64,000 bases of DNA from contig CP064968.1 of NCBI GenBank assembly GCA_016699245.1, positions 379,331 through 443,330 of the forward strand, in the 5' to 3' direction. The position numbers and the translations under genes are program-made. Positions within the stretch are counted from its first letter, which is position 1. Each line of letters opens with the position of its first letter. The notes beneath the pieces were generated by a model. That model was not told where the DNA came from, searched no databases, and worked only from the letters and a program-made list of their open reading frames with translations. This DNA comes from Candidatus Kaiserbacteria bacterium (lineage in GTDB: Bacteria; Patescibacteriota; Minisyncoccia; Phycocordibacterales; UBA918). Below, in pieces: positions 1-64,000 of the stretch.

Positions 1-404
1 ATTCTAGTTCGTATCTCCCCTATCTTTTTTTCAGTAATAGCACCCGGCACTTCAAAAAATGCCTCATCGATTGAATACATTTCAATAGCACCACATTCTG
101 CTCTCAATGCACTCATCACTCGAGCAGAAATGTCTCGGTACAAATTGAAGTTTGATGAAAAAAGAGTAATCTTCTCTTTTTTGCATTGTTCCTTTATTTG
201 AAAAACTGGGACACCCATTGAAATGCCCATATCCTTTACTTCCTGCGAGCGCGCCACAATACAGCCGTCATTTGAAGACAGCACCGCCACCGGCTTCCCC
301 ACCAAATCCGGCCGAAAAAGCCGCTCACAAGAAACAAAAAAATTATTGCAATCCATCAACCCAAACATGCTACCCAGTATACCAAACCTCTATCACATCT
401 CATT

Positions 405-485
405 ATTGCCGACATCGTAAGTCGGCCAATCTAATCACAAGCGCGAGCAATATGTGCACATGGCCGACTTACGATGTCGGCAATA
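405..485. repeat. REP pair: two inverted copies of a REP hairpin (gccgac-N7-gtcggc, loop ttacgat/atcgtaa) upstream of the RAYT gene
   Basis: ttgccgacatcgtaagtcggcc at 408-427 and its reverse complement ggccgacttacgatgtcggcaa at 462-483; same unit recurs at 644, 1178, 1228, 8316 and 8349. Confidence 0.75.
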
Positions 486-504
486 TTTGATATTGTTAAT
501 TAAT

Positions 505-1170
505 ATGGATCTCTATCATGCTCTCAATAGAGGTGTCGATAAAAGGATTATTTTTCTTGATACTCAAGATTATGCGCGTTTTGTGCATGATATGTACGAG
601 TTCAATTCAACTCTCCCTGCAAATCACACTCGTTACAGCCAAATTGCCGACTTACGATGTCGGCAATTAGACGAAAGGCTTGTTCAGATTCATGGGTGGT
701 GTCTTATGCCTAATCACTATCACCTGCTCTTGAGTGAGTGCATAGAAGGTGGTATTTCACTATTTCTTCGAAAACTTAACGTGGGATACGCAAAATATTT
801 TAATGAACGATATAATCGTATCGGGACTTTATTCCAAGGCCGCACAAAAAAGATTTTAATTGACTCAGATGCTCATTTTCTTCATATTCTTAATTACATT
901 CATTTCAATCCACTCGACATGCAGGAAGGCACATCTGATTGGAGAATGAAAAAAATAGATAATGTCGATGCTGCAATAACGTATCTAAAATCATATCGCT
1001 GGAGTAGTTACCTCGACTACTGGGGTATTAAAAACTTCCCTTCGATTCTCACCACCTCATTATTCCAAGGTGTTTTCAATAATAACTACACGAGCCATGC
1101 AGAAAAATATCTTCGCAGTATATCCTTAGAAACAGATATTCAATCAATCAGACACCTTACATTTGAATAA
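505..1170 (+). CDS. REP-associated tyrosine transposase (RAYT; IS200/TnpA-like HUH enzyme)
   Basis: HUH motif LMPNHYHLLL. IS200-like C-terminal block NRIGTLFQGR...YIHFNP. Flanked on both sides by REP hairpin pairs. ATG at 505 chosen because the upstream part of the ORF is only the translation of a REP. Confidence 0.75.
   Translation: MDLYHALNRGVDKRIIFLDTQDYARFVHDMYEFNSTLPANHTRYSQIADLRCRQLDERLVQIHGWCLMPNHYHLLLSECIEGGISLFLRKLNVGYAKYFNERYNRIGTLFQGRTKKILIDSDAHFLHILNYIHFNPLDMQEGTSDWRMKKIDNVDAAITYLKSYRWSSYLDYWGIKNFPSILTTSLFQGVFNNNYTSHAEKYLRSISLETDIQSIRHLTFE
644..666. repeat. REP copy embedded in-frame inside the RAYT coding sequence
   Basis: ttgccgacttacgatgtcggcaa is translated as IADLRCRQ within the ORF. 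Same hairpin as the extragenic REPs. Confidence 0.6.
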
Positions 1171-1177
1171 AATTGTA

Positions 1178-1252
1178 TGGTCGACTTACGATGTCGACCA
1201 TACAAAAGCAATGAATAAATAGTAACTATGGTCGACATCGTAAGTCGACCAT
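1178..1252. repeat. REP pair (variant gtcgac-N7-gtcgac stems) downstream of RAYT
   Basis: tggtcgacttacgatgtcgacca at 1178-1200 and atggtcgacatcgtaagtcgaccat at 1228-1252 in inverted orientation. Confidence 0.7.
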
Positions 1253-1262
1253 GATGGAGTGA

Positions 1263-1721
1263 TTAAGAAATAAATTGGCGGACACTGCCTACTACTACGC
1301 CCCACACGAAGCAATCGTCGTGACCTTGGACAGTGATGGGCTGATAGGCTTCATTTTCTGAGATAAGTTCGTGCGTGTCGCCACGGGAGCGAAGGCGTTT
1401 TACCACCAGTTCCCCATACACCGCTGCCACCACAATAAGCCCATCCTTTGGGGTAATGGATCTATCTATCACAAGCACGTCACCCGAAAATATCCCCGCG
1501 CCTATCATTGAATCCCCTTCCACACGCACAAAAAAGGTCGATGCGGGGTGTCGCACGACTAAATCATTGATATCAAGCACCTTTTCAATCTGATCATCGC
1601 CCGGTGAAGGGAAGCCGGCCTGAGGACGGGAACTATACATAGAAAATTGCGCATCAGAAGATGCTACGCCACCGAGCACCTCTCCAGTGGCCTCGCGACT
1701 CTCGGATTTTTGATTTTGCAT
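1263..1721 (-). CDS. S24 family peptidase, UmuD/LexA C-terminal-domain-like (no HTH)
   Basis: VEGDSMIGAGIFSGDVLVIDRS...GELVVKRL matches the LexA/UmuD self-cleaving Ser-Lys dyad domain; no N-terminal DNA-binding domain. Confidence 0.6.
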   Translation of the reverse strand: MQNQKSESREATGEVLGGVASSDAQFSMYSSRPQAGFPSPGDDQIEKVLDINDLVVRHPASTFFVRVEGDSMIGAGIFSGDVLVIDRSITPKDGLIVVAAVYGELVVKRLRSRGDTHELISENEAYQPITVQGHDDCFVWGVVVGSVRQFIS

Positions 1722-2932
1722 TACACTATTGTAACACCCGTGAGGAGAGTATGTACTTCAAAGAGAAGTGCCATAACAGCAATAAGTCCGCTGGCATAGA
1801 CAATTTGGATTGGGTTTTGGCGACGCCACTCAATCACGATAGAAAGCATAAGTGCCAGAAACACAATGAGCGCAAGTGCGCCATACACCACCTGAAGCCA
1901 TTCACTGGGCTGGGTCATAAACTTTTCAAACAAAGAAGGGCTACTTGTATCAACTGAAGAAGGTGTATTGGGGTCGATGGTTGCCGGTACACCCTCACGT
2001 GAAGTAGTGGCAAGGTCGGTATACATCACCGTAGTACCATCATACGTGTATGAGGCAATCGTGGTGGAAGTACTCTCTTCCGCTTCAGTAATGGTGGTAG
2101 ATGCTTCAGGAGTAGTGTTTTCCATTACCAAAGTGCTCGATGCAGGGATTGCTGCCACCTCAATAGGCTGCGTTGCGGGCACCACCTTTATAGGAGGCGT
2201 GTTGGACGTTTCACCAAGAATATCAGTTTTAGGTGCTGGTGCTGGTGTCGGTGAAATGGCCTGTGCCACCACAGGCGGTGGAGCCACCACAGCGCTTGGC
2301 GTGCCAAAGAGTTGCACTACGAAAACTGTAGGCTCTCCCTCATAGGTACCTTTTGCAGTACCCACACCAATCTCATTGAAATTACCGTTCATAATATTGG
2401 CACGATGTGTCGGCGAATTCATCCATGCATCTACCACATCAGAAGAGTCAGTAAAATGCACTGCAAGATTTTCTCCCGCATGAATGAAATTGTATGACAC
2501 TTTATCAAACCAAAACCAAGGAGAGACTCCTGTGGGACTATAGTGTGCAAAATACCCATTCTTTGCCATGTCCTGCGCTTTGAGTTCTGCAGCGGCATCC
2601 AGTACATCACTGCGTGAAAGTCGTGAAAGAGAGTCTCCGCCACGTTCTTCATTAGTCAGATCAACTATCACTGCAGGAAGAATAGTAGAGACCATCCAGT
2701 CAGAACCAATCCAGACGAGCGCCTGAATATTTGCAATCGCAAACGAAAGAAGCACGAGCACAAGCATGATGCCCATCGATGCACGCTCAAGAAAGTCTGG
2801 CTTAAAATCATTTTTCTCATGCGGAATGAAATAATTTTTGAGATAGTCTTTTAACATTAATTTTATTATTTGCTCTTCACAGGTAAATATAACAAATTCC
2901 CTTCTCGAGCGTATATACTGTATTATAAGCAA
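1721..2932 (-). CDS. CAP (SCP/PR-1) domain-containing membrane protein with Thr/Pro-rich linker
   Basis: GYFAHYSPTG...HAGENLA...VDAWMNSPTHRANIM..NFNEIGVG is the CAP domain signature. N- and C-terminal hydrophobic segments present; start codon uncertain. Confidence 0.55.
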   Translation of the reverse strand: MLIIQYIRSRREFVIFTCEEQIIKLMLKDYLKNYFIPHEKNDFKPDFLERASMGIMLVLVLLSFAIANIQALVWIGSDWMVSTILPAVIVDLTNEERGGDSLSRLSRSDVLDAAAELKAQDMAKNGYFAHYSPTGVSPWFWFDKVSYNFIHAGENLAVHFTDSSDVVDAWMNSPTHRANIMNGNFNEIGVGTAKGTYEGEPTVFVVQLFGTPSAVVAPPPVVAQAISPTPAPAPKTDILGETSNTPPIKVVPATQPIEVAAIPASSTLVMENTTPEASTTITEAEESTSTTIASYTYDGTTVMYTDLATTSREGVPATIDPNTPSSVDTSSPSLFEKFMTQPSEWLQVVYGALALIVFLALMLSIVIEWRRQNPIQIVYASGLIAVMALLFEVHTLLTGVTIV

Positions 2933-2993
2933 ACCTTTTCGGGAGTGCTTTTGTATTAGCAGTGTTTTTTAGTTTTAACATAATAATTTTCTC

Positions 2994-3407
2994 ATGATGA
3001 AATATATTTATACAGCAATGATTACGCTTCTCCTTGTGGGAGCAGTCGTAGTACCCGGTGCGCAGGCAGCCACCACGTCAAACGAAGCGATGCTTGAACA
3101 AATCAAGGTACTCATGGCAAAGGTAGAGGAATTGCAAAAACAACTCTCTACTATCCGTGGCGAAGTAAAAAGTCTTATAAAAGATGGCCTCGAAGAGGGA
3201 ATGACTGACACAGACATCACAAAACTCCAAGAACTCCTTGCAACAGATCCAACAATTTACCCAGAGGGAAGGAAGACTGGCTATTTTGGCCCACTCACAA
3301 AGGAGGCTGTAATGCGTTTCCAAACACGTCATGGCCTTGAGGTCACTGGAAAAGTGAACGGTGAGACACGCGATATGCTTGAAGAGTATCTCCGTGAGGG
3401 GATTTAA
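2994..3407 (+). CDS. secreted coiled-coil protein with C-terminal peptidoglycan-binding domain (PG_binding_1-like)
   Basis: Signal peptide MMKYIYTAMITLLLVGAVVVPGAQA; TGYFGPLTKEAVMRFQTRHGLEVTGKVNGETRDML resembles a PG-binding repeat. Confidence 0.55.
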   Translation: MMKYIYTAMITLLLVGAVVVPGAQAATTSNEAMLEQIKVLMAKVEELQKQLSTIRGEVKSLIKDGLEEGMTDTDITKLQELLATDPTIYPEGRKTGYFGPLTKEAVMRFQTRHGLEVTGKVNGETRDMLEEYLREGI

Positions 3408-3510
3408 TGGCAAAGTACCAGAGGGACTTCTTAAGGCTCCCGGTATTGCAAAAAAGGTAGAAGATCGCTTCAATCTCCGTTGCGACAAGCACGAGGGAAG
3501 CGGTAAGGGA

Positions 3511-4101
3511 ATGGGTCCACTTTGCAAAAAGTGGAAGATGGAACACGGAGATGATGATCGTGATGACGATGTAGAGGACGAGGACGAAATGGATGATGAA
3601 GATGAAGACGAAATGGATGATGAAGATGAAGATGGTGAAGAATTTGATGTTGAAGTTGAAATAGAAGACGGTGAAACTACTGTAGAATTCACATTTGATG
3701 GTGAAGACTACGAGGTAACCGTAGATTCTACTGAACTTGATGAGGTTCTCGATACTGTCGCAGACGTTATTGACGATGGTGATGACGCAAGCGACCTCGA
3801 CGATGACCTTTCTGATGCTATTGAAGCAGAACTTGAAGATGCAGAAGACGACAGCGCAGAGAGTGACGCAGAAAAGGCTATCGAAGATGCGGGTGACGCG
3901 ATAGACGACGCTCGTGAAGCATCCGATGATGCAGACAACGAAGAAGCGGGAGACAAGGTAGATGACGCTGAAGATGTGCTTGAAGAAGCACTTGCTGCAC
4001 TTGAAGATGAAGACTATGAGGAAGCAAAGGACCTCGCAGAAGAAGCAGAAGAACTTGCTGATGATGCAATGGACATCCTTGACGATGAAGAGACTCTATA
4101 A
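3511..4101 (+). CDS. extremely acidic (Asp/Glu-rich) protein; start uncertain, may be fused to the upstream PG-binding gene by a frameshift
   Basis: Long D/E runs (DDDRDDDVEDEDEMDDEDEDEMDDEDEDGEE...). ORF frame opens at 3361 overlapping the upstream gene without an obvious RBS. Followed by a strong terminator. Confidence 0.45.
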   Translation: MGPLCKKWKMEHGDDDRDDDVEDEDEMDDEDEDEMDDEDEDGEEFDVEVEIEDGETTVEFTFDGEDYEVTVDSTELDEVLDTVADVIDDGDDASDLDDDLSDAIEAELEDAEDDSAESDAEKAIEDAGDAIDDAREASDDADNEEAGDKVDDAEDVLEEALAALEDEDYEEAKDLAEEAEELADDAMDILDDEETL

Positions 4102-4121
4102 TTTATTAACAGCGAGACACG

Positions 4122-4146
4122 AAAAAACCGCGAAGGCGGTTTTTTC
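4122..4146 (+). terminator. rho-independent terminator
   Basis: aaaaaaccgcgaaggcggttttttcgtg: GC stem plus T-run. Confidence 0.8.
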
Positions 4147-4182
4147 GTGTCAGTCATGTATAATACTTCTATAATCCTTTTC

Positions 4183-4694
4183 ATCATGACTCACACTATT
4201 TCATTCGTACGTATTGGTTTTTTAGGAGCACTTCTTGCACTCATCTTTATAGCAACGCCTATTCACGCATACTTCACCACTGCACAAAGCGCAGAAGCAC
4301 TGACTGGAGGTGTGCTTTTTACCATCGATTACTCTTTTGGCATGGCAAAGCATGATGTCTACCTTCCGTTCTTTGCACAAAATCAAAGTTTTGCGCCAAG
4401 TACGAGTACCGTTTCATACACCATCCTCGATGAAAATGATAAGGAAGTGAAAGGAAAGTTCTCTGCAATAGTTTTGAGCAATGCAACTCTCGGTACTAAT
4501 GGTATGTATAAAGTAAAGAAAGGTGGTGCGAAAAATTTACACTTGCAGTAGTATTTGTTCCAGAAACGGTGAATCCTGAAAAAACCTATCGTCTTCAAGT
4601 CACCAATCTCCCATTTAACTTCAACAACACACAGCAACTTCAACTCAATCCTTCAGAACTCAAGTACTACACGACAAAATCTATTGCGCTTTAA
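4183..4694 (+). pseudogene. secreted hypothetical protein, reading frame broken at an A5 run (4531-4535); continues in the -1 frame to 4694
   Basis: Frame 1 ends ...KKGGAKNLHLQ* at 4551, but frame 0 reads on without Met as ...FTLAVVFVPETVNPEKTYRLQVTNLPFNFNNTQQLQLNPSELKYYTTKSIAL* and ends just before a terminator. Confidence 0.45.
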
Positions 4695-4709
4695 AAGTAC
4701 GGTGGGAAT

Positions 4710-4748
4710 CCCCTGCAAAACCTTCGGTTTTGCAGGGGATTTATATTT
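4710..4748 (+). terminator. rho-independent terminator
   Basis: cccctgcaaaaccttcggttttgcagggg followed by atttatattt. Confidence 0.8.
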
Positions 4749-4773
4749 ACTATTCTCTATTCTCTTTTTTCTA

Positions 4774-6037
4774 TTATCTATTATCTATTATTTTGCACAC
4801 GCTATTCCCTGCCACAAATCCTGTTGTCCAACAAAGTTGGAGTGAGAATCCCCCTGAAGGGCGTGATACATCGAGCATATCGCCAACCAGGTACACGCTC
4901 GGATGCTTTTTAGATTGCATCGTACGTGTGTCTATCTCGCGCAAATCAACGCCACCATCAGAAACAATCGCCCAATCAAGTCCTTTAGTACCCGTGATGG
5001 TAAGCGGCATAGCCTTCATGCGCTCTATAAGCGCGTGACGCACCTCCCGGGTGACGCTGTGAGACTTTTGTACCTTTTGCTCTTCTGGAAACATCTCAAG
5101 CACTGCCTCAACAATTGCTTTTGACATCAGTTCGCTAAGTGCGTTTTCCAAAGTTTTATTAGAATGAGCTTGAAGAAGCGTAGTAACGCGTGTACGCAAT
5201 GCACCCACATCTTCATGTGGAAAAAGATCGATAGTTGCCATCACAGGACCAGTCGCAAGAAGCACCTTCACTTCCCGCGCAGTATTCAAAATAAGAGGTC
5301 CCGAAACACCAAAGTGCGTACAGAGTATGTTGCCTTCACGACGCACTTTTCTTGTACCAGAACGAAAAGTAATGGAGACATCGGTAAGTGTCGTGCCCGA
5401 AAGTTCCTTTATCCACGTTTCCTTCGCTACAAGTGGTACGAGATCTGGATTAGGTACTGCCACCGTGTGTCCGAGAGTCTCGAGCCACGGCATAGCATCG
5501 CCCGTAGAACCCGTCTCGGGACGTGAGGTGCCACCACTTGCAATAATGTATGACTGTGCAGAAAGTATGCCATTATCGGTAAGTACACCCACGACAACAC
5601 CCTCACGCATGTGTATTGAGCGCACAGGAGTCTCTGTGCGTATCTCTACACCCACTTCACGTACATACGCTTCCATCACTCGTGTCACATCACTCGCTTT
5701 CTCCGTATGAGGGAATGCGCGCTTTCTGTCTTCCACAATAAAGGGCAATCCACGTTTCAGGAAAAAGTCCACAGTATCCTGTGCTCCAAATTGTGAAAAT
5801 GGTGAAAAGAGGAAGGGTGCCGCATCGCCGTAGTGCGTGAGGAGCGTGCGAATATCAAACTCTACATTAGCAATATTGCAGCGACCACCGCCCGTGATTG
5901 AGAGTTTATTGCCCACCGTCGCATTCTTTCTAAAAGAAGCACACGAAAACCACGTGATGCAGCTTTCCCTGCCGCCATCATACCCGCAGGCCCTGCGCCC
6001 ACCACAATCACGTCCCATGTGTCATTGTTTGACATAA
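4774..6037 (-). pseudogene. NAD(P)/FAD-dependent oxidoreductase of the HI0933/YhiN (aminoacetone oxidase-like) family, frameshifted near 5934-5937
   Basis: N-terminus MSNNDTWDVIVVGAGPAGMMAAGKAASRGFRVLLLE from ATG at 6037 is in one frame. The rest (KNATVGNKLSITGGGRCNIAN...) is in another. A single missing A in ttagaaaga versus expected ttagaaaaga would restore VLLLEKNATVG. Confidence 0.7.
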
Positions 6038-6067
6038 CGGCGAAATAATAGCATAATCAACGTTCAA

Positions 6068-6790
6068 ATGAAAGAGAACGAGTTTCCAATGCGCCTTAAC
6101 AAGTTTTTGGCCGTCAAAGGGTTTGCCACACGCCGTGGCGCCGATACGCTTATTGAAAAGAAGCAGGTTTTTGTGAATGGTAAAATGGCTGTGCTAGGCC
6201 AGAAAGTTGCAGAGACCGACCGTGTGGAAATAAAGAACCACAAGCCGGTAGAGCACCGCTACGTACTCTACTACAAACCACGTGGAATTATTACCCACTC
6301 TCCAGCTCAAGGTGAAACTGATATTGCCTCAGACATTCTCACGCGTCACGGACTTACCGGACTCTTCCCTGTTGGCCGCCTCGACAAAGATTCCGAGGGG
6401 CTCATGGTACTCACTGACGACGGACGCATTACTGAACGCATACTCAATCCCGAAAAGAACCACGAGCGTGAATATGAGATAACAGTTGATAAACGTGTGA
6501 CACAGACATTTCTCAATGGTATGAGTAAGGGCGTGCGTATTGAAGGCTATATGACAAAACCGGCGCGCGCAGAGCGCGCGCCCCACTCTGAATACGTGTT
6601 CACCATCACCCTCACCGAAGGAAAGAAGCACCAGGTACGGCGCATGTGTGCAGCGCTTGGATACCAAGTCACTCAGTTAAAACGCACACGTATGCTTCAC
6701 TTTACTCTCAAGGCGCTCAAGCCTGGTGCAGTGTATGCTCTCAGAGCAAAAGAGATTCATTTCCTAAATGAATCTCTTGGCCTTCACTAG
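6068..6790 (+). CDS. rRNA pseudouridine synthase (RsuA/RluB family, S4 domain plus catalytic domain)
   Basis: S4-like N-terminus MRLNKFLAVKGFATRRGADTLIEKKQVFVNG; catalytic motif GRLDKDSEGLMVLTDDG; possible alternative start at 6089. Confidence 0.8.
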   Translation: MKENEFPMRLNKFLAVKGFATRRGADTLIEKKQVFVNGKMAVLGQKVAETDRVEIKNHKPVEHRYVLYYKPRGIITHSPAQGETDIASDILTRHGLTGLFPVGRLDKDSEGLMVLTDDGRITERILNPEKNHEREYEITVDKRVTQTFLNGMSKGVRIEGYMTKPARAERAPHSEYVFTITLTEGKKHQVRRMCAALGYQVTQLKRTRMLHFTLKALKPGAVYALRAKEIHFLNESLGLH

Positions 6791-7323
6791 GCTTCCTTTT
6801 TTGTAGTTTTCTTTGTGCGCGCTGACTTTACCACAAGTGCTTTTTCTGGCTCAAGACACATTTCGTGCTGATAGTCGTCACTGACATGTTTTATGGTGCC
6901 ATAAAAATAGAGATATGTGATGAGATTGGCAAGTGCAAAGCCTGCAAAGAGCATGTTTGCCTCAATCGAGTATTTTGTAGAATTAAAGACTATCTCGATA
7001 GTGGGCGCGATAATCGCAATTTCGATGAGGTATTTAAGGCTCACATGGCGCTTTTGCGCATAAGAGACAAGAATTTTGTATGCCTTCACGAGCACGATAG
7101 TAAATGCAATAGTATGGAGCAAATCAAGCTCGAGGAGGTTGCGCTCAGGTGCCGAAAGGATAGTGTGTATTGAGCCAGAGATATCCATGAAGCCAGCCAC
7201 CACCGTCATAATCCCTGTCACGAGCGAGGTAATCATATAAAAGACAAGCGTGAGTGCTACAAAGTATACATATCCTGAGACGATAAAATTCATCACCTCC
7301 GCAACAAGACTTTCACGTTTCAT
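6787..7323 (-). CDS. multi-pass membrane protein (PsiE-like?), function unknown
   Basis: Four or more hydrophobic helices; no recognisable catalytic motif. Confidence 0.4.
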   Translation of the reverse strand: MKRESLVAEVMNFIVSGYVYFVALTLVFYMITSLVTGIMTVVAGFMDISGSIHTILSAPERNLLELDLLHTIAFTIVLVKAYKILVSYAQKRHVSLKYLIEIAIIAPTIEIVFNSTKYSIEANMLFAGFALANLITYLYFYGTIKHVSDDYQHEMCLEPEKALVVKSARTKKTTKKEA

Positions 7324-7380
7324 AGTAACTCTATTTAAACACATGAGTGCATAAAAAAGTGCGACTTGTACACAATATAT

Positions 7381-7412
7381 AAAAACCGCGTGCCTATGGC
7401 ACGCGGTTTTAA
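7381..7412. terminator. bidirectional rho-independent terminator
   Basis: aaaaaccgcgtgcctatggcacgcggtttt with A-run before and T-run after; sits between two converging/tandem minus-strand genes. Confidence 0.75.
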
Positions 7413-7423
7413 TATTTGGTTGC

Positions 7424-7627
7424 TTATGCGAGCTTTACGTTCACAGCAGCAGGTCCCTTGTCTCCATCCTCAACATCGTATGAGACGGTATCACCCTCCT
7501 TAAGAGAGTCATACTGAAGTCCATCTACGAGTGATCGAGCGTGGAAGAAAAGATCCTTATCACCTCCCTCATCAGGAGTAATGAAACCAAATCCTCGGTC
7601 AGTAAGACGAGCGATTTTTCCCTTCAT
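7424..7627 (-). CDS. cold-shock protein (CspA family)
   Basis: MKGKIARLTDRGFGFITPDEGGDKDLFFHARSL...GDTVSYDVEDGDKGPAAVNVKLA: RNP1/RNP2 motifs of CSD. Confidence 0.9.
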   Translation of the reverse strand: MKGKIARLTDRGFGFITPDEGGDKDLFFHARSLVDGLQYDSLKEGDTVSYDVEDGDKGPAAVNVKLA

Positions 7628-7871
7628 TTGATTGAAATACTTCTTATCTTTTTAATCAAAACCGTTGTGCTACTGATCCGACTACCTCAGGCCTGTGTTT
7701 TGTTAATAACAATGCTACCATGTATCCAACTATTGTCTATAGCCCATAGTTTATCTATGTCTTGACAACTACTAAAAAGAGTGTACTATTTTAATTAATT
7801 AGTTGTCTTTTATGGCTCATTTTGGCGCCATTCGTACTTTTGAAGGTTTTTAGAGACAGTACTCAATACCT

Positions 7872-8258
7872 ATGTTTTCACATATCCACAGCCCTATTAT
7901 TCTTGTCGTGCTTTTCGTGGTTTTACTGTTTCCTGTACAAAGTGCCTCAGCCGAGGAGACATTCACCATGGGTACTTTTTACCAGACTGCGTCATTTAGA
8001 TGGAACAATGACAACTGGCTTCTCTACTCACAGCCTCGAGTACACACCTTCACCATGCGCGATGATGGCAGTGCATTTGGTCTAACGGAAACAGGTATTC
8101 CTTTTGTGCAATATAATATCGAAAACACTCTCGGCATGCGCATTCAACGCTTTGAAATAGAGGACCACTATCACTACGTCATTGGAGGTGAAGTGGTATA
8201 CACCATCAAAGACTTTTCTGCAGAACTCGCTCAAGCCTACGAAGCCCGTCCTGTTTAG
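7872..8258 (+). CDS. secreted hypothetical protein
   Basis: Signal peptide IILVVLFVVLLFPVQSASA; no known domain recognised. Confidence 0.45.
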   Translation: MFSHIHSPIILVVLFVVLLFPVQSASAEETFTMGTFYQTASFRWNNDNWLLYSQPRVHTFTMRDDGSAFGLTETGIPFVQYNIENTLGMRIQRFEIEDHYHYVIGGEVVYTIKDFSAELAQAYEARPV

Positions 8259-8310
8259 AAAAACAGCCGTCCCCCTACAAGGCTAGCTGTTTTCAGTCAT
8301 TCCCTAATTC

Positions 8311-8372
8311 ATTATTGCCGACATCGTAAGTCGGCAATAAATATAAACGGCCGACTTACGATGTCGGCCGTT
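8311..8372. repeat. REP pair, same family as those flanking the RAYT gene
   Basis: cattattgccgacatcgtaagtcggcaa at 8311-8338 (identical to 401-427, flank included) and ggccgacttacgatgtcggccg at 8349-8370. Confidence 0.75.
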
Positions 8373-8380
8373 TATTATTT

Positions 8381-8926
8381 TTATTGTGCTGATTCCATGA
8401 GGTAGGCGAGCATGGTGTCTGCATCACTTACTGCAAATGGGTCTGATCCGAAGTTATCTGACTTCCCTTCCTCGCTGAAGACTTTCTTAATCTCGCCATT
8501 ATCAACAAACATACTGTATCTCCATGAGCGGTTACCAAAGCCAAGATCTTCCTTTTTTACCAACATCCCCATCTTTTCGGTAAACTCAGTATTCCCATCA
8601 GGAATAAACTGTACGTTCTTTACCCCCTGTGCGCGACCCCACTCGTACATGACAAATGGATCATTCACGCTGAGGCAATACACCGCATCGACGCCGAGTG
8701 CCTTAAGTTCTTCAAACTTCGCTTCGTATCCAGGAAGGTGTGTTGACGAGCAGGTAGGTGTGTATGCGCCAGGAAGCGCGAAAACAATCACTTTCTTTCC
8801 CATAAAAATCTCATCGGTACTGAGTGTTCCCCATTCTGCATCAATAGCAGAACAAACGCCGGTCGCTACTTCATGCGGTACGCGAATCTTAAAGGTTACC
8901 TGTGGTACCTGTGTTGGTGTTTCCAT
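8381..8926 (-). CDS. peroxiredoxin (Prx5-like redoxin)
   Basis: KKVIVFALPGAYTPTCSSTHLPGYEAKFEELKALGVD: PGAxTPxC peroxidatic cysteine motif. Confidence 0.85.
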   Translation of the reverse strand: METPTQVPQVTFKIRVPHEVATGVCSAIDAEWGTLSTDEIFMGKKVIVFALPGAYTPTCSSTHLPGYEAKFEELKALGVDAVYCLSVNDPFVMYEWGRAQGVKNVQFIPDGNTEFTEKMGMLVKKEDLGFGNRSWRYSMFVDNGEIKKVFSEEGKSDNFGSDPFAVSDADTMLAYLMESAQ

Positions 8927-8990
8927 AATAATATATATTAACTAAAAATAGTGAACACACAGTATACTCCACTTTTTTTATGTATGAAAA

Positions 8991-9297
8991 TTATTGTATG
9001 GTATGGCTGTATAGTTTCTCCGTAATGAGTGCTACACATCGCTTTGGATCTTCGTGGAAAAAGTCCACAAGGTCGGGTTCATCTTTAAAGAGTTTCTGGA
9101 GACATCTCCATACGCTTGAGTCCACACACCTCCGCCTTGTTCAAATCTTCATTGAATTCTTTTGGATACTTTGCGAGATATCTCTTGATAAGTAACAATT
9201 GAATTGTATTTGACTCTTCAAGAGTAAGGTGCGGATATTCACCCATAGACCCTGGAATTGTTTTCGCTTCTGGTACTCCTTCAGGTGAATGTTTCAT
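8991..9297 (-). pseudogene. hypothetical protein with apparent homopolymer frameshift near 9083-9090 (cttt/aaa run)
   Basis: ORF ...LKRMEMSPETL* stops at 9085. The next frame reads on as KDEPDLVDFFHEDPKRCVALITEKLYSHTIQ* to 8991. Removing one T from cttt would fuse them. Confidence 0.35.
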
Positions 9298-9308
9298 ATA
9301 GTATTATT

Positions 9309-10094
9309 TTATACTGTAAACGGAGCGGCTTCAACCATCATAAAGAGGGGAAATTCCTTCCTCGAAGCATTTTCTGCTTTCGCGCGTGGCCCTGGCTCAC
9401 TTACCCTATGTGATATCCATTCTTCAAGACGCACAATAGCAAACCCTGCCCCACGGAGCACCTTCATGTATTCCTGCAGTGAGCGATGGAATGAGTACGT
9501 GAGCGAGCGCTTTCCGCCTTTCCCGGGATGCATATCAATAGTTACTTTCTTGCCCGAGAGATATGCATCAATCCTACGGTACTGCGTGTGCGTAGCCTCA
9601 TCATAGCCCCACGCACTTGCCTGCGGCACACGGATAATGGGATGGTTGAGCACAAAGACGAATCGCCCACCTTTTTTAAGCGTACGCGCCACTTCTTTCA
9701 TGACGACATCAAGTTTGTCCATGTTTTGCAGAGTAAGGACTGCAAGTACCACATCCTGCGATGCAGGTTTTACCCAGGAGAGATCCTGTGCCGGCGACAC
9801 GTGGTACGCTATGTCGCCCCCCTGTTCTTTTCCAATCGTAATAAGCTCCGAAGAAATATCACACGCAGTCACCTCTGCACCCTCCTGCGCAAGTGCGCGC
9901 GCAAAAAACCCCTCCCCGCATCCAATCTCGAGCACCGTAAGTCCCTTCTTTGGAAGAATGACACGAATCAAATTCGGCAAAATCACCTTTGCATGATACG
10001 TGTCCTGCCCCTCAAGGTGGTCGCTATACCACGAAGCCTCCTTTCCCCATGAGGTAGAGGATTTCCCTTCTTTTTTTTGTGGTCGTATAGACAT
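9309..10094 (-). CDS. class I SAM-dependent methyltransferase
   Basis: Motif I VLEIGCGEGFFARALA and acidic residue after beta-2 (ACDIS). Confidence 0.75.
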   Translation of the reverse strand: MSIRPQKKEGKSSTSWGKEASWYSDHLEGQDTYHAKVILPNLIRVILPKKGLTVLEIGCGEGFFARALAQEGAEVTACDISSELITIGKEQGGDIAYHVSPAQDLSWVKPASQDVVLAVLTLQNMDKLDVVMKEVARTLKKGGRFVFVLNHPIIRVPQASAWGYDEATHTQYRRIDAYLSGKKVTIDMHPGKGGKRSLTYSFHRSLQEYMKVLRGAGFAIVRLEEWISHRVSEPGPRAKAENASRKEFPLFMMVEAAPFTV

Positions 10095-10221
10095 ATCTTT
10101 GAGACTACCATTATACAGGAGTCATTTTCAAGCATTCACCTTGTATCACTTTCCCCATTGCCCTTTCTTTGAATTTTGGCACAATGAGATATGTGCTGTG
10201 TAACACGCACAATTATTTCAT

Positions 10222-10431
10222 ATGCGAGAACAATTTGAACAGAAAAAGTCGCCAGAACAACAAGTGGCTGAGACTATTTCTCTTGTAGAAGGAGAACTTG
10301 CAGACGGACCTCTGTATTCTAAAGAGCACCGAGATGATTTACTCGCCATGCTCGTCACTGCACTCACTATTACAAGTGATGCGAGAGCAAGAGCAAAAAT
10401 AAACGAACTCATGGATGAAGTGATGAATTAA
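10222..10431 (+). CDS. small hypothetical protein
   Basis: 69 aa ORF, helical-looking, no known motif. Confidence 0.3.
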   Translation: MREQFEQKKSPEQQVAETISLVEGELADGPLYSKEHRDDLLAMLVTALTITSDARARAKINELMDEVMN

Positions 10432-10546
10432 CCCCTTCCTAAGATTCACATCTGGACAATCCGCCATCCCCTATGTCATTATAGGTGCCGGCGCGCTCCG
10501 CGCGCGTCAGGATCATACAGCACAAATCAGAACGAAGTAATAATTT

Positions 10547-10617
10547 TGGGGTATCGTCTAATGGTAGGACATCAGGTTTTGGTCCTGAGTATCGAGGTTC
10601 GAGTCCTTGTACCCCAG
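10547..10617 (+). tRNA. tRNA-Gln (anticodon TTG)
   Basis: tggggtatcg...anticodon loop ttTTGgt...T-arm cgaggttcgagtccttg...acceptor tacccca + discriminator g. 5' end identical in pattern to E. coli tRNA-Gln (UGGGGUAUCG). Confidence 0.85.
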
Positions 10618-11143
10618 CTTGTTAACAAAAAGTCCCGCAAGGGATTTTTTGTGTTACAAGCTGGAGGTAAGCACAGTGTGGGACACTGTGCGTCAAGGAC
10701 TCGAAAACCTTCTCGTGATATTATTCGAGTGAAGCGAAGAATAATATCCGAAAGGTGTACTGAATTCGTAGAATTCGAGTCCTTGTACCCCAGCTTGTTA
10801 ACAAAAAGTCCCGCAAGGGATTTTTTGTGTTACAAGCTGGAGGTAAGCACAGTGTGGGACACTGTGCGTCAAGGACTCGAAAACCTTCTCGTGATATTAT
10901 TCGAGTGAAGCGAAGAATAATATCCGAAAGGTGTACTGAATTCGTAGAATTCGAGTCCTTGTACCCCAGCTTGTTAACAAAAAGTCCCGCAAGGGATTTT
11001 TTGTGTTACAAGCTGGAGGTAAGCACAGTGTGGGACACTGTGCGTCAAGGACGAGAAGACCTTGCCTGCTATTTTGTGACGTAAGGAAACAAAATAGCGA
11101 CAAGGTGTACTGAAGTCGTAAACTTCGAGTCCTTATACCCAAC
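10598..11143 (+). repeat. tandem array of 176 bp units (three copies, third diverged), each beginning with the last 20 nt of tRNA-Gln (ttcgagtccttgtaccccag)
   Basis: Copies of the tRNA 3' end at 10598, 10774, 10950 and degenerate at 11124. Units 1 and 2 are near-identical. Unit 3 replaces the inner hairpin with a different but equally perfect hairpin. Each unit has a terminator-like hairpin aaaaagtcccgcaagggatttttt and a segment caaggactcgaa complementary to the tRNA T-arm. Confidence 0.85.
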
Positions 11144-11176
11144 TCGCCACATTTAGTAATTAGGTGTAATATTAAT

Positions 11177-11503
11177 TTGTATATGGCATCACTCAACACA
11201 CACCGAAGCGGTAGTGTTCGAAGTATCATTTTTCGAGAGAAAGATGAGTGGTTTGGTGTTGCTCTCGAATTTAACATTGTTGAGGTAGGAGATTCACCAG
11301 AGGAGGTGATGATGCTTCTTGATGAGGCAATAAAAGGGTACGTTGAGTCAGCCCAAAAGGCGAAACTTTCTGTTCGGACTTTAAATCAAAAATCTGATCC
11401 TGTATATGAAAAACTGTGGGAGTCTCAGTCAAAACCACACAGAAAAACAGGAAAGCAAATTTATCGAGTCTCCTCTCAACCAATTTCCGCACTTGTTTCA
11501 TAA
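11177..11503 (+). CDS. hicB: HicB-family antitoxin (type II TA)
   Basis: SIIFREKDEWFGVALEFNIVEVGDSPEEVMMLLDEAIKGYVES matches the HicB N-terminal (UPF0150-like) fold. Immediately precedes the hicA-like gene. Confidence 0.6.
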   Translation: MYMASLNTHRSGSVRSIIFREKDEWFGVALEFNIVEVGDSPEEVMMLLDEAIKGYVESAQKAKLSVRTLNQKSDPVYEKLWESQSKPHRKTGKQIYRVSSQPISALVS

Positions 11504-11505
11504 AT

Positions 11506-11739
11506 ATGCCTCGCGGTTTCAACAACTGGAGTGCGGCACAAGTCATGAAGTTTTTGAAACGTCATTCTTTTACGCATTCCCACACACGGGGCAGCCATTT
11601 TTATTATGTAGCCAAAGTGAATGGTATTGATAGACAAGTATGTGTACCCGTACACGCTGGTGATAGTATCCACCCAAAAACCATGAAATCGATTATCCTC
11701 CAATCAGGCATTTCTGAAAACGAGTGGAAGAATAACTAA
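11506..11739 (+). CDS. hicA: HicA-family mRNA interferase toxin
   Basis: MPRGFNNWSAAQVMKFLKRHSFTHSHTRGSHFYYV...VPVHAGDSIHPKTMKSIILQSGI fits the HicA/YcfA consensus. ATG at 11506 lies 2 nt after the hicB stop. Confidence 0.65.
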   Translation: MPRGFNNWSAAQVMKFLKRHSFTHSHTRGSHFYYVAKVNGIDRQVCVPVHAGDSIHPKTMKSIILQSGISENEWKNN

Positions 11740-11742
11740 GTA

Positions 11743-11780
11743 GAATCCCTAGAGACGTTGGACTTGAAGAATCCCTAGGA
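11743..11780. repeat. two copies of a short motif gaatccctag(a/g)gacgttg / gaatccctagga (CCTAGGGACGTT family)
   Basis: Same motif recurs at 14923-14940 and four times in tandem at 15050-15101. Confidence 0.6.
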
Positions 11781-11862
11781 TCTCCCTCATTCCCTCCATA
11801 GGCAAGGCCTATGTATACCCTATTCAGTAGTACAAAGTCTGAGGAGTGTATAATACAAATAT

Positions 11863-12579
11863 ATGGAATCACATTCAGAGTCAACACCACCACAAGAACA
11901 AGGGCTTGGAGAATCACAATTGGAAAATGGTGTGGGGGAAGAGAATCTATCTGAGCAGCACGAGGAGACAATTTCTAAAGAAGAAATGGGGGAAATAATA
12001 GTCGAAATCAAAAAGACATACGAGGGAGTGGTGAATGAAATACTTGATGACGGAGACCCTCTTAAAGAGAAAATATTAGAATATTTTGTAAACAGGGCTG
12101 ATGTTGACGATGAATACACATATATTCTCTCAAATCTTTCTGATACAGAGAAAAAGCAATATCCAGACAGTCTCCGTAATTCTCTTAGTGACTCAGGAGC
12201 TTTTATAAATAAAATGGAGCGCTATTTTAGTACTCAAGCAATACATGAGAGTGAAAAGCAACTAAAAGAACAGCCGAGGACCGCGACTCCCGAAGAGTAT
12301 GAAATCGGTGCATATGCTGACTTCCTTGAACCACAGGTAAAAGACGCTGTCTTTGCTTTACAGAGTAAAGGGTACAAAACGTTTCAGTCGGGCTATAGTG
12401 AAAAGGACCCAAAAAATCAGTTTATTGATTTTTATAATGCAGACGTGCTGATTCCTGGTGATGTAGTAGAAGTGTTACGTTCAAAGGGACTTGAGGTGCT
12501 TGTAGAAAATTTTGATGACCGCACGACAGTTACACTTCATCCGACAGACACGAAGAGTATTATTCGTCAGGATGAATGA
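11863..12579 (+). CDS. hypothetical protein with acidic N-terminus
   Basis: 238 aa ORF. Upstream palindrome cataggc-aag-gcctatg at 11797-11813; no known domain. Confidence 0.45.
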   Translation: MESHSESTPPQEQGLGESQLENGVGEENLSEQHEETISKEEMGEIIVEIKKTYEGVVNEILDDGDPLKEKILEYFVNRADVDDEYTYILSNLSDTEKKQYPDSLRNSLSDSGAFINKMERYFSTQAIHESEKQLKEQPRTATPEEYEIGAYADFLEPQVKDAVFALQSKGYKTFQSGYSEKDPKNQFIDFYNADVLIPGDVVEVLRSKGLEVLVENFDDRTTVTLHPTDTKSIIRQDE

Positions 12580-12724
12580 AAAAGAATCTTAGATGATTTT
12601 TCCGACCAACTTCCAGAAGCAAGCACCGCGCTTGTACAAAATATTGACGAACCAGCCCTGCATCGCAACTTTAGAAAAGTCCAAGATCTTATGAAAAATA
12701 TAAAACAAGGGCCGATGTAATAAT

Positions 12725-12755
12725 AAAAAAGCCGTCCAGTTGTAAGCTGGACGGC
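12725..12755 (-). terminator. rho-independent terminator for the minus-strand small gene
   Basis: On minus strand gccgtccagcttacaactggacggc followed by tttttt. Confidence 0.7.
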
Positions 12756-12851
12756 AGTATTTCACTTCGAGTATTCTTCTTTGAGATTCTAGACATGAAG
12801 AATGGCTTAGCCTGAATCTTCTTCTGCATCGTCGAATGGCACGATGTTTTA

Positions 12852-13049
12852 TTAACCAGTTGTTGAGGTGGCGGATTCTGCCTGCCGTGACATCTCATCA
12901 ATTATTTGCTTGCAACCTGAGCAATTGATGTTCTCGCGGTCAGAGACCCGAGTCCACACGTGCCCAGCAGGCCAAAAAGCAGGAGCATCAGTGGAAAATC
13001 CACACAACGGCTGTCCGTGTGAAAGAGCGTGAACGATTTTGGAACTCAT
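12852..13049 (-). CDS. small Cys/His-containing hypothetical protein (65 aa)
   Basis: ORF ends upstream of a clean minus-strand terminator; contains HGQPLCGF...CSGCKQ. Confidence 0.4.
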   Translation of the reverse strand: MSSKIVHALSHGQPLCGFSTDAPAFWPAGHVWTRVSDRENINCSGCKQIIDEMSRQAESATSTTG

Positions 13050-13226
13050 AAACTTCTCCTAGTTGTGATTTAAGGGGTCAATCACCATAATATAGATTTA
13101 GCATCTTGTCAATTAATGCTGTTCAAGAATTTAATATTCTGTCCTTGCTTCCCTGCTGTAATTCACTACTGGGTGACTCTTATGGAAAGAAGTAATCAAA
13201 TTATGGTTCGACGCACAGTTTTTGAT

Positions 13227-13859
13227 TCAAATTAACTCAATGACTTCTTTAAGATGGTGAATTTGCTTCCATGCAAGAGGCTTGAGTTTTTCATAATTTC
13301 CAATCAGTATCCCCTTCTCTGTTTTCTCAAAAATTTCTATGTCGTTCCTGCTATCACCCACATGGATGGTCTCTTCTGCGTTCACTCCGTATTCACTACA
13401 CACTCGTTCAAAAATTATACGTTTTGCAAGACCGTCTTTCTTTTCATTTTTAATTGTTTCAAAATTCCCCTCCGCGTCAAAAATAATTTCAGATGTGGTA
13501 TACACGAAGTCGGCTCCGACTTGTTCATTAAAGCTTTCAGCAATCTGTTTCATCGTCCCTGAGAGAATAATCGTAGTATGTCCCCTTTCTCTGCACGTAT
13601 TGATTACTTCCTTTGTTTCTGGACGAGGAATAATTGTTTTAATAAATTCCTGCACCCTTTTAGACGTACATTGGTTCTTCTCTTTGAGTATCTTTACAAT
13701 AATACTGTCCCATTCACTATAGGTAATGATTTCGCGGTTATACCAATCCATTAAAGTCTTATCTTCAGAAGGTGACATACCGAAGTACAAATTGAATTCA
13801 TACCAACTATTACCCTCAATAAGCGTGCCATCAAGGTCAAAGAAAATAAGTTTTTTCAT
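13227..13859 (-). CDS. HAD-superfamily hydrolase (phosphoserine-phosphatase-like subfamily IB)
   Basis: Motif I FFDLDGTL from ATG at 13859; motif III/IV ...K...HVGDSRND. Confidence 0.75.
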   Translation of the reverse strand: MKKLIFFDLDGTLIEGNSWYEFNLYFGMSPSEDKTLMDWYNREIITYSEWDSIIVKILKEKNQCTSKRVQEFIKTIIPRPETKEVINTCRERGHTTIILSGTMKQIAESFNEQVGADFVYTTSEIIFDAEGNFETIKNEKKDGLAKRIIFERVCSEYGVNAEETIHVGDSRNDIEIFEKTEKGILIGNYEKLKPLAWKQIHHLKEVIELI

Positions 13860-13887
13860 GTGTGAGTATCCTAGCATGATTTTCTGT

Positions 13888-13910
13888 CTCCATAGGTCTG
13901 ACCTATGGAG
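13888..13910. promoter_or_regulatory. perfect 11 bp inverted repeat ctccataggtc-t-gacctatggag in the promoter region of the HAD gene (candidate operator)
   Basis: Located about 30 bp upstream of the HAD start; related palindrome cataggc-N3-gcctatg at 11797-11813. Confidence 0.4.
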
Positions 13911-14016
13911 AAAAAACTTGATTTTGGTGACTTTCTGTAGCATAGTAGCAACGGCACTGCAATGATGCAACGCCCTTGATCTTTCCACAACTTGGTACTC
14001 CTGAAAGGAACACCTC

Positions 14017-14847
14017 ATGAAGCGCTATTATGACGATTTTACCTTCTCCCCAGCACAAGCGGCACATGCCAGCAGTGTTGTACTCAACCTCATCGTAAAC
14101 CGCCGGTTCTTTCTCCATCCACAGGAAAATGGCCACGGCCTTGACCCAGTCATATTTCGTAAGGAAATCGCGCTCGACGCGGCGCATCGCTTGTCCCACA
14201 TCAATGCACGCAATACAGCAGTGGGAATAATCAAATCTGCTGAAGAACTATTGGGCATCATACCACCAGATCTCAGTGATAATCGACAACTGGTGGTATA
14301 CAATCGGTATGGGGGTGGTTTCGATATCTGTCGGGTCTACCCTCTCTCTGTTTTTAGTGCGGTCGCACCACGAACTATTGAGGACCTCGTAGAGGACGTA
14401 TTTGTATCATTGCTTCAGAATCAAAATATTGATGATATCCCTCCACGAACCCAGCGTAAAAAAAGAGAAATCGCCGCAGTGGTGGCAACAAGAATATGGT
14501 CGGAATTTATGATGCTCGACCTCTTTAATCCTTTAAACGAACGCAGTGTAGTAATGATGGGAGCGAAAGTACCATGTTCGTACAGTGCTCATCTATCCAA
14601 TGATTTTACTGGCGACATTGTTCCAGAAATGCAGGATACTTCGTTCGCCCTGGGGTATTTGTTCTGGAAGTTCTCACAAAAGACTCGCGTCGTCGATCAC
14701 GGCTATGTAGTCTTTAGTACTTCCATAGAGTCCCATGTTAGGGTCCGTCACTGGAAAGAGACGTCCGAGTATGGTGGTAAGCCTTTCATCACATACAGGG
14801 CTACCAACGGTTACAGTGCCCCAGTTCTATTTGTAACTGCACTATAG
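14017..14847 (+). CDS. hypothetical protein
   Basis: 276 aa ORF ending at a terminator; no known motifs; start uncertain. Confidence 0.45.
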   Translation: MKRYYDDFTFSPAQAAHASSVVLNLIVNRRFFLHPQENGHGLDPVIFRKEIALDAAHRLSHINARNTAVGIIKSAEELLGIIPPDLSDNRQLVVYNRYGGGFDICRVYPLSVFSAVAPRTIEDLVEDVFVSLLQNQNIDDIPPRTQRKKREIAAVVATRIWSEFMMLDLFNPLNERSVVMMGAKVPCSYSAHLSNDFTGDIVPEMQDTSFALGYLFWKFSQKTRVVDHGYVVFSTSIESHVRVRHWKETSEYGGKPFITYRATNGYSAPVLFVTAL

Positions 14848-14873
14848 CCACACCCCGCACTACTTTGAAGCGC

Positions 14874-14908
14874 CCCGCTTCCGAACTTGGCTGCGGGGTG
14901 TTTTTTAT
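14874..14908 (+). terminator. rho-independent terminator carrying a repeated about 32 nt core (gcttccgaacttggc.gcggggtgttttttatt)
   Basis: ccccgc...gcgggg stem plus tttttt; same core at 17054-17086. Confidence 0.7.
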
Positions 14909-14922
14909 TCTGGAATTCTGTT

Positions 14923-14940
14923 GAATCCCTAGGGACGTTG
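14923..14940. repeat. CCTAGGGACGTT-family motif copy (gaatccctagggacgttg)
   Basis: Identical to the core of the 11743 and 15050 copies. Confidence 0.6.
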
Positions 14941-15049
14941 CAAAGTACGTATAACCTGAACTCTCATTTATTCTCGATAAAAGGTATAATTTTTTTTATG
15001 CTTGAAAAAATACCAGAACCAAAACCAGAGATGTCTCTAGAGGAACTAT

Positions 15050-15101
15050 AAATCCCTAGGGTTCCCCTAGGGACGTTCCTAGGGACGTTCTAGGGACGTC
15101 C
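15050..15101. repeat. four tandem copies of the CCTAGGGACGTT-family motif immediately downstream of glmS
   Basis: aaatccctagggttcccctagggacgttcctagggacgttctagggacgtcc. Confidence 0.7.
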
Positions 15102-15105
15102 ATAT

Positions 15106-16920
15106 TTACTCCACCGTTACTGACTTCGCGAGGTTACGTGGACGGTCTACGTTCAGTCCGCGTGCAACACCAACATAGTACGCAAAAAGTTGAAGTGGTA
15201 TTACCGAGAGAATCGGTTGCACAATCGGATGCACTTTGGGGATGAATATCACGTCATCAACAAGTTCCCCAATACGCGTATCGCCTTCTGTCGCGATTGC
15301 AATCACTGGCGCATTTCGTGCTTTCACTTCTTCAATATTTGAAACCATCTTTTCATAGACTGCATCTTGGGGGACAATCGCCATTACCGGAAAGTCACTA
15401 TCGAGCATTGCGATAGGGCCATGCTTCAATTCTCCACCCGCATATGCTTCTGCATGAAGATAGGTAACCTCTTTAAGTTTCAGTGAACCCTCATACGCTA
15501 CAGGGGCATGCATATGACGACCGATGTACATCATATCGCGATATGATGCGTACCGCTCAGCAACCTTTTGTATTACAGGTGCAGTATCCAAAATCTTTTG
15601 TGCATATGTAGAAACTGACGCAAGTGCCTGTGCTATCTCGATTCCCTTTTCTTGTGTGAGACCGCGCTCACGTCCAATAAGTAGTGTGAGAAGAACGAAA
15701 CTTACTACCTGTGAAATGAATGCCTTAGTGGAAGCAATACTCACTTCCGGACCTGCATGATTGTACATTCCAGCATCCGTTTCTCGTGCAATAGTAGAAC
15801 CAACCACATTCACCATACCAATAGTAATGAGACCGAGTTCTTTTCCTTTTCGTACCGATGCAAGAGTGTCTGCTGTTTCGCCTGATTGTGTGACGGCGAG
15901 CAATGCGGCGTTCTTTTGTGGAAGTATTGAACGATATCGAAATTCACTTCCCAACTCTACATCCACAGGAATACCCACATATTCCTCAAACATATATTTT
16001 CCCACCTGTCCTGCATAGAAAGCAGAACCACACCCTACCACCATAAGTCTTTCAATCTGAGTAAGTTTCGGGAGCACATACTCGAGACCGCCGAGTTTTA
16101 CTTTCCCCTTATCAGTAATGAGTCGGCCACGAATCGTATTCTCGATCGTTTCTGGAATATCCATAATTTCCTTAAGTAAAAAGTGTTCATATCCTTTCTT
16201 CTGTAATGACTCAACATCCCACTCAATCTTAACGGGTACTTTTGTCATTGTTTGTCCATGGAGTGTTGTGACTTCATATGCGTCCTTTGTAATCACCGCG
16301 AGTTCCCCATCGTCTAGGTAAATTACATCCTTAGTATGAGTTAAAAGCGCTGATGCGTCTGATGATACAAAATTCCCGTCGTCACCAATGCCGAGTACGA
16401 TAGGACTTCCCATCCGAGCAACCACAATAGTATTTGGGTCGTGTTCGCTCAGTACTGCAATACCATAGGTACCACGCACCAAACTGAGTGCAAGGCGTAC
16501 CGCTACACGAATGTCGTTCTGATCAAAGGTACCAATCAGTTTTGCAAGCACCTCAGTATCAGTGTCTGAAGAAAAAGTAACACCACGTGCAACAAGGCCC
16601 TCCTTGAGTTCACGGAAGTTCTCAATGATTCCATTGTGGACAATCCATATAGAACCACTTCTATCTGTGTGGGGATGGGCATTAGATTCGGTGGGCGCTC
16701 CGTGTGTTGCCCATCGCGTATGTGCTATACCAGATGTACCAGGGATAGTCCCCGTAATTTTCCTAGCGAGATTGTCTATAGGGCCTACTGCTTTCAGTAC
16801 ACCATATCCTGGAATAAAAATACCTGATGAATCATACCCGCGATATTCAAGCATACGAAGTCCTTCAATAAGAATAGGCTCAACGGTTCGTGTTCCAACG
16901 TATCCAAAGATGCCACACAT
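15106..16920 (-). CDS. glmS: glutamine--fructose-6-phosphate aminotransferase
   Basis: N-terminal MCGIFGYVG nucleophile Cys; two SIS domains; C-terminal ...KSVTVE. Confidence 0.95.
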   Translation of the reverse strand: MCGIFGYVGTRTVEPILIEGLRMLEYRGYDSSGIFIPGYGVLKAVGPIDNLARKITGTIPGTSGIAHTRWATHGAPTESNAHPHTDRSGSIWIVHNGIIENFRELKEGLVARGVTFSSDTDTEVLAKLIGTFDQNDIRVAVRLALSLVRGTYGIAVLSEHDPNTIVVARMGSPIVLGIGDDGNFVSSDASALLTHTKDVIYLDDGELAVITKDAYEVTTLHGQTMTKVPVKIEWDVESLQKKGYEHFLLKEIMDIPETIENTIRGRLITDKGKVKLGGLEYVLPKLTQIERLMVVGCGSAFYAGQVGKYMFEEYVGIPVDVELGSEFRYRSILPQKNAALLAVTQSGETADTLASVRKGKELGLITIGMVNVVGSTIARETDAGMYNHAGPEVSIASTKAFISQVVSFVLLTLLIGRERGLTQEKGIEIAQALASVSTYAQKILDTAPVIQKVAERYASYRDMMYIGRHMHAPVAYEGSLKLKEVTYLHAEAYAGGELKHGPIAMLDSDFPVMAIVPQDAVYEKMVSNIEEVKARNAPVIAIATEGDTRIGELVDDVIFIPKVHPIVQPILSVIPLQLFAYYVGVARGLNVDRPRNLAKSVTVE

Positions 16921-17053
16921 TGCCTATTATAATATCGAAGATAGACAAATAGTTACGAGTGTATAATCTTGGCTCGAAGGAAAAACGGAGACAACCACCA
17001 TTATTCGATCTTTAAATTAAATGGTGACTGCAATCTTTTCCATTGAAGACCTT

Positions 17054-17086
17054 GCTTCCGAACTTGGCAGCGGGGTGTTTTTTATT
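17054..17086. repeat. second copy of the about 32 nt terminator-like core gcttccgaacttggcagcggggtgttttttatt, here without the 5' half of the stem
   Basis: Near-identical to 14876-14908. Not positioned after any annotated plus-strand gene, so possibly the end of a small transcript. Confidence 0.5.
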
Positions 17087-17221
17087 TTTGTGTAATCTAC
17101 TTTTATGGTAGTTACGGGAGATGACTATTATTAATGAGTGAAATTCAGTCAATCATTCAACTTCTTGTTTTTCGTAGACATTCAAGCGTGAAAAACTCTA
17201 GGAAAATGTTATAATTGGAAT

Positions 17222-17770
17222 ATGAAAACCATTGACGAACAGAGCAAGGAGCGAGCAATTAAACTCTTTGAGAGCCAAGAACAGGCTATGTTCGAGGTGG
17301 GTACTACACGAGGTTTACAGCAGATACACGAATATCTTTTTAAAGGGCTGTATGATTTTGCGGGAAAGATTCGCACAAAAGATATAAGTAAGGGTGGATT
17401 TCGGTTTGCGTCTTGTCTGTATCTTGCCGATAGCCTTAAGGCAATTGATTCACTTAAAGAGCAGACATTCGAAGATATTGTCACTAAATATGTGGAAATG
17501 AATGTTGCTCATCCCTTCATGGAAGGCAATGGTCGGAGTCAGCGCATTTGGCTTGATTTGATTTTAAAGAAAAATTTGTGTCAATGCATTTATTGGCAAA
17601 AGATAGATAAGATGGACTATTTAAACGCCATGGAACGCAGTCCCGTAAACGCACTCGAAATCAGAGAACTTTTACGTAGCGCACTTACTTCAAAAGTGGA
17701 TGATCGTGACGTCTTCATGAAGGGTATCGAACAATCGTACTATTACGAAGAGCCCGATTTCTACAAATAA
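17222..17770 (+). CDS. Fic family protein (AMPylase-like)
   Basis: Fic motif [12 protein letters not shown] (HPFx[DE]GNGR). Confidence 0.85.
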
Positions 17771-17891
17771 AAAAGTTTTCGTAATATTAGTAGAGGGTGC
17801 TATTCACTGTTCCCATATCTCTCTAACTTACAGAAAAACAACCGCGTGAACGGTTGTTTTTTCTATGTATTTTAAATAGATTATTTTAGGA

Positions 17892-18440
17892 CTACTTGAG
17901 TGACTGCCAGTACATCTGTTCCTTGAGGAGTTTGATGACCTCATATAAGAGATCTTTAATCGTGGTAGTAATTTGGTTTATGCGGTCGGTCTTGTTGAAT
18001 TCGACAATTTCACCGGTTATTTTTTTATCTTTGAGCATGTCCTTAATCTCGGGGAGTAAGTCACTATTCATCTCAAGACGTTGGGTGACTTGGTACGTGC
18101 CCGTATGATCGCGAGTCGCGATATAGACACCTTCAGTGTTGTCACCTTTCGGTCCATTGTTACAAAGGTACCCCCAGGTTTCATCTTTCTGATGGTATGC
18201 CATTAATTTACCTTCCACATAGCCTTGATAGGCGGTAACGACGGAGAGTGCTTCAGCAGTATATGTGGTGGCCTCGATTGTGCTATTGGTTTTCGCTGCA
18301 AAAATCACCGTTTCATCATTACCCACAACGCTACTGATATACATGTCGGTAGGGAGACAACTGAGAGCCTGTGCAGGGCTAGAGGTAATAGTAAATACAA
18401 CAAGAACGAGTGCAGGGATGATATATAAGCCTTTTTTCAT
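17892..18440 (-). CDS. secreted hypothetical protein
   Basis: Signal peptide MKKGLYIIPALVLVVFTITSSPAQA. Confidence 0.45.
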   Translation of the reverse strand: MKKGLYIIPALVLVVFTITSSPAQALSCLPTDMYISSVVGNDETVIFAAKTNSTIEATTYTAEALSVVTAYQGYVEGKLMAYHQKDETWGYLCNNGPKGDNTEGVYIATRDHTGTYQVTQRLEMNSDLLPEIKDMLKDKKITGEIVEFNKTDRINQITTTIKDLLYEVIKLLKEQMYWQSLK

Positions 18441-18550
18441 ATGAATATGTATACGCGGTTAATTAAGTATATAGACGATTTACCCTCCTTTGTCTTACGT
18501 TCTTCCATAAAGCCACATTTCGTTAGAGTGTGACTGACTGGAGACATATT

Positions 18551-19192
18551 ATGAGATATCTAAAATCAATATATACTTACTCTATAATGCAAAATCAGGA
18601 AACGGAGTATTCGATAGAAGATTTAGAAAAGTTTATGAAGCTTCTTCATGACGTTGAGCGGGTTAAGCGTGTAGCGAGACGGCCCGACGAAAAGGAAGTG
18701 ACCAATACTGCCGAACACACATTTGAGTTGACCCTCCTCTGTTGGTACATCGTCTCTGTGCAAAAATTAGACCTCAATCTTGAAAAGGTCTTACAGTATG
18801 CCCTCGCGCACGATCTTATAGAAGCCTATGCCGGCGATACCCCTATTCATGATGAAGAAGCCAAGAAGACGAAAGTTGCGAGAGAAGCCGCAGCACTTAT
18901 ACAGATAGAACAAGAGTTTCCAGAATTCGGTGATTTACTCGCTACCATTCATGAATATGAACGACGAGACAATCCTGAGTCTCGATTCGTGTATGCTGCA
19001 GATAAATTGGTTGACCCTTTGAGTATGAGCATGGAAACGACTCAATCTATTTGGAAGGATTACAACGTTTCTTGGGATACAATCATAAAAAATAAAACAG
19101 ACAAAATTGCGTTTTCAGACGTTATTCAGAAATACTGGAATCAATTGATTAAAAAACTTGAGTCAAGAAAAAGTTTTTTCTTTGATGCGTAG
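18551..19192 (+). CDS. HD-domain phosphohydrolase (YfbR-like 5'-deoxynucleotidase family)
   Basis: NTAEHTFEL...HDLIEAYAGDTP metal-binding HD motif; ATG at 18551 has GGAGA 7 nt upstream. Confidence 0.7.
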   Translation: MRYLKSIYTYSIMQNQETEYSIEDLEKFMKLLHDVERVKRVARRPDEKEVTNTAEHTFELTLLCWYIVSVQKLDLNLEKVLQYALAHDLIEAYAGDTPIHDEEAKKTKVAREAAALIQIEQEFPEFGDLLATIHEYERRDNPESRFVYAADKLVDPLSMSMETTQSIWKDYNVSWDTIIKNKTDKIAFSDVIQKYWNQLIKKLESRKSFFFDA

Positions 19193-19418
19193 GGAAACGG
19201 TGAGCAAAGATGTAGACAGATTGCATTCTTTTCGCAAAAAATAAAAAGCCCATGGAAGTGTCCCATGAGCGTTGGTGTTATTGAAGCGAGTACCGTTTCA
19301 TAAACAATGCGTAATTCAACTACAAAATGATAAGGGATGTTAAAGACATCTAAACATACTCAATCATCTCATGATAAAAGAACTGTATTAAAACGCTTGT
19401 CCTTGGCCGAGCGTAAAA

Positions 19419-19613
19419 TTACTTCCGATAATCAGTACTTGTATTACCGTTCTGGTCAGTGTGAACGACTGCGATGAGTTCCTTGAAACCCATCCCCAGA
19501 GAACCTGAGTGATTTTCATGAACATACGCATGAGACGATCCATCTGGATGAGTGTTTATATCGACTTGACCAACAAGTTTCCCGTTATCGTAATGCTTCT
19601 GAGTGCTTGTCAT
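19419..19613 (-). CDS. small hypothetical protein (64 aa)
   Basis: Good RBS aaaggaag upstream of ATG on the minus strand. Confidence 0.4.
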   Translation of the reverse strand: MTSTQKHYDNGKLVGQVDINTHPDGSSHAYVHENHSGSLGMGFKELIAVVHTDQNGNTSTDYRK

Positions 19614-19898
19614 GGCAACTTCCTTTCAAAATCTCTCACTGTGTTGATTCACAAACGAAACCATTAAACACATATGAGAACTACGATTATACAACATATA
19701 CATCCGCATAGCAACCAATTATCTACCCCACCGATTTCTGCATTTCTCTGGTAATTGCTCACAATAATATTCTAAACGTAATTCATTTGGTGTTTAGTGG
19801 TCTCAATCTCTCCTGAAATGCGTGGTCTTATTTCCAGCACGCTTTCATTATCCTCATGTATTTGAAAAATACATTATTCAATATTCTATAATGTGCTT

Positions 19899-20450
19899 AT
19901 GAAAAAAATATCTGCAGACGATAAAAAACTCATAAAGGGACTAGGCGCGGAAGTAAAAGTACTCCAAGAAGAGTTGGTTCGCGCATATAAACTCGAGGGA
20001 AAGGATGACTACATTGCAGTAAAGATACAAAAGAAACAAGCACATGCAGAAAGAATCAAAATAGACGATGCAACAGATAAAGTGATAGCAAAGTTTTACC
20101 TTGAAATAGACATTACCGCAAAGCAAGCAAATGTGTTTATTCCCCTTTCTATTGCTTCAGGAAAAAAGACCGCTGGTTTTATGTATCAGATTGAGGGCAC
20201 CGCTCCAGGCACAATTGCTACTGCAAATGTACGGGTGCGCGGTGCGGGTATCACACAAGTGACCGTGGGCACCTTGCTCTACGCAAAGATTCCTGGAGGG
20301 ACAACAGCATCATTTCAGATTCATACTGAGGTACGCGGTATATTTGGCAAATCATACAAAATTGTCTTCACACGTTTAAATTACAAATTAAGTATCACTG
20401 ACGCACGTTACCAGCAATATCTGAAAGAAATACACTCAGAGAGTATATAG
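19899..20450 (+). CDS. hypothetical protein
   Basis: 184 aa ORF; no known motifs. Confidence 0.45.
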   Translation: MKKISADDKKLIKGLGAEVKVLQEELVRAYKLEGKDDYIAVKIQKKQAHAERIKIDDATDKVIAKFYLEIDITAKQANVFIPLSIASGKKTAGFMYQIEGTAPGTIATANVRVRGAGITQVTVGTLLYAKIPGGTTASFQIHTEVRGIFGKSYKIVFTRLNYKLSITDARYQQYLKEIHSESI

Positions 20451-20592
20451 CGTCTTTTCTATTTTATTACATCCCGAGGTTGCCACTAGGGGTTTGTTTG
20501 CCGTTCCCTACAGGGACATTCATTTCCCCACACCTAAATCTGGTAATACTTTTGTTATTTACACGGCAGGTTAATAAGAAGGCATTTTATCC

Positions 20593-20865
20593 GTGTATTT
20601 AAAATATAATTCTATGGCTGATACAATTATTTCGAACATTCCAGGCACAAATGACGACGCGAGTAGTGGGTGGATAGTGGCACTGGTCATTATTTTTGCA
20701 ATTATTATTGGGAGTACAGTTTTGTATCAAAGAGGTTTCTTTGCTACAGAAACCGGAAGCACCACCAACATTAATGTAACAGTTCCCGACCCGGTAAAAC
20801 CAGTGACACCAGTTGCAGACCCCGTGAAGCCAATCACCACACCAACGACTCAAGTTACCGAATAA
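20593..20865 (+). CDS. small membrane protein with Pro/Val/Thr-rich tail
   Basis: One TM helix WIVALVIIFAIIIGSTVLY; followed by a terminator. Confidence 0.4.
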   Translation: MYLKYNSMADTIISNIPGTNDDASSGWIVALVIIFAIIIGSTVLYQRGFFATETGSTTNINVTVPDPVKPVTPVADPVKPITTPTTQVTE

Positions 20866-20908
20866 TCTAGGACAAGAAAATGCGTATGTGTTTCCTCGGT
20901 GGACATAC

Positions 20909-20940
20909 AAAAAAGAAGCAGGGTAGCTGCTTCTTTTTTG
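20909..20940. terminator. bidirectional rho-independent terminator
   Basis: aaaaaagaagcagggtagctgcttctttttt. Confidence 0.8.
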
Positions 20941-20967
20941 CGGATCTGCTTTTCATCTGCACGTACA

Positions 20968-21138
20968 TTATTCAGACTTGTTTTCTTCATGTTCTTTTGC
21001 GATTTTGGTATGCTCTTCTGCTGCCCTCTCATGTGTTTCGGCAGCATTCTGATGATCTTCTTCTGCTTGCTTCTCAGTGTTTTTCACCGTTTCATCTGCT
21101 TCTTTTGCGTCAACATCTTTTGTATCTATATCTGACAT
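20968..21138 (-). CDS. small acidic protein with His/Glu-rich A-E-x-H repeats (56 aa; not in the >=60 aa ORF track)
   Basis: MSDIDTKDVDAKEADETVKNTEKQAEEDHQNAAETHERAAEEHTKIAKEHEENKSE on the minus strand. The plus-strand ORFs here run through the terminator and are spurious. Confidence 0.35.
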   Translation of the reverse strand: MSDIDTKDVDAKEADETVKNTEKQAEEDHQNAAETHERAAEEHTKIAKEHEENKSE

Positions 21139-21482
21139 AATATTTTAAATTAGTGATGAATATGCGCATCGACCCGTCTCAGAGTGAGCCGTTTTAATCA
21201 GAAGTAAATTACAACAATGCAGATCAGATATTCTACGTTTAGCTATATAGATATCATGAGATACTCAACTTGACCGTGTGGAAGATTTGTAATAGGAGCA
21301 CATCATGCACGGCATGTATGCATACACCTCCAAATCAACATCTGAAAATACAGGTGCAGTCCAAGTACATCGGGTATTGCAATGCTGAAGAAAATCTATG
21401 AAGCACAATCTTTGGGATAGGTCTGAGCAAAACATCTCAGCAAAGACTAGAGAGTACACATGTAATAAACTAATCACAAAAT

Positions 21483-21821
21483 ATGATAAGCGAATCAAGT
21501 CGCCCACTGTATAGAGGGGCGCAAATAGTGTGGTACGCCTTCTCAGTGGTTGAAGGGCTCCTCATAATCCGGTTTATACTGAAACTGCTCAACGCAAATC
21601 CAGAAGCGCTCTTTACCAGTCTCATATATTCATTGTCGAATATATTTGTACTGCCCTTTCTGGCTGTGTTTAAAAATATGAGAGTAGAAACGAGCGTGTT
21701 TGAATGGACAACATTGCTCGCAATGCTCGTATATTGGATTCTCACGGTTGCCTTGATTCGATTATTCATTATGAGTAAATCAGTTTCTTCAATGGAAGCA
21801 GACCAAAAGTTAGTCGAGTAG
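21483..21821 (+). CDS. YggT-like small membrane protein
   Basis: Two or three TM helices with basic loops; weak resemblance to the YggT/Ycf19 family. Confidence 0.35.
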   Translation: MISESSRPLYRGAQIVWYAFSVVEGLLIIRFILKLLNANPEALFTSLIYSLSNIFVLPFLAVFKNMRVETSVFEWTTLLAMLVYWILTVALIRLFIMSKSVSSMEADQKLVE

Positions 21822-21875
21822 AGCAACACAAGTGACGGATCAAAAAAATAATTATTATTTTTAGAAAAAATTTAT

Positions 21876-22127
21876 ATGGAAATTATATTATGGGTGATAC
21901 TCGGAGCAGTTGCAGGATGGATTGGATCATTGATTATGAATACTGACGGACAACAAGGAGTCATGCTTAATATTGTTGTCGGTATTATTGGTGCAGTTCT
22001 TGGTGGCTACATAATGAATTTTTTTGGTGCAGGTGGCGTCACAGGATTTAATTTGTACAGCCTCTTAGTTGCCGTTGTTGGTGCAGTGGCCTTACTCGCT
22101 ATTGTTAAACTGGTACGAGCAAGTTAA
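21876..22127 (+). CDS. GlsB/YeaQ/YmgE family stress-response membrane protein
   Basis: ILGAVAGWIGSLIM...NIVVGIIGAVLGGYI family signature. Confidence 0.8.
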   Translation: MEIILWVILGAVAGWIGSLIMNTDGQQGVMLNIVVGIIGAVLGGYIMNFFGAGGVTGFNLYSLLVAVVGAVALLAIVKLVRAS

Positions 22128-22140
22128 ATGAATACACGTA

Positions 22141-22175
22141 AAACACCGTGACCATTGGTCACGGTGTTTTGTTTT
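22141..22175 (+). terminator. rho-independent terminator
   Basis: aaacaccgtgaccattggtcacggtgttttgttttt. Confidence 0.8.
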
Positions 22176-22223
22176 TCCGAGTAATGATTTGCTATACTTC
22201 TACAATACAATCACAATCTGCAT

Positions 22224-22472
22224 ATGGAATCAAAGTCTATTCAAAAGAATAATCCCCTCCACGGCATTACGCTTAAAACCGTCGTCGAAGAACTCGTATC
22301 TCACTATGGCTTTGAGACACTGAGTCAAAAAATTAAAATCAAATGCTTTACAGAGAAACCAAGTGTAAATTCAAGTCTCACGTTCCTTCGTAAGACCCCC
22401 TGGGCACGAGAAAAAGTGGAAAAGTACTACATCTGGACATTTTTCAAACGTGACGGCACACGGAAGGACTAG
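22224..22472 (+). CDS. DUF2132/VF530 family protein
   Basis: [33 protein letters not shown]...[18 protein letters not shown] is the conserved VF530 block. Confidence 0.7.
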
Positions 22473-22647
22473 CACGAGCATATGAAGATAGTTTGATGCG
22501 TACATTCTTTATTTTTATTACCCCCACAGTGTGAAGGTATATACCCCCTACTCATACCCTGTAATAATCACCTTTCCACAACGGCTTCTATTATAGACCG
22601 ATACTTAACATTGGTGGTTTTGTCACATTATTGAACGTATATTTATC

Positions 22648-23424
22648 ATGGAAAACAAGAAAAAAATTTTAGGAGCTATTGTTGTACTGGGAATATGTCT
22701 AATTATGGTTATTGTTGGTGTACTGTATACGAAGTCCCGCAACATTAATGAACCAACCAATGAAGTTTCTTATATTCAAGAAGTTAAACAGGAAAAACCT
22801 GTTGATATTGCGCTCGACTTCTATAACAAATGGCTTGATGCAGTTGTGTCCACTACGACAACCCCATATGCAACCGGCCTTGCGAGTGAAAAAATTCTGA
22901 GCGATGAACTACGTGCTGTGCTTATAGCAAGCGAACGTCGTTTAAATACAGAAATTGACCCTATCCTCTGCCAAACCACCACTCCTATGCGCGCAACAGG
23001 ACGAGTAGTATCTACAGGAGAGAATGAAGCCCGCATACTGATTATGGCAAAAGAAAAAGAACTCACTGCTCAATCCGTATTTACGCTAAAACGTATCGGT
23101 GACGGATGGTTCATTGATAGCGTCGCGTGTACTCCAGGCGAATTTGCCCCACTTCGAGAATTTAGTTTTGAAAAGGAAGGATATCTTCTCAAAAACCTCC
23201 CCGCCCCATTCGACCCACAAAATTGGCACATAGTCTTTATTGAAGATGGTGAGGAGGGACACGTGGTACCACTTTTCTTTGATACTAAGACTGTATGTCG
23301 TACCACCCCGAAAACTGACGCACCCTGTGTCCCTGACCAATTCATGAGTGGTACAAAGATTCATGTATACAGCCAGATGACCGAGCGTGGTGCTGAGGTG
23401 AAACGACTTGAATTTATTGAGTAA
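22648..23424 (+). CDS. membrane-anchored hypothetical protein
   Basis: N-terminal TM helix ILGAIVVLGICLIMVIVGVLY; no known domain. Confidence 0.45.
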   Translation: MENKKKILGAIVVLGICLIMVIVGVLYTKSRNINEPTNEVSYIQEVKQEKPVDIALDFYNKWLDAVVSTTTTPYATGLASEKILSDELRAVLIASERRLNTEIDPILCQTTTPMRATGRVVSTGENEARILIMAKEKELTAQSVFTLKRIGDGWFIDSVACTPGEFAPLREFSFEKEGYLLKNLPAPFDPQNWHIVFIEDGEEGHVVPLFFDTKTVCRTTPKTDAPCVPDQFMSGTKIHVYSQMTERGAEVKRLEFIE

Positions 23425-23473
23425 TAGTCAAAGCACACAGCGTTGTTAACAATATCATTAAGAACACACATAT

Positions 23474-23722
23474 ATGAGTATTTTATTATGGATTCTCTTC
23501 GGGGGTCTTGTGGGGTGGATTGCATCATTAATCATGGGTACTGATGGACAACAAGGAATTATTCTCAACATCGTTGTGGGTATTATTGGCTCCAGTATTG
23601 GTGGCTATATTATGCATGCGCTCGGCAAAGGTGGAGTGGGCGGGTTCACGGTTCGCAGTTTCGCTGTAGGGGTTATCGGTGCAGTAGTACTCATCGCCAT
23701 CTTTCAATTCATTCGCGGATAA
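23474..23722 (+). CDS. GlsB/YeaQ/YmgE family membrane protein (paralog of 21876)
   Basis: LFGGLVGWIASLIMGTDGQQGIILNIVVGIIGSSIGGYIM. Confidence 0.8.
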   Translation: MSILLWILFGGLVGWIASLIMGTDGQQGIILNIVVGIIGSSIGGYIMHALGKGGVGGFTVRSFAVGVIGAVVLIAIFQFIRG

Positions 23723-23725
23723 CAT

Positions 23726-24133
23726 ATGAAAAATATCATCACACAGATTTTTGTCACACTCGGCGCACTATTTCTTGTACTTCTGTGTATCAGTGTATAT
23801 TTCTTTATCGCTGATCCACTTAATATTAAGCCACTTATCTTTGGTGATGTGTCATCAGAGGCAAATGGAGCGAAGCAGGAAGCCCCTGCACAAGAAAGTA
23901 CCGACACGACCACAGAAGGAACACAACAGTCTACTGGCTTTACTCTCTCCGAGGCACAGAAGTCGGCGCTGACCTCTCTCGGCATCGACCCCGCCGCAGT
24001 TCCTTCAACAATTAGCGCTACGCAAGAGGCGTGTTTTGTAGAGGCACTCGGTGCTTCACGGGTATCAGAAATCAAAGCGGGTGCCGTACCAAATGCGATT
24101 GAACTCCTCAAAGCTAAGCCATGTATTAAGTAG
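23726..24133 (+). CDS. membrane-anchored hypothetical protein
   Basis: N-terminal TM helix then Thr/Gln-rich segment. Confidence 0.4.
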   Translation: MKNIITQIFVTLGALFLVLLCISVYFFIADPLNIKPLIFGDVSSEANGAKQEAPAQESTDTTTEGTQQSTGFTLSEAQKSALTSLGIDPAAVPSTISATQEACFVEALGASRVSEIKAGAVPNAIELLKAKPCIK

Positions 24134-24251
24134 GAGGAATAAAGTGTATCCCACAATGCCACATGTATCACATGTCGCTATGCGCAAATGATTATTTCTC
24201 TATACAGGTTTGCTGTATACTTACACTACATTACTTAATATATTAAATCAT

Positions 24252-24527
24252 ATGCATCAAGGAAATTGGGTGTGCAGTGGGTGTGGAGGAGCAATCACCG
24301 AGTTACCATTTGAACCACGAAACACCACGGGGCTTTTGTGTCGGGATTGCCATCAAAACAAAAAAGGTGATAGCCCACGTCCGCAAAAACAGGAGGGTGA
24401 GCGACCACGTTTTTCGGGCGATTGGAAGTGTAGTGGCTGCGATACTGCAATTACATCCCTACCCTTTGAACCACGCGATACGTCCAATCTAAAGTGTATC
24501 GACTGTTTCAAAAAGTCAAAATCGTAA
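24252..24527 (+). CDS. small protein with two tandem C4 zinc ribbons (CxxC-x17-CxxC, DksA/TraR-like spacing)
   Basis: WVCSGCGGAITELPFEPRNTTGLLCRDC and WKCSGCDTAITSLPFEPRDTSNLKCIDC; start codon uncertain (TTG at 24210 or ATG at 24252). Confidence 0.5.
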   Translation: MHQGNWVCSGCGGAITELPFEPRNTTGLLCRDCHQNKKGDSPRPQKQEGERPRFSGDWKCSGCDTAITSLPFEPRDTSNLKCIDCFKKSKS

Positions 24528-24549
24528 TTTAGGAGTATTCATTGAATCA

Positions 24550-24597
24550 AAAAAACAGACTGCCTAGGGATACATCCCTAGGCAGTCTGTTTTTTAT
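24550..24597. terminator. bidirectional rho-independent terminator
   Basis: aaaaacagactgcctagggatacatccctaggcagtctgtttttt. Confidence 0.85.
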
Positions 24598-24972
24598 TTA
24601 GGCCCTCATCGCCATGCGAACTTGATTCACAACCTCTTTGGGAGTCAGATTTGCTTTAATGATATATTCTTCACTTCCCTGTTCAACTGCGTGCACAATA
24701 TTTTCTGGATCAGTCATATTGGTAAGGTACACCACATTTGCATGTTTGCCCCATGCATCTCTGCGAATAATGCTCATCGCCTCATGACCATTCATAACAG
24801 GCATCATAATATCCATAAGAATTGCATTTGGGTGATGCAGGAGAGCGAGCTTCACTCCCTCGCTTCCATCTTCTGCAGTGAGTACCTTGATTCCCGCAAG
24901 TGTAAAGGCATCTGAATACATTCCTCGAATATTTTTGTCATCCTCGACAATAAGTACGGTTGGTTTTTCCAT
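24598..24972 (-). CDS. single-domain response regulator (CheY-like receiver)
   Basis: VLIVEDD...phospho-acceptor Asp in ILMDIMMP...K at KANL; no output domain; no adjacent histidine kinase. Confidence 0.85.
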   Translation of the reverse strand: MEKPTVLIVEDDKNIRGMYSDAFTLAGIKVLTAEDGSEGVKLALLHHPNAILMDIMMPVMNGHEAMSIIRRDAWGKHANVVYLTNMTDPENIVHAVEQGSEEYIIKANLTPKEVVNQVRMAMRA

Positions 24973-25171
24973 GTGGTACTAGCGTATCACATTTTATTCA
25001 GAATATTTAGTACGCTCCGTGATGTATCTTCAAATTACACTATGTATTCATGGATTTTTTTCCCAATATCGCACTCAATCTTACTTCTACTCATACTGAT
25101 AGTTTACGCGCAGAAAGAAACACCGCTCGCGATAAATTGCCATAATAATATTTTCGTGTTATAGTTTTCAA

Positions 25172-25813
25172 ATGAATAACTTTAAAGGAGTTGACGGGAA
25201 GAAACGAGGGAACGATTTTGGCGGTAAGGCACGATTTGGAGACAAGCGCGGAAGTAGTTTTGGTGGTGGAGAACGACGAAGAAGTGGTGGCGTGGGTGGC
25301 GGTGACAGAGGTGGACGTGAACGCTCATCTGAACTTTTTGCGGCAACCTGTAGTGCATGCAAGAAGTCTTGTGAAGTCCCCTTCCGTCCGAGTGGTGACA
25401 AGCCTGTATTTTGCAGCGCGTGTTTCAATATGAAAAGTCGCGACGAAGAACGTGGCAATACACCGCGTGAATATGGGAATCGCAGCGATGCGCGGCCACA
25501 CAAATCTGCTTCATACGAAAAGCCATATCAAGAACATCGACCATCATACGAGGCCGCTCCGCAGGTAGCAAAGAATACTGATTTAATTGACATGAAGCGC
25601 CAACTCACGACTATCGAATCACGACTTAACCGCATCCTCGACCTCTTAAACCCACCCACACCGCCTACAAAGCCAGCACATGTGGCTAAGGCAGCCCATA
25701 TAAGCGATGATGATGACGCACCAATTAAGAAAGTCCGAAAACCAAAGACGGTAAAAGGCAAGATTCCAGCGAAAAAGAAGACTGCGAAAAAAACGACCAG
25801 GAAGAAAGCGTAG
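25172..25813 (+). CDS. Gly/Arg-rich protein with one C4 zinc ribbon and a Lys-rich basic tail (putative nucleic-acid binder)
   Basis: RGG-like N-terminus; CSACKKSCEVPFRPSGDKPVFCSAC (same CxxC-x17-CxxC/PFxP pattern as 24252 ORF); C-terminal KKVRKPKTVKGKIPAKKKTAKKTTRKKA. Confidence 0.5.
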   Translation: MNNFKGVDGKKRGNDFGGKARFGDKRGSSFGGGERRRSGGVGGGDRGGRERSSELFAATCSACKKSCEVPFRPSGDKPVFCSACFNMKSRDEERGNTPREYGNRSDARPHKSASYEKPYQEHRPSYEAAPQVAKNTDLIDMKRQLTTIESRLNRILDLLNPPTPPTKPAHVAKAAHISDDDDAPIKKVRKPKTVKGKIPAKKKTAKKTTRKKA

Positions 25814-25825
25814 TAATACAAACCA

Positions 25826-25858
25826 AAACCCCCGTATTTTTGCGGGGGTTTTGTTTTG
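25826..25858 (+). terminator. rho-independent terminator
   Basis: aaaacccccgtatttttgcgggggttttgttttg. Confidence 0.85.
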
Positions 25859-25925
25859 TATAACTACCTCGGTACTCTAATTATGTAGGATTTCGAAAAT
25901 TATTTGAGTGTTATCGTTCAAAACC

Positions 25926-25960
25926 ATGATTAACAAGAGGCCTCTCACAAGGGAGGCCTC
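25926..25960 (+). terminator. second rho-independent terminator about 70 nt after the first; may end a short transcript
   Basis: agaggcctctcacaagggaggcctcttttttc. Confidence 0.6.
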
Positions 25961-26150
25961 TTTTTTCTTATTTTCAGTTGACCCTGCGGCCGCATACCTG
26001 ATGAATAGCTACGCCTTCAAGCATATGCTCGTTTGTCTCACTGAGTAACTAGCCCTCACTGGGTAGAAAGAACTATGCGTAGAATGTAAGTATAGATCAC
26101 CAGGAGAACATGTGCTAGTAATGTGCATTATATAGGCGTACTATGGGTAG

Positions 26151-26726
26151 ATGCATAAAAACATCAGTATAGGAGTACTCGTTATCGCTCTCATCGGCTT
26201 TTTCATTTGGTCAAACACAAGTATTGCGCCCACAGAGGACGTGTCTACGTCGAAAGAAAAAGCAGACGATACAACTTCACACGTTAAAAATGAGCCTAAA
26301 GCAACCGCTTCTCAAACTCCATCTACACCTTCAGCAAAAGCTGATGCAGCTCACACACTCGTCCTCGCACACACAGGACTCACCAAAGTTTCAAGTGATG
26401 TGTTTACCAAAACAGACCTTCTCACGCTCGACCTCTCAAACAACAATCTCACGGGGTCACTCCCTGCGGAAGTACGTCTCCTCACTTCGCTCCGCACACT
26501 CAACCTGAGTTACAACAAATTCACCGGTGTTCCTGCGGAAATAGGGCAACTGAAAGACCTTGAGTATCTCGACCTTGCACATAATGAACTCACGGGACTT
26601 CCCCATGAATTAGGTAATTTATCAAACCTCAAAGAACTTATCCTCACTGGCAACAATTACTCACAGGCTGATTTGGATGTTATACAAAAATCACTTCCTT
26701 CAACTACAAAAATAATTACTGAATAG
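26151..26726 (+). CDS. membrane-anchored leucine-rich-repeat (LRR) protein
   Basis: LTLDLSNNNLTGSLPAEVRLLTSLRTLNLSYNKFTGVPAEIGQLKDLEYLDLAHNELTGLPHELGNLSNLKEL: five or six LxxLxLxxN repeats. Confidence 0.75.
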   Translation: MHKNISIGVLVIALIGFFIWSNTSIAPTEDVSTSKEKADDTTSHVKNEPKATASQTPSTPSAKADAAHTLVLAHTGLTKVSSDVFTKTDLLTLDLSNNNLTGSLPAEVRLLTSLRTLNLSYNKFTGVPAEIGQLKDLEYLDLAHNELTGLPHELGNLSNLKELILTGNNYSQADLDVIQKSLPSTTKIITE

Positions 26727-26764
26727 CACACAAAGTGCTCTATCCCGTACGGTATACTGATGAT

Positions 26765-27286
26765 ATGAAAGAAATCAATGCACATGCGTTCAAAGAAGCA
26801 CTCGAAAACGAAAAACGTAATGATGCAGTCGATTTTATTAATGTTTGTACTTCAGCTGAGTTCAAAGAAAAGTATATTGAAGGAGTGCGCAGTGTCCCTC
26901 TTGATACTCTTCAGAATCACCTCCCTGAATTTAAAGATAAAAAAACTATCTACATTCACTGTCGAAGTGGAGCACGTGCTCGTCATGCAATCGACATTCT
27001 CGAGAATCTGGGTGTAGGAGCAGAACTCATCAACCTAGAGGGCGGTATCCTAGCTTGGGAGAAAGCAGGTTTCCCTACAAAGGTATTTACACATCGGCTC
27101 CCAATCATGCGACAAATGCTCCTCACTGCAGGACTTTTGGTGACACTCGGAGTCATTCTCGCACTCACCGTAAATCCAAAGTTTGTATTTCTCGCGCTTG
27201 TAGTTGGATGCGGACAAATGTTTGCCGGTATCACCGGCTGGTGCGGACTTTCACACCTTCTCGAGAAAATGCCCTGGAATAAATAG
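26765..27286 (+). CDS. rhodanese-domain protein fused to C-terminal DUF2892/YgaP-like transmembrane domain
   Basis: Active-site loop HCRSGARA; C-terminal two TM helices with GITGWCGL. Confidence 0.7.
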   Translation: MKEINAHAFKEALENEKRNDAVDFINVCTSAEFKEKYIEGVRSVPLDTLQNHLPEFKDKKTIYIHCRSGARARHAIDILENLGVGAELINLEGGILAWEKAGFPTKVFTHRLPIMRQMLLTAGLLVTLGVILALTVNPKFVFLALVVGCGQMFAGITGWCGLSHLLEKMPWNK

Positions 27287-27462
27287 AGTCTATCTACTAA
27301 CCCCATCTACTTCGTGGTTTTCGTCCTTCTAACATTCACCGTATAATAAAATACGACTCATGTTTTCACTCCTCGACGCCTCGTATCTGAGGTCATTGAA
27401 CAGACTCTAAAATTACAAGAAATCACTAATAACCTACGCACGCAGGACTTTTTTGTACGTAG

Positions 27463-29916
27463 TTACTTCTGTGCAAAATCTGATGCAGAAAATTCAATTA
27501 TATCACCGGGTTTTAATCCTCCTTCGAGGATTTTGAAGGCAACGCGCTCTTCGATTAAATCTTGAATCGCGCGACGCATGGGGCGGGCGCCAAACTCAGG
27601 GTCATAGCCTTCTTTCATGAGCACATTGAGGAGCACGTCATTCACGACGAGGGTAAATCCTTGCTCACTGATGCGCTTTTGCAAATCGACTAGCATCATT
27701 TCTGCAATAGAGCGCTGCTCACCTTCATTAAGCACCTCAAAGAGCACTATAGCGTCGAAGCGGTTGAGTAATTCGGGTTTATAGGTGCGCCTCTCGATAA
27801 TGGCATCGATGATTGCATCTTTTTCATCATCCGGATGCTTTCCTTCTTTTACATAGTTCCAAATAAGGTCACTCCCCGCATTTGAGGTGGCAATAATAAT
27901 CGTGTTCCGTGCATTTATTTTATCACCTCGTGCATCAGTAAAGACTCCTTCATCAAACACTTGAAGGAAGAGGTCATGTACCGCCACCGAAGACTTTTCA
28001 AATTCATCAAGAAGAAGCACACAGTATGGGTGTTCGCGAAGTGCAGAGGGAAGCATACCGACAGCATCAACGGTACCCAAAAGGCGGGTGAGACTATTTT
28101 CATCACTAAACTCCGACATATCGAAGCGCACCATGTTACGTTCATCACCAAAAAATGTGTGTGCAAGCGCTTTCGCGGTTTCGGTCTTCCCAACTCCTGT
28201 TGAGCCAAGGAAAAGGAATGTGCCTATGGGCTTTTCTTTGCTCTGAATACCCGCACGCGCACGACGCATCGCACTTGCAATCACACTGATGGCACGCTCC
28301 TGCCCCACTACGCGCTTATGGAGCACATCCTCGAGATGCATAAGTATGTCGCGCTCACCAGTGCTCACGGGGCCTACTGGGATACCCGTTTTCTGACTTA
28401 CACAAAGATCAACAAAATCAGGGTCGATAATGACTTTTTTGTCTTGTCCCGCGCTTGCTGCCACTTCCGCAAGGAGACTCACGGCTTTGTCGGGCATCAC
28501 TCCTTCAATGATGTACTGATCAGCACTTTCTGCGATGCGCTCTAGTGCTGGGTAGGTGAAGTACACATGGTGCTTGTGTTCTTGTATCCACGAAGCCTCC
28601 TCGAGCACTCGCACGGTGCTTGTATTATCCGGCACCTCAATAAGAATTGGCTCAAAATACTGAAGTAACTGTTGATTGGTTTCGAGTGATACATGATAAC
28701 TACGTGGATCTACCGTCCCCACTATTTGTACATTAGAGGAAGTAAGGAATCTGCCCAAAAGATCGGCTGCATTCGCCTCGAGCGCAGACACACTCGAAAG
28801 AAATGAACTGAAATTTTCAATCACCATAATGATGTTGCCCGCGCGCTCTGCCTGAATCATAAGTTTCAAGAATGCTGCTTCAAACTCTCCCTTAGTACTA
28901 TATGAAGCAACAAACACATCAGTATCAAAGACCTCAATACGCTTCGCAGTGAGTGATGCAATAGAATGTCCTTCGCGCATGCGTCGTCCCAACTCAATGA
29001 GGATGTCCATTTTCCCTACCCCTGGTTCACCTATGAGCATCACATTAGCAGACTTGGAGCGCGTGAGCGTTGTCTCAATTTTTTCAATCACTTCATTCGC
29101 ATAGGCAGTATTGCCGAGAAAAACAGAAAACGCTGATGACGTATTGATGTCCCTTTGATATCGCTTCAAACTCATTGCAATGCCATACGAGAACTCACGA
29201 CCAATACCTGTTACGGTGCCCAGATTGTCACGACTCCACCAACGATTCTTTCGTTTATACTCCGCACGGACACGCCACACCCATTCATTCGCACCTTTAA
29301 AAAGGGATGGGGTAACTGCATGCTTAAAGAGAAATGTCTTAAAAGCAGTGTCTTTTTCTAAAAGAAACTCACCCACGTCCTGAAGGGAAATGAACTTCCC
29401 TCTCTGTATGGTGAGTGTATCAGCCGGAAGTTTTGGTCTATCTCCTTGTAGGAAAGTTTGCACTGCTTCAGAATCCACTCCCGAGCGAATCATAATCTCG
29501 TGTCCATAAGTCGACATTAAAAATCCCTGCGTGAGGTCGTGCTCATAGGAGAGACACACCGCTGCAGTTTCAAGAGTGATACCTTCTCCATCAACCAAGT
29601 CCTCCCCATACACCGTACTTAATCCTCTGAAGTACAATGTGTTATAGAAAAAGGTACACAGAACAAGCACTCCATAAAAACTTGCTATGATACAAAACAT
29701 TCCCACTAAATACCGTGCATCCCCACTAAAACTACTCATTGTAAAGGACTGGTGTACAAAAAAGTCACGGAGTACGAATCCCACAATGGCGATGCCGAGG
29801 AGCGACAAGATTGCTGATAAAAACTTTAACACAAATGAACGCGACTTCTTCGAAAGAAACACATCAAGTGAGATTGCAGGTGTGTACCGACGTATTTCTG
29901 AAGAAAGTGTACTCAT
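27463..29916 (-). CDS. ClpA/ClpC-like two-domain AAA+ ATPase with N-terminal two-TM membrane anchor replacing the Clp-N domain; D1 Walker B degenerate
   Basis: D1 Walker A LIGEPGVGKMD but VIENF in place of DE. D2 Walker A GSTGVGKTETAKALA, Walker B LLLDEFEKS, sensor ATSNAG, ClpB-D2-small GARPMRRAIQ. N-terminal 90 aa hydrophobic. Confidence 0.7.
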   Translation of the reverse strand: MSTLSSEIRRYTPAISLDVFLSKKSRSFVLKFLSAILSLLGIAIVGFVLRDFFVHQSFTMSSFSGDARYLVGMFCIIASFYGVLVLCTFFYNTLYFRGLSTVYGEDLVDGEGITLETAAVCLSYEHDLTQGFLMSTYGHEIMIRSGVDSEAVQTFLQGDRPKLPADTLTIQRGKFISLQDVGEFLLEKDTAFKTFLFKHAVTPSLFKGANEWVWRVRAEYKRKNRWWSRDNLGTVTGIGREFSYGIAMSLKRYQRDINTSSAFSVFLGNTAYANEVIEKIETTLTRSKSANVMLIGEPGVGKMDILIELGRRMREGHSIASLTAKRIEVFDTDVFVASYSTKGEFEAAFLKLMIQAERAGNIIMVIENFSSFLSSVSALEANAADLLGRFLTSSNVQIVGTVDPRSYHVSLETNQQLLQYFEPILIEVPDNTSTVRVLEEASWIQEHKHHVYFTYPALERIAESADQYIIEGVMPDKAVSLLAEVAASAGQDKKVIIDPDFVDLCVSQKTGIPVGPVSTGERDILMHLEDVLHKRVVGQERAISVIASAMRRARAGIQSKEKPIGTFLFLGSTGVGKTETAKALAHTFFGDERNMVRFDMSEFSDENSLTRLLGTVDAVGMLPSALREHPYCVLLLDEFEKSSVAVHDLFLQVFDEGVFTDARGDKINARNTIIIATSNAGSDLIWNYVKEGKHPDDEKDAIIDAIIERRTYKPELLNRFDAIVLFEVLNEGEQRSIAEMMLVDLQKRISEQGFTLVVNDVLLNVLMKEGYDPEFGARPMRRAIQDLIEERVAFKILEGGLKPGDIIEFSASDFAQK

Positions 29917-30296
29917 GCAAGTAATGCTATGCCATAGAAAAAACTATATGCGAGAAGAAACGGCGCGAGAATCCAAAACGCGAATACAGTTCCGAGCGCT
30001 ACTACCCCTAAGCACAGTGTAATAAGACCGACAAAAATAATGACGAGGCGTACAAAAGCACCGAAGACACGTGACATGGTATTCATAATAAACGCTTCCA
30101 TGAACGCTTCAATACTCCTTGGTCTTCCGTCATCCGTCATGCGCTTCCATGGGGAAAAAAGTGTACGAAGTAAGAGTGGGATAGAAAAATAGTGAGTAAT
30201 GAACCACATAAAATTAAACCACACAGAAAGTACATCAATAAAGCCTCGTGTGTAGTACCACAATCCGAAATCTATAATGAACATCGCACTACCCAT
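29913..30296 (-). CDS. small multi-pass membrane protein translationally coupled (atga overlap) to the ClpA-like gene
   Basis: Three or four TM helices; no motif. Confidence 0.45.
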   Translation of the reverse strand: MGSAMFIIDFGLWYYTRGFIDVLSVWFNFMWFITHYFSIPLLLRTLFSPWKRMTDDGRPRSIEAFMEAFIMNTMSRVFGAFVRLVIIFVGLITLCLGVVALGTVFAFWILAPFLLAYSFFYGIALLA

Positions 30297-30351
30297 ATAG
30301 TACTAGTATAGCCTATACCACACGTATAGAGTCGCATCTATAAACAGATTG

Positions 30352-31005
30352 TTATACCGAGGTATTTTTTGGTGTTTTGAAGAACTTTTTTTTATAGATA
30401 AAATATACACACCCAAGTACGATAAGCCCGAGTACACCATACTGCACAAATGATTCAATATGAGTCGATTGCGTAATAAATGTACTCAGTGCCTCGGTAC
30501 CAACATATCCCGCATAGAGATAAAGCCCGTCGCGAATAAGTGTTCCTAAAAACGCCGATACCACAAAAATACGCACCGGGACTTTGAGTACCCCACCACC
30601 CACAGACACCAGTGAACTCGGCATAATTGGTAATGCACGGAAAAGAGTGAGCGTCCAATATGCGCGGAATCCTGTACCAATTTTTGCGCTCAACCGCTCT
30701 ATGTCATGTGGAGTAATTTCAAAAAATTTTCCAAAATGGCGCAACACAAAATCTTCAGCATGGTACGCCACGCCATACACAACGAGTGCTCCAAAGGTTT
30801 TCCCTACCGCACCAATACATACGAGGAATAAAAGTCCTATGTAGCCATACGATTGGACAGACGCAGCCGAGCCTGCGAGCACCATCACGGTGGGTGAAGG
30901 AATAGGTGCAACGATTTCCTCTACAATCGACGCAATAAGCACAAACCACTCGAGCGGTAATGTGTGCACAAGCGAAAGAAGTGATGTTTCAATAGTGTGG
31001 AGCAT
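30352..31005 (-). CDS. DedA/VTT-domain membrane protein
   Basis: Typical DedA topology and G-rich re-entrant loop region (VSVGGGVLKVPVRIFVVSAFLGTLIRD). Confidence 0.6.
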   Translation of the reverse strand: MLHTIETSLLSLVHTLPLEWFVLIASIVEEIVAPIPSPTVMVLAGSAASVQSYGYIGLLFLVCIGAVGKTFGALVVYGVAYHAEDFVLRHFGKFFEITPHDIERLSAKIGTGFRAYWTLTLFRALPIMPSSLVSVGGGVLKVPVRIFVVSAFLGTLIRDGLYLYAGYVGTEALSTFITQSTHIESFVQYGVLGLIVLGCVYFIYKKKFFKTPKNTSV

Positions 31006-31010
31006 ATCAT

Positions 31011-32087
31011 TTATTTTCCTCGGCCATAATATTCTTTGAGTGATGCTACGTGTTCCTCGTATGTCACACTACAATGGAAACCACCTTTCTTGTCATGAAA
31101 ATAGTACATACATTCGGTTTCGATTGGATTGAGTGCCGCTGTGATAGCCTCAAGTGATGCGTTTGCGATAGGTGTCGGAGGGAGTCCCTCATTTTTATAG
31201 GTGTTATATGCTGATGACAAATATTTATCATCGGGGACAACTCGCGGCCACCACGGCTGATTAGCCTTACTCCCCTTTGCATATTGCAGTGTCGCATCAA
31301 TCTGTAGACGCATATCGGTAAAAAGTCTATTCCAAATGACTCCAGAGATATGGCGCATATCATCAAAGTCACGTGCTTCACGTTCAAGAAGGGATGCAAT
31401 AGTAAGAGCATCTGAAAGTGGTACGACTTCTTCAATATCTTGAGGGTACCGCTTGAGAACCTCAGTATTAAAACGTTCGAGCACAAGAGCCGCAACCTCT
31501 CCCGGTAACGCGTCCTTGCTCACTGTGTAGGCACCAGGAAACAATTTACCCTCTTCGAGTACCGGTGCAGTAGTTTCAATTAGTGCCAGAAACTCTTTTT
31601 TTTCTACCGCATCCCACTTCAAAATCTTTCCAAAGTGCTCGGCAACTTGCTCCTTGCGCTCACCTGACTCTACCACCAAAATTCGACTGGAAAGAGATGC
31701 AAGATTTTGATACCACCCCATCAAAGCGAGTTTTCCGAGTGCACGAGTAAACCAGTACGGATTCAGGCTCAGTACTTGGTCTGTAGGCGCAATATGCTCT
31801 CCTATAAAATTTGCAAGAGCAGGATCCTCGCTGATTTCTTTTTCCACAGGATTTACACTTACTGGAAAGGACTCGAGTGTTTCTTCAATGACGGCAGCTG
31901 ATTCAGGAGTAATTTGTGTCACCTCGATAGAAGATGATGGTGCCGCTATGTGCCTACTCTCAAATACAAAAAATGTCAGTGCAGAAGCGCCAAGTATAAA
32001 AAGTGATACTCCAACATAAAGTATTGGCCGGAGCGCGCGCGAAAAAAGTGTGCGTGTGGGTGCTACTTTTCTCGGCCGCAATTTCAT
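31011..32087 (-). CDS. mltG: endolytic murein transglycosylase MltG (YceG family)
   Basis: N-terminal TM anchor plus YceG core with GLPPTPIANASLEAI motif. Confidence 0.8.
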   Translation of the reverse strand: MKLRPRKVAPTRTLFSRALRPILYVGVSLFILGASALTFFVFESRHIAAPSSSIEVTQITPESAAVIEETLESFPVSVNPVEKEISEDPALANFIGEHIAPTDQVLSLNPYWFTRALGKLALMGWYQNLASLSSRILVVESGERKEQVAEHFGKILKWDAVEKKEFLALIETTAPVLEEGKLFPGAYTVSKDALPGEVAALVLERFNTEVLKRYPQDIEEVVPLSDALTIASLLEREARDFDDMRHISGVIWNRLFTDMRLQIDATLQYAKGSKANQPWWPRVVPDDKYLSSAYNTYKNEGLPPTPIANASLEAITAALNPIETECMYYFHDKKGGFHCSVTYEEHVASLKEYYGRGK

Positions 32088-32095
32088 GACAATTA

Positions 32096-32725
32096 TTATA
32101 CCTCATACACGACGCTCCATACACAGGAATTTTTATTCGTTCTACCCATACACTCTACATGAATTACATCAGTGTTCTTCATCTGCTTGATATGCAGTAT
32201 GGTCAGTATGAGACTTTTGAGATCATACATCTTGTTTTGACACATATACGATATCATCATGTTTATAAAAATAGTATGGGAAACTACTATGACTGAAGCA
32301 TGTGTAGGGGTGAGTGATTCAAGATACGTGAGCGCTCGCGTTGCGCGCATTTTTATGTCCGAAAAATTTTCAGCGTCCTCGAAATGCCAAGAAGGACGAT
32401 TTCGCATGAGCGTAGATAAAAACACGTACACGAGTGTCTTCGGATGAAAATGGGACTTACCAAAAAGTGATGAGGGTCGAGACACCTCATAGAAAAAATC
32501 ACTCACTTCTGGTGTGAGCCCAACACACTCACCAATCACTCGGGCAGTCTCACGTGCGCGTGTATACTCGCTTGAAATAAGTAGATCTGGATTAACACTG
32601 CGCAGTGATTCACCCACGGAAAGCGCTTGGTCATATCCTTTTGGCGAAAGGCTTGTGCCCGGGGATTGGTGGACGTGAAGGTCATTCAATACCGTGGATC
32701 CGTGTCGTACGAAGTAAATATGCAT
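32096..32725 (-). CDS. histidine phosphatase family protein (phosphoglycerate-mutase-like)
   Basis: N-terminal FVRHGST (RHG motif) and downstream H in SHT. Confidence 0.65.
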   Translation of the reverse strand: MHIYFVRHGSTVLNDLHVHQSPGTSLSPKGYDQALSVGESLRSVNPDLLISSEYTRARETARVIGECVGLTPEVSDFFYEVSRPSSLFGKSHFHPKTLVYVFLSTLMRNRPSWHFEDAENFSDIKMRATRALTYLESLTPTHASVIVVSHTIFINMMISYMCQNKMYDLKSLILTILHIKQMKNTDVIHVECMGRTNKNSCVWSVVYEV

Positions 32726-32728
32726 AAT

Positions 32729-33763
32729 CTATGAACAATGCTCAATAAGCGCAAGTTCCAGAGGAAGTTGCGGGATGGCACTCTTTCCTACTGACTCACT
32801 TGCGGACAAAAGCCTTAGTACGAGCGCTGAATTAATAGTGGTGACTGCATCTTTTGCTGCAGCACGAAGCGCTGCCGCATCCTCAACACTGTACTGTACC
32901 AAAAAAGAATCAGCATCCTTTGGATTAAAGCGTACTAAAAGCACTGTCCGTACGCGCTCTAAGAGAAGACGCATAAAAAGCTTCATATCAAAGCGTCCCA
33001 CATCGGCGCGCGCAAGTGCCTCGAGTCCTGCTTCAAGATTTTTTGTCGCAAAAGCTGCAAATACTTCTTGGAGTAAAATATTTTTAGGTGCACCAACAAT
33101 AGCTGCGACTTCGTCTGCGGTCAGTACCGCATCTCCCGAAGCCATTATCACCTTTTGAGTAATGCCCAGTGCGTCACGGAATGAGCCATCCGCTGCAAGT
33201 GCCACAACATCTGCCGCATGTGCATCAAGTGTAAATTTTTCTTTTTGCGCTACTGCCATCACCGTGTCACGCAACTCTTCACGAGTTGGTGCATGAAACT
33301 CAAACACTTGGCACCGTGAGGTAATCGTATCAAGCAGTTTATCGCGCTCAGTAGTAGCAAGTATAAAAATCACATGTGCAGGAGGTTCTTCGAGTGTTTT
33401 CAAAAGTGCATTAAATGCTTCTTTGGTGAGCATATGTACTTCATCAATGATATACACCTTGTAGGGGGACTCAAAGGGAGATGTATGTACTGCTTCCTTG
33501 AGTTCTCGTATATCGTCGATACCACGATTTGAGGCTGCATCGATTTCATAGATATCCACGTCGTGAGCACCCACTGCATGTGCGAAAATGCGTGCCACGG
33601 TCGTCTTTCCGGTACCGCGTGACCCCGTAAAAAGGAGCGCGTGAGGAATCATCTTTTTAGCAAGCGCGCCTTGTAATACCCTAATGATGTGGTCTTGATT
33701 GCGTACCTCTTCGAAGGTACTGGGGCGGTATTTGCGATAGAGCGCAAGTGAAATATCGGTCAT
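32729..33763 (-). CDS. dnaX: DNA polymerase III gamma/tau subunit (short form, domains I-III only)
   Basis: Walker A GSRGTGKTT, DEVH box IIDEVHMLT, sensor SRC motif TSRCQ. Confidence 0.85.
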   Translation of the reverse strand: MTDISLALYRKYRPSTFEEVRNQDHIIRVLQGALAKKMIPHALLFTGSRGTGKTTVARIFAHAVGAHDVDIYEIDAASNRGIDDIRELKEAVHTSPFESPYKVYIIDEVHMLTKEAFNALLKTLEEPPAHVIFILATTERDKLLDTITSRCQVFEFHAPTREELRDTVMAVAQKEKFTLDAHAADVVALAADGSFRDALGITQKVIMASGDAVLTADEVAAIVGAPKNILLQEVFAAFATKNLEAGLEALARADVGRFDMKLFMRLLLERVRTVLLVRFNPKDADSFLVQYSVEDAAALRAAAKDAVTTINSALVLRLLSASESVGKSAIPQLPLELALIEHCS

Positions 33764-34674
33764 TCTGCCATTATATCAGATGCGACGGCAAACTTCGCAC
33801 CTTGCGTTCTGAGTATTTCAATATCGTGAATTAAATCAGTACTTCCTAATAGAACGACACCAACATCCTTTCCATCCTCCCCCTCAAAGGCACCCACAAA
33901 TGTACGTCCTGCTTCGTCGGTAAAACCGTGTTTTCCTCCCTTATATGCATCTATCTTGATTGCAGGATTGTTATTCATATACCCATCCCGAAGGGCAATG
34001 TAGATTGGGAGACGAGTAATATCAAGAATATGTGGCTTGTTTTTCGCTAAGTAGGCATAAAAAATTGCTAAGTCACGTACGCTTGAAATATCACGTGGAC
34101 TGAGGCCCGAAGGTTCCACAATATGAGTATGTGAAAGTGCCAATGTTTCTGTAACTGAGTGTATCTGTGTCTCAAACTCAGATCCCATATAGCGAGAGAT
34201 TGCGACTGCAGCGTCATTTGATGATTCAATCAGAAGTGGGAAAAGGAGTGTGTACGGTGTCACCATCTCACCATAGGTAAGTTTCCCCGAACGACCATAC
34301 GTGGCGACATCGGTAGCAGTGATGGTAAATGCATCATCTTTTTTATCACTCTCCATGACTACATATGCAGTAAAGAGTTTTGAGACGGAGGCAATAGGAC
34401 GCTCGGTGTCGAGATTTTCTCCCGTGATGACTATGCCCGTTTTGGGGTCGAAGACACCCCACGTATCCGTCGTGAGTGGCTGTGTGAGCGTAGTAATCAC
34501 AGGAGCACTTTCAACCACTTGTTCCGTCTGCGTCGGGAGGAGCAAAAACAAAAAAACGCCAACCACCGAAGCCACAAAGGCAGTGAGCGCTCCATAAAAA
34601 ATCACAACATCAAAAAAAGAAGTACCGCGTGTTCGCATACCTATAGCATACCGTGTATCCCGATAAAAATACAA
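33760..34674 (-). CDS. D-alanyl-D-alanine carboxypeptidase (S11, PBP5-like)
   Basis: SxxK SVSKLFT, SxN SSN, KTG-like KGGK motifs; N-terminal TM/signal anchor. Confidence 0.75.
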   Translation of the reverse strand: MYFYRDTRYAIGMRTRGTSFFDVVIFYGALTAFVASVVGVFLFLLLPTQTEQVVESAPVITTLTQPLTTDTWGVFDPKTGIVITGENLDTERPIASVSKLFTAYVVMESDKKDDAFTITATDVATYGRSGKLTYGEMVTPYTLLFPLLIESSNDAAVAISRYMGSEFETQIHSVTETLALSHTHIVEPSGLSPRDISSVRDLAIFYAYLAKNKPHILDITRLPIYIALRDGYMNNNPAIKIDAYKGGKHGFTDEAGRTFVGAFEGEDGKDVGVVLLGSTDLIHDIEILRTQGAKFAVASDIMAE

Positions 34675-34728
34675 AACGTATCCCCCGCTCGGGGGATACG
34701 TTTTGTATTAAGGGAAAGTCTTACCCTT

Positions 34729-35211
34729 TTATGCGGCCTTCTTAGGAGCAGTTTTCGATGCGGCTTTTGTTGCAGTCTTTGGTGTAGCCTTCTTAGCAGG
34801 CTTTGCTACTACTTTTTTAGCAGGTGCTTTAACTGTTGGTGCTTTCGCTGCCACTAGTTTTTTGAGTGCCTTGCTTGACTGAAGTTTCCCCCAATGCTCT
34901 TGCATTTCCTTTTGAAAATCCTTTACTTCACCAGCGGTTGCGCTCTTTACCGTGCCGTACGCCTTACACGCAGTCTCTACAAGTGCCTTATATTCGTTTT
35001 CAGTAATTGACTCAGCCTTTTCGAGAGTCTCAAGTACTTCTCCTTTTGCCTTAAGCATCCATCCTTTTACTTTCTTTCGATTTTGCGTTGCTTTTTTACT
35101 TCCGTACAAAAAATATGCACCTGCCGCAGTCACCGCAGCGGCAGTCAGACCAAAACCGATACCAACCTTTTGAGCATTACTTAAATCGCTTGTAGATTTT
35201 TTTTGTGCCAT
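34729..35211 (-). CDS. hypothetical protein with histone-H1-like Lys/Ala-rich C-terminal tail
   Basis: AAKAPTVKAPAKKVVAKPAKKATPKTATKAASKTAPKKAA. Confidence 0.45.
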   Translation of the reverse strand: MAQKKSTSDLSNAQKVGIGFGLTAAAVTAAGAYFLYGSKKATQNRKKVKGWMLKAKGEVLETLEKAESITENEYKALVETACKAYGTVKSATAGEVKDFQKEMQEHWGKLQSSKALKKLVAAKAPTVKAPAKKVVAKPAKKATPKTATKAASKTAPKKAA

Positions 35212-35215
35212 AGTA

Positions 35216-35533
35216 TTATGCTTCGTCTCTTATTTTTAACTCACTTCGTTTACTTGTTCGTTCACGCGCAGTGCGTGTACCTGCTCGTCTTCCGGAGCCG
35301 GTCAGTATTGCAAATACGCGTGCAAAAAAACCTTCTTGGGTGAAAAAATCGCTCACCTGATGTATGTCTTCTACAATGGTTTCAGTTCCTTCTTCAATGC
35401 GAAGCATAATGCGACGCAATGACTTGAGGACCTTGATGGCATGAAACAATGCCACACATAAAATCGCCGAACTTACGATAACGGCAATACCAGTGATAAA
35501 GAAGAAAATATTGGCGTGTAATATCTCACTCAT
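35216..35533 (-). CDS. small membrane protein
   Basis: Single N-terminal TM helix, basic C-terminus. Confidence 0.4.
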   Translation of the reverse strand: MSEILHANIFFFITGIAVIVSSAILCVALFHAIKVLKSLRRIMLRIEEGTETIVEDIHQVSDFFTQEGFFARVFAILTGSGRRAGTRTARERTSKRSELKIRDEA

Positions 35534-35553
35534 TATTCTTAGTATATCAGACT

Positions 35554-36597
35554 TTAATCATTACTCACCCTAGTATCAAAAAACCTGTTTACAACCTGAG
35601 CAACTTCAGTGCTGTTGTGCGTCTTCATGAGTGATGCACGGAGTTCTTTTGCCCCATCAAATTCGTGCACGTATGCCTTATAATGCTTTTTCATAAGTGC
35701 AAAGTTTTTATGGGACAGTATCTCTTCAAAAAGACGCGTATGCTCGAGAAGTGCTTCGAGTTTTTCCTTAATGGAAATCTGTGAGTAGTTGATATCGGGA
35801 TGAAAAAACCATGGGTTCCCAAAAATAGCCCGTCCAAACATGACTCCGTCTGCACTTGTTGCGGCGACTTTTGATTCGGCGTCCGCAAGTGACGTCACGT
35901 CACCATTTCCCAAAATAAGTGTCCGCTCATTTTGGGGAATTGCATTCTGGACTTCATCCCGAATTAACACCGCACGTGCCACATGCTCCCACCGCGCAGG
36001 CACTTTTGACATTTCCTTTCGCGTACGCGCATGTACCGTGATGACATCAGGAAATGCTTCGAGAAGTGCAGGTAACCACGTCTCAATTTCATTTGTATTG
36101 TAGCCAATACGTGTCTTCACAGATATTGCGAGCCCTGGTGCTCCTCGTTTAGCGGCACGAATAACCTCTCGTGCAACCACAGGATTCTTAATCATCGCTG
36201 AGCCACAGCCTTGGCGCTCAATCGTTTTGTCGGGACATCCCATATTGATATCAATTCCATCAAAGCCAAGTTCTGCACAGAGTCGCGCAGCCCTCTCCAT
36301 GTACTCTGGATGTGATGAGAAGAGTTGTGCCACAATAGGGCGTTCTTCCTCACCATAGAGTAAGTCGGCCATAAGCATCGCCTTCCCTGCTTCTGTTGCG
36401 CGCATGAGGCCATCTGCCGATACAAACTCCGTCCACATGACATCGGGCCCACCCATGGTGCCGTTTTTACGAGTATGTCGAGAATACTTTGCAATCATGC
36501 GACGAAAGGAGGCGTCAGTGACGTTTGCCATTGGGGCCAATACCATGAGTGGTTTGGGCAGTGTGTGCCAGAAAGACATAGAATCAAGTGATACCAC
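35554..36597 (-). CDS. tRNA-dihydrouridine synthase (Dus family)
   Basis: APMANVTD...GFDGIDINMGCP...catalytic Cys region of Dus TIM barrel. Confidence 0.8.
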   Translation of the reverse strand: MVSLDSMSFWHTLPKPLMVLAPMANVTDASFRRMIAKYSRHTRKNGTMGGPDVMWTEFVSADGLMRATEAGKAMLMADLLYGEEERPIVAQLFSSHPEYMERAARLCAELGFDGIDINMGCPDKTIERQGCGSAMIKNPVVAREVIRAAKRGAPGLAISVKTRIGYNTNEIETWLPALLEAFPDVITVHARTRKEMSKVPARWEHVARAVLIRDEVQNAIPQNERTLILGNGDVTSLADAESKVAATSADGVMFGRAIFGNPWFFHPDINYSQISIKEKLEALLEHTRLFEEILSHKNFALMKKHYKAYVHEFDGAKELRASLMKTHNSTEVAQVVNRFFDTRVSND

Positions 36598-36605
36598 GTT
36601 TCTCC

Positions 36606-37481
36606 TTATTCTGGAAGTGTCGCTGACACATCCACTGTAGTCGTACTCTCCTCAGCAATTTTTTCGTTTACAAACACCTTATTTTCAAACCGCACGTCAA
36701 TATATTTAAAATTGCCGGGTTCAATGTGTTTAAATTCATCTGAAGCGAGTACGGAGGTGAGATTATCAAAGGCAACATTGAGGTCTTTTTTTCCAGTCAC
36801 AAATATCGCACCCCCACCATTGATACTAAACTCAATATCACCATTCTTCTTATGGAGCACCGATGCAATGCGAAGATTCAGTTGCTCAGATACACGCTTC
36901 ATGAATACTTCAATTTCAGAAAGTGATTTTTCTATATGCATATCACCCACATGGAGTTCATCGACACCCTCAAGTATATGCCGTGGGAGTGCACCACCCT
37001 GCATGGTGGGAGCGAGAGCAAACGCGTACCCTCCTTCAGTTACAAAGTAACATGGCGAGGTACTTGCACTATAGCCACACCATAAGGCGTACGGTACATA
37101 CTCTTTAAAGGATACATTGAGAGTATGTCTATCTGTCCTTTCGAGCACTACATCGTGTATACGTGGATTCTTTAAAAGCACTTCACTCACACGCTCTTTT
37201 GGATAGAGATACGTAAATTGTTTGGGGACAATGAGGAAATATGCTCCTTGAAGTTCAGTGCGTACGTGTGTCCGTATTTCTTCATGAGAAATAGTCTCAC
37301 CTCCAGACACCGTAACATCGGTAATAGTAAAGAAAGGAAGTCGTGTGACATACCACACTAGTCCGAGTACTGCTCCTATAGCAAAAAGTCGCAACACCCC
37401 ACGCATAATCTGCCACACAAAGCTGTGCTGTGTATCACGTCGCCCGCGTACGCGGACTGTTGTTTCGGGTCGTGGTGCCAC
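36606..37481 (-). CDS. FtsQ/DivIB-like cell division protein (POTRA domain, single TM)
   Basis: TM anchor LRLFAIGAVLGLVWYV followed by POTRA-like FFTITDVTVSGGETISHEEI; position next to cell-wall genes. Confidence 0.5.
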   Translation of the reverse strand: MAPRPETTVRVRGRRDTQHSFVWQIMRGVLRLFAIGAVLGLVWYVTRLPFFTITDVTVSGGETISHEEIRTHVRTELQGAYFLIVPKQFTYLYPKERVSEVLLKNPRIHDVVLERTDRHTLNVSFKEYVPYALWCGYSASTSPCYFVTEGGYAFALAPTMQGGALPRHILEGVDELHVGDMHIEKSLSEIEVFMKRVSEQLNLRIASVLHKKNGDIEFSINGGGAIFVTGKKDLNVAFDNLTSVLASDEFKHIEPGNFKYIDVRFENKVFVNEKIAEESTTTVDVSATLPE

Positions 37482-37486
37482 GCTTT

Positions 37487-38749
37487 CTATTGTAGTACAT
37501 CCGCACCAAAATACGGAGCAAGTACGGGTGGGATGGTTACCGTACCATCTTCTCGTTGAAAGTTTTCAATGAGTGACACGAGAATGCGGGGTGTGGGAAT
37601 AGCAGTACAATTGAGTGAATGTGCGTACCGCATCTTTCCTTCTTCATCACGATAGCGGATATTAAAACGACGTGTCTGGAAGTCATGGAAGTACGAAGCA
37701 GAACTAATTTCGCGGTACGTCTCTTCCCCAGGGACCCAGAGTTCAATGTCGTACTTCTTTACCTGCCCCTGTCCCAAGTCACCCCCACAATTCACCACGG
37801 TGCGATACGGAATCCCTAATGACTCAATAAATTGTTCTGTGTTTTCATTGAGCCACTCATGCCATTTCACTGACTCTGCATGGTTTGCCTCACAGATAAT
37901 CACTTGCTCGAGTTTGAAAAATTCATGTACGCGAATGAGTCCCTTGGTATCTTTCCCATGACTCCCCGCCTCGCGACGGAAACAGGGTGAGAACGAAAGC
38001 CACTTAATAGGAAGCTCCGAGCGCTCAAGTACATCATCAGCGTAATAGCCCATCGTAGAGACTTCTGCAGTACCAATGAGATAATCTTCATCCTGCGTCT
38101 TATAGACATCCTCCGCATCATTCGGGAGATGGCCGGTACCGTAGAGATTACTCTTCCGCACAATCGCAGGCACAATGAGTGGGTCGAAGCCTCGCTTCAA
38201 GAAAAAGTCCTGTGCGTAATTCCAAATCGCCCATGAAAGACGTGCACCACCCTTTTGGAGATAGTACCCACGGAATCCATGCACTTTGGTGCCACGCTCA
38301 AAATCCACAATCTTGAGCGCGGTCATGATGTCGACATGACTCTTTGGCGCGAAAGGAAATATGGTTTTTTCTCCCCATGTTTTGATTTCCCTGTTTTCTG
38401 AATCATCTTTTCCATCGGGGACCGACATATCGGGAATGTTGGGGACCTGGAGCATCAGTTCCTGCCACTTCTGCATTACTCCGCGCAACTCCTCTTCTTC
38501 TTTCTGAATATCATCTTTGAGAATTTTCATCTCGGCGATACGTACCGAACGCACTGCTTCATCAGTGATGGTAGCCACCTCGCGTGAGACATTGTTTTGC
38601 TCAGCCTTTTTAGCCTCCATGGAGACAAGGAGTTGCTTGCGCTTGTCGTCAAGGGCAACAAGTCCATCAAGGTCTACGGACATACGCTTCTTTTCCACAG
38701 CCATTTTTATAAGGTCGAGGTTCTCCCTAATGAATTTAATATCTAACAT
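37487..38749 (-). CDS. serS: serine--tRNA ligase
   Basis: N-terminal coiled-coil arm MLDIKFIRENLD... and class II core motifs (FRREAGSHGKDTKGLIRVHEF). Confidence 0.95.
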   Translation of the reverse strand: MLDIKFIRENLDLIKMAVEKKRMSVDLDGLVALDDKRKQLLVSMEAKKAEQNNVSREVATITDEAVRSVRIAEMKILKDDIQKEEEELRGVMQKWQELMLQVPNIPDMSVPDGKDDSENREIKTWGEKTIFPFAPKSHVDIMTALKIVDFERGTKVHGFRGYYLQKGGARLSWAIWNYAQDFFLKRGFDPLIVPAIVRKSNLYGTGHLPNDAEDVYKTQDEDYLIGTAEVSTMGYYADDVLERSELPIKWLSFSPCFRREAGSHGKDTKGLIRVHEFFKLEQVIICEANHAESVKWHEWLNENTEQFIESLGIPYRTVVNCGGDLGQGQVKKYDIELWVPGEETYREISSASYFHDFQTRRFNIRYRDEEGKMRYAHSLNCTAIPTPRILVSLIENFQREDGTVTIPPVLAPYFGADVLQ

Positions 38750-38827
38750 ATAGTACGAATTAACCTGTGGATTATACCGTATTTAAAGAGACATGCGAAT
38801 ATACAGGGTGGTACACTCTATATACAT

Positions 38828-39685
38828 ATGGATTTTCCTATTCGAACGGTATCTGTAGAGATAGAACTTCGTCGGCTCATTGAAATCCCTGAGCCTCCTG
38901 TGGAAGTGACAGTACGTGGGGAGTTGCCACCACATAACATGAAGTGCTTTGCAGTAGTTGGCTCACGCGACTACACAAACTATGGGAAACAAGTGGTGGA
39001 GTATCTCATCGGTGGGCTTCGCGGATACCCCGTGTCGATTATCTCGGGACTTGCGCTTGGCATCGACGCGCTTGCTCACAAAGCCGCCATGAGTAATAAT
39101 CTCTACACTCTCGCCGTTCCCGGCTCGGGTATTGCCGACTCGGTCATGTATCCGCGTACCAACAGAGGTCTTGCTCGTGAAATACTCACCCATGGTGGTG
39201 GTCTACTCAGTGAATTCGAACCCACCTTTATGGCTACCCCGTGGTCATTCCCGAAGCGCAATCGCATTATGGTAGGACTTTCACACGCAGTACTTCTCAT
39301 TGAGGCCGGAGAGAAATCGGGAACACTTATCACCGCCCGCCTCACTGCCGACTACAACCGTGACCTCCTTGCAGTACCCGGAAATATTTTTTCCGAAAAC
39401 AGCAAGGGCGTCCATCAATTTCTCAAACTCGGCGCAACACCCGTCACGTCACCTGAAGACATTTTAATAGCACTCAACATCGAAGAGAAATCGAGCGTAC
39501 CCGCCTCACTCACACTCTTCACTGAAGAAGAACTTTCTGTCCTCACTCTTCTCACTGAACCCAAGGACCAAGATGCACTTATTCGTACACTCCCCTACCC
39601 CCACGAACAAACCCTCACCCTCCTCATGAAAATGGAACTGAGTGGCTACATCACTGAGCAAAACGGAGTATTTTATAAAATCTAG
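38828..39685 (+). CDS. dprA: DNA processing protein DprA (SMF family)
   Basis: Rossmann-like core GLALGIDALAHKAA...LAVPGSGI...SGTLITARLTADYNRDLLAVPG. Confidence 0.85.
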   Translation: MDFPIRTVSVEIELRRLIEIPEPPVEVTVRGELPPHNMKCFAVVGSRDYTNYGKQVVEYLIGGLRGYPVSIISGLALGIDALAHKAAMSNNLYTLAVPGSGIADSVMYPRTNRGLAREILTHGGGLLSEFEPTFMATPWSFPKRNRIMVGLSHAVLLIEAGEKSGTLITARLTADYNRDLLAVPGNIFSENSKGVHQFLKLGATPVTSPEDILIALNIEEKSSVPASLTLFTEEELSVLTLLTEPKDQDALIRTLPYPHEQTLTLLMKMELSGYITEQNGVFYKI

Positions 39686-39747
39686 TGCTTGCATTGCAAT
39701 CTACTTCTAGTGGAGTAGACTTATGACTGCTGAAACTGTATGTTCAT

Positions 39748-40041
39748 TTGGAAAAGGAGAGAGAAGTGAAGGTGACTGAGATTAAAACGGATGGTGAAAA
39801 TTTCTTGTTGCGTGTCCGACGTGGACCACGCACCCATATCCCACACGAACCAGAGGCTGTAGAAGTTTTATGTGCAAATTCAATATCTGAAATAATCACG
39901 AAACTTAAAATATCAGCAAAAGTAACGGTAAATGGATTTCAAGGTATACACATTCAGATTGAAACGACTGACCGTCCCTCATTGAAAAAAATCCGAAAAC
40001 TCGAAGCGGAAATCAATGAATTACCACCAGTCATACTCTGA
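39748..40041 (+). CDS. hypothetical protein
   Basis: 97 aa ORF followed by terminator at 40099-40126. Confidence 0.4.
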   Translation: MEKEREVKVTEIKTDGENFLLRVRRGPRTHIPHEPEAVEVLCANSISEIITKLKISAKVTVNGFQGIHIQIETTDRPSLKKIRKLEAEINELPPVIL

Positions 40042-40098
40042 ACTGGTGAACAAAAACGAAATTCGCGAGGAATAAAAATTCACGTTGGATTAAGTAGC

Positions 40099-40126
40099 TT
40101 GGTCAATCGACCAGGCTTTTTTATTA
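40099..40126 (+). terminator. rho-independent terminator
   Basis: gcttggtcaatcgaccaggctttttt (8 bp stem with one G-U). Confidence 0.65.
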
Positions 40127-40135
40127 TGAAAAATA

Positions 40136-40165
40136 GAAAAAGGCAGACCGGGGTCTGCCTTTTGG
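40136..40165 (-). terminator. terminator for the minus-strand structured RNA
   Basis: On minus strand aaaaggcagaccccggtctgccttttt. Confidence 0.6.
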
Positions 40166-40185
40166 ATTGATTTTCGTGGTGAGGA

Positions 40186-40508
40186 ACCTCCTTCCTAAAG
40201 AACTTGTCGCCGTTTGATGTGGGCGACGATTGGTTAGGGCTGGTGGGGCGGCGAGCGATTCTCGCCACCCCGGGGTTAGCGGGGGAGGATTCCCCCGCAG
40301 GCGCGGCCTTGCCGGAGCGGGTGTACTTCACGCGCGAGCGGCGAGAGGCCAAACAAGTTGCCCGAGAACCGCCCTTGTTGAACAAGAGGCGATTTCGGGG
40401 TGTTACGCCATTGATGCTACCGGTTAGACAATGCTAGCCGATAGTATCCCTGGCCGGCGGCCGGCCCTGGATCAATTATTGCCGTTGGCGCCGTTGTCGA
40501 AGGAAATG
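40186..40508 (-). ncRNA. rnpB: GC-rich structured RNA, candidate reduced RNase P RNA (alternatives: tmRNA or other ncRNA)
   Basis: About 62% GC in a roughly 45% GC genome and no credible ORF. Read on the minus strand it contains CACCCGCUCCGGCAAGGCC...GGGGG resembling RNase P CR-IV (ACNCCACCCGGAGCAAGGCC..AGGGG). AGGGCGGUUCUCGGGCAAC sits at the spacing of AGGGUGCGGUAAGAGCGCACC. GGCGUAACACCCCGAAAUCGCC is GGUAAC-GCC..GAAAC-like. Canonical GGAAAGUCCGGGC of P4 is not evident. Confidence 0.4.
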
Positions 40509-40859
40509 GTCATCAGGTCATCGGTTTTCAAAATATTCGCAAAAGCGGTTTTGATCCTCAAGGTGCAGCTCCTTTCGTAATCACGTCCACATGAACGTCC
40601 CAATATGGTAGCACACCTCAAAATATTGTCAATAGCACCTTTTAATCATATTTTCCGCGACTTTTGTCCTTTTACATTAAGAACGTATGTATTAATCCGC
40701 ATATTTTCCTTTGTAACTCAAAAGACACTTCAATTCCTCATATATAGAGTTTTCTGGCTATAAAGTTGCATATAATAGTATTTTTTGAAGGGTCTAGTGG
40801 GTATTGCATACAAAGTTACCATTTGACAGTATTCCCGTTCCCTAGTATGTATTGAGGTC

Positions 40860-43220
40860 ATGAGTAAAACACTTGTTATCGTAGAATCACCTGCAAAAGC
40901 GAAAACTATTGAGAAATATCTCGGTGATGGATACACCGTGCGTGCATCCGTGGGCCATGTGCGCGACCTCCCCAAAAGCAGTACTGATGCCATAGATATC
41001 GAGGGTGGCTTCGTGCCAAAATATATTCAGTCCGCAGGTAAGGAAAAAGTAATCAGTGAACTGAGGAAGGAAGCGGCGAAGGCAAACAAGGTTCTCCTCG
41101 CAACTGACCCCGACCGCGAGGGTGAAGCAATAGCGTGGCATGTGGCTGAACTTATTAAGGACCAAACCAAGAAGCCGAAGCGTGTTGTCTTTCATGAAAT
41201 TACAGAGCCAGCAGTGAAGGAGGCACTCCTCCATCCGCGCGACATTGATATGCACCTTAAAGAAGCGCAGGAAGCACGGCGTGTTCTCGACCGTCTTGTA
41301 GGGTACGACCTCTCGGGACTCATTTGGAAAAAAGTACGGTACGGACTTTCTGCGGGGCGCGTACAGTCCCCCGCTCTCCGCATCATTATGGAGCGTGAGC
41401 GTCTCATCCGTGCCTTTGTGCCTGAAGCATACTTTGTGCTTACCGCACACACAAAGACTCCAAGCAAAACTCCGCTCCCACTTACCTGTGTTATTGAACC
41501 AAAAGTAAAAGAGGAAGCAGATTCTATAGTGTCTATCGGAAGTGCGCATCCATGGGTAGTGAAAAACATCACCACCTCAGAGCAAAAGCGCGTCCCCCGC
41601 CCTCCCTTCACCACCTCTACGCTTCAGCAGGTGGCTTCAACGCGTCTTGGCTTTTCACCATCGCGCACCATGGGAGCCGCGCAGAAACTCTATGAGGCCG
41701 GCTTCATTACCTATATGCGTACCGACTCTACCAACATGAGTGATATTGCACAAAAGCAAATCATCGCGCTCGTGGCAAAAGAATTTGGAAAAGAATACGT
41801 TGCACCGCGTACGTACAAGACAAAAAGTAAGTCAGCGCAGGAAGCCCATGAGGCGGTGCGCCCAAGCAACTTTGCTAAGCGAGTTGCGGGGAGCACTGAC
41901 GACCAAAAGAAACTATACACTCTCATTTGGGAGCGTGCTGTTGCATCACAAATGAGTGACGCGCAAATAGAGCGCACGAAGGTCACGGGAAATATCACCG
42001 ACTCATCAGAAAGTATCCCAGACTTTGCTACCACAGGCTCGCGCGTACTCTTCCCCGGATGGCTCACCGTTGATACCCGTGCCCGTGGAGAAGATGTGGA
42101 GGTACCACTTCTTAAAGTTGGTGACAGTCTCACGCTCACGATACTCGAGAGTGAGGGTAAGGAGACACAGCCGCCCAGCCGATACACCGAAGCAGGACTC
42201 ATTAAAGAACTTGAAAAACGAGGTATCGGCCGCCCTTCGACGTACGCATCTATTATGAAGACGATTATTGATCGTGGGTATGTGCTAAAGGAAGGACGCA
42301 CGCTTCTCCCTACCGACACGGGTGACCTTGTCTCTTCATTTCTCGAAGAACACTTTACCGAATACATCGGTGATGATTTCACGAGTGAAATGGAAGACAA
42401 ACTCGACGAAATAGCCCTCGGCACCCGCGGCTATACCGAAACCCTCAGTGCCTTTTACAAGCCGTTCCATAAGAAAGTGCTCTCGAAAGAAGATATTGAA
42501 AAAATCACCAACCTCGGCCCAGGACCAAAAGAGTTCCCTTGCCCGCTTTGTAACAAAGAAATGGTTATCAAGCTTGGCCGTGGTGGCAAATTCCTTTCGT
42601 GCGCTACCTACCCTGCCTGTGATGGCGCGCGCATGATTGATGGTTCACTTATTAAAAACGACGAGCCGTTGGGTATCAACCCTGAGACGGGAGAAGAAAT
42701 ATATCTCTTGAATGGACGCTTTGGCCCTTACGTACAAGTTGGCAAAACTCCTGAGAAGGTTAAGGGCAAGAAGGCCATTGCTCCGAAGCGCGCAAGTCTT
42801 CCAAAAGGAAAAGCACTTGCAGAGGTCACTCTTGCTGACGCTCTCCACTACCTTATACTTCCCCGTACATTGGGTACCCACCCCGACACAGAAGAACCTA
42901 TTATCGCAAACACAGGGCGCTTCGGACCATACATCGGTCACGTTGGTGACTTCCGATCACTCAAGAATCCTGACACACCATACGAAGTCACTTTTAACCG
43001 TGCACTTGAAATTCTAAAGGAACCAAAGAAGACGCGTACGGGTGAAAAACTCCTCAAAGAAGTGGGCGTACACCCAAAAACCAAAAAAATGATTAAGGTT
43101 TTCGAATCAAAATCAGGCCGCTATCTCACCCGAGGATTCGCGCGTATCTGGCTCCCCGACAACACCAATATAGATACCTTCAGTCTAGACGACGCTATAG
43201 CACTTCTCGCTAAAAAATAG
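40860..43220 (+). CDS. topA: DNA topoisomerase I
   Basis: TOPRIM MSKTLVIVESPAKAKTIEKYLG, active-site Tyr region GFITYMRTDS, C-terminal zinc ribbons CPLCNKEM...C..C; candidate sigma70 promoter ttgaca-17-tatgta at 40815-40843. Confidence 0.95.
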   Translation: MSKTLVIVESPAKAKTIEKYLGDGYTVRASVGHVRDLPKSSTDAIDIEGGFVPKYIQSAGKEKVISELRKEAAKANKVLLATDPDREGEAIAWHVAELIKDQTKKPKRVVFHEITEPAVKEALLHPRDIDMHLKEAQEARRVLDRLVGYDLSGLIWKKVRYGLSAGRVQSPALRIIMERERLIRAFVPEAYFVLTAHTKTPSKTPLPLTCVIEPKVKEEADSIVSIGSAHPWVVKNITTSEQKRVPRPPFTTSTLQQVASTRLGFSPSRTMGAAQKLYEAGFITYMRTDSTNMSDIAQKQIIALVAKEFGKEYVAPRTYKTKSKSAQEAHEAVRPSNFAKRVAGSTDDQKKLYTLIWERAVASQMSDAQIERTKVTGNITDSSESIPDFATTGSRVLFPGWLTVDTRARGEDVEVPLLKVGDSLTLTILESEGKETQPPSRYTEAGLIKELEKRGIGRPSTYASIMKTIIDRGYVLKEGRTLLPTDTGDLVSSFLEEHFTEYIGDDFTSEMEDKLDEIALGTRGYTETLSAFYKPFHKKVLSKEDIEKITNLGPGPKEFPCPLCNKEMVIKLGRGGKFLSCATYPACDGARMIDGSLIKNDEPLGINPETGEEIYLLNGRFGPYVQVGKTPEKVKGKKAIAPKRASLPKGKALAEVTLADALHYLILPRTLGTHPDTEEPIIANTGRFGPYIGHVGDFRSLKNPDTPYEVTFNRALEILKEPKKTRTGEKLLKEVGVHPKTKKMIKVFESKSGRYLTRGFARIWLPDNTNIDTFSLDDAIALLAKK

Positions 43221-43272
43221 TAGTTCCTGCTTGCTCTGTTGCTCTCCGAGGAACAGAGTGTACTATAAGAGT

Positions 43273-44847
43273 ATGGCTACTCTCATCACTGCGCAGGAAA
43301 TTATTGATGTACTTACCATTACCTCTCCCGATGATGTAGCGCTTATTCGTCGTGCATACGACTATGCTGCAAAGGCACATGAAGGGCGCACACGCTATTC
43401 GGGGGATTCGTATCTCACACACCTTGCTTCGGTAGCAAAAATGCTTGCCGAAATAGGTATGGGTGCACCCACGGTTGCTGCAGGCCTTCTTCACGACAGT
43501 ATCGAGGATACAAACGTTACCCCTGAAGAACTGAAGGCCGAATTTGGCGAAGAAATCTTTTTTCTCGTGCAGGGTGTCACCAAACTTGGCTCCGTACGCT
43601 ACTACGGGAGCGACCGTCACAATGAAAGTCTTCGCAAACTTTTTGTTGCCACGAGTCAAGACATACGTGTCCTCATCATCAAGTTGCTCGACCGTCTCCA
43701 CAACATGCAGACCTTGCAGTATGTACCGCAAGAAAAGCAATTGCGTATTGCACGTGAGACTTTGGAAATTTATGTTCCCGTCACTCACCGCCTCGGTATG
43801 GGACGCATTCGTAAAGAACTCGAGGACCTCGCGTTTCCCTATGTATATCCCGAAGAACACAAGCGTGTCCTTGACGTTACCAAACACATCGCAAAGAGCA
43901 GTGAAGTCGATTTAGAACGTGCGCGCAAAGCACTCCAGAAGCGTCTCGCCGAAAGTGGCATACGTGATTTTCATACATCATTTCGTTCAAAAGGTCTCTA
44001 TAGCCTTTTCCAAAAATTAAAGCGTCGTGAATGGGATATGGACCGTGTATACGACTATCTTGCTATTCGTGTGGTGGTCCCCACTATTGAAGAGTGTTAT
44101 CAGGTTCTGGGTATTGTCCATGAAGTCTGGCGTCCGCTTCCACAGCGCGTAAAGGATTATATTGCGTTCCCGAAGCCAAATGGTTATAAGTCACTTCACA
44201 CCACTGTCATCACCCCCAACCGCACTATTGTCGAAGTGCAAATTCGCACCGAAGCAATGCATCGTGAAGCAGAATACGGTATCGCCTCACACATCATTTA
44301 CAAAAATCGCCAATTGGGGCAAAAGGAGTCTGGTGGTACCGCTGCATGGTTTGCATCACTTGTTCCCGCTCTCTTTAAGCCATTTATATGGAAAAGTAAG
44401 GCGGCGCCTGATGCACAAAAAGAAGTATTGACTGACAAGGATCATAAACTCAAGATCCCAAGGTGGATTCAGGAAATTGCCGACACTCACAAGACAAGCG
44501 ATAGCGAACGCGAGTTTTTTGATGGTCACCGTGATGACTTTTTCTCGTATCGAATCTTCGTCTTCACACCCGAAGGTGATGTGATTGACTTACCCGTAGG
44601 TGCGTCTCCAATAGACTTTGCGTACGCCATTCATTCCGATATTGGCGACCATGTTGCGGGAGCAAAAGTTAACAACAAATTAACCGAACTCAGTACGGAA
44701 CTTAATAATGGAGACATCGTTGAAATAATCACCGGCAAAGCAAACAAGCCCACGCGTAAGTGGCTCAATTATTCAAAAACATCGCTTGCTCGTCGCAAGA
44801 TACGCGCAGCACTTGCCGAACAAAACCCTATAGTGAAAAGTTCTTGA
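43273..44847 (+). CDS. RelA/SpoT-family (p)ppGpp synthetase/hydrolase, short form ending after the TGS domain
   Basis: HD hydrolase motif HDSIEDT, synthetase domain RVVVPTIEECY...YKSLHTTV, TGS FVFTPEGDVIDLPVGASPIDFAYAIHSDIG; no ACT/helical C-terminus. Confidence 0.85.
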   Translation: MATLITAQEIIDVLTITSPDDVALIRRAYDYAAKAHEGRTRYSGDSYLTHLASVAKMLAEIGMGAPTVAAGLLHDSIEDTNVTPEELKAEFGEEIFFLVQGVTKLGSVRYYGSDRHNESLRKLFVATSQDIRVLIIKLLDRLHNMQTLQYVPQEKQLRIARETLEIYVPVTHRLGMGRIRKELEDLAFPYVYPEEHKRVLDVTKHIAKSSEVDLERARKALQKRLAESGIRDFHTSFRSKGLYSLFQKLKRREWDMDRVYDYLAIRVVVPTIEECYQVLGIVHEVWRPLPQRVKDYIAFPKPNGYKSLHTTVITPNRTIVEVQIRTEAMHREAEYGIASHIIYKNRQLGQKESGGTAAWFASLVPALFKPFIWKSKAAPDAQKEVLTDKDHKLKIPRWIQEIADTHKTSDSEREFFDGHRDDFFSYRIFVFTPEGDVIDLPVGASPIDFAYAIHSDIGDHVAGAKVNNKLTELSTELNNGDIVEIITGKANKPTRKWLNYSKTSLARRKIRAALAEQNPIVKSS

Positions 44848-46216
44848 TTGCGTAGAGGTCGGTGTCGTCAACCACTGGTTCAGGCTGAACTGGTGTTTGC
44901 ACCACCTCAGGTTCTGCTACAGGCTCGGGTGTTGGTGTAGGAGCAATATCCGCCGTCACTATGGGTGCTGGGGCAACTACGGAAGGAGTGGGTGTATATG
45001 CTCTATACTCGGGCACTCTCGGTGTCACTTCTTCAGGTACGTGAGATGTTACTGGAGCAGGTGCATATGAAGAGTATGTTGGAGTTGGAATCGGAGTTGA
45101 TGCGACTACAGGCATATCTTGTGCTTCCGATACCTTTTCAAGTACTTCTTCCACTACACCGAAGTCGCCCTGCTCTGCCTGTAATTCTTCTGCATGGAGC
45201 ACCGCTTCGCTTGTCTCTGGAGTTTCGATTGAGTCATATCGAGTAAAGACATCCTCCTCATACGTAGGGGATGCGGGCATATCGGCACGCTCCAGAGGCT
45301 CTGCAATATGCGGAATTGTGGCTGCAAGCGGTGTCGCACTTTCAATGTGTGCAAGCATCTTCGTTGCGGTACCACCGTACACATTGGTTTCGGCTTTATG
45401 AATCACCTCGAGAAGCTTACGTAAATCATCCGATGCAAAATAGTCGATGGTGAGTTTGCCACCAAAGTCGGTCTTCTGAATCTGTACCCGCGTTCCAAAA
45501 GTCTCAGTGAACTGTTTTTCAATTTCAATAAGTTCCGGGTCTGAGTCCTGCCAGTTTTTCTTTCGTACTTTTTCAGTCGCAATCTTGCGAGAAATACGCT
45601 CTACCTCGCGCACCGAAAGTTTCTTTATAAGAATCTCACGGAAGACCACATCCTGCTCTGTGGGACGATCATTGAGCATGAGGAGTGTACGTGCGTGACC
45701 ATCAGAGATATCACCTTGACGAAGCGCACCAAGGATAGTCTCGGGAAGCATAAGGAGACGAATAGAGTTGGCAACATACTCGCGACTCCGTCCCACCTTT
45801 TTTGCCACCAGCATGTGGGAGAGACCAAACTGCTCTGAGAGTTGCTTAAAGGCGAGTGCTCGGTCTACCGCGTTTAAATCTTCACGTTGGAGGTTTTCAA
45901 TAATCGCCAACTCAAGTTTCATGAGTTGTGATTCTTCGCCAGTGCGAATAATCACCGGAACCTGTGAAAGTCCTGCAAGTTTAGAGGCACGCAAACGACG
46001 CTCTCCGGCAATGAGTTCATATTCAGTGGTAAATGCTCCATCTTCACCTATAATCTCGTGTCGTGTCACGACGAGGGGTTGCAGTACCCCGTACATACGA
46101 ATAGACTCCGACAGTTCTTGCAACTTTGCCTGATCAAATTCACGCCGTGGTTGAAACGGATTGGGGACAACTTTTTCTACCTCGATCCAAAAAATCGAAT
46201 TACTTTCGTACGCCAT
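44828..46216 (-). CDS. parB: ParB/Spo0J-like partition protein with about 170 aa low-complexity Pro/Thr/Val/Glu-rich C-terminal extension
   Basis: ParB box GERRLRASKLAG and HTH region SQEELAKKVGRSREYVANSIRLL-like (QLSEQFGLSHMLVAKKVGRSREYVANSIRLL); no parA neighbour. Confidence 0.75.
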   Translation of the reverse strand: MAYESNSIFWIEVEKVVPNPFQPRREFDQAKLQELSESIRMYGVLQPLVVTRHEIIGEDGAFTTEYELIAGERRLRASKLAGLSQVPVIIRTGEESQLMKLELAIIENLQREDLNAVDRALAFKQLSEQFGLSHMLVAKKVGRSREYVANSIRLLMLPETILGALRQGDISDGHARTLLMLNDRPTEQDVVFREILIKKLSVREVERISRKIATEKVRKKNWQDSDPELIEIEKQFTETFGTRVQIQKTDFGGKLTIDYFASDDLRKLLEVIHKAETNVYGGTATKMLAHIESATPLAATIPHIAEPLERADMPASPTYEEDVFTRYDSIETPETSEAVLHAEELQAEQGDFGVVEEVLEKVSEAQDMPVVASTPIPTPTYSSYAPAPVTSHVPEEVTPRVPEYRAYTPTPSVVAPAPIVTADIAPTPTPEPVAEPEVVQTPVQPEPVVDDTDLYAIKNFSL

Positions 46217-46295
46217 GGTGGATATTGTATCATATTGATTATTTCCATCACTGTGTATAATTTGATACACTCATTGGGCACCTATTAGGGCACAT

Positions 46296-46352
46296 GCCGG
46301 GATGGCGGAATTGGTATACGCGCACGACTCAAAATCGTGTATCGCAAGGCTG
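46296..46352 (+). other. partial tRNA-Leu-like 5' fragment (acceptor 5' strand, D-arm, anticodon arm CAA, start of variable arm) with no matching 3' half
   Basis: gccgggatggcggaattggtatacgcgcacgactcaaaatcgtgtatcgcaaggct is about 80% identical to the 5' part of the intact tRNA-Leu 230 bp downstream. Its acceptor stem differs (gccggga vs gctggag), so it is not a split/intron-containing gene. Confidence 0.6.
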
Positions 46353-46378
46353 AAATAATTTGGGAAATTATTTCAGGA

Positions 46379-46497
46379 GGTTGTAAGCAAAGCTTTCTGA
46401 CTGCTCGCGCTCGAAAATAGAAATAATTTTCTATTTTGCTCGCTTGTTTGTCAGTCGATAGTTTCGACTAAAAGGAGAAAGTATCATACAACCTGAA
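46379..46497 (+). repeat. structured element shared with the tRNA-Tyr locus (ggttgtaagcaaagctttctga...tcagtcgatagttt...tcatacaacctgaac)
   Basis: Outer stem ggttgta/tacaacc and mid stem ctgac/gtcag. Inner 10 bp hairpin differs in sequence from the 55661-55786 copy but is perfect in both (compensatory changes). Confidence 0.65.
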
Positions 46498-46582
46498 CCG
46501 CGCCTGTGAGGCGTTCAGAGAACGATAAGGCGGGAGGGTTAACACCTCTATCATAGAAAATTACAAATTTCAGAAATAGTGT

Positions 46583-46663
46583 GCTGGAGTGGTGGAATGG
46601 TATACACGTGCGACTCAAAATCGCATGCCGCAAGGCTTGAGGGTTCAAGTCCCTCCTCCAGCA
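46583..46663 (+). tRNA. tRNA-Leu (anticodon CAA)
   Basis: Acceptor gctggag/ctccagc, anticodon stem tgcga/tcgca with loop ctCAAaa, long variable arm, T-arm gagggttcaagtccctc. Confidence 0.85.
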
Positions 46664-46692
46664 CAGTGTTTCGGAAATCTCTTTATTAAAAC

Positions 46693-46720
46693 AAAAAACC
46701 CGTCGTGAAGCACGGGTTTT
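46693..46720. terminator. bidirectional rho-independent terminator
   Basis: aaaaaacccgtcgtgaagcacgggtttt. Confidence 0.7.
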
Positions 46721-46736
46721 CGTGTTGCGACGGGTT

Positions 46737-47345
46737 TCACCTCCTCATGAGCATATTGAACGTTTGTGCGGACTTCCGTTCCGTAAGCCACGTGCCCACT
46801 GACTCGTTGCCAACTGCAATTTCAATCTTGGTAGCCCAGTCGAAGCGGGGTTTCATGAGGCTGAACAAGTGATAGCCCAGCAATGAAATGTCAAACTTGT
46901 TCTCTTCCATATCATTAGGTTCCCCAAGGACAAAATATGCTTGATATTCACCACTCTGATATTGAGGCATGAGAAAGGTCTCCCAATGAACTGGTAAACG
47001 GACTTTTTTTGGTGTAACGAACTTATTTTCCCCTTGCACGCGATGAACCACTTCAGGGACTTCTTCAATGTCACAGCCCGAAAGGCGTCCCACCGAGACC
47101 CAATACACAGTCTTTGTTTCCATCTCAGAACCACGCGCAAAACTGTGGTTACCGTTAGAAACCCTCGTAAGAAATTCATGATACTTGAGGATGAGATGAC
47201 CACTGAATCCTTCCATGGCTGGTACTAAAACCTGCAACATCAACCTCCTTCGTAAGTCTTCCATGAGATCCTCATCACGTCCTTCTGCAGAATTCCACAC
47301 TTGTTTCAAGACAGCCACTTCTGGACTATTTCCTGTAATAATCAC
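46737..47345 (-). CDS. hypothetical protein
   Basis: 202 aa ORF with GGAGGTGA RBS upstream of a GTG start; no known domain. Confidence 0.5.
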   Translation of the reverse strand: MIITGNSPEVAVLKQVWNSAEGRDEDLMEDLRRRLMLQVLVPAMEGFSGHLILKYHEFLTRVSNGNHSFARGSEMETKTVYWVSVGRLSGCDIEEVPEVVHRVQGENKFVTPKKVRLPVHWETFLMPQYQSGEYQAYFVLGEPNDMEENKFDISLLGYHLFSLMKPRFDWATKIEIAVGNESVGTWLTERKSAQTFNMLMRR

Positions 47346-47481
47346 GATTCACCTCCACATATTTAATTTAAAGGACCCACAAGACTGCTTCCATTTGAAA
47401 CCATACGCCTTCTATGCATAAATGCAAATGTGACTTTGCATGCGCTTTGAATATATTGATAATTTGTAATATAATGGTCAA

Positions 47482-47709
47482 ATGAAAAATATTATTCAAT
47501 TTCAAATCACAGAAGAAGATGGATACTATATTGCCGAAGGTGTAAATGTCGCGATTGTGACAGACGCTCCTACGCTTGACGAACTTGCTAAAAATATTAA
47601 AGACGCCGTTGCGCTTTACTTTGAAAATGAGGACTATTCGACTCTTGGATTTGGGAGCGCTCCGTCGGTACTCGCCAACTTTGAAATTTCTGCACTGACG
47701 TATGCCTAA
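47482..47709 (+). CDS. hicB: HicB-family antitoxin
   Basis: DGYYIAEGVNVAIVTDAPTLDELAKNIKDAVALYFE. Confidence 0.7.
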   Translation: MKNIIQFQITEEDGYYIAEGVNVAIVTDAPTLDELAKNIKDAVALYFENEDYSTLGFGSAPSVLANFEISALTYA

Positions 47710-47944
47710 ACTAAAACGTCTTTCTCAAAAGGATGTTATTTCTATTCTCTTGACTCAAGGTTTTGAGTTGTCTGGACAAACGGGAAGTCATATTAAATTA
47801 AAGCGTTTTTCCGCATATGGTACAGAAGTGCTTATAGTCCCAAATCATAAGGAAATTAAACTGGGTACGCTCAAAAAAATATTCAATCAGGCGAGTAGAT
47901 ACATTCCGCAAGACATACTGAGGAAGGAATTTTATTCCGAATAA
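47702..47944 (+). CDS. hicA: HicA-family toxin
   Basis: MPKLKRLSQKDVISILLTQGFELSGQTGSHIKLKR...LIVPNHKEIKLGTLKKIFNQAS; overlaps hicB by 8 nt. Confidence 0.75.
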   Translation: MPKLKRLSQKDVISILLTQGFELSGQTGSHIKLKRFSAYGTEVLIVPNHKEIKLGTLKKIFNQASRYIPQDILRKEFYSE

Positions 47945-47951
47945 TTTAGCA

Positions 47952-48845
47952 ATGAAAAAACATAAGGCCATAGTTATCGTAGGCCCTACAGCATCGGGAA
48001 AGACTTCCCTTTCTATAGAACTTGCCAAAAAATTTGGTGGCGAGGTTGTTTCTGCTGATTCAAGGCAGGTATATACGGGACTCGATATTGGTACGGGAAA
48101 AGTGACACAGGAAGAAATGCAGGGTATTCCTCACCATCTCCTCGATGTCGCACAGCCAAACGAGGTGTACACCGCCCACGACTACGTCCGCGACGGCCGA
48201 AGAGCAATGAGTGACGTCCTTTCACGGGGAAAATTACCCATTATTGTTGGAGGTACCTTTTTCTATGTAGACGCACTTCTTGGCGATGTCTCAACACCAG
48301 AAGTTTCACCAAACCCCGAATTACGTACTGAACTCGAGAAACTCCCAACTGAAGAACTTTTTTTAAAACTTCAGAAACAGGACACAGCACGAGCCCTCAC
48401 TATTGATCAGAATAATAGAAGAAGACTCATACGAGCGATTGAAATTGCTTCGGCTATTGAAGTAGTACCGAAGACTCAGGCTGTGGAGTTGTATAATCCT
48501 CTTAAAATTGGCATTAGTATCGAAAAGGAGGAATTGGTCAAAAATATACACACACGCCTCATAGAGCGATTAGATAGGGGAATGATTGATGAGGTTGTCG
48601 CTCTCCACAAGAATGGTCTTTCGTATGAGCGAATGACCGAGCTCGGCATTGAGTATGAGTACATTGCAAAATATCTTCAAAATATCATTACAGAAAATGA
48701 GATGTGTGCCCTTATAGAAACAAAAAGTTGGCAATATGCAAAACGACAAATGACCTGGCTCAAGAGAGATGAAGATATACAATGGTTTGAAAGAGAAGAA
48801 TCTGAGAAAATCGAGGAAATGGTGAAAGCATTCCTAAATACCTAA
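47952..48845 (+). CDS. miaA: tRNA dimethylallyltransferase
   Basis: P-loop IVIVGPTASGKTSLSIELAK, SADSRQVYTGLDIGTGK, IIVGGTFFY. Confidence 0.95.
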   Translation: MKKHKAIVIVGPTASGKTSLSIELAKKFGGEVVSADSRQVYTGLDIGTGKVTQEEMQGIPHHLLDVAQPNEVYTAHDYVRDGRRAMSDVLSRGKLPIIVGGTFFYVDALLGDVSTPEVSPNPELRTELEKLPTEELFLKLQKQDTARALTIDQNNRRRLIRAIEIASAIEVVPKTQAVELYNPLKIGISIEKEELVKNIHTRLIERLDRGMIDEVVALHKNGLSYERMTELGIEYEYIAKYLQNIITENEMCALIETKSWQYAKRQMTWLKRDEDIQWFEREESEKIEEMVKAFLNT

Positions 48846-48977
48846 CCACCAACTACATCAAATTGTATCAAGGCGTCGCCTTGATACAATGGTCACTACA
48901 CCACAAGGTTTTGAAACGTTTTTGTTTTGATTCTATATCAGGTATGGGATAATAGGTGTCACTACGCATTATTTCAT

Positions 48978-50459
48978 ATGTACAGCACCTTAAAACAATA
49001 CTTTGGCTACGACGAATTTCGACCGTTGCAAAAAGATATAATTGAAAAAGTAATGGACAAACAGGACTGTGTCGTCCTTATGCCAACTGGTGGTGGGAAA
49101 TCGCTCTGTTTCCAACTACCCGCCTTGCTGCAACCGGGCACCACCATTGTCATTTCCCCACTCATCTCACTCATGAAAGATCAGGTGGATGCACTCACGG
49201 GGAACGGCATACCCGCAGCATTTATTAATAGTTCCCTCCGTCAAGATGAAATCAGCGGAGTAATAGAGAAGGTAAAAAATGGGTCACTTAAAATTTTGTA
49301 CATAACACCAGAACGACTCGCACTTCCCCATTTTGAAGCACTCTTACACACACTGCCAGTGAGCCTATTCGCTATTGATGAAGCGCACTGTATCTCTGAG
49401 TGGGGCCACGACTTTAGACCAGACTATCGTAACCTCAAATCACTTCGACAAAAATTTCCTTCTATTCCCATCATTGCTCTTACCGCTACTGCAACGGAAA
49501 AAGTCCGTGCAGATATCGTGAGCCAACTTGCGCTCCCCTCACCGCACATTTTCACTTCAAGCTTTAATCGGCAAAACTTGAGTTATGAAGTGTTACCAAA
49601 AAAAGATTCCTTCTCCACTATTCTTTCTCTTGTGTCTCTATATAAGGGTGAAAGCATTATCATCTACTGCTTCTCTCGAAAGGACACTGAAACGGTTGCA
49701 GAGAAATTAAATAAGCAAGGATATAAAGCAAGTACGTATCACGCAGGTCTGAGTGCTGATACCCGCAGAGACAACCAGGAGCGCTTTATTCGTGACGATA
49801 TCCAAATCATGGTGGCTACCATTGCCTTTGGCATGGGAATAGACAAACCCGATGTACGATTAGTCATTCATCATAGTCTCCCCAAATCAATAGAAGGATA
49901 CTATCAAGAGACAGGTCGCGCAGGGCGAGACGGCCTCCCTGCACGTTGCGTACTCTTGTTTTCTCTTGCTGATAAATTCAAACATGACTTTTTTAACAAC
50001 AGAATCGCAGACCCAGTGGAAAAACAACAGGTACAGTACAATCTCGAACAATCAGTACAATATGGAAAACTAACGGGATGCCGTCGAAAGTTTTTGCTTA
50101 AATATTTTAATGAAGAGTACACAAAGCAAAACTGCGGAAACTGTGACTACTGTATTTCTCCCACTCCACTCATAATTCAAAAAACTAAGAAGGTGGTGCC
50201 GAAGTCAGTTGTGTCAGTAGTTAAAAATGCGAGTTATGACGTCTCATTATTTGAAGCACTACGTCAAGTGAGAACAAGCGAAGCAGCACGACTTCGCGTT
50301 CCTCCGTACATTGTCTTTGGCGACAAAGCACTTCATGAAATGGCTCTTCATAAACCAAAAACGAATGAAGCGTTCCTCAGCATCAGTGGTGTGGGTGAGA
50401 AGAAGTTGTCTCAGTTTGGAGAGATTTTTATGAATGCGATTCGGGGGTATGAGGGGTGA
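48978..50459 (+). CDS. recQ: ATP-dependent DNA helicase RecQ (helicase + RQC + HRDC)
   Basis: Motif I MPTGGGKSLCFQLPA, DEAH-box FAIDEAHCISEWGHDFRPDY, HRDC-like LFEALRQVRTSEAARLRVPPYIVFGDKALHEMA; ATG at 48978 preferred. Confidence 0.9.
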   Translation: MYSTLKQYFGYDEFRPLQKDIIEKVMDKQDCVVLMPTGGGKSLCFQLPALLQPGTTIVISPLISLMKDQVDALTGNGIPAAFINSSLRQDEISGVIEKVKNGSLKILYITPERLALPHFEALLHTLPVSLFAIDEAHCISEWGHDFRPDYRNLKSLRQKFPSIPIIALTATATEKVRADIVSQLALPSPHIFTSSFNRQNLSYEVLPKKDSFSTILSLVSLYKGESIIIYCFSRKDTETVAEKLNKQGYKASTYHAGLSADTRRDNQERFIRDDIQIMVATIAFGMGIDKPDVRLVIHHSLPKSIEGYYQETGRAGRDGLPARCVLLFSLADKFKHDFFNNRIADPVEKQQVQYNLEQSVQYGKLTGCRRKFLLKYFNEEYTKQNCGNCDYCISPTPLIIQKTKKVVPKSVVSVVKNASYDVSLFEALRQVRTSEAARLRVPPYIVFGDKALHEMALHKPKTNEAFLSISGVGEKKLSQFGEIFMNAIRGYEG

Positions 50460-50480
50460 GGGATGTAGTGAGGTGAGGAA

Positions 50481-50963
50481 TTGGTACACAAAAGAACAGA
50501 CACTTTAATTAATAAAAATTTGTGGTATAGTTGTGGAAATAAGATGAATTATCTCTTACCTCAGATTGAAGGAGTGATAGCTAAAATAAGTAAGTCTAGT
50601 GCATTGTATCCTTTATTGATTGGGCTTGTTTTTGCCGTCGCAGTTGTATGCATTGTTTTTACTCTTTCGGAAAATTCATGGTTAAGATTTTTTTCACTAC
50701 TGTTTCCAACGATAGTGCTTATCATGATTGTGCGGAGTTATGAACATTTTGCCAAGAATAATCCAGACATGCTCAGGTCAGAAACTCATGTTATACAAAA
50801 ACAAGCTTTGTCTCTTATTGGAGATGAAACACATACCCTTGGTACAAAAGCGACACACGTTTTGGCCATTTTGAATCCAAACAAGCCTATCGTAGATGAG
50901 GATTTACTTGAATTATCCCCAATTTCAGAAGTTCAATTGAGTGAACCCATAAAATTAGTATGA
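50481..50963 (+). CDS. membrane hypothetical protein
   Basis: Two TM helices; no motif. Confidence 0.4.
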   Translation: MVHKRTDTLINKNLWYSCGNKMNYLLPQIEGVIAKISKSSALYPLLIGLVFAVAVVCIVFTLSENSWLRFFSLLFPTIVLIMIVRSYEHFAKNNPDMLRSETHVIQKQALSLIGDETHTLGTKATHVLAILNPNKPIVDEDLLELSPISEVQLSEPIKLV

Positions 50964-51235
50964 ATGTCTATCTTATTGCCACAAACAGTAACCCCCCCTT
51001 CAATCTGACAAAGTTCCATAATTTTGTTACGATTAATTTATACCCCACACATGTTTCAGCATGGTGGCACTATCTCAGTGGGTCAGTATATATGGTAAAG
51101 ACGAATTTAAACGTAAACCAATTAAATCAATTAGTAAAACAGCACATGGGTGCTTTACATTACATGGTTATAAAAGTTGATCCGTTAGATGCTCAGGGAT
51201 GGTTACCTAAAGAAGGATGGGATTGGCTAAAGTAA
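50960..51235 (+). CDS. hypothetical protein, translationally coupled to the previous ORF (atga overlap)
   Basis: 91 aa ORF. Confidence 0.35.
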   Translation: MNVYLIATNSNPPFNLTKFHNFVTINLYPTHVSAWWHYLSGSVYMVKTNLNVNQLNQLVKQHMGALHYMVIKVDPLDAQGWLPKEGWDWLK

Positions 51236-51253
51236 ATCTTCTCAAATGTTATT

Positions 51254-51562
51254 TTAGACATTCGAAAGTATTTTTGATATTGTAAACCCAAAAAATAAAC
51301 TTGACGTTAGGGCTATAATTATACCTGCAAAAAATAATCCTATCCCAAAACCAAAACCGAATTTGATTCCAGAACCGACTCCAAGAGATACGTTATTGTA
51401 TTCCTCAGGTATGGTGTACACACTCTCTCCCTTTGCTTGAGCATTTTGCAAGTCTGCAACCACTTCTTTCTCCACCTTCTTGAGATTTTTAACAAAGTAA
51501 TCAATCAGTGCTACGACAATTAGCACTACTGCGGTTAGTACGAGTATTATAAAGGAATCCAT
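51254..51562 (-). CDS. small membrane protein with Gly-rich C-terminal TM region
   Basis: Two TM helices; GIKFGFGFGIGLFFAG. Confidence 0.4.
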   Translation of the reverse strand: MDSFIILVLTAVVLIVVALIDYFVKNLKKVEKEVVADLQNAQAKGESVYTIPEEYNNVSLGVGSGIKFGFGFGIGLFFAGIIIALTSSLFFGFTISKILSNV

Positions 51563-51699
51563 ATACGCTAACTATAGTATGTAGAACTGTAGTTAGCAAC
51601 TTATTGCCATGTATGTAATGAGTTCAAGAATTCTAATACAATTTAACAAAAGAGTGCATGAAGAACTCCTCAAACGCGTTATATCACTGGAGCATCTTA

Positions 51700-52530
51700 T
51701 TTACATGGACCTATTCTCTGTAAATGCTCGTTTTGCGGTCACGAGTTGCTAATTATTTTAGTTCGCTTCGCTTCTAAAATAATAAGCACCTTCATAAATT
51801 CTTTTATGTAAAAGAATTTATGAAGGGCTCAGAAAATATAATCGCTACGCTTATTATTTTCTGGCCACCCCAGCTCGCTGTTCATCACTTTTTGAAAGTG
51901 ACTCACAACGCTCGTGAAATAGTTTCCCAAACTATTTCACCCCGTCGAGCACGTACGTGACGCAGGTCACCTCTTTGCGGTCACGATAAAATTATCTCCC
52001 AGAAAATTTTATCTAAGTCTTTTCAAAGAAAAGTCTAAGCACTCTCGACCCCGACTCACTCGCCTAGCGGCATCGTTCCGTCTCCCGCAAAGGACCGCAA
52101 GCAAAGCAGTTTGCTTGCTACACAAAAGAACAGACACTTTCGTGTCTGTTCTTTTGTGTTCCTTTGCGGGCCCACGAGGGCTCGAAACTTACAGTTTCAG
52201 TACCCCTTTAGGATACTTTTCTTCATTTCATTCGAAAAGATATCTCTAAAGGGCTTCAAATCCTGATCGCACAGTGCCCCGCACTGTGCTTGGGCCCGCC
52301 CAGATATACAAAAAGCTGTCTTATGACAGCTTTTTGTATATCTGGGCGGGCCCACGAGGATTTGAACATTACATGTTCAGTACCCGTTGTGGCTATTTTA
52401 TTTCTTCGCTCTGCGAATCATAAAATAGCACGCAACGGCTTCGAGCCCGTGCTCCTGTTTGCATTCGCAAACAGATGCGCTTCGTGGGCCCGCCATATTA
52501 AAACACCTCATCAAATGAGGTGTTTTAATA
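51700..52530. repeat. non-coding hairpin array: series of perfect 8-30 bp-arm palindromes, including three units carrying copies of the tRNA-Trp 3' end (gcgggcccacgagg...) in both orientations
   Basis: Perfect palindromes at about 51793-51830, 51886-51910, 52105-52160, 52293-52356 (arms include tgggcccgcc) and 52484-52544 (arms = tRNA-Trp 3' end plus terminator). Direct copies of the tRNA 3' segment at 52166-52186 and 52346-52366. Confidence 0.8.
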
Positions 52531-52604
52531 TGGCGGGCCCACGAGGGCTCGAACCTCGGTCGCTGGTTTTGGAGACCAGAATTCTACCACTGAAATATAG
52601 GCCC
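52531..52604 (-). tRNA. tRNA-Trp (anticodon CCA), CCA end encoded
   Basis: gggcctatatttcagtggtagaattctggtctCCAaaaccagcgaccgaggttcgagccctcgtgggcccgcca. Confidence 0.85.
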
Positions 52605-52658
52605 AGGACTCCTATAGTACGGGAAATACGCATTGGGGTCAACGATTATATGAAGAAT

Positions 52659-53114
52659 TTAATAACCTTGGCTAGCCTTCCTTTTTATTATTATCTCCCG
52701 TGCAACTAACTCAGGAACACCAACAGAGACAAGATTTTCTACACTCCAAACGACCGCGGCTTCTGGGATAACTGTCCAACCTTTTTCTGCCGTATACACA
52801 AAAACTGATTCTCCTGCAGAATATCCATCATCCCATTCTTGTAAGGCATAATTTGAAACAATGATGGTATATCCAAGAGTGATTGGGAGTGGTGTCACGA
52901 CTTGCTTTTCAAACGCACTTTTTATCGCTACACGCTTCGTTTGTTCTTCTTGATTGATTGGCGTTTCTGTTGTTCCTGTAGTAGATGATGCTACGGGGAA
53001 AGTTGAGACACTACCATTTGGGGGTTTTGGGAGTTCGTTTGGTGACAGGACCCATAAAGAATAACCTAATCCAATAACTCCGAGAAGCCCAACTAGTATG
53101 ATTATCTTATTCAT
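52659..53114 (-). CDS. secreted hypothetical protein
   Basis: Signal peptide MNKIIILVGLLGVIGLGYSLWVLS. Confidence 0.45.
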   Translation of the reverse strand: MNKIIILVGLLGVIGLGYSLWVLSPNELPKPPNGSVSTFPVASSTTGTTETPINQEEQTKRVAIKSAFEKQVVTPLPITLGYTIIVSNYALQEWDDGYSAGESVFVYTAEKGWTVIPEAAVVWSVENLVSVGVPELVAREIIIKRKASQGY

Positions 53115-53126
53115 AGATTGAAGTTA

Positions 53127-54005
53127 TTAAATTTTATTTATGCTATAGATTCTTCCAGGTCCCGCTTTATAGGATGGGCTAAAACTTGAATCACTTACCC
53201 AAGAAAATGTTTTATTCGATGAACTGTTTGAAATTGTTTTTGTACATCCTGCATTCATGCAAATGCCCGTATGAGATCGTGAACCGTCAGTCACAATAAC
53301 AATATCCCCAGCTTTCGCAGCTGATTGATCAACCAATGTTCCCCTACCTCCTGCAAGTGCTTGCTCCATTGACTTCACACTATTACCATCAATGGGACTT
53401 ATGCCTGCATCTTCTAGTACTTTGTTTACAGCCCATGCGCATGCAAGTGAGCCACCACCAGGACCTCCTGCCGTTGAAAAACCTTGTGCCCCGAGTGCAG
53501 CAGCAGCAATTGATCCTGCACTTCCTCCACCCGGATTCGTCATACCACCCGGACCTGTATTTGTCGTAGCACCACCACTTGGTCCTGTCATCGTGGCGGT
53601 CATCGTTGGATTATCTACACACTGTACTGTACCCCACACCTCAATACCTTTGCCATCACTCATGACGGTCATAAGTATCGTGTTCACAATAAGCCATGCA
53701 CCGAGGAGGATGAAGAAACCTATGATAGAGTTCGACATCATTTCTTTTCCTTCTGAGACTTTTCCAGTGTTCCCTGCGGACATCACCATTTTCATGCCAC
53801 CAAAGGCGAACATGAGGGCAACGATAGTTGCAGATGCGCCTATAAACCAAGTCATCAATCCCTGCCCCATAGCAACAAAGTCACAGACGCGACACATTGG
53901 TTCGGGAGGACCACCACCACAGGGGACTAGGCCTGCAGCGTACGTGACAGAGGCGGTGAGAAGGAAGAGGCTTGTGATGAATAGTATGCGTTGGTTGGTG
54001 GTCAT
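53127..54005 (-). CDS. secreted two-TM pilin-like N-terminal module fused to a C-terminal CHAP/NlpC-P60-like cysteine peptidase/amidase domain
   Basis: Signal peptide plus two hydrophobic helices (VirB2/TrbC-like topology). C-terminus has nucleophile Cys in SLACAWAVN and downstream GDIVIV...SHTGIC His. N-terminal 160 aa about 97% identical to the 54605 paralog. Confidence 0.55.
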   Translation of the reverse strand: MTTNQRILFITSLFLLTASVTYAAGLVPCGGGPPEPMCRVCDFVAMGQGLMTWFIGASATIVALMFAFGGMKMVMSAGNTGKVSEGKEMMSNSIIGFFILLGAWLIVNTILMTVMSDGKGIEVWGTVQCVDNPTMTATMTGPSGGATTNTGPGGMTNPGGGSAGSIAAAALGAQGFSTAGGPGGGSLACAWAVNKVLEDAGISPIDGNSVKSMEQALAGGRGTLVDQSAAKAGDIVIVTDGSRSHTGICMNAGCTKTISNSSSNKTFSWVSDSSFSPSYKAGPGRIYSINKI

Positions 54006-54021
54006 AAAATAAAATTAGACA

Positions 54022-54597
54022 TTATAATGGAACACTACCCGGACAAAAACTAAATCGTAAATCCTGACTTGTGTAAAACTGATTAATAAAATACGGAACG
54101 CTCACCATATAGTCAATCTGGCACAACTGCTCCTCACTGAGTCCAAGATGGGTAAGCAAATATTGCTCAGCACCAGTGCGGGCTTTGCTTATTGGTTCTG
54201 AAGTAAGTGAAATATTGAAGTACTGTGTTTGTGCAACGTACATAATGGTAAAAGGAGGGTATGTTTCTACGAAAGAGCCATCAAGTGGAAAGTGTTCACC
54301 TAAGTGGTAATATCCCTCATTTTGAGGGTCTGCCACGGTGTCTGGGTCACTCATAAAATTACGCACCGAGAGAGTAGCACCCGATGTTGTATTGAGTGTG
54401 AGCAACGTATTACTACTACCCGTATTTGTAGAGGACGTGCCATCTGGATTTTGTGAGGCGTTTGTTCCGCTACTCGGAAACTCTGTTCCTTGATTTTCAG
54501 ACGGAGTATCCACTGCATTATTTGAAATGTAAAACCAAAAACCAAACCCCCCAAGGAGTAGTAATACAATGACGATAATGATGCTTTTATTATTCAT
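54022..54597 (-). CDS. membrane-anchored/secreted hypothetical protein
   Basis: N-terminal TM IIIVIVLLLLGGFGFWFYI then Ser/Thr/Asn-rich region; start chosen at MNNKSIII. Confidence 0.45.
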   Translation of the reverse strand: MNNKSIIIVIVLLLLGGFGFWFYISNNAVDTPSENQGTEFPSSGTNASQNPDGTSSTNTGSSNTLLTLNTTSGATLSVRNFMSDPDTVADPQNEGYYHLGEHFPLDGSFVETYPPFTIMYVAQTQYFNISLTSEPISKARTGAEQYLLTHLGLSEEQLCQIDYMVSVPYFINQFYTSQDLRFSFCPGSVPL

Positions 54598-54604
54598 ATA
54601 CAAT

Positions 54605-55441
54605 TTATGGTCCATACTTTGTAATACACGCTTGAGCTTTTGCATTACAATTGGCACAGGTCCAACTACTATATCCGCTCTGTGACACCAGCTTTTTTGC
54701 TACCTCAGCGTTGCACGATGCATTGGTACAAGACGAAAAACTACTGCAACTCGTGCCTTTTGCAGCACTTTCCCAAGTTGATTTAATGACTTGAAATGTG
54801 CCACATGCACTACCGCTTTTATTTTGCGCTGTAGGATTACCAGAACTCTCTGTCATCGCGATACACGACATGACATTTGCTTGTGAAGGAGTAAAGCCTG
54901 CGGCTGTAAGCGCATTCACACTGCACGCCGGATTAAGGCTCCCACACTGTATACCACTTCCTCCCCCCGGATTCGTCATACCACCCGGACCTGTATTTGT
55001 CGTAGCACCACCACTTGGCCCCGTCATCGTGGCGGTCATCGTAGGATTATCAACACACTGTACCGTACCCCACACCTCAACACCTTTACCATCACTCATG
55101 ACGGTCATAAGTATCGTATTCACAATAAGCCATGCACCGAGGAGGATGAAGAAACCTATGATAGAGTTCGACATCATTTCTTTTCCTTCTGAGACTTTTC
55201 CAGTGTTCCCTGCGGACATCACCATCTTCATACCCCCAAAGGCGAACATGAGGGCAACGATACTTGCAGACGCACCAATAAACCAAGTCATCAATCCCTG
55301 CCCCATAGCAACAAAGTCACAGACGCGACACATTGATTCGGGAGGACCACCACCACAGGGGACAAGCCCTGCAGCGTACGTGACAGAGGCGGTGAGAAGG
55401 AAGAGTGCTGTGGTGAATAGTATGCGGTGGTTGGTGGTCAT
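54605..55441 (-). CDS. paralog of 53127: same pilin-like N-terminal module fused to a C-terminal lytic-transglycosylase (SLT)-like domain
   Basis: CIAMTESSGNPTAQNKSGSACGTFQV resembles the SLT catalytic E-S...GLMQ block; several Cys pairs; N-terminal 160 aa near-identical to 53127 gene. Confidence 0.55.
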   Translation of the reverse strand: MTTNHRILFTTALFLLTASVTYAAGLVPCGGGPPESMCRVCDFVAMGQGLMTWFIGASASIVALMFAFGGMKMVMSAGNTGKVSEGKEMMSNSIIGFFILLGAWLIVNTILMTVMSDGKGVEVWGTVQCVDNPTMTATMTGPSGGATTNTGPGGMTNPGGGSGIQCGSLNPACSVNALTAAGFTPSQANVMSCIAMTESSGNPTAQNKSGSACGTFQVIKSTWESAAKGTSCSSFSSCTNASCNAEVAKKLVSQSGYSSWTCANCNAKAQACITKYGP

Positions 55442-55544
55442 GCTCCCTATATCGTACCATAGTACATTCAGGTACTTTTACTTATAAGTGAATTATGGTA
55501 CTTTAGAGCCTGTCCTCCTTACGGAGACAAATAATTACATATAT

Positions 55545-55561
55545 GCGTCGGTGGTGGAGTG
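55545..55561 (+). other. duplicate of the first 17-20 nt of tRNA-Tyr (atgcgtcggtggtggagtg) about 310 bp upstream of the intact gene
   Basis: Identical to 55854-55872 including 2 nt of 5' flank. Confidence 0.6.
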
Positions 55562-55660
55562 AGAAATGGGTGAGAAGCGAGTTTACGCAGCTTCGCAAGA
55601 CCTTGAGCAGTTTCTGCGAAAGGTGTACAGCAACTGTAAGTCGGGACCCATTTCGCAAGA

Positions 55661-55786
55661 GGTTGTAAGCAAAAGCTTTCTGATTGCACTCGTGTCATGT
55701 ATGAAAGTGAACTTTCATACTGTACACTCGTTTATCAGTCGATAGTTTACGAGTGAAGCGAGATAAACTATCATACAACCTGAACA
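55661..55786 (+). repeat. second copy of the structured element seen upstream of tRNA-Leu; contains the conserved-loop hairpin gatagtttacGAGTGAAGCGAGataaactatc
   Basis: Shares ggttgtaagcaaa(a)gctttctga..tcagtcgatagttt..tcatacaacctgaac with 46379-46497. Hairpin loop matches the loop of the tRNA-Gln repeat hairpin (ttattcGAGTGAAGCGAAGaataa). Confidence 0.65.
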
Positions 55787-55855
55787 GTCCCTGTAAAGGA
55801 GTCAATCACAACAGACTATTAAGTTATAGAGGTCTGAAAAGAACAATACAATCAT

Positions 55856-55938
55856 GCGTCGGTGGTGGAGTGGTCAATCACAACAGACTGTAAATCTGTC
55901 GACTTCGGTCTTCGCTGGTTCGAATCCAGCCCGGCGCA
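55856..55938 (+). tRNA. tRNA-Tyr (anticodon GTA) with long variable arm
   Basis: Acceptor gcgtcgg/ccggcgc (one G-U), anticodon stem acaga/tctgt with loop ctGTAaa, variable arm gacttcggtc, T-arm gctggttcgaatccagc. Confidence 0.85.
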
Positions 55939-55973
55939 CAAACCAAACATACATAACACGTAAGCGTTACGTA

Positions 55974-57002
55974 TCAAATTCCAATACTTGCTATTCTGTA
56001 TTCGATTAATTCATTTTCTTCTCTCCCATCATCAGCGTATGGTTTGTATACACCGTATTTTAATGAATTGCCATCCACCCACTCCATATTAGGATAGGCC
56101 CCACCATATCCAAACTCGCTTTGATGGAGACTCTCATTGGTATTTATTTTTACCACTTGAATCACTGCTCCAAATTCATAATCGTATATCTCGATAGTTG
56201 TTTCATCTGCTAACCGCGCAACTAATTTATTTGACGGAGACAATCTGTCACCACCATACGGATCAAAACCGAAATCAACGTCTTCAAAAGCCAAACTATT
56301 TCCATCAAATCGCAAAACTGAGCAACAATTTGAACCACCAAATAGTCCCTCAGATGTAAAATAAACCGAATTTGTGTCCACAGAGGAAAATAGTTTTACA
56401 ATATATCGACTGCGTCCATAATTAATATTTCGGAACTCAACCGAAAGATTTTTCTTAATATTAAGTTTATTATTCTCAAAGATATAACAAATGACAACTA
56501 CATCCTCAATTAAACACTCATGCTCAGACATAATCGAACCATTTGATAAAACTGTTTGAGTTAGTAGGTCAGTATCTATAAGAATTTCAGTAGATATACC
56601 ATCCTTGAAATTAGTGGGTAATTTTGAAACATAACTGACCGTTTCACTAGATTTCTCGTCTGCAGTTGATGTCTCCGGTGATCTTTGTTCCTCATTAATC
56701 TTCTCATCTTCTGTGAAAGTCAAAATGTCCTCAGTTATTATCGGATCACCTATAGGCGGAGTTCCTGATGAGATAGATTGGTCAGGAATTGGCATATTTC
56801 CAAAGTCAACGAGATCAGGTCTCCATATAGAATCATCCTCTTGCTGCACAATATCCTCTGTCTCCTTAATTATTAACGAATCAATATACAGATAAGTAGC
56901 TGCAATTACAGACACACCAATAATCGATAGACCGATGAGTGCAAAAATTCGAACAGAATTAAAAGAACCATTCTTGGTTATCTCTATGTTTTGTTGATCC
57001 AT
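55974..57002 (-). CDS. membrane-anchored hypothetical protein with acidic linker
   Basis: TM helix IFALIGLSIIGVSVIAATYLY; start at MDQQNIEI preferred because a terminator abuts the upstream Met. Confidence 0.45.
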   Translation of the reverse strand: MDQQNIEITKNGSFNSVRIFALIGLSIIGVSVIAATYLYIDSLIIKETEDIVQQEDDSIWRPDLVDFGNMPIPDQSISSGTPPIGDPIITEDILTFTEDEKINEEQRSPETSTADEKSSETVSYVSKLPTNFKDGISTEILIDTDLLTQTVLSNGSIMSEHECLIEDVVVICYIFENNKLNIKKNLSVEFRNINYGRSRYIVKLFSSVDTNSVYFTSEGLFGGSNCCSVLRFDGNSLAFEDVDFGFDPYGGDRLSPSNKLVARLADETTIEIYDYEFGAVIQVVKINTNESLHQSEFGYGGAYPNMEWVDGNSLKYGVYKPYADDGREENELIEYRIASIGI

Positions 57003-57061
57003 ATCACAAAAGCATAGCACACGCAGTTCGAACCATCTCCAACTCTGCGCACACAAACAAA

Positions 57062-57083
57062 AAAGACCTTGCGGTCTTTTTTT
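57062..57083. terminator. bidirectional rho-independent terminator
   Basis: aaaagaccttgcggtcttttttt. Confidence 0.75.
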
Positions 57084-57455
57084 GGTGGGTGCCTAGGGGC
57101 TATGTGCTATAGTTGTAATCGTTTCTGTCAGCCTGAGGTCTGTACACTTTGTACATATAGTACAATTCTTCCCGAAAGTCATCTGTGAGTGGAGTAATTT
57201 TAATAGGTGTTTGGTTTTGGACCTTTGTTTCTTCATCATGGTTTTTGTATATCATACAATTACAACGATATTTCTAACCTATAAATCTACTGTGTATGTA
57301 AAGAGCCGTAGTTCACTCCTTTTCATTACAAAATAATTATAAAAACAGCACGCTTCCTCCATGGTGGGATATACAGGTGAAATGACGTATCTCAAAGCGA
57401 ATAATAATTGCTGGTATTGTGCCACATCAACATAACAAAATGGTACACTAGAAGA

Positions 57456-58139
57456 ATGAATGATGCAGATATAATTTTAAAACTTGAGAACATAGGTAAG
57501 ACATTTACTACACCGAGTGGTCCGCTCCTGATTTTGGAGAACGTATCATGCACGGTGCGGAAAGGTGAAAAAGTGGCAATTATTGGTCCGTCAGGCTCGG
57601 GCAAGTCCACATTGTTATCATGTATCGGATTGCTCGATAGTCCAACTGACGGCAGTATCGAAATCGCAGGGACGAGAATACATATGCTCACAGAGAACGA
57701 GCAGGCATTATTTCGCAATACACATATTGGATTTATTTTTCAATCGTTTGAACTGATTTCACCGTTTACCGTCAAAGAAAATATTGTGGCACCGCTTGAA
57801 ATCGGTAATCGAGAGATATCTCAAACAGCAGTATCCCATTTAATTGATGATCTTGGTCTAACAGAGCGAAGAGATGCGCTACCACTCACGCTTTCCGGCG
57901 GTGAGAAGCAACGCGTCGCAATCGGACGAGCACTGATGAATACACCCACACTTATACTGGCAGATGAGCCAACAGGAAGCCTTGACCGCGCAACCGGTGA
58001 AAAAGTTTTGTCGATGCTCCTGAGTGCAGTTTCAAAAATTGGTACGACACTACTTATCATCACCCATGATGAATCAATCGCAGAACGCATGGACCGCGTA
58101 TTTGAATTAAAAGATAGAACACTGCATGAACGGAAGTAA
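57456..58139 (+). CDS. ABC transporter ATP-binding protein (YbbA/LolD/MacB-type)
   Basis: Walker A GPSGSGKST, signature LSGGEKQRVAIGRAL, Walker B ILADEPTGSLD. Confidence 0.9.
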   Translation: MNDADIILKLENIGKTFTTPSGPLLILENVSCTVRKGEKVAIIGPSGSGKSTLLSCIGLLDSPTDGSIEIAGTRIHMLTENEQALFRNTHIGFIFQSFELISPFTVKENIVAPLEIGNREISQTAVSHLIDDLGLTERRDALPLTLSGGEKQRVAIGRALMNTPTLILADEPTGSLDRATGEKVLSMLLSAVSKIGTTLLIITHDESIAERMDRVFELKDRTLHERK

Positions 58140-60606
58140 ACTCATCTTTTCATATAGTACCCGTATTGTTCGGCGTGAGTGGCGGCGGTTTATTTTGCCA
58201 TTTCTTTCCTTAGCAATCACAAGTATCGTATTAATTCTTATTCTGCTCCTCACTGGAGCAAGTGCAGATTTACTATCCGAGCAAGCACGAGAACTACAGG
58301 GAGGCGATGTGGTTATTGAAAGCACGTCACCTATCAATGGTGAAGAACTTTTACAGACTGCGGGTGTCGAAACAACAAAGGTATCCGAGCAAATCACTTT
58401 TTCAGGCACACTACAGAGCAACACTGCCACCGCACCCTTTACCATCAATCTCGTAGACACGAATTTTCCCTTATATGGTGAAATCGTATTGCGTGACACT
58501 ATCTTTAGCCAAGTAGCAGACGGGGAGATTTTCATTGATGAAAATGGGCTTGACCGCCTTAACGTACAACCTGGTGACGTCGTTTCTTTTGGCGAGGTGT
58601 CGCTTGTGGTAAGAGACGTGGTCATCACTGAGCCCACCTCGCTATTCGGAGGATTCCAATTTCTCCCTAAAGTATTTATGAGTCAGGCCAGTTTTGAGAA
58701 GGCTGCTATTGATCCTCAACTATTACGCGCTGAATACATATATGCAGTCATAGCCCCAAACCTCACCCCCACCACTATCGATGCCTTGAGAGCGCTTGAA
58801 GACGCCAATCCTGTGCTTGATATTGATATCGCAGGACAGGACCAACGAGGGTTGCAATTTGGATTAGCAACGGTGTCTGACTTTCTTATAATTGCCGTCC
58901 TTATCACTGCTATTCTCGCTGCCGTGAATGTGTATGCCAGCGTGTTATACCTCGTCACCATTGAACGAAAGAGCCTCGCGGTACTACTGTCTCTTGGCCT
59001 TAGAAAAAATAGACTTGTCTCTATACTCGGTGCCGCACTGGGGTACGTTGTACTTCTTGCTAATATCATTGGTATTGGCCTCGGCACGTTCATATTTACA
59101 CAGGTACAAAAATTTGTTTCAGAAAAATACCTCGTAGATCTGCCGACCCCTGATGTACTCTTTTATAGCAGTGTCACCGTCATGCTGATTGTATTAATTA
59201 CAGCGATGTCCTTTCTACCAGCCGTCTATAGAATACTCTCTTTGAGTCCTAAGCAAATCCTCATTGGCGCTGGTGTAATCACTACCAAACGAAGTTCCAT
59301 AGGGTCAATTGCTCTAATCACTATCTCTACCCTCACCCCACTCATTGCCTTAGCATCCTTCCTTCTGCAAAGTATCTTCCAAGGAATCGTTGCCATTAGC
59401 GCAATGGCACTTGCGTACATTATTATCGCTGCGCTGTATACAGTCACCTTAAATCGTCTATATGCAATACGGGCGCGTACCAACTTCTTTTTACGTAGCA
59501 TTCTCAGTCAAAAGTATGCAGACGGTCTCTTTGGTATCATATCGTTTACATCACTCTTTGTCGCACTCACTTCCCTATGCACACTAGCACTCCTTCAGGT
59601 CTCACTCGAACGCTTTTTAATTAATGATCTGAGTGGCACCGTCCCCTCTACCTATGTACTCGACATCCAACCATCACAAAAGGAACAGATTGTATCTGCG
59701 TTTCCTGAATTAGAATTGTTTTCTAATATTCGTGCACGCATTATTGCAATCGATGGACTCATGATCCAAGAAGAAATTGAAGCAGGCAATACCGATGTCT
59801 CGGGTGAATTAGGGAGAGAGTTTAACCTTACCGCTCGACCGGAACTCCTTCCGAGTGAGACAGTGACGCAGGGGGTGTGGTCAAATGGTGCCCCAGGAGA
59901 AATCTCCGTGGATGCAGATTTTGCGGAGCAAGCAAATATCTCACTTGGCTCACGGATAACGTTTTTTATTCAAGGGTTCGAAATCTCTGGTACCGTGACG
60001 AGCCTACGCAGTACCGACTCACGTTCCGGGCTTCCCTTTTTCTATTTTGTCCTCTCGCCTGAGGATATTGGTCAATTCCCCAGTATTTATTTTGGATACT
60101 CGTACTATGAACCCGAAAAACAAGCAGAGCTCGGGCGTTTTTTAGCAACAAATGCCCCCAATGTTTCAATACTTGAAACACAATCAATAGGCCCCTTACT
60201 CCTTCGGATAGTGAGTACTCTTCTCGTGCTTGTGCTCATCGTCACCATTCCCCCACTCTCTATTGCGACACTCCTCATCGCAATGTTGGTAGTATCCTCA
60301 TACTCGACACGGAGGCGGGAGGGGGCTCGGTTTCGTGCACTTGGTCTCAGCAAAAATATTTCTTTCCTTCAGTACATTTTAGAGACTCTTTCCATCACAC
60401 TTGTGGCCTCATTCCTTGCATATGGTATTGGTATTCTCGTAACAGCGATCATGAGTACGACCTTCTTGAAACTTGATTCTATTGTCCTGTTTGATGCCGA
60501 AATCATTATAGGTTTATGCTTCATTATTTTCTTCATAGTGGGGATTGCATTATACTTATACAAAACGGATACAATGCAGTTGCGTGAATTATTATCGTAT
60601 GAATAG
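58126..60606 (+). CDS. FtsX-like ABC permease with duplicated FtsX domains (YbbP-type, about 10 TM)
   Basis: 826 aa; two blocks of 4 TM helices each preceded by large periplasmic domains; overlaps ATPase gene. Confidence 0.8.
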   Translation: MNGSKLIFSYSTRIVRREWRRFILPFLSLAITSIVLILILLLTGASADLLSEQARELQGGDVVIESTSPINGEELLQTAGVETTKVSEQITFSGTLQSNTATAPFTINLVDTNFPLYGEIVLRDTIFSQVADGEIFIDENGLDRLNVQPGDVVSFGEVSLVVRDVVITEPTSLFGGFQFLPKVFMSQASFEKAAIDPQLLRAEYIYAVIAPNLTPTTIDALRALEDANPVLDIDIAGQDQRGLQFGLATVSDFLIIAVLITAILAAVNVYASVLYLVTIERKSLAVLLSLGLRKNRLVSILGAALGYVVLLANIIGIGLGTFIFTQVQKFVSEKYLVDLPTPDVLFYSSVTVMLIVLITAMSFLPAVYRILSLSPKQILIGAGVITTKRSSIGSIALITISTLTPLIALASFLLQSIFQGIVAISAMALAYIIIAALYTVTLNRLYAIRARTNFFLRSILSQKYADGLFGIISFTSLFVALTSLCTLALLQVSLERFLINDLSGTVPSTYVLDIQPSQKEQIVSAFPELELFSNIRARIIAIDGLMIQEEIEAGNTDVSGELGREFNLTARPELLPSETVTQGVWSNGAPGEISVDADFAEQANISLGSRITFFIQGFEISGTVTSLRSTDSRSGLPFFYFVLSPEDIGQFPSIYFGYSYYEPEKQAELGRFLATNAPNVSILETQSIGPLLLRIVSTLLVLVLIVTIPPLSIATLLIAMLVVSSYSTRRREGARFRALGLSKNISFLQYILETLSITLVASFLAYGIGILVTAIMSTTFLKLDSIVLFDAEIIIGLCFIIFFIVGIALYLYKTDTMQLRELLSYE

Positions 60607-61294
60607 ACTGTTTATATACACGAGCATAGCAGTACTTCTCCTTGGTGTATCGGGATGGTGGTTTTTTATGCATAGTACTTCTGTCCCAATACAAGATACT
60701 TTGGAGCCTCGAGCAGTACCAGAGAATACCCGTACCATTATCGCTTTTGGCGATAGTCTCACTGCAGGGTACGGAGTATTACAAAGAGAGGCATACCCTG
60801 CACAACTCGAAGAAGCACTCCAAGAAGCAGGATACGCAGTACGCATTATCAATGCGGGCGTAAGTGGTGAGACCACGCGAGGTAATGTGGAGCGCGTGAA
60901 TTTTATTCGCTCTCAAGACCCTGATATTATCATCATTGGTATTGGAGGGAACGACGCACTCCGCTCGTTACCTATTGAAGAAACAGAAAAGAATATTCGA
61001 GAGACCATACAAATACTAGGAAGTGGTGAAAACCCTCCCCAGTTACTATTATTACAAATGAAGGCACCACTCAACGCAGGGACTTTGTATAAAGCACAAT
61101 TTGATACCCTCTATGTGACAATTGCGAATGACGAGAATATCCCTTTGGTACCTTTCATAGTTGAAGATATATTTCTAGACCCTACGAATAAGATTTCTGA
61201 TGGCATTCACTACAACAAAATCGGCTATCAAAAAGTAGTGCTTCAATATATACTCCCTCAAATAAAAGAGGTGCTTGACACACCTAACCTATAA
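60599..61294 (+). CDS. SGNH/GDSL hydrolase (TesA-like arylesterase/lysophospholipase)
   Basis: Block I AFGDSLTAG, block III GGNDAL, block V DGIHYN; ATG at 60599 overlaps permease stop. Confidence 0.8.
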   Translation: MNRLFIYTSIAVLLLGVSGWWFFMHSTSVPIQDTLEPRAVPENTRTIIAFGDSLTAGYGVLQREAYPAQLEEALQEAGYAVRIINAGVSGETTRGNVERVNFIRSQDPDIIIIGIGGNDALRSLPIEETEKNIRETIQILGSGENPPQLLLLQMKAPLNAGTLYKAQFDTLYVTIANDENIPLVPFIVEDIFLDPTNKISDGIHYNKIGYQKVVLQYILPQIKEVLDTPNL

Positions 61295-61380
61295 AGAACT
61301 CTGCTTCAAGCGAGAGCACTCGATAAAGGGGACAGTTCGCAGCCACCATTTCTCGGTCTGCCAACCCCATTTTCCTCATT

Positions 61381-61650
61381 CTACTTATACACATCTTTTC
61401 TATGCTTGATACTTAAGATGGTCAGTATTGTAATATTCCCATTTTCATCAATAGTAAAAATAGCTCGATAATCACCAATCCGATACCGGTATTTACCTGA
61501 CAATGTACCTTGCAGTGCTTTGGCACGGACGAGCGGGTCATCCTGTAAAACATTATCGGCAATCTTTAGGACGATACGTTTTGAAAGTGCAGGACTGAGT
61601 TTTTTTAACTGACGTAAAGCATCATCAGAATAAATAATCGTCACGTGCAT
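61381..61650 (-). CDS. RelE/ParE-family toxin
   Basis: GKYRYRIGDYRAIFTIDENGNITILTILSIKHRKDVY. Confidence 0.75.
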   Translation of the reverse strand: MHVTIIYSDDALRQLKKLSPALSKRIVLKIADNVLQDDPLVRAKALQGTLSGKYRYRIGDYRAIFTIDENGNITILTILSIKHRKDVYK

Positions 61651-61653
61651 AGA

Positions 61654-61902
61654 TTACGCAATACCTAAAACCTTCATCACTTCTTCATGTGTATGATAGT
61701 TACCTCGAGCAACATCTGCCTCGGCTTTCGCTATATCTGCGACAAATGAATCAAGATATTCATCCTCGGCAAATGCCTTAATCTCGAATAAAGGTTTGTT
61801 TCGATTCATCACTATATACCGAGTATCACTCTTTTGAGCACGCTTAGCATAATCAGAGATGTTTTGACGAAAGTCTTTCACTCCAATAAATTTAGTATTC
61901 AT
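61654..61902 (-). CDS. Phd/YefM-family antitoxin
   Basis: MNTKFIGVKDFRQNISDYAKRAQ...RYIVMNRNKPLFEI; start at MNTKF so the upstream palindrome lies in the promoter. Confidence 0.7.
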   Translation of the reverse strand: MNTKFIGVKDFRQNISDYAKRAQKSDTRYIVMNRNKPLFEIKAFAEDEYLDSFVADIAKAEADVARGNYHTHEEVMKVLGIA

Positions 61903-61904
61903 GA

Positions 61905-61936
61905 CAGAAGTGTACACTTTGGTGTACACTTCTGTC
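61905..61936. promoter_or_regulatory. perfect palindrome agaagtgtacac-tttg-gtgtacacttct immediately upstream of the phd/relE operon (candidate autoregulatory operator)
   Basis: 12 bp arms; each arm contains the self-complementary gtgtacac. Confidence 0.5.
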
Positions 61937-62114
61937 AATCACCTATTCAGAGATAAGGTGTTTGCATGTTTCAACCGCTTTATTTTCCTTCCGAGATGGA
62001 GAAATGGGAACACTTGCTGTGAATTTAAGGACAACTGTTGACTTTGTTTAATTGTTGGAGTTTACTTCTTCCATCTTGCCTACATCGGCATGTGTTCTTC
62101 AAAGAGAGGTAGTC

Positions 62115-62501
62115 ATGCGACAAGTTACAATGGAGGATCTGGGGACGATTCGATTCACTTCAGTTCCCCTTGGCGGAGTGCCTTCGTGGGTCCGTGAGGA
62201 GTGGGTCGGGCTCGAAGTACCATGCCTGTTTTCCCACGATGGTGTACCACTAAACAAAGGTGACATTGTACGTGATTTGGGAACAGGCCTCGAAATCCCA
62301 GACTTCCCCGGCTACATCGTGCTCCAATCTCAGGCAATCAATGCCTTGGAACAGAAGTCACCCGAAGCAGCAGAGTATTGGATGGACCGAGGTTTTCCAG
62401 AGCACCCGTATGCACAATTTCTCTTCGACCTGCATTGTGCTGAGGTTGTGAAGCCCGTCATGACGCGCAAGGAGTTTTGGCAACGTTTCAGCGACGCGTA
62501 A
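62115..62501 (+). CDS. hypothetical protein
   Basis: ATG at 62115 with AGAGAGG RBS 5 nt upstream; no known motifs. Confidence 0.5.
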   Translation: MRQVTMEDLGTIRFTSVPLGGVPSWVREEWVGLEVPCLFSHDGVPLNKGDIVRDLGTGLEIPDFPGYIVLQSQAINALEQKSPEAAEYWMDRGFPEHPYAQFLFDLHCAEVVKPVMTRKEFWQRFSDA

Positions 62502-62673
62502 ATCCTTCCAATCGCCCGATGAAGCCGTTCGGCTTTGTCGGGCGGTTTCTTTTTATACTAAAGCCAAAGATTCGAACCACCTCAGGCTTAGCGTACTTAA
62601 AAATAGTATATATACAAAACAAAAGCTCACCGTGAATCGACACGTCCGTCAAATATCTCACATATGAAAAAAC

Positions 62674-63486
62674 TTGAGTCTTTCTGCTTCAGTTTTGCAA
62701 AAAGGTTGCAATTTTGTAAAAAATGGGTACAGTTTGACATTATTTTGCTATATGGCATTTTTACAAGAATTCTTCTCGACACTATTGAATCCACGTGGTC
62801 AAATACACACTCATGCTACATATGTAGAAAGAGTATATTGTCCGTATTCTCTTTGTGAAAAAGAGTTATTGTCAGTACCACAGAGAAGTAAAAAATGCCC
62901 TTTTTGCCATGAACAAATTATGGTGAGGACACATCCGTATACAAAAGAAAAGAGTATTTATACGGAGGAACAAGCAAACGTATTTGATGGCGATCTTAAA
63001 AACTACAAGCATTTCAGATATTTCTTGGAGTCCATGAAGCAGTTTTTAGACGTTAATGATATTTCGCTGCTTGAGCTGTACCGTGAACACCAATCGATTC
63101 TTCGCGCGCGAAACACAAATGAACCCCTCTGTAAGGAGGTGGTCATGAACATTTCAAATTACCTAATTGCAATATATCCGAATGTCGGAGTATCAATACA
63201 CTTTCAACATGCAATTTTTTTGTTTGAATCGGGGGAAAGGTACCATCACATACAAAGAAATGGTTTCATGCTCCAATTACAAGAATTCAAACGTCGTGGG
63301 TACCAAAAAGTACACATCACCACGCATCAAGAAAAATCATGTGCCAAATGTGTAGCCCTCGATAAAAAAGTACTTACCATTGACCAAGCAATGACAAAAC
63401 AATTACTGCCCTGCACTAAATGCACCTTCGCTTTCAAAAAGGAAGGCCCTGCAGGATGGTGCAGGTGCTCATATACCGCTGTGTAA
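62674..63486 (+). CDS. Cys-rich hypothetical protein (putative zinc-ribbon motifs CPYSLC...CPFC and CAKC...CTKC)
   Basis: 270 aa ORF; start uncertain (62674 or 62752); an overlapping 64 aa ORF in another frame at 62664 is probably spurious. Confidence 0.45.
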   Translation: MSLSASVLQKGCNFVKNGYSLTLFCYMAFLQEFFSTLLNPRGQIHTHATYVERVYCPYSLCEKELLSVPQRSKKCPFCHEQIMVRTHPYTKEKSIYTEEQANVFDGDLKNYKHFRYFLESMKQFLDVNDISLLELYREHQSILRARNTNEPLCKEVVMNISNYLIAIYPNVGVSIHFQHAIFLFESGERYHHIQRNGFMLQLQEFKRRGYQKVHITTHQEKSCAKCVALDKKVLTIDQAMTKQLLPCTKCTFAFKKEGPAGWCRCSYTAV

Positions 63487-63505
63487 TAAGCCCTCCACAT
63501 CTACA

Positions 63506-64000
63506 CTATTCGCTATAGTGAGCAAATAACGCAGTGACGCCAGCGAGATTCTTCTCCCATTCGATAGTCTCATGGGTCTTGAGTTCAACGGTTATTGCAG
63601 GGACCCCAATAGACGCAAGCCACCCTTCCACATCTCCCGTGATTGCATATGCACTAAAGGAATCGACCGCTGGATACTCGGCTGCTTTTGCATATATATC
63701 CATAAGAGTACGAGTCTCGGAAAGAATACCCTCGGTGCACTCAGAAGCATATACTGCATTGGACTGACTGTGCCAAAAGATACCAGCAGCGGGTTTATAT
63801 TTAAGCACAAAGTCACGGATAGCGGATGCTTCGGGTTCGGAAAAGGGTGCAGTACCGGCACTCACAATGCTATTTCTCCACGTACTCTCTGGCTTCCACT
63901 TGCAATCAAAATTCCGATTGAGGTCGACGTCATGGGCATTGAAACGCCCCTTCCCCGCACCTCCTGTACTAAGCGGCACATCAGCACCTTCAAACCGCCC
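63506..64000 (-). CDS. M14-family zinc carboxypeptidase, 5'-partial (runs off the window end)
   Basis: NRNFD and downstream motifs typical of M14/gamma-D-glutamyl-DAP carboxypeptidases. Reading frame is open to position 64000, so the GTG shown in the ORF track is internal. Confidence 0.6.
   Translation of the reverse strand, partial: GRFEGADVPLSTGGAGKGRFNAHDVDLNRNFDCKWKPESTWRNSIVSAGTAPFSEPEASAIRDFVLKYKPAAGIFWHSQSNAVYASECTEGILSETRTLMDIYAKAAEYPAVDSFSAYAITGDVEGWLASIGVPAITVELKTHETIEWEKNLAGVTALFAHYSE

Follow-up and report, generated by a model that had tools for sequence, protein, structure and literature searches.

VirB1-like two-domain peptidoglycan hydrolases are part of the conjugative type IV secretion systems (T4SSs) of Gram-positive bacteria, CwlT of ICEBs1 being one example. 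TraG of pIP501 and PrgK of pCF10 are of the same kind (PMC12102498). In Patescibacteria, the stand-alone pilins encoded in gene arrays have been described as VirB2-like pilins that belong to a T4SS essential in this group (PMC12102498, PMC10633639, PMC12857230). A VirB1 homologue was inferred to be needless for biogenesis of this pilus, because VirB1 HMMs find few such proteins, and fusions of pilins to hydrolases are not described in the same study (PMC12102498).

Here we find that a tiny bacterium of the Kaiserbacteria, which belong to the candidate phyla radiation (CPR), carries two wall-cutting enzymes, both built on the same pilin module, their genes occupying a conserved chromosomal location and not a mobile island. 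In the window, i.e., the whole 64-kb stretch of DNA that was analyzed, the stretch between tRNA-Tyr and tRNA-Trp is occupied by four closely spaced genes of the minus strand in the order B-x1-A-x2 (Table 1), with x2 ending 54 nt before tRNA-Trp on the same strand. Both tRNAs are conserved boundaries: in most related loci, tRNA-Tyr is located directly upstream of the first pilin-hydrolase gene, and tRNA-Trp follows the last one. The ~44-nt block ahead of B, the best-conserved non-coding stretch in an alignment of seven loci, probably serves the operon as a promoter or regulatory region. Our preferred reading, to which we assign a probability of about 0.6, is that of a four-gene operon for paired pilin-module peptidoglycan hydrolases that are subject to gene conversion and cassette exchange, displayed on a pilus or locally, and controlled by x1 and x2 as inhibitors. 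The locus suggests that pilins serve such bacteria as a scaffold for enzymes that degrade cell walls.

Table 1. Features of the pilin-hydrolase locus and its boundaries (positions refer to the window).
Feature	Position	Strand	Description
tRNA-Trp 3′-end repeats	52166-52189, 52346-52369		Far (RecQ) side of tRNA-Trp
tRNA-Trp (CCA)	52531..52604	-	ARAGORN; Rfam tRNA, 60.2 bits
x2, 151 aa	52659..53114	-	N-terminal membrane anchor, S/T/P-rich linker, globular domain
Gene A, 292 aa	53127..54005	-	NCBI IPH92_02055 "hypothetical protein"; pilin module, linker, NlpC/P60-CHAP-like peptidase domain
A catalytic domain, codons 163-292	53130..53519	-	Papain-like, NlpC/P60-CHAP type; pLDDT about 90
A codons 1-162, gene-conversion tract copy 1	53520..54005	-	Signal peptide, PF18895 hairpin, linker
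x1, 191 aa from ATG	54022..54597	-	Membrane anchor, S/T-rich linker, ~125-aa domain
Gene B, 278 aa	54605..55441	-	NCBI "transglycosylase SLT domain-containing protein"; PF18895, PF18896, and PF01464 above gathering score
B lysozyme-like SLT_3/SLT domain, codons 163-278	54608-54955	-	E198-S199, G214TFQV
B codons 1-162, gene-conversion tract copy 2 (repeat D1)	54956..55441	-	95.06% identical to 53520-54005
~44-nt non-coding block, 30-73 nt 5′ of B ATG	55471..55514	-	Alignment of seven loci
tRNA-Tyr repeats	55536-55561, 55801-55822		5′-half fragments
tRNA-Tyr (GTA)	55856..55939	+	ARAGORN and Rfam; divergent from gene B

An earlier reading of the sequence alone (hereafter, the sequence-only reading) had noticed about 500 bp shared by A and B at about 95% identity. 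The shared tract proved to comprise coding nucleotides 1–486, with 24 differences (95.06% identity; 16 synonymous and 6 non-synonymous codons), and the two genes diverge totally outside it, identity being 25% over the next 60 nt and 15% 5′ of the ATG. The encoded N-terminus has 3 hydrophobic segments (residues 7–27, 49–77, and 89–117) and consists of a signal peptide and a VirB2-like helical hairpin with Cys29/38/41/129 (in A), followed by a linker (residues 131–162) that AlphaFold models as disordered and that is G/T/N/P-rich, close to the Gly/Thr/Asn-rich composition described before. The VirB2/TrbC-pilin likeness proposed on the same occasion is borne out by the Pfam family T4SS_pilin (PF18895), which matches A and B with 32.6 and 32.2 bits, respectively (gathering score, 26.6). 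By direct comparison, the module is weakly similar to classical VirB2/TrbC: the window proteins have no match to PF04956, to which relatives score below threshold (26 versus 27.9 bits); the NCBIfam pilin-like match of the module (E = 5e-4) is under its cutoff; Foldseek retrieved an archaeal conjugation pilin at an E-value of only 2.7; and a PDB sequence search with the module returned no matches. The same module makes up the stand-alone pilins of 110–160 aa encoded in arrays, where it closes at a conserved W..I.C motif, and in 2 related loci (L037 and L043), genes for hydrolase-fused pilins stand next to such arrays or lead them. No genes for VirB4, VirD4, or VirB6 were found in the window, nor at distances of up to 10 kb from the related loci, so that it is solely the family assignment that links the locus to a T4SS.

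Behind the linker, A and B carry unrelated hydrolase domains of the types that the sequence-only reading had suggested. The C-terminus of B, read as SLT/lytic-transglycosylase-like, matches SLT_3 with 37.8 bits (cutoff, 27) and SLT with 28.8 bits (cutoff, 21.3) and contains the motifs MTE198S and G214TFQV; the architecture of B is common to more than 100 homologs. The C-terminus of A, read as CHAP/NlpC-P60-like, scores below the Pfam CHAP threshold (20.3 bits; cutoff, 26). Its assignment as an NlpC/P60-CHAP-like cysteine peptidase is supported by the fold of the model, which Foldseek matched to the NlpC/P60 DL-endopeptidase 4xcm_B (prob 1.0) and to Tae3 (4hzb_A; TMt 0.68), by the match of the domain-family profile to CwlO in the PDB (E = 8e-6), and by the invariance of C189 and H245 (alignments A4 and A7). 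C249 and C254 probably form a disulfide. The A-type domain occupies the C-terminus in all 548 cluster representatives and represents a cassette placed behind many unrelated N-termini, including SLATT/DUF4231; elsewhere, it occurs alongside GH19 and PG_binding_1 in other proteins.

The modular domain swapping behind a conserved module, first noticed in this one pair of genes, extends to at least 7 C-terminal classes in 26 related loci. Each enzyme domain behaves as an exchangeable cassette, and the usual combination is a glycosidase plus a peptidase: all 11 two-gene loci pair a lysozyme-like (SLT_3 or SLT) gene with a peptidase-like gene, and the glycosidase gene comes first in 10 of them, the order being reversed in L043. 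The modules evolve in concert, being 94% to 100% identical within each of 5 genomes and 50% to 77% identical between genomes, which points to gene conversion. In loci L001, L002, and L007, the module tracts reach 100% nucleotide identity across about 450 nt with sharp borders, and tract borders fall exactly at the ATG and the linker end. Between the window and L004, TopA, RelA, RecQ, and MiaA are 80% to 87% identical, compared with about 51% for the pilin module and 39% for x2.

The products of x1 and x2, recognized early on as 2 further secreted proteins, are both membrane-anchored and extracytoplasmic. The mechanically called open reading frame of x1 starts with GTG at 54657. The ~125-aa domain of x1 is well folded, with invariant C159 and C185, and has no significant structural relatives, the best, weak fold match being the T7SS immunity protein TipC2. 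Residues 1–25 of x2 are hydrophobic, and searches of Pfam, PADLOC, and PHROG returned no match to this protein. Both genes co-vary with the enzyme class. x1 follows the SLT_3 gene in 9 of 9 loci and other classes in 1 of 26 (Fisher 1.4e-7, kinship among loci ignored), the exception being L029, where an x1 copy follows the M15L gene. Homologs of x2 are found right after the NlpC-type gene in 3 of 3 cases (the window, L004, and L006) and after other classes in 0 of 32 (1.5e-4, a raw value that likewise ignores kinship among loci). The products of both genes are candidate cognate inhibitor or immunity proteins. The SLT (PF01464-type) and M15-like/LAS-like cassettes have no downstream partner in 22 of 23 genes, which weakens a general effector–immunity reading.

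According to the preferred reading, the operon is inherited vertically and occupies a fixed site common to Kaiserbacteria and other Paceibacteria-type Patescibacteria. B, as a glycan cutter, and A, as a peptide cutter, would form a matched extracytoplasmic pair. Following Sec export and cleavage of the signal peptide, the pilin hairpin would reside in the membrane, its two ends on the outer side, so that the enzyme would hang from the cell surface by a tether of ~30 residues. The tethered enzyme might act locally or might polymerize as a pilin subunit into a Patescibacterial T4SS-type pilus, in which the C-terminal cargo would point outward; a cargo of 130 aa per subunit may be too bulky for the subunits to pack into a filament, which counts against pilus display. 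VirB1 homologues are associated with virB4 in Paceibacteria, that class in particular (PMC12102498), which makes a pure pilus-assembly role of the fused enzymes less necessary. Recurrent gene conversion keeps the two modules, together with their linkers, nearly identical in any one genome, and both enzymes would thus be handled alike by whatever recognizes the module. The SLT_3 and NlpC cassettes move with their own downstream anchored partners (x1 and x2, respectively), most likely cognate inhibitors guarding the producer's own wall. The wall to be cut could be that of the producer or that of its host.

The sequence-only reading had taken the flanking tRNAs as marking a genomic island. Both tRNAs were indeed called, and the tRNA-Trp 3′-end repeats and the partial duplication of tRNA-Tyr that it listed are present; moreover, the lysozyme domain of B has weak matches to PHROGs for phage tails and transglycosylases, which would fit a horizontally acquired island or the variants of this model, a remnant of prophage lysins or of an integrative and conjugative element. 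However, transcription of either tRNA leads out of the segment, which places it on their 5′ sides, and the tRNA-Trp repeats lie outside it. The segment contains no integrase or other mobility gene, relaxase, or phage gene, shows no GC anomaly, and has no relatives in phage, plasmid, and IMG/VR collections. Among the 26 related loci from Patescibacteria, about 20 show the arrangement tRNA-Tyr, pilin-hydrolase gene(s), tRNA-Trp-(RecQ-)MiaA-ParB-RelA-TopA, which persists at pilin-module identities down to about 31%. This conserved synteny refutes the island model, which we consider highly improbable; the locus is an old one that is passed on vertically and evolves fast, not a recent insertion. 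Even less credible is an assembly artefact, a concern raised together with the original observation, whereby a repeat collapsed or duplicated in a metagenome-assembled genome (MAG) would account for the near-identical N-termini. Repeat collapse could exaggerate the identity of the 100% tracts, but the copies in the window differ at 24 of 486 positions, mostly synonymously, those in L004 differ as well, the borders coincide with gene features, and the same architecture recurs in 5 MAGs from different projects (4 besides that of the window, independently assembled), which effectively excludes this explanation.

Two other readings concern the use of the enzymes. A and B could possibly be polymorphic effectors directed against the peptidoglycan of a host or competitor, with the pilin module as a trafficking or delivery domain and x1 and x2 as immunity proteins. 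The conserved N-terminus with its many exchangeable C-terminal classes, the tightly class-specific partner genes, the much faster evolution of the locus than of its neighbours, the resemblance of the A domain to the T6SS amidase effector Tae3, its use as a cassette on many unrelated N-termini, and the match of x1 to TipC2, both proteins being of the anchor-plus-ectodomain type (PMC6193138), would all fit such a role, but most cassette classes are without a downstream partner, neither orphan cassettes nor immunity arrays were seen, and there is no delivery machinery near the locus. This reading overlaps with the preferred one, the main difference being the target, a foreign wall versus the producer's own. 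We consider it unlikely that the genes encode housekeeping autolysins for growth, septum splitting, or turnover of the cell's own wall, with the module as a mere membrane anchor of pilin ancestry and no pilus or T4SS involved. The fixed position among core genes (ClpB, IF-2, MiaA, ParB, RelA, and TopA), the occurrence across the class, the peptidoglycan machinery encoded in the window (D-Ala-D-Ala carboxypeptidase, YceG, and FtsQ), and the lack of T4SS genes nearby agree with this role; however, the module is homologous to stand-alone pilins over its entire length and shares the 4 conserved extracytoplasmic Cys with them, and housekeeping autolysins are not expected to evolve at twice the rate of adjacent genes, to exchange one catalytic fold for another among closely related bacteria, or to need class-specific partner genes.

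The paired pilin-module hydrolases favoured here resemble TraG, PrgK, and CwlT in combining a lysozyme/SLT-type glycosidase with a CHAP/NlpC-P60 peptidase and in having an N-terminal hydrophobic anchor that holds them on the outside of the membrane in a monoderm envelope. Whereas TraG, PrgK, and CwlT unite both activities in one polypeptide, encoded in a T4SS operon and held by a simple transmembrane anchor, here the activities are split over 2 genes, each with a full pilin module, in the absence of T4SS genes, and the peptidase type is exchangeable (NlpC, M15-like, or other LAS-like). The N-terminal 130 residues of A and B belong to the same family as the Patescibacterial VirB2-like pilins (PF18895; Wang et al. 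2023, PMC10633639; Quinonero-Coronel et al. 2025, PMC12102498) and share their topology of a signal peptide plus helical hairpin, and the stand-alone pilins stop exactly where the A/B linker starts. Unlike the array pilins, A and B carry a C-terminal enzyme and have no adjoining virB4, and the paralogs are 94% to 100% identical, whereas the published arrays average 25%, with a maximum of 54% (PMC12102498). As in the effector–immunity pairs that contact-dependent systems direct at cell walls, namely Tae3-Tai3 (T6SS; 4hzb), Tse3-Tsi3 (T6SS; PMC3792639), and TelC-TipC (T7SS; PMC6193138), wall-targeting C-terminal domains are exchangeable, and co-variation with the type of enzyme is seen for a small, directly adjacent partner gene, whose product is either exported or membrane-anchored on the side that faces the wall; the A domain superposes on Tae3, and the likeness of x1 to TipC2 is marginal. 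In contrast to these systems, there is no T6SS or T7SS, the putative delivery domain is a pilin, and most cassette classes lack a partner. B corresponds exactly to the PF18895 + PF18896 combination that JGI lists as "Type IV secretion system pilin/Lysozyme like domain," and the databases record this domain pair only: fusions to NlpC-type or other peptidases, the paired operon, the fixed tRNA-flanked locus, its gene conversion, and its partner genes appear in no literature or database source searched. Gene conversion, cassette exchange, and the co-variation of x1 and x2 with the enzyme type are new findings here.

The segment between tRNA-Tyr and tRNA-Trp holds four minus-strand genes (in the order B, x1, A, x2) separated by gaps of 7–16 nt. 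Its neighbors are housekeeping genes, those for TopA, RelA, ParB, MiaA, and RecQ beyond one end and one for an ABC/FtsX transporter beyond the opposite end. Genes A and B are paralogs that share a nearly identical N-terminal pilin module and linker but differ in their C-terminal enzyme domains, and x1 and x2 are the small genes downstream of B and A, respectively. A and B encode what are predicted, from sequence and structural models, to be two peptidoglycan hydrolases that are exported, stay tethered to the membrane, and cleave complementary bonds; their targeting modules are kept identical by gene conversion, their catalytic heads are exchangeable, and the partner genes are head-specific.

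Features of the hydrolase locus and other features of the window mentioned in the text
Feature	Position	Strand	Remarks
CAP-domain protein	1721-2932	-	403 aa; CAP/cysteine-rich secretory protein domain (PF00188, E 8e-19)
Small ORFs between tRNA-Trp and RecQ	region includes 50481-51562		three ORFs of 160, 91, and 102 aa
Hairpins	52100-52530	-	perfect, 18-30 bp
Extra copy of tRNA-Trp 3′ part	52166-52189
Extra copy of tRNA-Trp 3′ part	52346-52369
tRNA-Trp(CCA)	52531-52604	-	ARAGORN + Rfam
x2	52659-53114	-	151 aa; tRNA-Trp lies 54 nt downstream, also on the minus strand
A	53127-54005	-	292 aa; IPH92_02055; NCBI name "hypothetical protein"
x1	54022-54597	-	191 aa counted from ATG
B	54605-55441	-	278 aa; NCBI name "transglycosylase SLT domain-containing protein"
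tRNA-Tyr 5′-half fragment	55536-55561
tRNA-Tyr 5′-half fragment	55801-55822
tRNA-Tyr(GTA)	55856-55939	+	ARAGORN + Rfam
ORF beyond tRNA-Tyr	55974-57056	-	360 aa

In both proteins, the N-terminal module exceeds the gathering threshold of the Pfam family PF18895 (T4SS_pilin; 32.6 bits for A and 32.2 bits for B over residues 50–110, threshold 26.6) and matches the topology of VirB2, with a signal peptide followed by 2 hydrophobic helices and a short polar loop between them, bearing out the VirB2/TrbC-pilin-like N-terminus proposed in the sequence-only reading. Hydrophobic segments span residues 7–27, 49–77, and 89–117 of A and B, and the AlphaFold model of A comprises a signal helix (3–23), a helical hairpin (39–75 and 80–115) at a pLDDT of about 80–86, and a disordered G/T/N/P-rich linker (120–160). 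Four cysteines (Cys29, Cys38, Cys41, and Cys129), all on the extracytoplasmic side, are invariant or near-invariant among 32 diverse module homologs, with Cys129 lying within a W..I.C motif that closes the module. As judged from profiles and the model, direct similarity to classical VirB2/TrbC appears to be sub-threshold only: PF04956 does not match the window proteins and relatives reach up to 26 bits (threshold 27.9), the NCBIfam family NF045849 ("pilin-like conjugal transfer protein") matches at E 5e-4, under its cutoff, Foldseek aligns the module with the conjugation pilus 8dfu at TMt 0.60 and E 2.7, and a pilin-module profile found no match among PDB sequences. For the locus search, the 32-sequence alignment A2 was too divergent, and the narrower alignment A3 was used instead.

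The C-terminal domain of B is recognized by Pfam SLT_3 (37.8 bits, threshold 27) and SLT (28.8 bits, threshold 21.3), and its translation displays the catalytic Glu-Ser motif (E198-S199) and G214TFQV, which identifies it as SLT/lysozyme-like, with predicted lytic transglycosylase or hydrolytic muramidase chemistry. The C-terminus of A scores 20.3 bits against Pfam CHAP (threshold 26), and some of its homologs do reach Pfam NLPC_P60 or CHAP. When compared with the PDB, its family profile (A4) matched the Bacillus subtilis DL-endopeptidase CwlO (E 8e-6) and a RipC-like NlpC/P60 protein (E 1e-3). AlphaFold models residues 163–292 as a confident domain (pLDDT about 90), for which the top Foldseek matches included an NlpC/P60 DL-endopeptidase (4xcm_B, prob 1.0), the T6SS amidase effector Tae3 (4hzb_A, TMt 0.68), and the CHAP endolysins PlyGRCS and PlyPy. 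Residues C189 and H245 do not vary among 25 homologs fused to a pilin, nor among 91 that lack the pilin module. Based on the CwlO match, the Foldseek matches, and these two residues, we assign the domain to the NlpC/P60–CHAP group as a predicted papain-like peptidoglycan peptidase. The enzyme types initially proposed from the sequence, CHAP/NlpC-P60-like for A and SLT/lytic transglycosylase-like for B, were thus upheld, though the Pfam CHAP score of A is sub-threshold. In a library-wide HMMER search, 548 cluster representatives proved to contain the A-type domain, which was C-terminal in every one; 59 of the top 150 A-type proteins bear the pilin module and the remainder carry GH19, PG_binding_1, or DUF4231/SLATT_3, among others, a distribution that fits a wall-directed catalytic cassette.

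Genes A and B are co-linear over nucleotides 1–486, where they are 95.06% identical (24 differences; 16 synonymous and 6 nonsynonymous codons), and identity is at chance level directly upstream of the ATG and directly past codon 162, so that the earlier description of about 500 bp shared at about 95% followed by complete divergence was accurate. Across the window and four related loci (L001, L002, L004, and L007), module identity is 94–100% within a genome versus 50–77% between genomes, and the nucleotide tract, bordered by the ATG and the linker end, matches fully (100%) over about 450 nt in 3 genomes and at 93–100% in the other 2. Because the C-terminal folds of the paralogs are unrelated and orthologs are recognizable across genomes, the duplication is older than these species, and repeated gene conversion must have homogenized the N-terminal tract. 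Such conversion is clade-specific, since within-pair module identity in more distant lineages is 59–74% or 31–41%. The A/B-type pairs also contrast with the published Patescibacterial pilin arrays, in which the mean identity is 25% and the maximum 54% (PMC12102498). Between the window and L004, TopA, RelA, RecQ, and MiaA are 80–87% identical versus about 51% for the module and 39% for x2; by this sequence measure, evolution is much faster in the locus than in the genes around it.

To describe the C-terminal repertoire, we used iterative HMM searches to sort 37 fused genes by C-terminus and found seven classes, all attached to the one module and encoded at the one locus, namely, SLT_3-like, SLT (PF01464-type), NlpC-like, M15L, and three LAS-like motif classes. 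A conserved N-terminal module is thus combined with exchangeable C-termini, as in polymorphic effector–immunity cassettes. Every two-gene locus (11/11) pairs a glycosidase-like gene with a peptidase-like one; the former leads in 10 of the 11, and L043 has the reverse order. Among close relatives, the head pairs are SLT_3 and NlpC in the window, SLT_3 and M15L in L002, SLT and NlpC in L004, and SLT and M15L in L001. M15L, the commonest peptidase-type head, is carried by L001 (7983–8822), L002 (6289–7143), L005, L008, L009, L011, L014–L016, L018, L023, L029, L030, and L043, and has no sequence match in Pfam, PHROG, or the PDB. Its invariant H216, H223, D230, E269, and H272 form an H-x6-D ... E-x2-H pattern (alignment A8), which suggests an undescribed family of putative LAS/M15-like zinc peptidases, this motif being the sole basis of the assignment.

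The partner genes follow particular heads. Gene x1 lies directly after SLT_3-like genes in 9/9 cases and after other classes in 1/26 (Fisher p = 1.4e-7, kinship ignored), and x2 lies directly after NlpC-like genes in 3/3 cases and after others in 0/32 (p = 1.5e-4, likewise ignoring kinship). No partner gene follows SLT and M15-like/LAS-like genes, except for one x1 copy behind the M15L gene of L029; M15L genes typically stop about 50 nt short of tRNA-Trp, leaving no space for a partner. The products of x1 and x2 have no sequence homology to each other and no assignment in Pfam, NCBIfam, PHROG, or PADLOC. They have a common design, in which a membrane anchor at the N-terminus is joined by an S/T-rich linker to a compact ectodomain, in agreement with the initial view of both as secreted proteins; the ectodomain of x1 has two invariant cysteines and a pLDDT above 90. 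Such a design would be expected of a protein that inhibits an extracytoplasmic hydrolase in a monoderm cell, and we regard both as candidates for this role.

The flanking tRNA genes had suggested a genomic island in the sequence-only reading, and tRNA-Trp 3′-end repeats are indeed present, but they lie on the RecQ side (52166–52369), outside the segment. The segment occupies the 5′ side of both tRNAs, which are transcribed outward, and is not bounded by a direct repeat of a tRNA 3′ end, the tRNA-Tyr repeats being 5′ fragments. It contains no integrase or other mobility gene, as its four genes are free of mobility domains, and its GC content (0.43–0.46) is ordinary for the window (0.36–0.51). 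Searches with tblastn against phage and plasmid collections returned no match, IMG/VR held no relative of the pilin module, and PADLOC gave no match. In the contigs with close homologs and in 52 loci of GTDB species representatives, we found a recurring order of tRNA-Tyr (divergent), 1–2 pilin–hydrolase genes, tRNA-Trp, (RecQ), MiaA, ParB, RelA, TopA, DprA, and SerS, often with IF-2 and ClpB on the tRNA-Tyr side, and the same tRNA-flanked arrangement is present in about 20 of the 26 loci that carry fused genes, even where module identity is as low as about 31%. Given the lack of mobility genes, the normal GC content, the empty phage, plasmid, IMG/VR, and PADLOC searches, and the conserved synteny, we reject an island, prophage, or ICE origin; the locus is fixed and ancient. 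An assembly artefact as the source of the near-identical modules is ruled out by the 5% divergence of the window copies and by the recurrence of the arrangement in independent MAGs.

The surroundings of both tRNAs show further repeats. Fragments of the tRNA-Tyr 5′ half with about 9 nt of upstream leader occur twice in the window and in 1–2 copies between tRNA-Tyr and the first pilin–hydrolase gene in many related genomes, including L002, L004 (two copies, ~203-nt unit), L005, L008, L009, L011, L018, and L024. In L007, the conserved block that precedes gene 1 lies directly against the real tRNA-Tyr 5′ end, so that the other genomes look like tandem expansions of a unit of tRNA 5′ end and leader within a divergent promoter region. 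The T-arm/acceptor 3′ part of tRNA-Trp is present in two extra copies about 180 nt apart, and a perfect hairpin stands after tRNA-Trp and after each copy. The distance from tRNA-Trp to RecQ is about 0.5 kb in L004 versus about 2.0 kb in the window, where it accommodates three small ORFs, of which those of 160 and 102 aa have no confident Pfam match and that of 91 aa was scanned against PADLOC only. If anything nearby is a remnant of tRNA 3′-end integration, it is this stretch, not the hydrolase operon. Beyond tRNA-Tyr lies an ORF of 360 aa with an internal hydrophobic stretch (about residues 35–55, TTG-start numbering), which is matched by nothing in Pfam, NCBIfam, PHROG, or PADLOC, lacks homologs in all of the related loci, and is lineage-specific. 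Elsewhere in the window, the CAP-domain protein is another secreted-protein candidate.

Proteins with PF18895 have been treated as VirB2-like pilins of the T4SS that is essential in Southlakia epibionticum (PMC12102498, PMC10633639, PMC12857230), and the role of the essential T4SS and VirB2-like pilins in Patescibacteria has been called "completely unknown" (PMC11665869). Elsewhere in Patescibacteria, the same module forms stand-alone proteins of 110–160 aa that head arrays of 2–8 small pilin-like genes; a fused pilin occupies the array head in L037, and L043 has one at the array head and another about 2 kb upstream. VirB4, VirB6, VirB3, and VirD4 are absent from the 64-kb window and from within 10 kb of the related fused loci, and a recurrent neighbor of ~900 aa, considered as VirB4, proved to be ClpB. 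Next to the stand-alone arrays inspected lie genes for GyrA and a solute-binding protein, not for T4SS ATPases. This SBP_bac_1/8 extracellular solute-binding protein is encoded directly before the arrays in L042 (8646–9932), L047 (8604–9941), L050 (8626–9924), L037 (1863–3155), and L043 (8492–9793), and no T4SS ATPase was found among the ORFs inspected around these modules. GyrA lies upstream of the solute-binding protein gene in L042, L047, and L043, and is interrupted by an intein (Intein_splicing domain) in L042 (4987–8619) and L043 (1798–5451). With no VirB4, VirB6, or VirD4 nearby and sub-threshold similarity to VirB2/TrbC, the T4SS link comes from the annotation of the family and is the weakest point of the argument.

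Mechanistically, the pilin module may insert like VirB2, forming a hairpin whose two ends face outward, and the enzyme would hang from a flexible tether at the membrane or, should the module polymerize, on the exterior of a T4SS-type pilus. The A and B pair could then open peptidoglycan locally, like the bifunctional SLT+CHAP VirB1-like enzymes of Gram-positive conjugation systems, and x1 and x2 would restrain or neutralize their enzymes on the producer. An alternative is that A and B are housekeeping autolysins acting on the producer's own wall. The fast evolution of the locus, the partner genes, and the fact that Paceibacteria are the only class in which VirB1 homologs were associated with virB4 (PMC12102498) tilt us slightly toward an outward-directed role. 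A bolder reading, to which we give about one chance in four, is an "armed" conjugative-type pilus of Paceibacteria-type CPR, in which minor VirB2-like pilins with C-terminal lytic transglycosylase and peptidase cargo would co-polymerize on the T4SS pilus, along its surface or at its tip, and bore through the host peptidoglycan, conversion would keep the assembly modules in lock-step, x1 and x2 would protect the producer, and heads would be swapped to match host walls.

The PF18895+PF18896 architecture is already in databases (JGI name "Type IV secretion system pilin/Lysozyme like domain"); the searchable literature, which is incomplete, yielded no description of the pilin–peptidase fusions, paired operon, tRNA-Tyr/tRNA-Trp locus, gene conversion, cassette exchange, or x1 and x2 families. 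VirB1 HMMs have recovered few VirB1 homologs, from which the main survey infers that pilus biogenesis probably needs none (PMC12102498). Our results indicate that, in at least one large class, predicted wall-cutting enzymes are fused straight to a pilin and are for that reason missed by VirB1 profiles, and they offer a testable hypothesis on how ultrasmall monoderm epibionts pass an appendage or cargo through their own or the host wall. The locus also provides a clear case from nature in which a targeting module undergoes concerted evolution while the catalytic heads, with their linked partner genes, are exchanged as cassettes. It adds x1 and x2 as new families of small proteins that may inhibit lysozyme-like and NlpC/P60 enzymes, and cautions that tRNA flanks need not mean an island. 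The VirB1-like hydrolases of monoderm T4SSs comprise the same anchored extracytoplasmic glycosidase and CHAP/NlpC peptidase, here predicted on two proteins, but are encoded within the T4SS, whereas the neighborhood of A and B is free of T4SS genes. We therefore rate the A/B locus as a variation on three known kinds of system: VirB2-like pilins, VirB1-like hydrolases, and effector–inhibitor cassettes.

Follow-up and report, generated by a model that had tools for sequence, protein, structure and literature searches.

Classical islands that target tRNA genes leave partial tRNA repeats behind. The Escherichia coli tyrT operon possesses 178-bp repeats and the RtT RNA (Rfam RF00391), with units that each terminate in a repeated tRNA 3′ end. 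Extra RNA domains can also be closed by tRNA stems, as in the engineered ‘tRNA scaffold’ that serves RNA expression. The group I introns described in tRNA genes of the phylum to which the present organism belongs possess a group I core, are self-splicing, and interrupt the sole functional gene at position 35/36, in the anticodon loop. The tRNA-like domain of tmRNA, YrlA (PMC4201824), and mascRNA likewise carry additional RNA domains closed by tRNA stems.

The locus compared here with these systems lies in a 64-kb stretch of Candidatus Kaiserbacteria DNA, the whole of which is referred to as the window; features are on the forward strand unless noted, and loci of other CPR genomes carry L numbers. 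The functional tRNA-Tyr(GTA) gene was placed at 55856–55939 by ARAGORN and at 55856–55938 by Rfam (RF00005, 59.5 bits), and is 100% identical to the tRNA-Tyr of L029, L155, and L158. An earlier note on this DNA had claimed an exact 19-nt duplicate of the 5′ end of this gene, and this is borne out: atgcgtcggtggtggagtg occurs at 55543–55561 and at 55854–55872, with a start-to-start distance of 311. By arithmetic, ~0.008 exact 19-mer pairs are expected per 64 kb, and the repeat is therefore not due to chance. As the tRNA starts at 55856, the repeat comprises ‘AT’ followed by tRNA nucleotides 1–17 (55545–55561 in the upstream copy); it stretches 7 nt further upstream if three mismatches are allowed (26 nt, 88%). 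A second direct repeat was overlooked in the note: GTCAATCACAACAGACT, corresponding to tRNA nucleotides 18–34, is present at 55801–55817 and again, within the intact gene, at 55873–55889. The upstream copy is thus tRNA-Tyr nucleotides 1–34, into whose D loop, between nucleotides 17 and 18, a structured insert of 239 nt is placed; a spacer of 36 nt separates this copy from the intact gene. The insert is therefore housed within the D loop of an additional, truncated tRNA and is not simply bracketed by one duplicated segment.

Copy 1 of the first repeat holds the 5′ strands of the acceptor stem and of the D stem (GTGG) plus the D-loop letters AGTG, while the segment at 55801–55817 supplies what remains of the D loop, the 3′ strand of the D stem (TCAC), and the 5′ strand of the anticodon stem. 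The pseudo-tRNA-Tyr stops at nucleotide 34, without the anticodon, T arm, and acceptor 3′ strand, and its D stem (GTGG at 55554–55557 with TCAC at 55806–55809) closes the whole insert. The pseudo anticodon-stem strand and the spacer together form a CAGAC-15 nt-GUCUG hairpin at 55812–55836, identified from the sequence and the centroid fold; an equivalent, longer pairing is present in L005, L016, and L155. The spacer itself (55818–55853) contains a promoter-like ..GTTATAGAGG..AACAATACAATCAT arrangement and resembles the spacers of L157, L155, and L016 by eye, and those of L016 and L005 weakly by alignment score (z ~2). Further upstream, in the interval that separates the tRNA-Tyr locus from the divergent pilin-SLT gene, homology identified a conserved intergenic block, ACTTTTACTTAT..GTGAATTATGGTACTTTAGAGCCTGT (55474–55513), that corresponds to the sequence immediately preceding the lone tRNA-Tyr gene in L106 (z = 10 by local alignment) and is also present in L155, L157, L158, and L159; this block is the ancestral upstream region and probably the promoter. 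The two upstream regions in the window, before the pseudo copy and before the intact gene, are not similar to each other (z = −1). A simple local tandem duplication judged within the window alone was therefore rejected, and a tandem-duplication origin rests on the relatives.

Within the insert, two folded domains and a hairpin follow one another. RNAfold assigned the P0 domain to 55562–55657, in which the stem AAAUGGGU/ACCCAUUU (55564–55571 with 55646–55653) encloses a nested module at ~55572–55645 made up of a GAGAAGCGAG-loop hairpin, ACCUU..AAGGU, GUACAG, and a further hairpin whose loop reads CUGUAAG. This nested form is common to the window and L013; the P0 stem of L155 closes merely a 3-nt loop (AGAAATGG-AAT-GGGACCCATTTC). 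The four-way-junction core at 55658–55785, delineated using a covariance model, RNAalifold, pair counts, and RNAfold, possesses the helices P1 (55660–55666 with 55775–55781), P2 (55667–55670 with 55675–55678), P3 (base 55680–55684 with 55734–55738, plus a long extension), and P4 (55741–55748 with 55765–55772, loop CGAGUGAAGCGAG), with a CUGAAC linker at 55780–55785 after P4. The hairpin that the earlier note had placed at 55741–55772 is the P4 of this core, and the element that it had described as shared with the tRNA-Leu locus is real: the covariance model matched 55658–55807 with 148.6 bits, the corresponding Leu segment is 46376–46520, and RNAfold returned the same four-way junction there. 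The P5 hairpin (AGUCC-CUGUAAA-GGAGU, 55786–55802) was read from the sequence and bears compensatory changes in 5/5 pairs. Its 7-nt loop, CUGUAAA (55791–55797), is identical to the tRNA-Tyr anticodon loop, and a GUA-containing loop is present in every family member irrespective of the neighboring tRNA.

To what extent this fold is conserved was assessed with 13 homologues from CPR metagenome-assembled genomes (MAGs), using RNAalifold and pair counts. In the consensus fold, 95.9% of cells are paired, compared with 34–45% when the partners are slid; compensatory changes are present in 11 pairs, compared with 2–6 in the slid controls, and none of 500 shuffles reached the observed values. The U-A to U-G changes among the homologues fit only the tRNA strand. 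This comparison shows the core fold to be under selection on the tRNA strand, as judged from substitution patterns. The pattern used to collect homologues fixed the P1 5′ strand and P2, which makes covariation impossible there and underestimates the breadth of the family; divergent members, such as the D-loop variant of L016, were met by chance only, and nine of the 22 genome-scan matches were false positives in coding sequence. Family members occupy other tRNA contexts. In L013, an element 84% identical over 214 nt interrupts a pseudo-tRNA-Ser at its D loop, with the D-stem halves of that tRNA on either side; in L019, a core copy with 94% identity resides in the T loop of a pseudo-tRNA-Gln; and in L003 the core stands apart, with no ARAGORN-detected tRNA in the 3956 nt of that sequence. 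A 42-codon open reading frame running from the ATG of the repeat to a stop codon within the core was discarded as a candidate, as the part in common with the homologous leader of L013 is read there in a different frame; no reading frame is conserved across the window and L013 leaders. Searches of the literature furnished no description of these elements, the nearest papers being those on group I introns in Patescibacteria and on tRNA gene fragments, and the tRNA-flanking structured RNA modules apparently constitute an undescribed family in these bacteria.

The resemblance of the Tyr locus to integrative elements at tRNA genes lies in a direct repeat of a tRNA segment that bounds extra DNA by an intact tRNA, in filled and empty sites among relatives, and in fragment polarity on the outer side of the gene. 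However, the extra DNA here is 311 bp long, non-coding, and devoid of an integrase; the 5′ end of the tRNA is duplicated rather than the 3′ end; the insert resides within a truncated tRNA copy rather than between two instances of the same core; and in relatives the repeat reaches into the promoter. MITE and IS-type elements were rejected as identities, as no inverted repeat is present at the insert ends and the D-loop flanks (..GGAGTG to the left, GTCAATC.. to the right), compared between filled and empty sites, show no duplication. Like the tyrT/RtT units, which are structured, non-coding, tRNA-linked, ~176–180 nt long, each ending in a tRNA 3′-end copy and presumably released by tRNA-processing enzymes, the window contains trailers downstream of tRNA-Gln and tRNA-Trp that are very similar in design. 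The Tyr and Leu elements, in contrast, are upstream with 5′ tRNA fragments, 3′ tandem units being found at the Gln and Trp trailers only, and the modules here are common to many tRNA species and across genomes. The RF00391 covariance model did not match 45800–56400 or 10400–11400 at E up to 10.

The group I introns are also structured RNA insertions in tRNA genes, whereas the Tyr insert occupies the D loop of a copy that is truncated, non-functional, and devoid of a 3′ exon; the group I catalytic core model RF00028 yielded no match at E up to 10. Akin to the tRNA-like devices, the trailers possess an acceptor/T-arm-like closing helix and the leader insert is closed by the D stem, but the Tyr leader lacks both a T arm and the 3′ strand of an acceptor stem and is thus an incomplete tRNA mimic. 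ARAGORN detected no tmRNA, and Rfam returned no match to tmRNA or any other family, among which the bacterial Y RNA models should be included. At the gathering threshold, Rfam identified only the four tRNAs in the whole window; relaxing to E up to 10 on 45800–56400 and 10400–11400 added a weak tRNA match on a pseudo-tRNA-Leu and miRNA/snoRNA noise on palindromes. Group I intron, ribozyme class, tmRNA, and T-box identities were rejected for want of an Rfam or ARAGORN match.

The insert is only one of several states of the same site. The earlier note had proposed looking for the empty site in related genomes, and such sites exist: counting the window, five states are observed at one syntenic site. 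The syntenic tRNA-Tyr has no leader in L106 and L159; L157 possesses a pseudo-half (nucleotides 1–16 plus 20–34) with an empty D loop and no insert; L155/L156 carry a mini element; L158 and L016 carry another leader; and the window carries the full element. Twelve metagenome loci that share the exact 5′ half of the window tRNA-Tyr could be assessed, and six of them have no leader (a 13th, L123, with only 45 nt of upstream sequence, is outside this count). The closest relatives, L155/L156, L016, and L005, share the tandem pseudo-tRNA and tRNA arrangement with the window, and a duplication of promoter-proximal sequence is found in L155 (exact over 35 nt), in L016 and L005, and at the tRNA-Trp of L106. 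The tandem together with this duplication points to an old, inherited tandem copy; as reconstructed from these loci, the pseudo-tRNA and tRNA tandem is shown to be inherited within the clade and absent in more distant syntenic relatives. The modules differ from one relative to another and are seated in one of three loops (D, P0, or P1). These differences, together with their recurrence in a pseudo-tRNA-Ser, show on comparative grounds that the modules turn over and move between tRNA contexts. The pseudo-tRNA evolves in concert with the functional gene: T11..A24 is found in both copies in the window and C11..G24 in both copies in L005. The identity of pseudo-tRNA pieces to the functional tRNA of their own genome, including this lineage-specific D-stem pair, indicates gene conversion or selection.

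Flanking elements are present at all four tRNA genes of the window (4/4). A sister locus at 46296–46582, defined by the covariance model and folds, precedes an intact tRNA-Leu (46583–46664) and is composed, in order, of nucleotides 1–56 of a pseudo-tRNA-Leu(CAA) (46296–46351), a P0 hairpin with a GGG loop (46352–46374), the four-way-junction core plus P5 (46376–46520), and a degenerate T-arm-like hairpin. The weak RF00005 match on this pseudo-tRNA spans 46296–46379 (21.7 bits), and the copy is 89% identical to the functional tRNA-Leu of L046 and 80% identical to its own neighbor. In L106, an intact tRNA-Leu is nested inside P1 of an element, and that element is inside an outer tRNA-Leu copy. 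Downstream of tRNA-Gln, three tandem ~176-nt trailer units (10619–11146; fold z-score −8.9) each contain a terminator hairpin, a strand complementary to the 3′ end of the tRNA, a P0 hairpin whose loop reads UGGGA, a GAGUGAAGCGA-loop hairpin, GGUGUACUGAA, and a GUA-loop hairpin, along with a repeated T loop and the 3′ strands of the T stem and acceptor stem. On the reverse strand, repeats and folds delineate two tandem trailer units after tRNA-Trp (52166–52530) that are built like the Gln units, with two perfect 30-nt palindromes that include the tRNA 3′ end. Both sets of trailers form the acceptor/T-arm-like closing helix. This polarity extends beyond the window. Among 240 CPR tRNAs, 5′ ends recur upstream in 21 and downstream in 1, and 3′ ends recur downstream in 17 and upstream in 0 (binomial p about 1e-5 each), demonstrating, as repeat counts on these CPR contigs, 5′ fragments upstream or 3′ fragments downstream at about one in six tRNA genes.

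The earlier note had taken the locus as the border of a hydrolase island; this is not an island, as the block of pilin-SLT, a ~185-aa ORF, pilin, and tRNA-Trp is conserved in L155, L157, and L159. Synteny could not be judged from the downstream 360-aa ORF, an orphan. A Pfam scan of the window ORFs (most of those of at least 110 aa) detected neither an integrase nor a reverse transcriptase. The one HUH (RAYT-like) ORF of the window, at 454–1170, is flanked by GTCGAC-TTACGAT-GTCGAC palindromes; a RAYT/REP link was considered and rejected, as these REP palindromes are unrelated to the tRNA-flanking modules.

Taken together, a model for the Tyr locus emerges that we consider probable: the truncated tandem tRNA-Tyr copy would be an old pseudo-tRNA scaffold that carries loop-inserted RNA modules which turn over. 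The pseudo copy keeps nucleotides 1–34, with its D stem closing an insert of nestable modules, these being the P0 hairpin domain, the four-way-junction core, the CUGAAC linker, and the hairpin that mimics the tRNA-Tyr anticodon loop. We infer that the leader is transcribed and released by RNase P as a stable RNA, which may be functional. The ancestral tRNA promoter would drive transcription of the cassette, yielding a leader of ~310 nt or else a separate transcript, and RNase P cleavage at tRNA +1 would free the tRNA and leave a stable D-stem-closed RNA. The minimum free energy fold of the leader and tRNA pairs leader nucleotides 1–7 with the tRNA 3′ acceptor strand, a pairing that, if real, would compete with tRNA folding. 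At the DNA level, gain, loss, and exchange of modules could proceed by recombination through tRNA-derived and module-derived repeats; in a naturally competent organism (DprA is encoded in the window), conserved tRNA sequence would serve as portable homology, and a dedicated recombinase would be unnecessary. Insertion into loops that is site-specific or guided by single-stranded DNA hairpins may be a further route.

A rather unlikely alternative is that the modules belong to a new kind of non-coding mobile element, one able to invade hairpin loops, be they D, T, or its own, via folded RNA and reverse flow or via single-stranded DNA hairpins, with the pseudo-tRNA as a landing pad tolerated beside the functional copy. 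Three pairs of filled and empty loops are in line with such invasion, namely the D loop (L157 relative to L155 and the window), the P0 loop (L155 relative to the window and L013), and the P1 loop (L155 relative to the window), as are nested insertions such as that of the L106 tRNA-Leu, the presence of one subfamily at Tyr, Ser, and Gln in different genomes, and units in tandem arrays. Yet the D-loop borders bear neither target-site duplications nor terminal inverted repeats, there is no associated protein (the only HUH gene of the window has its own palindromes), and ordinary recombination between repeated modules could yield the same patterns. Searches of virus collections yielded no copies either: three scans of IMG/VR viral contigs returned chance matches only, as checked with the covariance model, and blastn of the leader against 50,697 phage records found no match, and a phage origin was accordingly discarded.

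The earlier note had read the repeat as the product of integration into the tRNA 5′ region, whereby a small element would have recombined with the 5′ part of tRNA-Tyr, leaving the 19-nt repeat as attL and attR, and could still excise. We find this improbable, even though parts of the reading stand: the repeat is real and bounds 292 nt, partial tRNA repeats are to be expected as with classical islands, insert-free sites exist in syntenic relatives, and the element occurs in other tRNA contexts. A scar of one integration is contradicted by the insert continuing with tRNA nucleotides 18–34, contiguous with the 1–17 on its left, such that the left copy is an interrupted tRNA and no bare att core. 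Moreover, the left fragment of the relatives is between 10 and 18 nt long, their repeat takes in promoter sequence outside the tRNA, the arrangement is inherited as a tandem common to several related genomes, and no integrase is present in the non-coding 311 bp or in the scanned window ORFs.

Still less probable is a purely cis-acting leader, that is, a decayed tandem duplicate that aids the expression or processing of tRNA-Tyr, with no mobility and no separate RNA. The conservation in the clade of a tandem with duplicated promoter-proximal sequence would suit this role, as would the lack of a detectable terminator between the leader and the tRNA in a simple scan, although simple promoter and terminator scans were uninformative. 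It is at odds with the many relatives that have an identical tRNA-Tyr and no leader, with leader content that is not conserved between relatives even as each version is well folded, and with the L003 core that stands apart from any ARAGORN-detected tRNA in 3956 nt of sequence. A chance repeat or an assembly artefact can be dismissed: mis-assembly of MAGs can create repeats, but the chance expectation is negligible, the architecture recurs in independent assemblies from different samples (L005, L013, L016, L155, L156, L157), and the source contig is 1.05 Mb long.

The RNA of the Tyr leader may serve the cell, for instance as a tRNA mimic that binds tRNA-handling proteins, or may be a selfish passenger of strongly expressed tRNA genes. 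More broadly, and tentatively, we propose that Kaiserbacteria-like CPR harbor a so far undescribed class of nestable, protein-less structured-RNA modules that colonize tRNA and pseudo-tRNA loops, move between tRNA species and genomes, and perhaps drive tRNA gene replacement; they would represent either a new type of non-coding mobile element, with tRNA sequence or structure as both target and vehicle, or a new tRNA-mimicking RNA family with a cellular role. L106 nests an intact tRNA-Leu within an element that itself lies in an older tRNA-Leu copy, and the pseudo-tRNA-Leu of the window resembles the tRNA of another lineage. CPR genomes are about 1 Mb in size, and yet all four tRNA genes of the window carry 0.3–0.5 kb of folded, non-coding, tRNA-derived flanking RNA, which amounts to about 2% of the window sequence. 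Such loci give partial tRNA matches and would mislead tRNA annotation as well as island finders that read the fragments as att sites. If selfish, the modules would exemplify protein-free spread that exploits the most conserved genes of the cell and is able to overwrite them. If functional, the conserved four-way junction and anticodon-loop mimic should bind something, and the modules would amount to a novel class of RNAs, abundant and linked to tRNAs, within a major section of bacterial diversity that is uncultured.

The earlier note had reported an exact 19-nt duplicate of the 5′ end of tRNA-Tyr, and the repeat, atgcgtcggtggtggagtg, indeed occurs at 55543-55561 and 55854-55872; by our own arithmetic, about 0.008 exact 19-mer pairs are expected by chance in 64 kb. 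The tRNA-Tyr(GTA) gene was placed at 55856-55939 by ARAGORN and at 55856-55938 by Rfam; with its start at 55856, the repeat therefore comprises AT and tRNA nucleotides 1-17. A second repeat overlooked by that note, GTCAATCACAACAGACT (tRNA nucleotides 18-34), lies at 55801-55817 and, within the gene, at 55873-55889, and thus the upstream copy is tRNA-Tyr nucleotides 1-34, split in the D loop between nucleotides 17 and 18. The 239 nt interrupting the D loop of this pseudo-tRNA are bordered by the D-stem halves GTGG and TCAC; after the pseudo copy comes a spacer of 36 nt, then the intact gene. Pseudo and functional copies carry the same lineage-specific D-stem pair, which is T11..A24 in the window and C11..G24 in L005 (one of the CPR genome and metagenome loci compared here); this correspondence indicates gene conversion or selection. 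We read the 19-nt repeat as the start of a pseudo-tRNA scaffold and not as an att or target-duplication scar.

RNAfold predicted the same four-way junction within this insert (at 55658-55785) and in the sister element upstream of tRNA-Leu, in agreement with the earlier claim of an element common to both loci. In the junction, P1 pairs GGUUGUA with UACAACC, P2 is a small invariant hairpin (AAGC-AAA(A)-GCUU), P3 is a long hairpin with the base CUGAY/RUCAG, and P4 (55741-55772, loop CGAGUGAAGCGAG) is the conserved-loop hairpin already noticed in the intervening DNA. Downstream of P4 follow CUGAAC and hairpin P5, whose 7-nt loop, CUGUAAA, is identical to the anticodon loop of tRNA-Tyr; every member of the family has a loop containing GUA, irrespective of the adjacent tRNA. 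On the 5′ side lies P0 (AAAUGGGU/ACCCAUUU), which in the window encloses a further nested module. Rfam gave no match for the insert, even at E up to 10.

A genome scan queried with part of the core, using a pattern that fixed the P1 5′ strand and P2, recovered 15 loci that are true homologues and nine further matches that are chance occurrences in coding sequence. Thirteen of the homologues derive from Kaiserbacteria, Paceibacterota and MAGs labelled ‘Saccharibacteria’, and two from probably mis-binned contigs. Across 13 sequences, 95.9% of cells in the consensus structure were paired vs 34-45% with the partners slid, and 11 pairs carried compensatory changes vs 2-6 in the slid controls, this covariation evidence pertaining to helices other than those of the P1 5′ strand and P2, both fixed by the search pattern; the observed pairing and compensation values were attained in 0 of 500 shuffles. 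The U-A to U-G changes are compatible with the tRNA strand only. A covariance model detected both window copies (148.6 and 142.3 bits) and none in viral contigs or in a set of 120 metagenome loci that bear tRNA-Tyr; the distribution of the full core is therefore patchy.

Among relatives including the window, five states were observed at the syntenic site, which lies between the divergent pilin-SLT gene and tRNA-Tyr and carries a conserved marker block (ACTTTTACTTA..GTGAATTRTGGTA.TTTATAGCCTGT, window 55474-55513). The empty site that the earlier note had proposed seeking in related genomes was found in two forms. L106 and L159 possess no leader, that is, no tRNA-derived structured sequence upstream of the intact tRNA; L106 is syntenic with the window across ParB, tRNA-Leu, MiaA (61% identical), tRNA-Trp, pilin and tRNA-Tyr. 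In L157, the same truncated copy as in the window has an empty D loop, with nucleotides 1-16 fused straight to 20-34 ahead of a window-like spacer and the intact gene. L155 and L156, whose tRNA is 100% identical to that of the window, hold a ‘mini’ element in the D loop (AGAAATGG-AAT-GGGACCCATTTC, P1 enclosing one hairpin, CUGAAC and P5); their pseudo copy runs on through an anticodon-loop insert, and 18 nt of their exact 35-nt direct repeat are promoter-proximal. L158 and L016 carry another leader (nucleotides 1-10, a hairpin, then hairpins with GAGYGAANGCGA-type loops), and the window carries the full element. In L005, the D loop of the pseudo copy is uninterrupted and the anticodon-loop insert is present. 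The tRNA-Tyr 5′ half is identical to that of the window in 13 metagenome loci; the upstream region of L123 is too short to judge, and a 5′-duplicate leader of some sort is present in six of the other 12 and absent from six. It follows that the tandem pseudo-tRNA has been inherited in a clade and is absent outside it, and from this site comparison its contents change via gain, loss or replacement of loop modules.

Other arrangements were seen beside tRNA-Tyr. Four loci (L029, L060, L118, L136) share a second homologous leader family, built from tRNA nucleotides 1-18, a hairpin, two GAGCGAAUGCGA-loop hairpins and a Shine-Dalgarno-like AAAGGAGGACAAUCA abutting the tRNA. L045 (~2850-3120) has a 73-aa GIY-YIG nuclease ORF (PF01541, E 5.8e-12) between the intact tRNA-Tyr and a pseudo-tRNA-Tyr whose D loop holds a small hairpin, and L157 (2857-3873) has an IS110-family transposase gene (DEDD_Tnp_IS110 and Transposase_20) ~0.5 kb past the tRNA-Tyr trailer, the downstream counterpart of a leader.

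The same modules occupy other tRNA contexts. The insert of L013, 84% identical over 214 nt to the whole window insert, is found upstream of intact tRNA-Ser in a pseudo-tRNA-Ser(GGA), whose D loop it occupies between the D-stem halves of that tRNA. A core copy 94% identical to that of the window lies in the T loop of a pseudo-tRNA-Gln (L019), pseudo-tRNA-Arg T loops hold further copies (L004, L020), and tandem copies adjoin tRNA-Leu(TAG) in L012 and L005. At L106 8230-8490 (− strand), the two P1 strands of an element enclose an intact tRNA-Leu(CAA), and the element itself occupies the T loop of an outer tRNA-Leu copy that is otherwise complete; the anticodon stem of this outer copy appears to be recombined from two tRNA-Leu variants. 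The window pseudo-tRNA-Leu (46296-46351) shares 89% identity with the functional tRNA-Leu of L046 vs 80% with its own neighbor, which may point to tRNA gene replacement or a horizontal origin; its anticodon stem also differs by compensatory changes from that of the adjacent functional tRNA-Leu. The main rival to module exchange within inherited pseudo-tRNAs would make the modules themselves non-coding mobile elements that invade loops; we consider it unlikely.

Flanking fragments show a general polarity. Of 240 tRNAs (from 135 CPR sequences) that had 200 nt or more of sequence on each side, 21 had a repeat of their first 14 nt (at most 1 mismatch) in the 600 nt upstream and one had it downstream; the last 16 nt were repeated downstream in 17 and upstream in none (binomial p about 1e-5 each). 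The downstream trailers are built alike. A terminator hairpin and the tRNA 3′ end in reverse complement are followed by a P0 hairpin (GGG loop), variable modules, GGUACUGAA and a GUA hairpin; the T loop is then copied directly, together with the 3′ strands of the T stem and the acceptor stem, which allows the two ends of a trailer to pair as an acceptor/T-like helix. All four window tRNAs have flanking elements. The tRNA-Gln trailers (10619-11146, + strand) are three tandem ~176-nt structured units, each of which starts with the tRNA 3′ end in complement and closes with a 21-27-nt copy of that end; they fold with a z-score of about −9, have no Rfam match and are analogous to the E. coli tyrT/RtT repeats. 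The two tRNA-Trp units (52166-52530, − strand) come with two perfect 30-nt palindromes (52482-52544 and 52291-52354), in which the tRNA 3′ end is fused to a terminator hairpin and to the complement of that same end. Past them, 154 nt (52029-52181, − strand) are 95% identical to L016 1701-1854, where the flanking genes are far more diverged; this stretch, with a terminator hairpin, a hairpin GCAAGCAAACUGCUUUGCUUGC (motif also in L004 and L046) and GGGGUCGAGAG, may be another conserved RNA module.

The window encodes housekeeping proteins (TopA, RelA/SpoT, ParB, MiaA, RecQ, ClpB, DnaX, SerRS, Dus, GlmS, DprA) and pilin-hydrolase fusions typical of CPR bacteria. Classical integration at tRNA-Tyr, to which the earlier note had attributed the repeat, is highly improbable: contiguous tRNA sequence borders the insert, the left fragment differs in length between relatives (10 to 18 nt), promoter sequence is duplicated too in relatives, the arrangement is common to related genomes, and no recombinase or integrase was found among the scanned window ORFs (most ORFs of at least 110 aa). 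No reverse transcriptase was found among these ORFs either. Nor does tRNA-Tyr form the right border of a hydrolase island, as had been proposed; the block of pilin-SLT, a ~185-aa ORF, pilin and tRNA-Trp is conserved in L155, L157 and L159, and by this comparison is core synteny with no island bounded by the tRNA-Tyr repeat. Elsewhere in the window, a 300-nt direct repeat of 96% identity (53519-53818 and 54955-55254) lies inside the paralogous T4SS-pilin fusion genes pilin-CHAP (53127-54005) and pilin-SLT (54605-55441), which suggests recent gene conversion between their pilin N-terminal parts. A HicB-like/HicA toxin-antitoxin pair (47482-47944) separates tRNA-Leu from MiaA and is missing from syntenic L106. 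At 404-1252, a RAYT-like HUH transposase ORF (454-1170; Y1_Tnp E 6e-6; NF047646 E 1.3e-9, below cutoff) has on both sides perfect 25-26-nt REP-like palindromes (GTCGAC-TTACGAT-GTCGAC type) that bear no relation to the tRNA-flanking modules.

Literature searches found no description of the tRNA-flanking elements. E. coli possesses the tyrT 178-bp repeats and RtT RNA, and these, like the tRNA-fragment repeats left by integrative elements, are among the nearest known systems but do not share the defining features tested here. The same applies to the group I introns that occur in Patescibacteria tRNAs (PMC13011429). We rate the window elements as a variant among tRNA-linked, tRNA-mimicking repeat RNAs; there is a substantial, if less than even, chance that they constitute something more distinct.

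Taken together, a model of exchangeable modules within pseudo-tRNA scaffolds emerges. The cassette would be transcribed from the conserved upstream region, and RNase P, cleaving at the 5′ end of the tRNA, would free a folded ~310-nt RNA from it. In the predicted minimum free energy fold of leader and tRNA, the first 7 nt of the leader pair with the tRNA 3′ acceptor strand, a possible conflict with tRNA folding. Modules would be gained, lost and exchanged by recombination through tRNA-derived and module-derived repeats, which natural competence (DprA) may aid.
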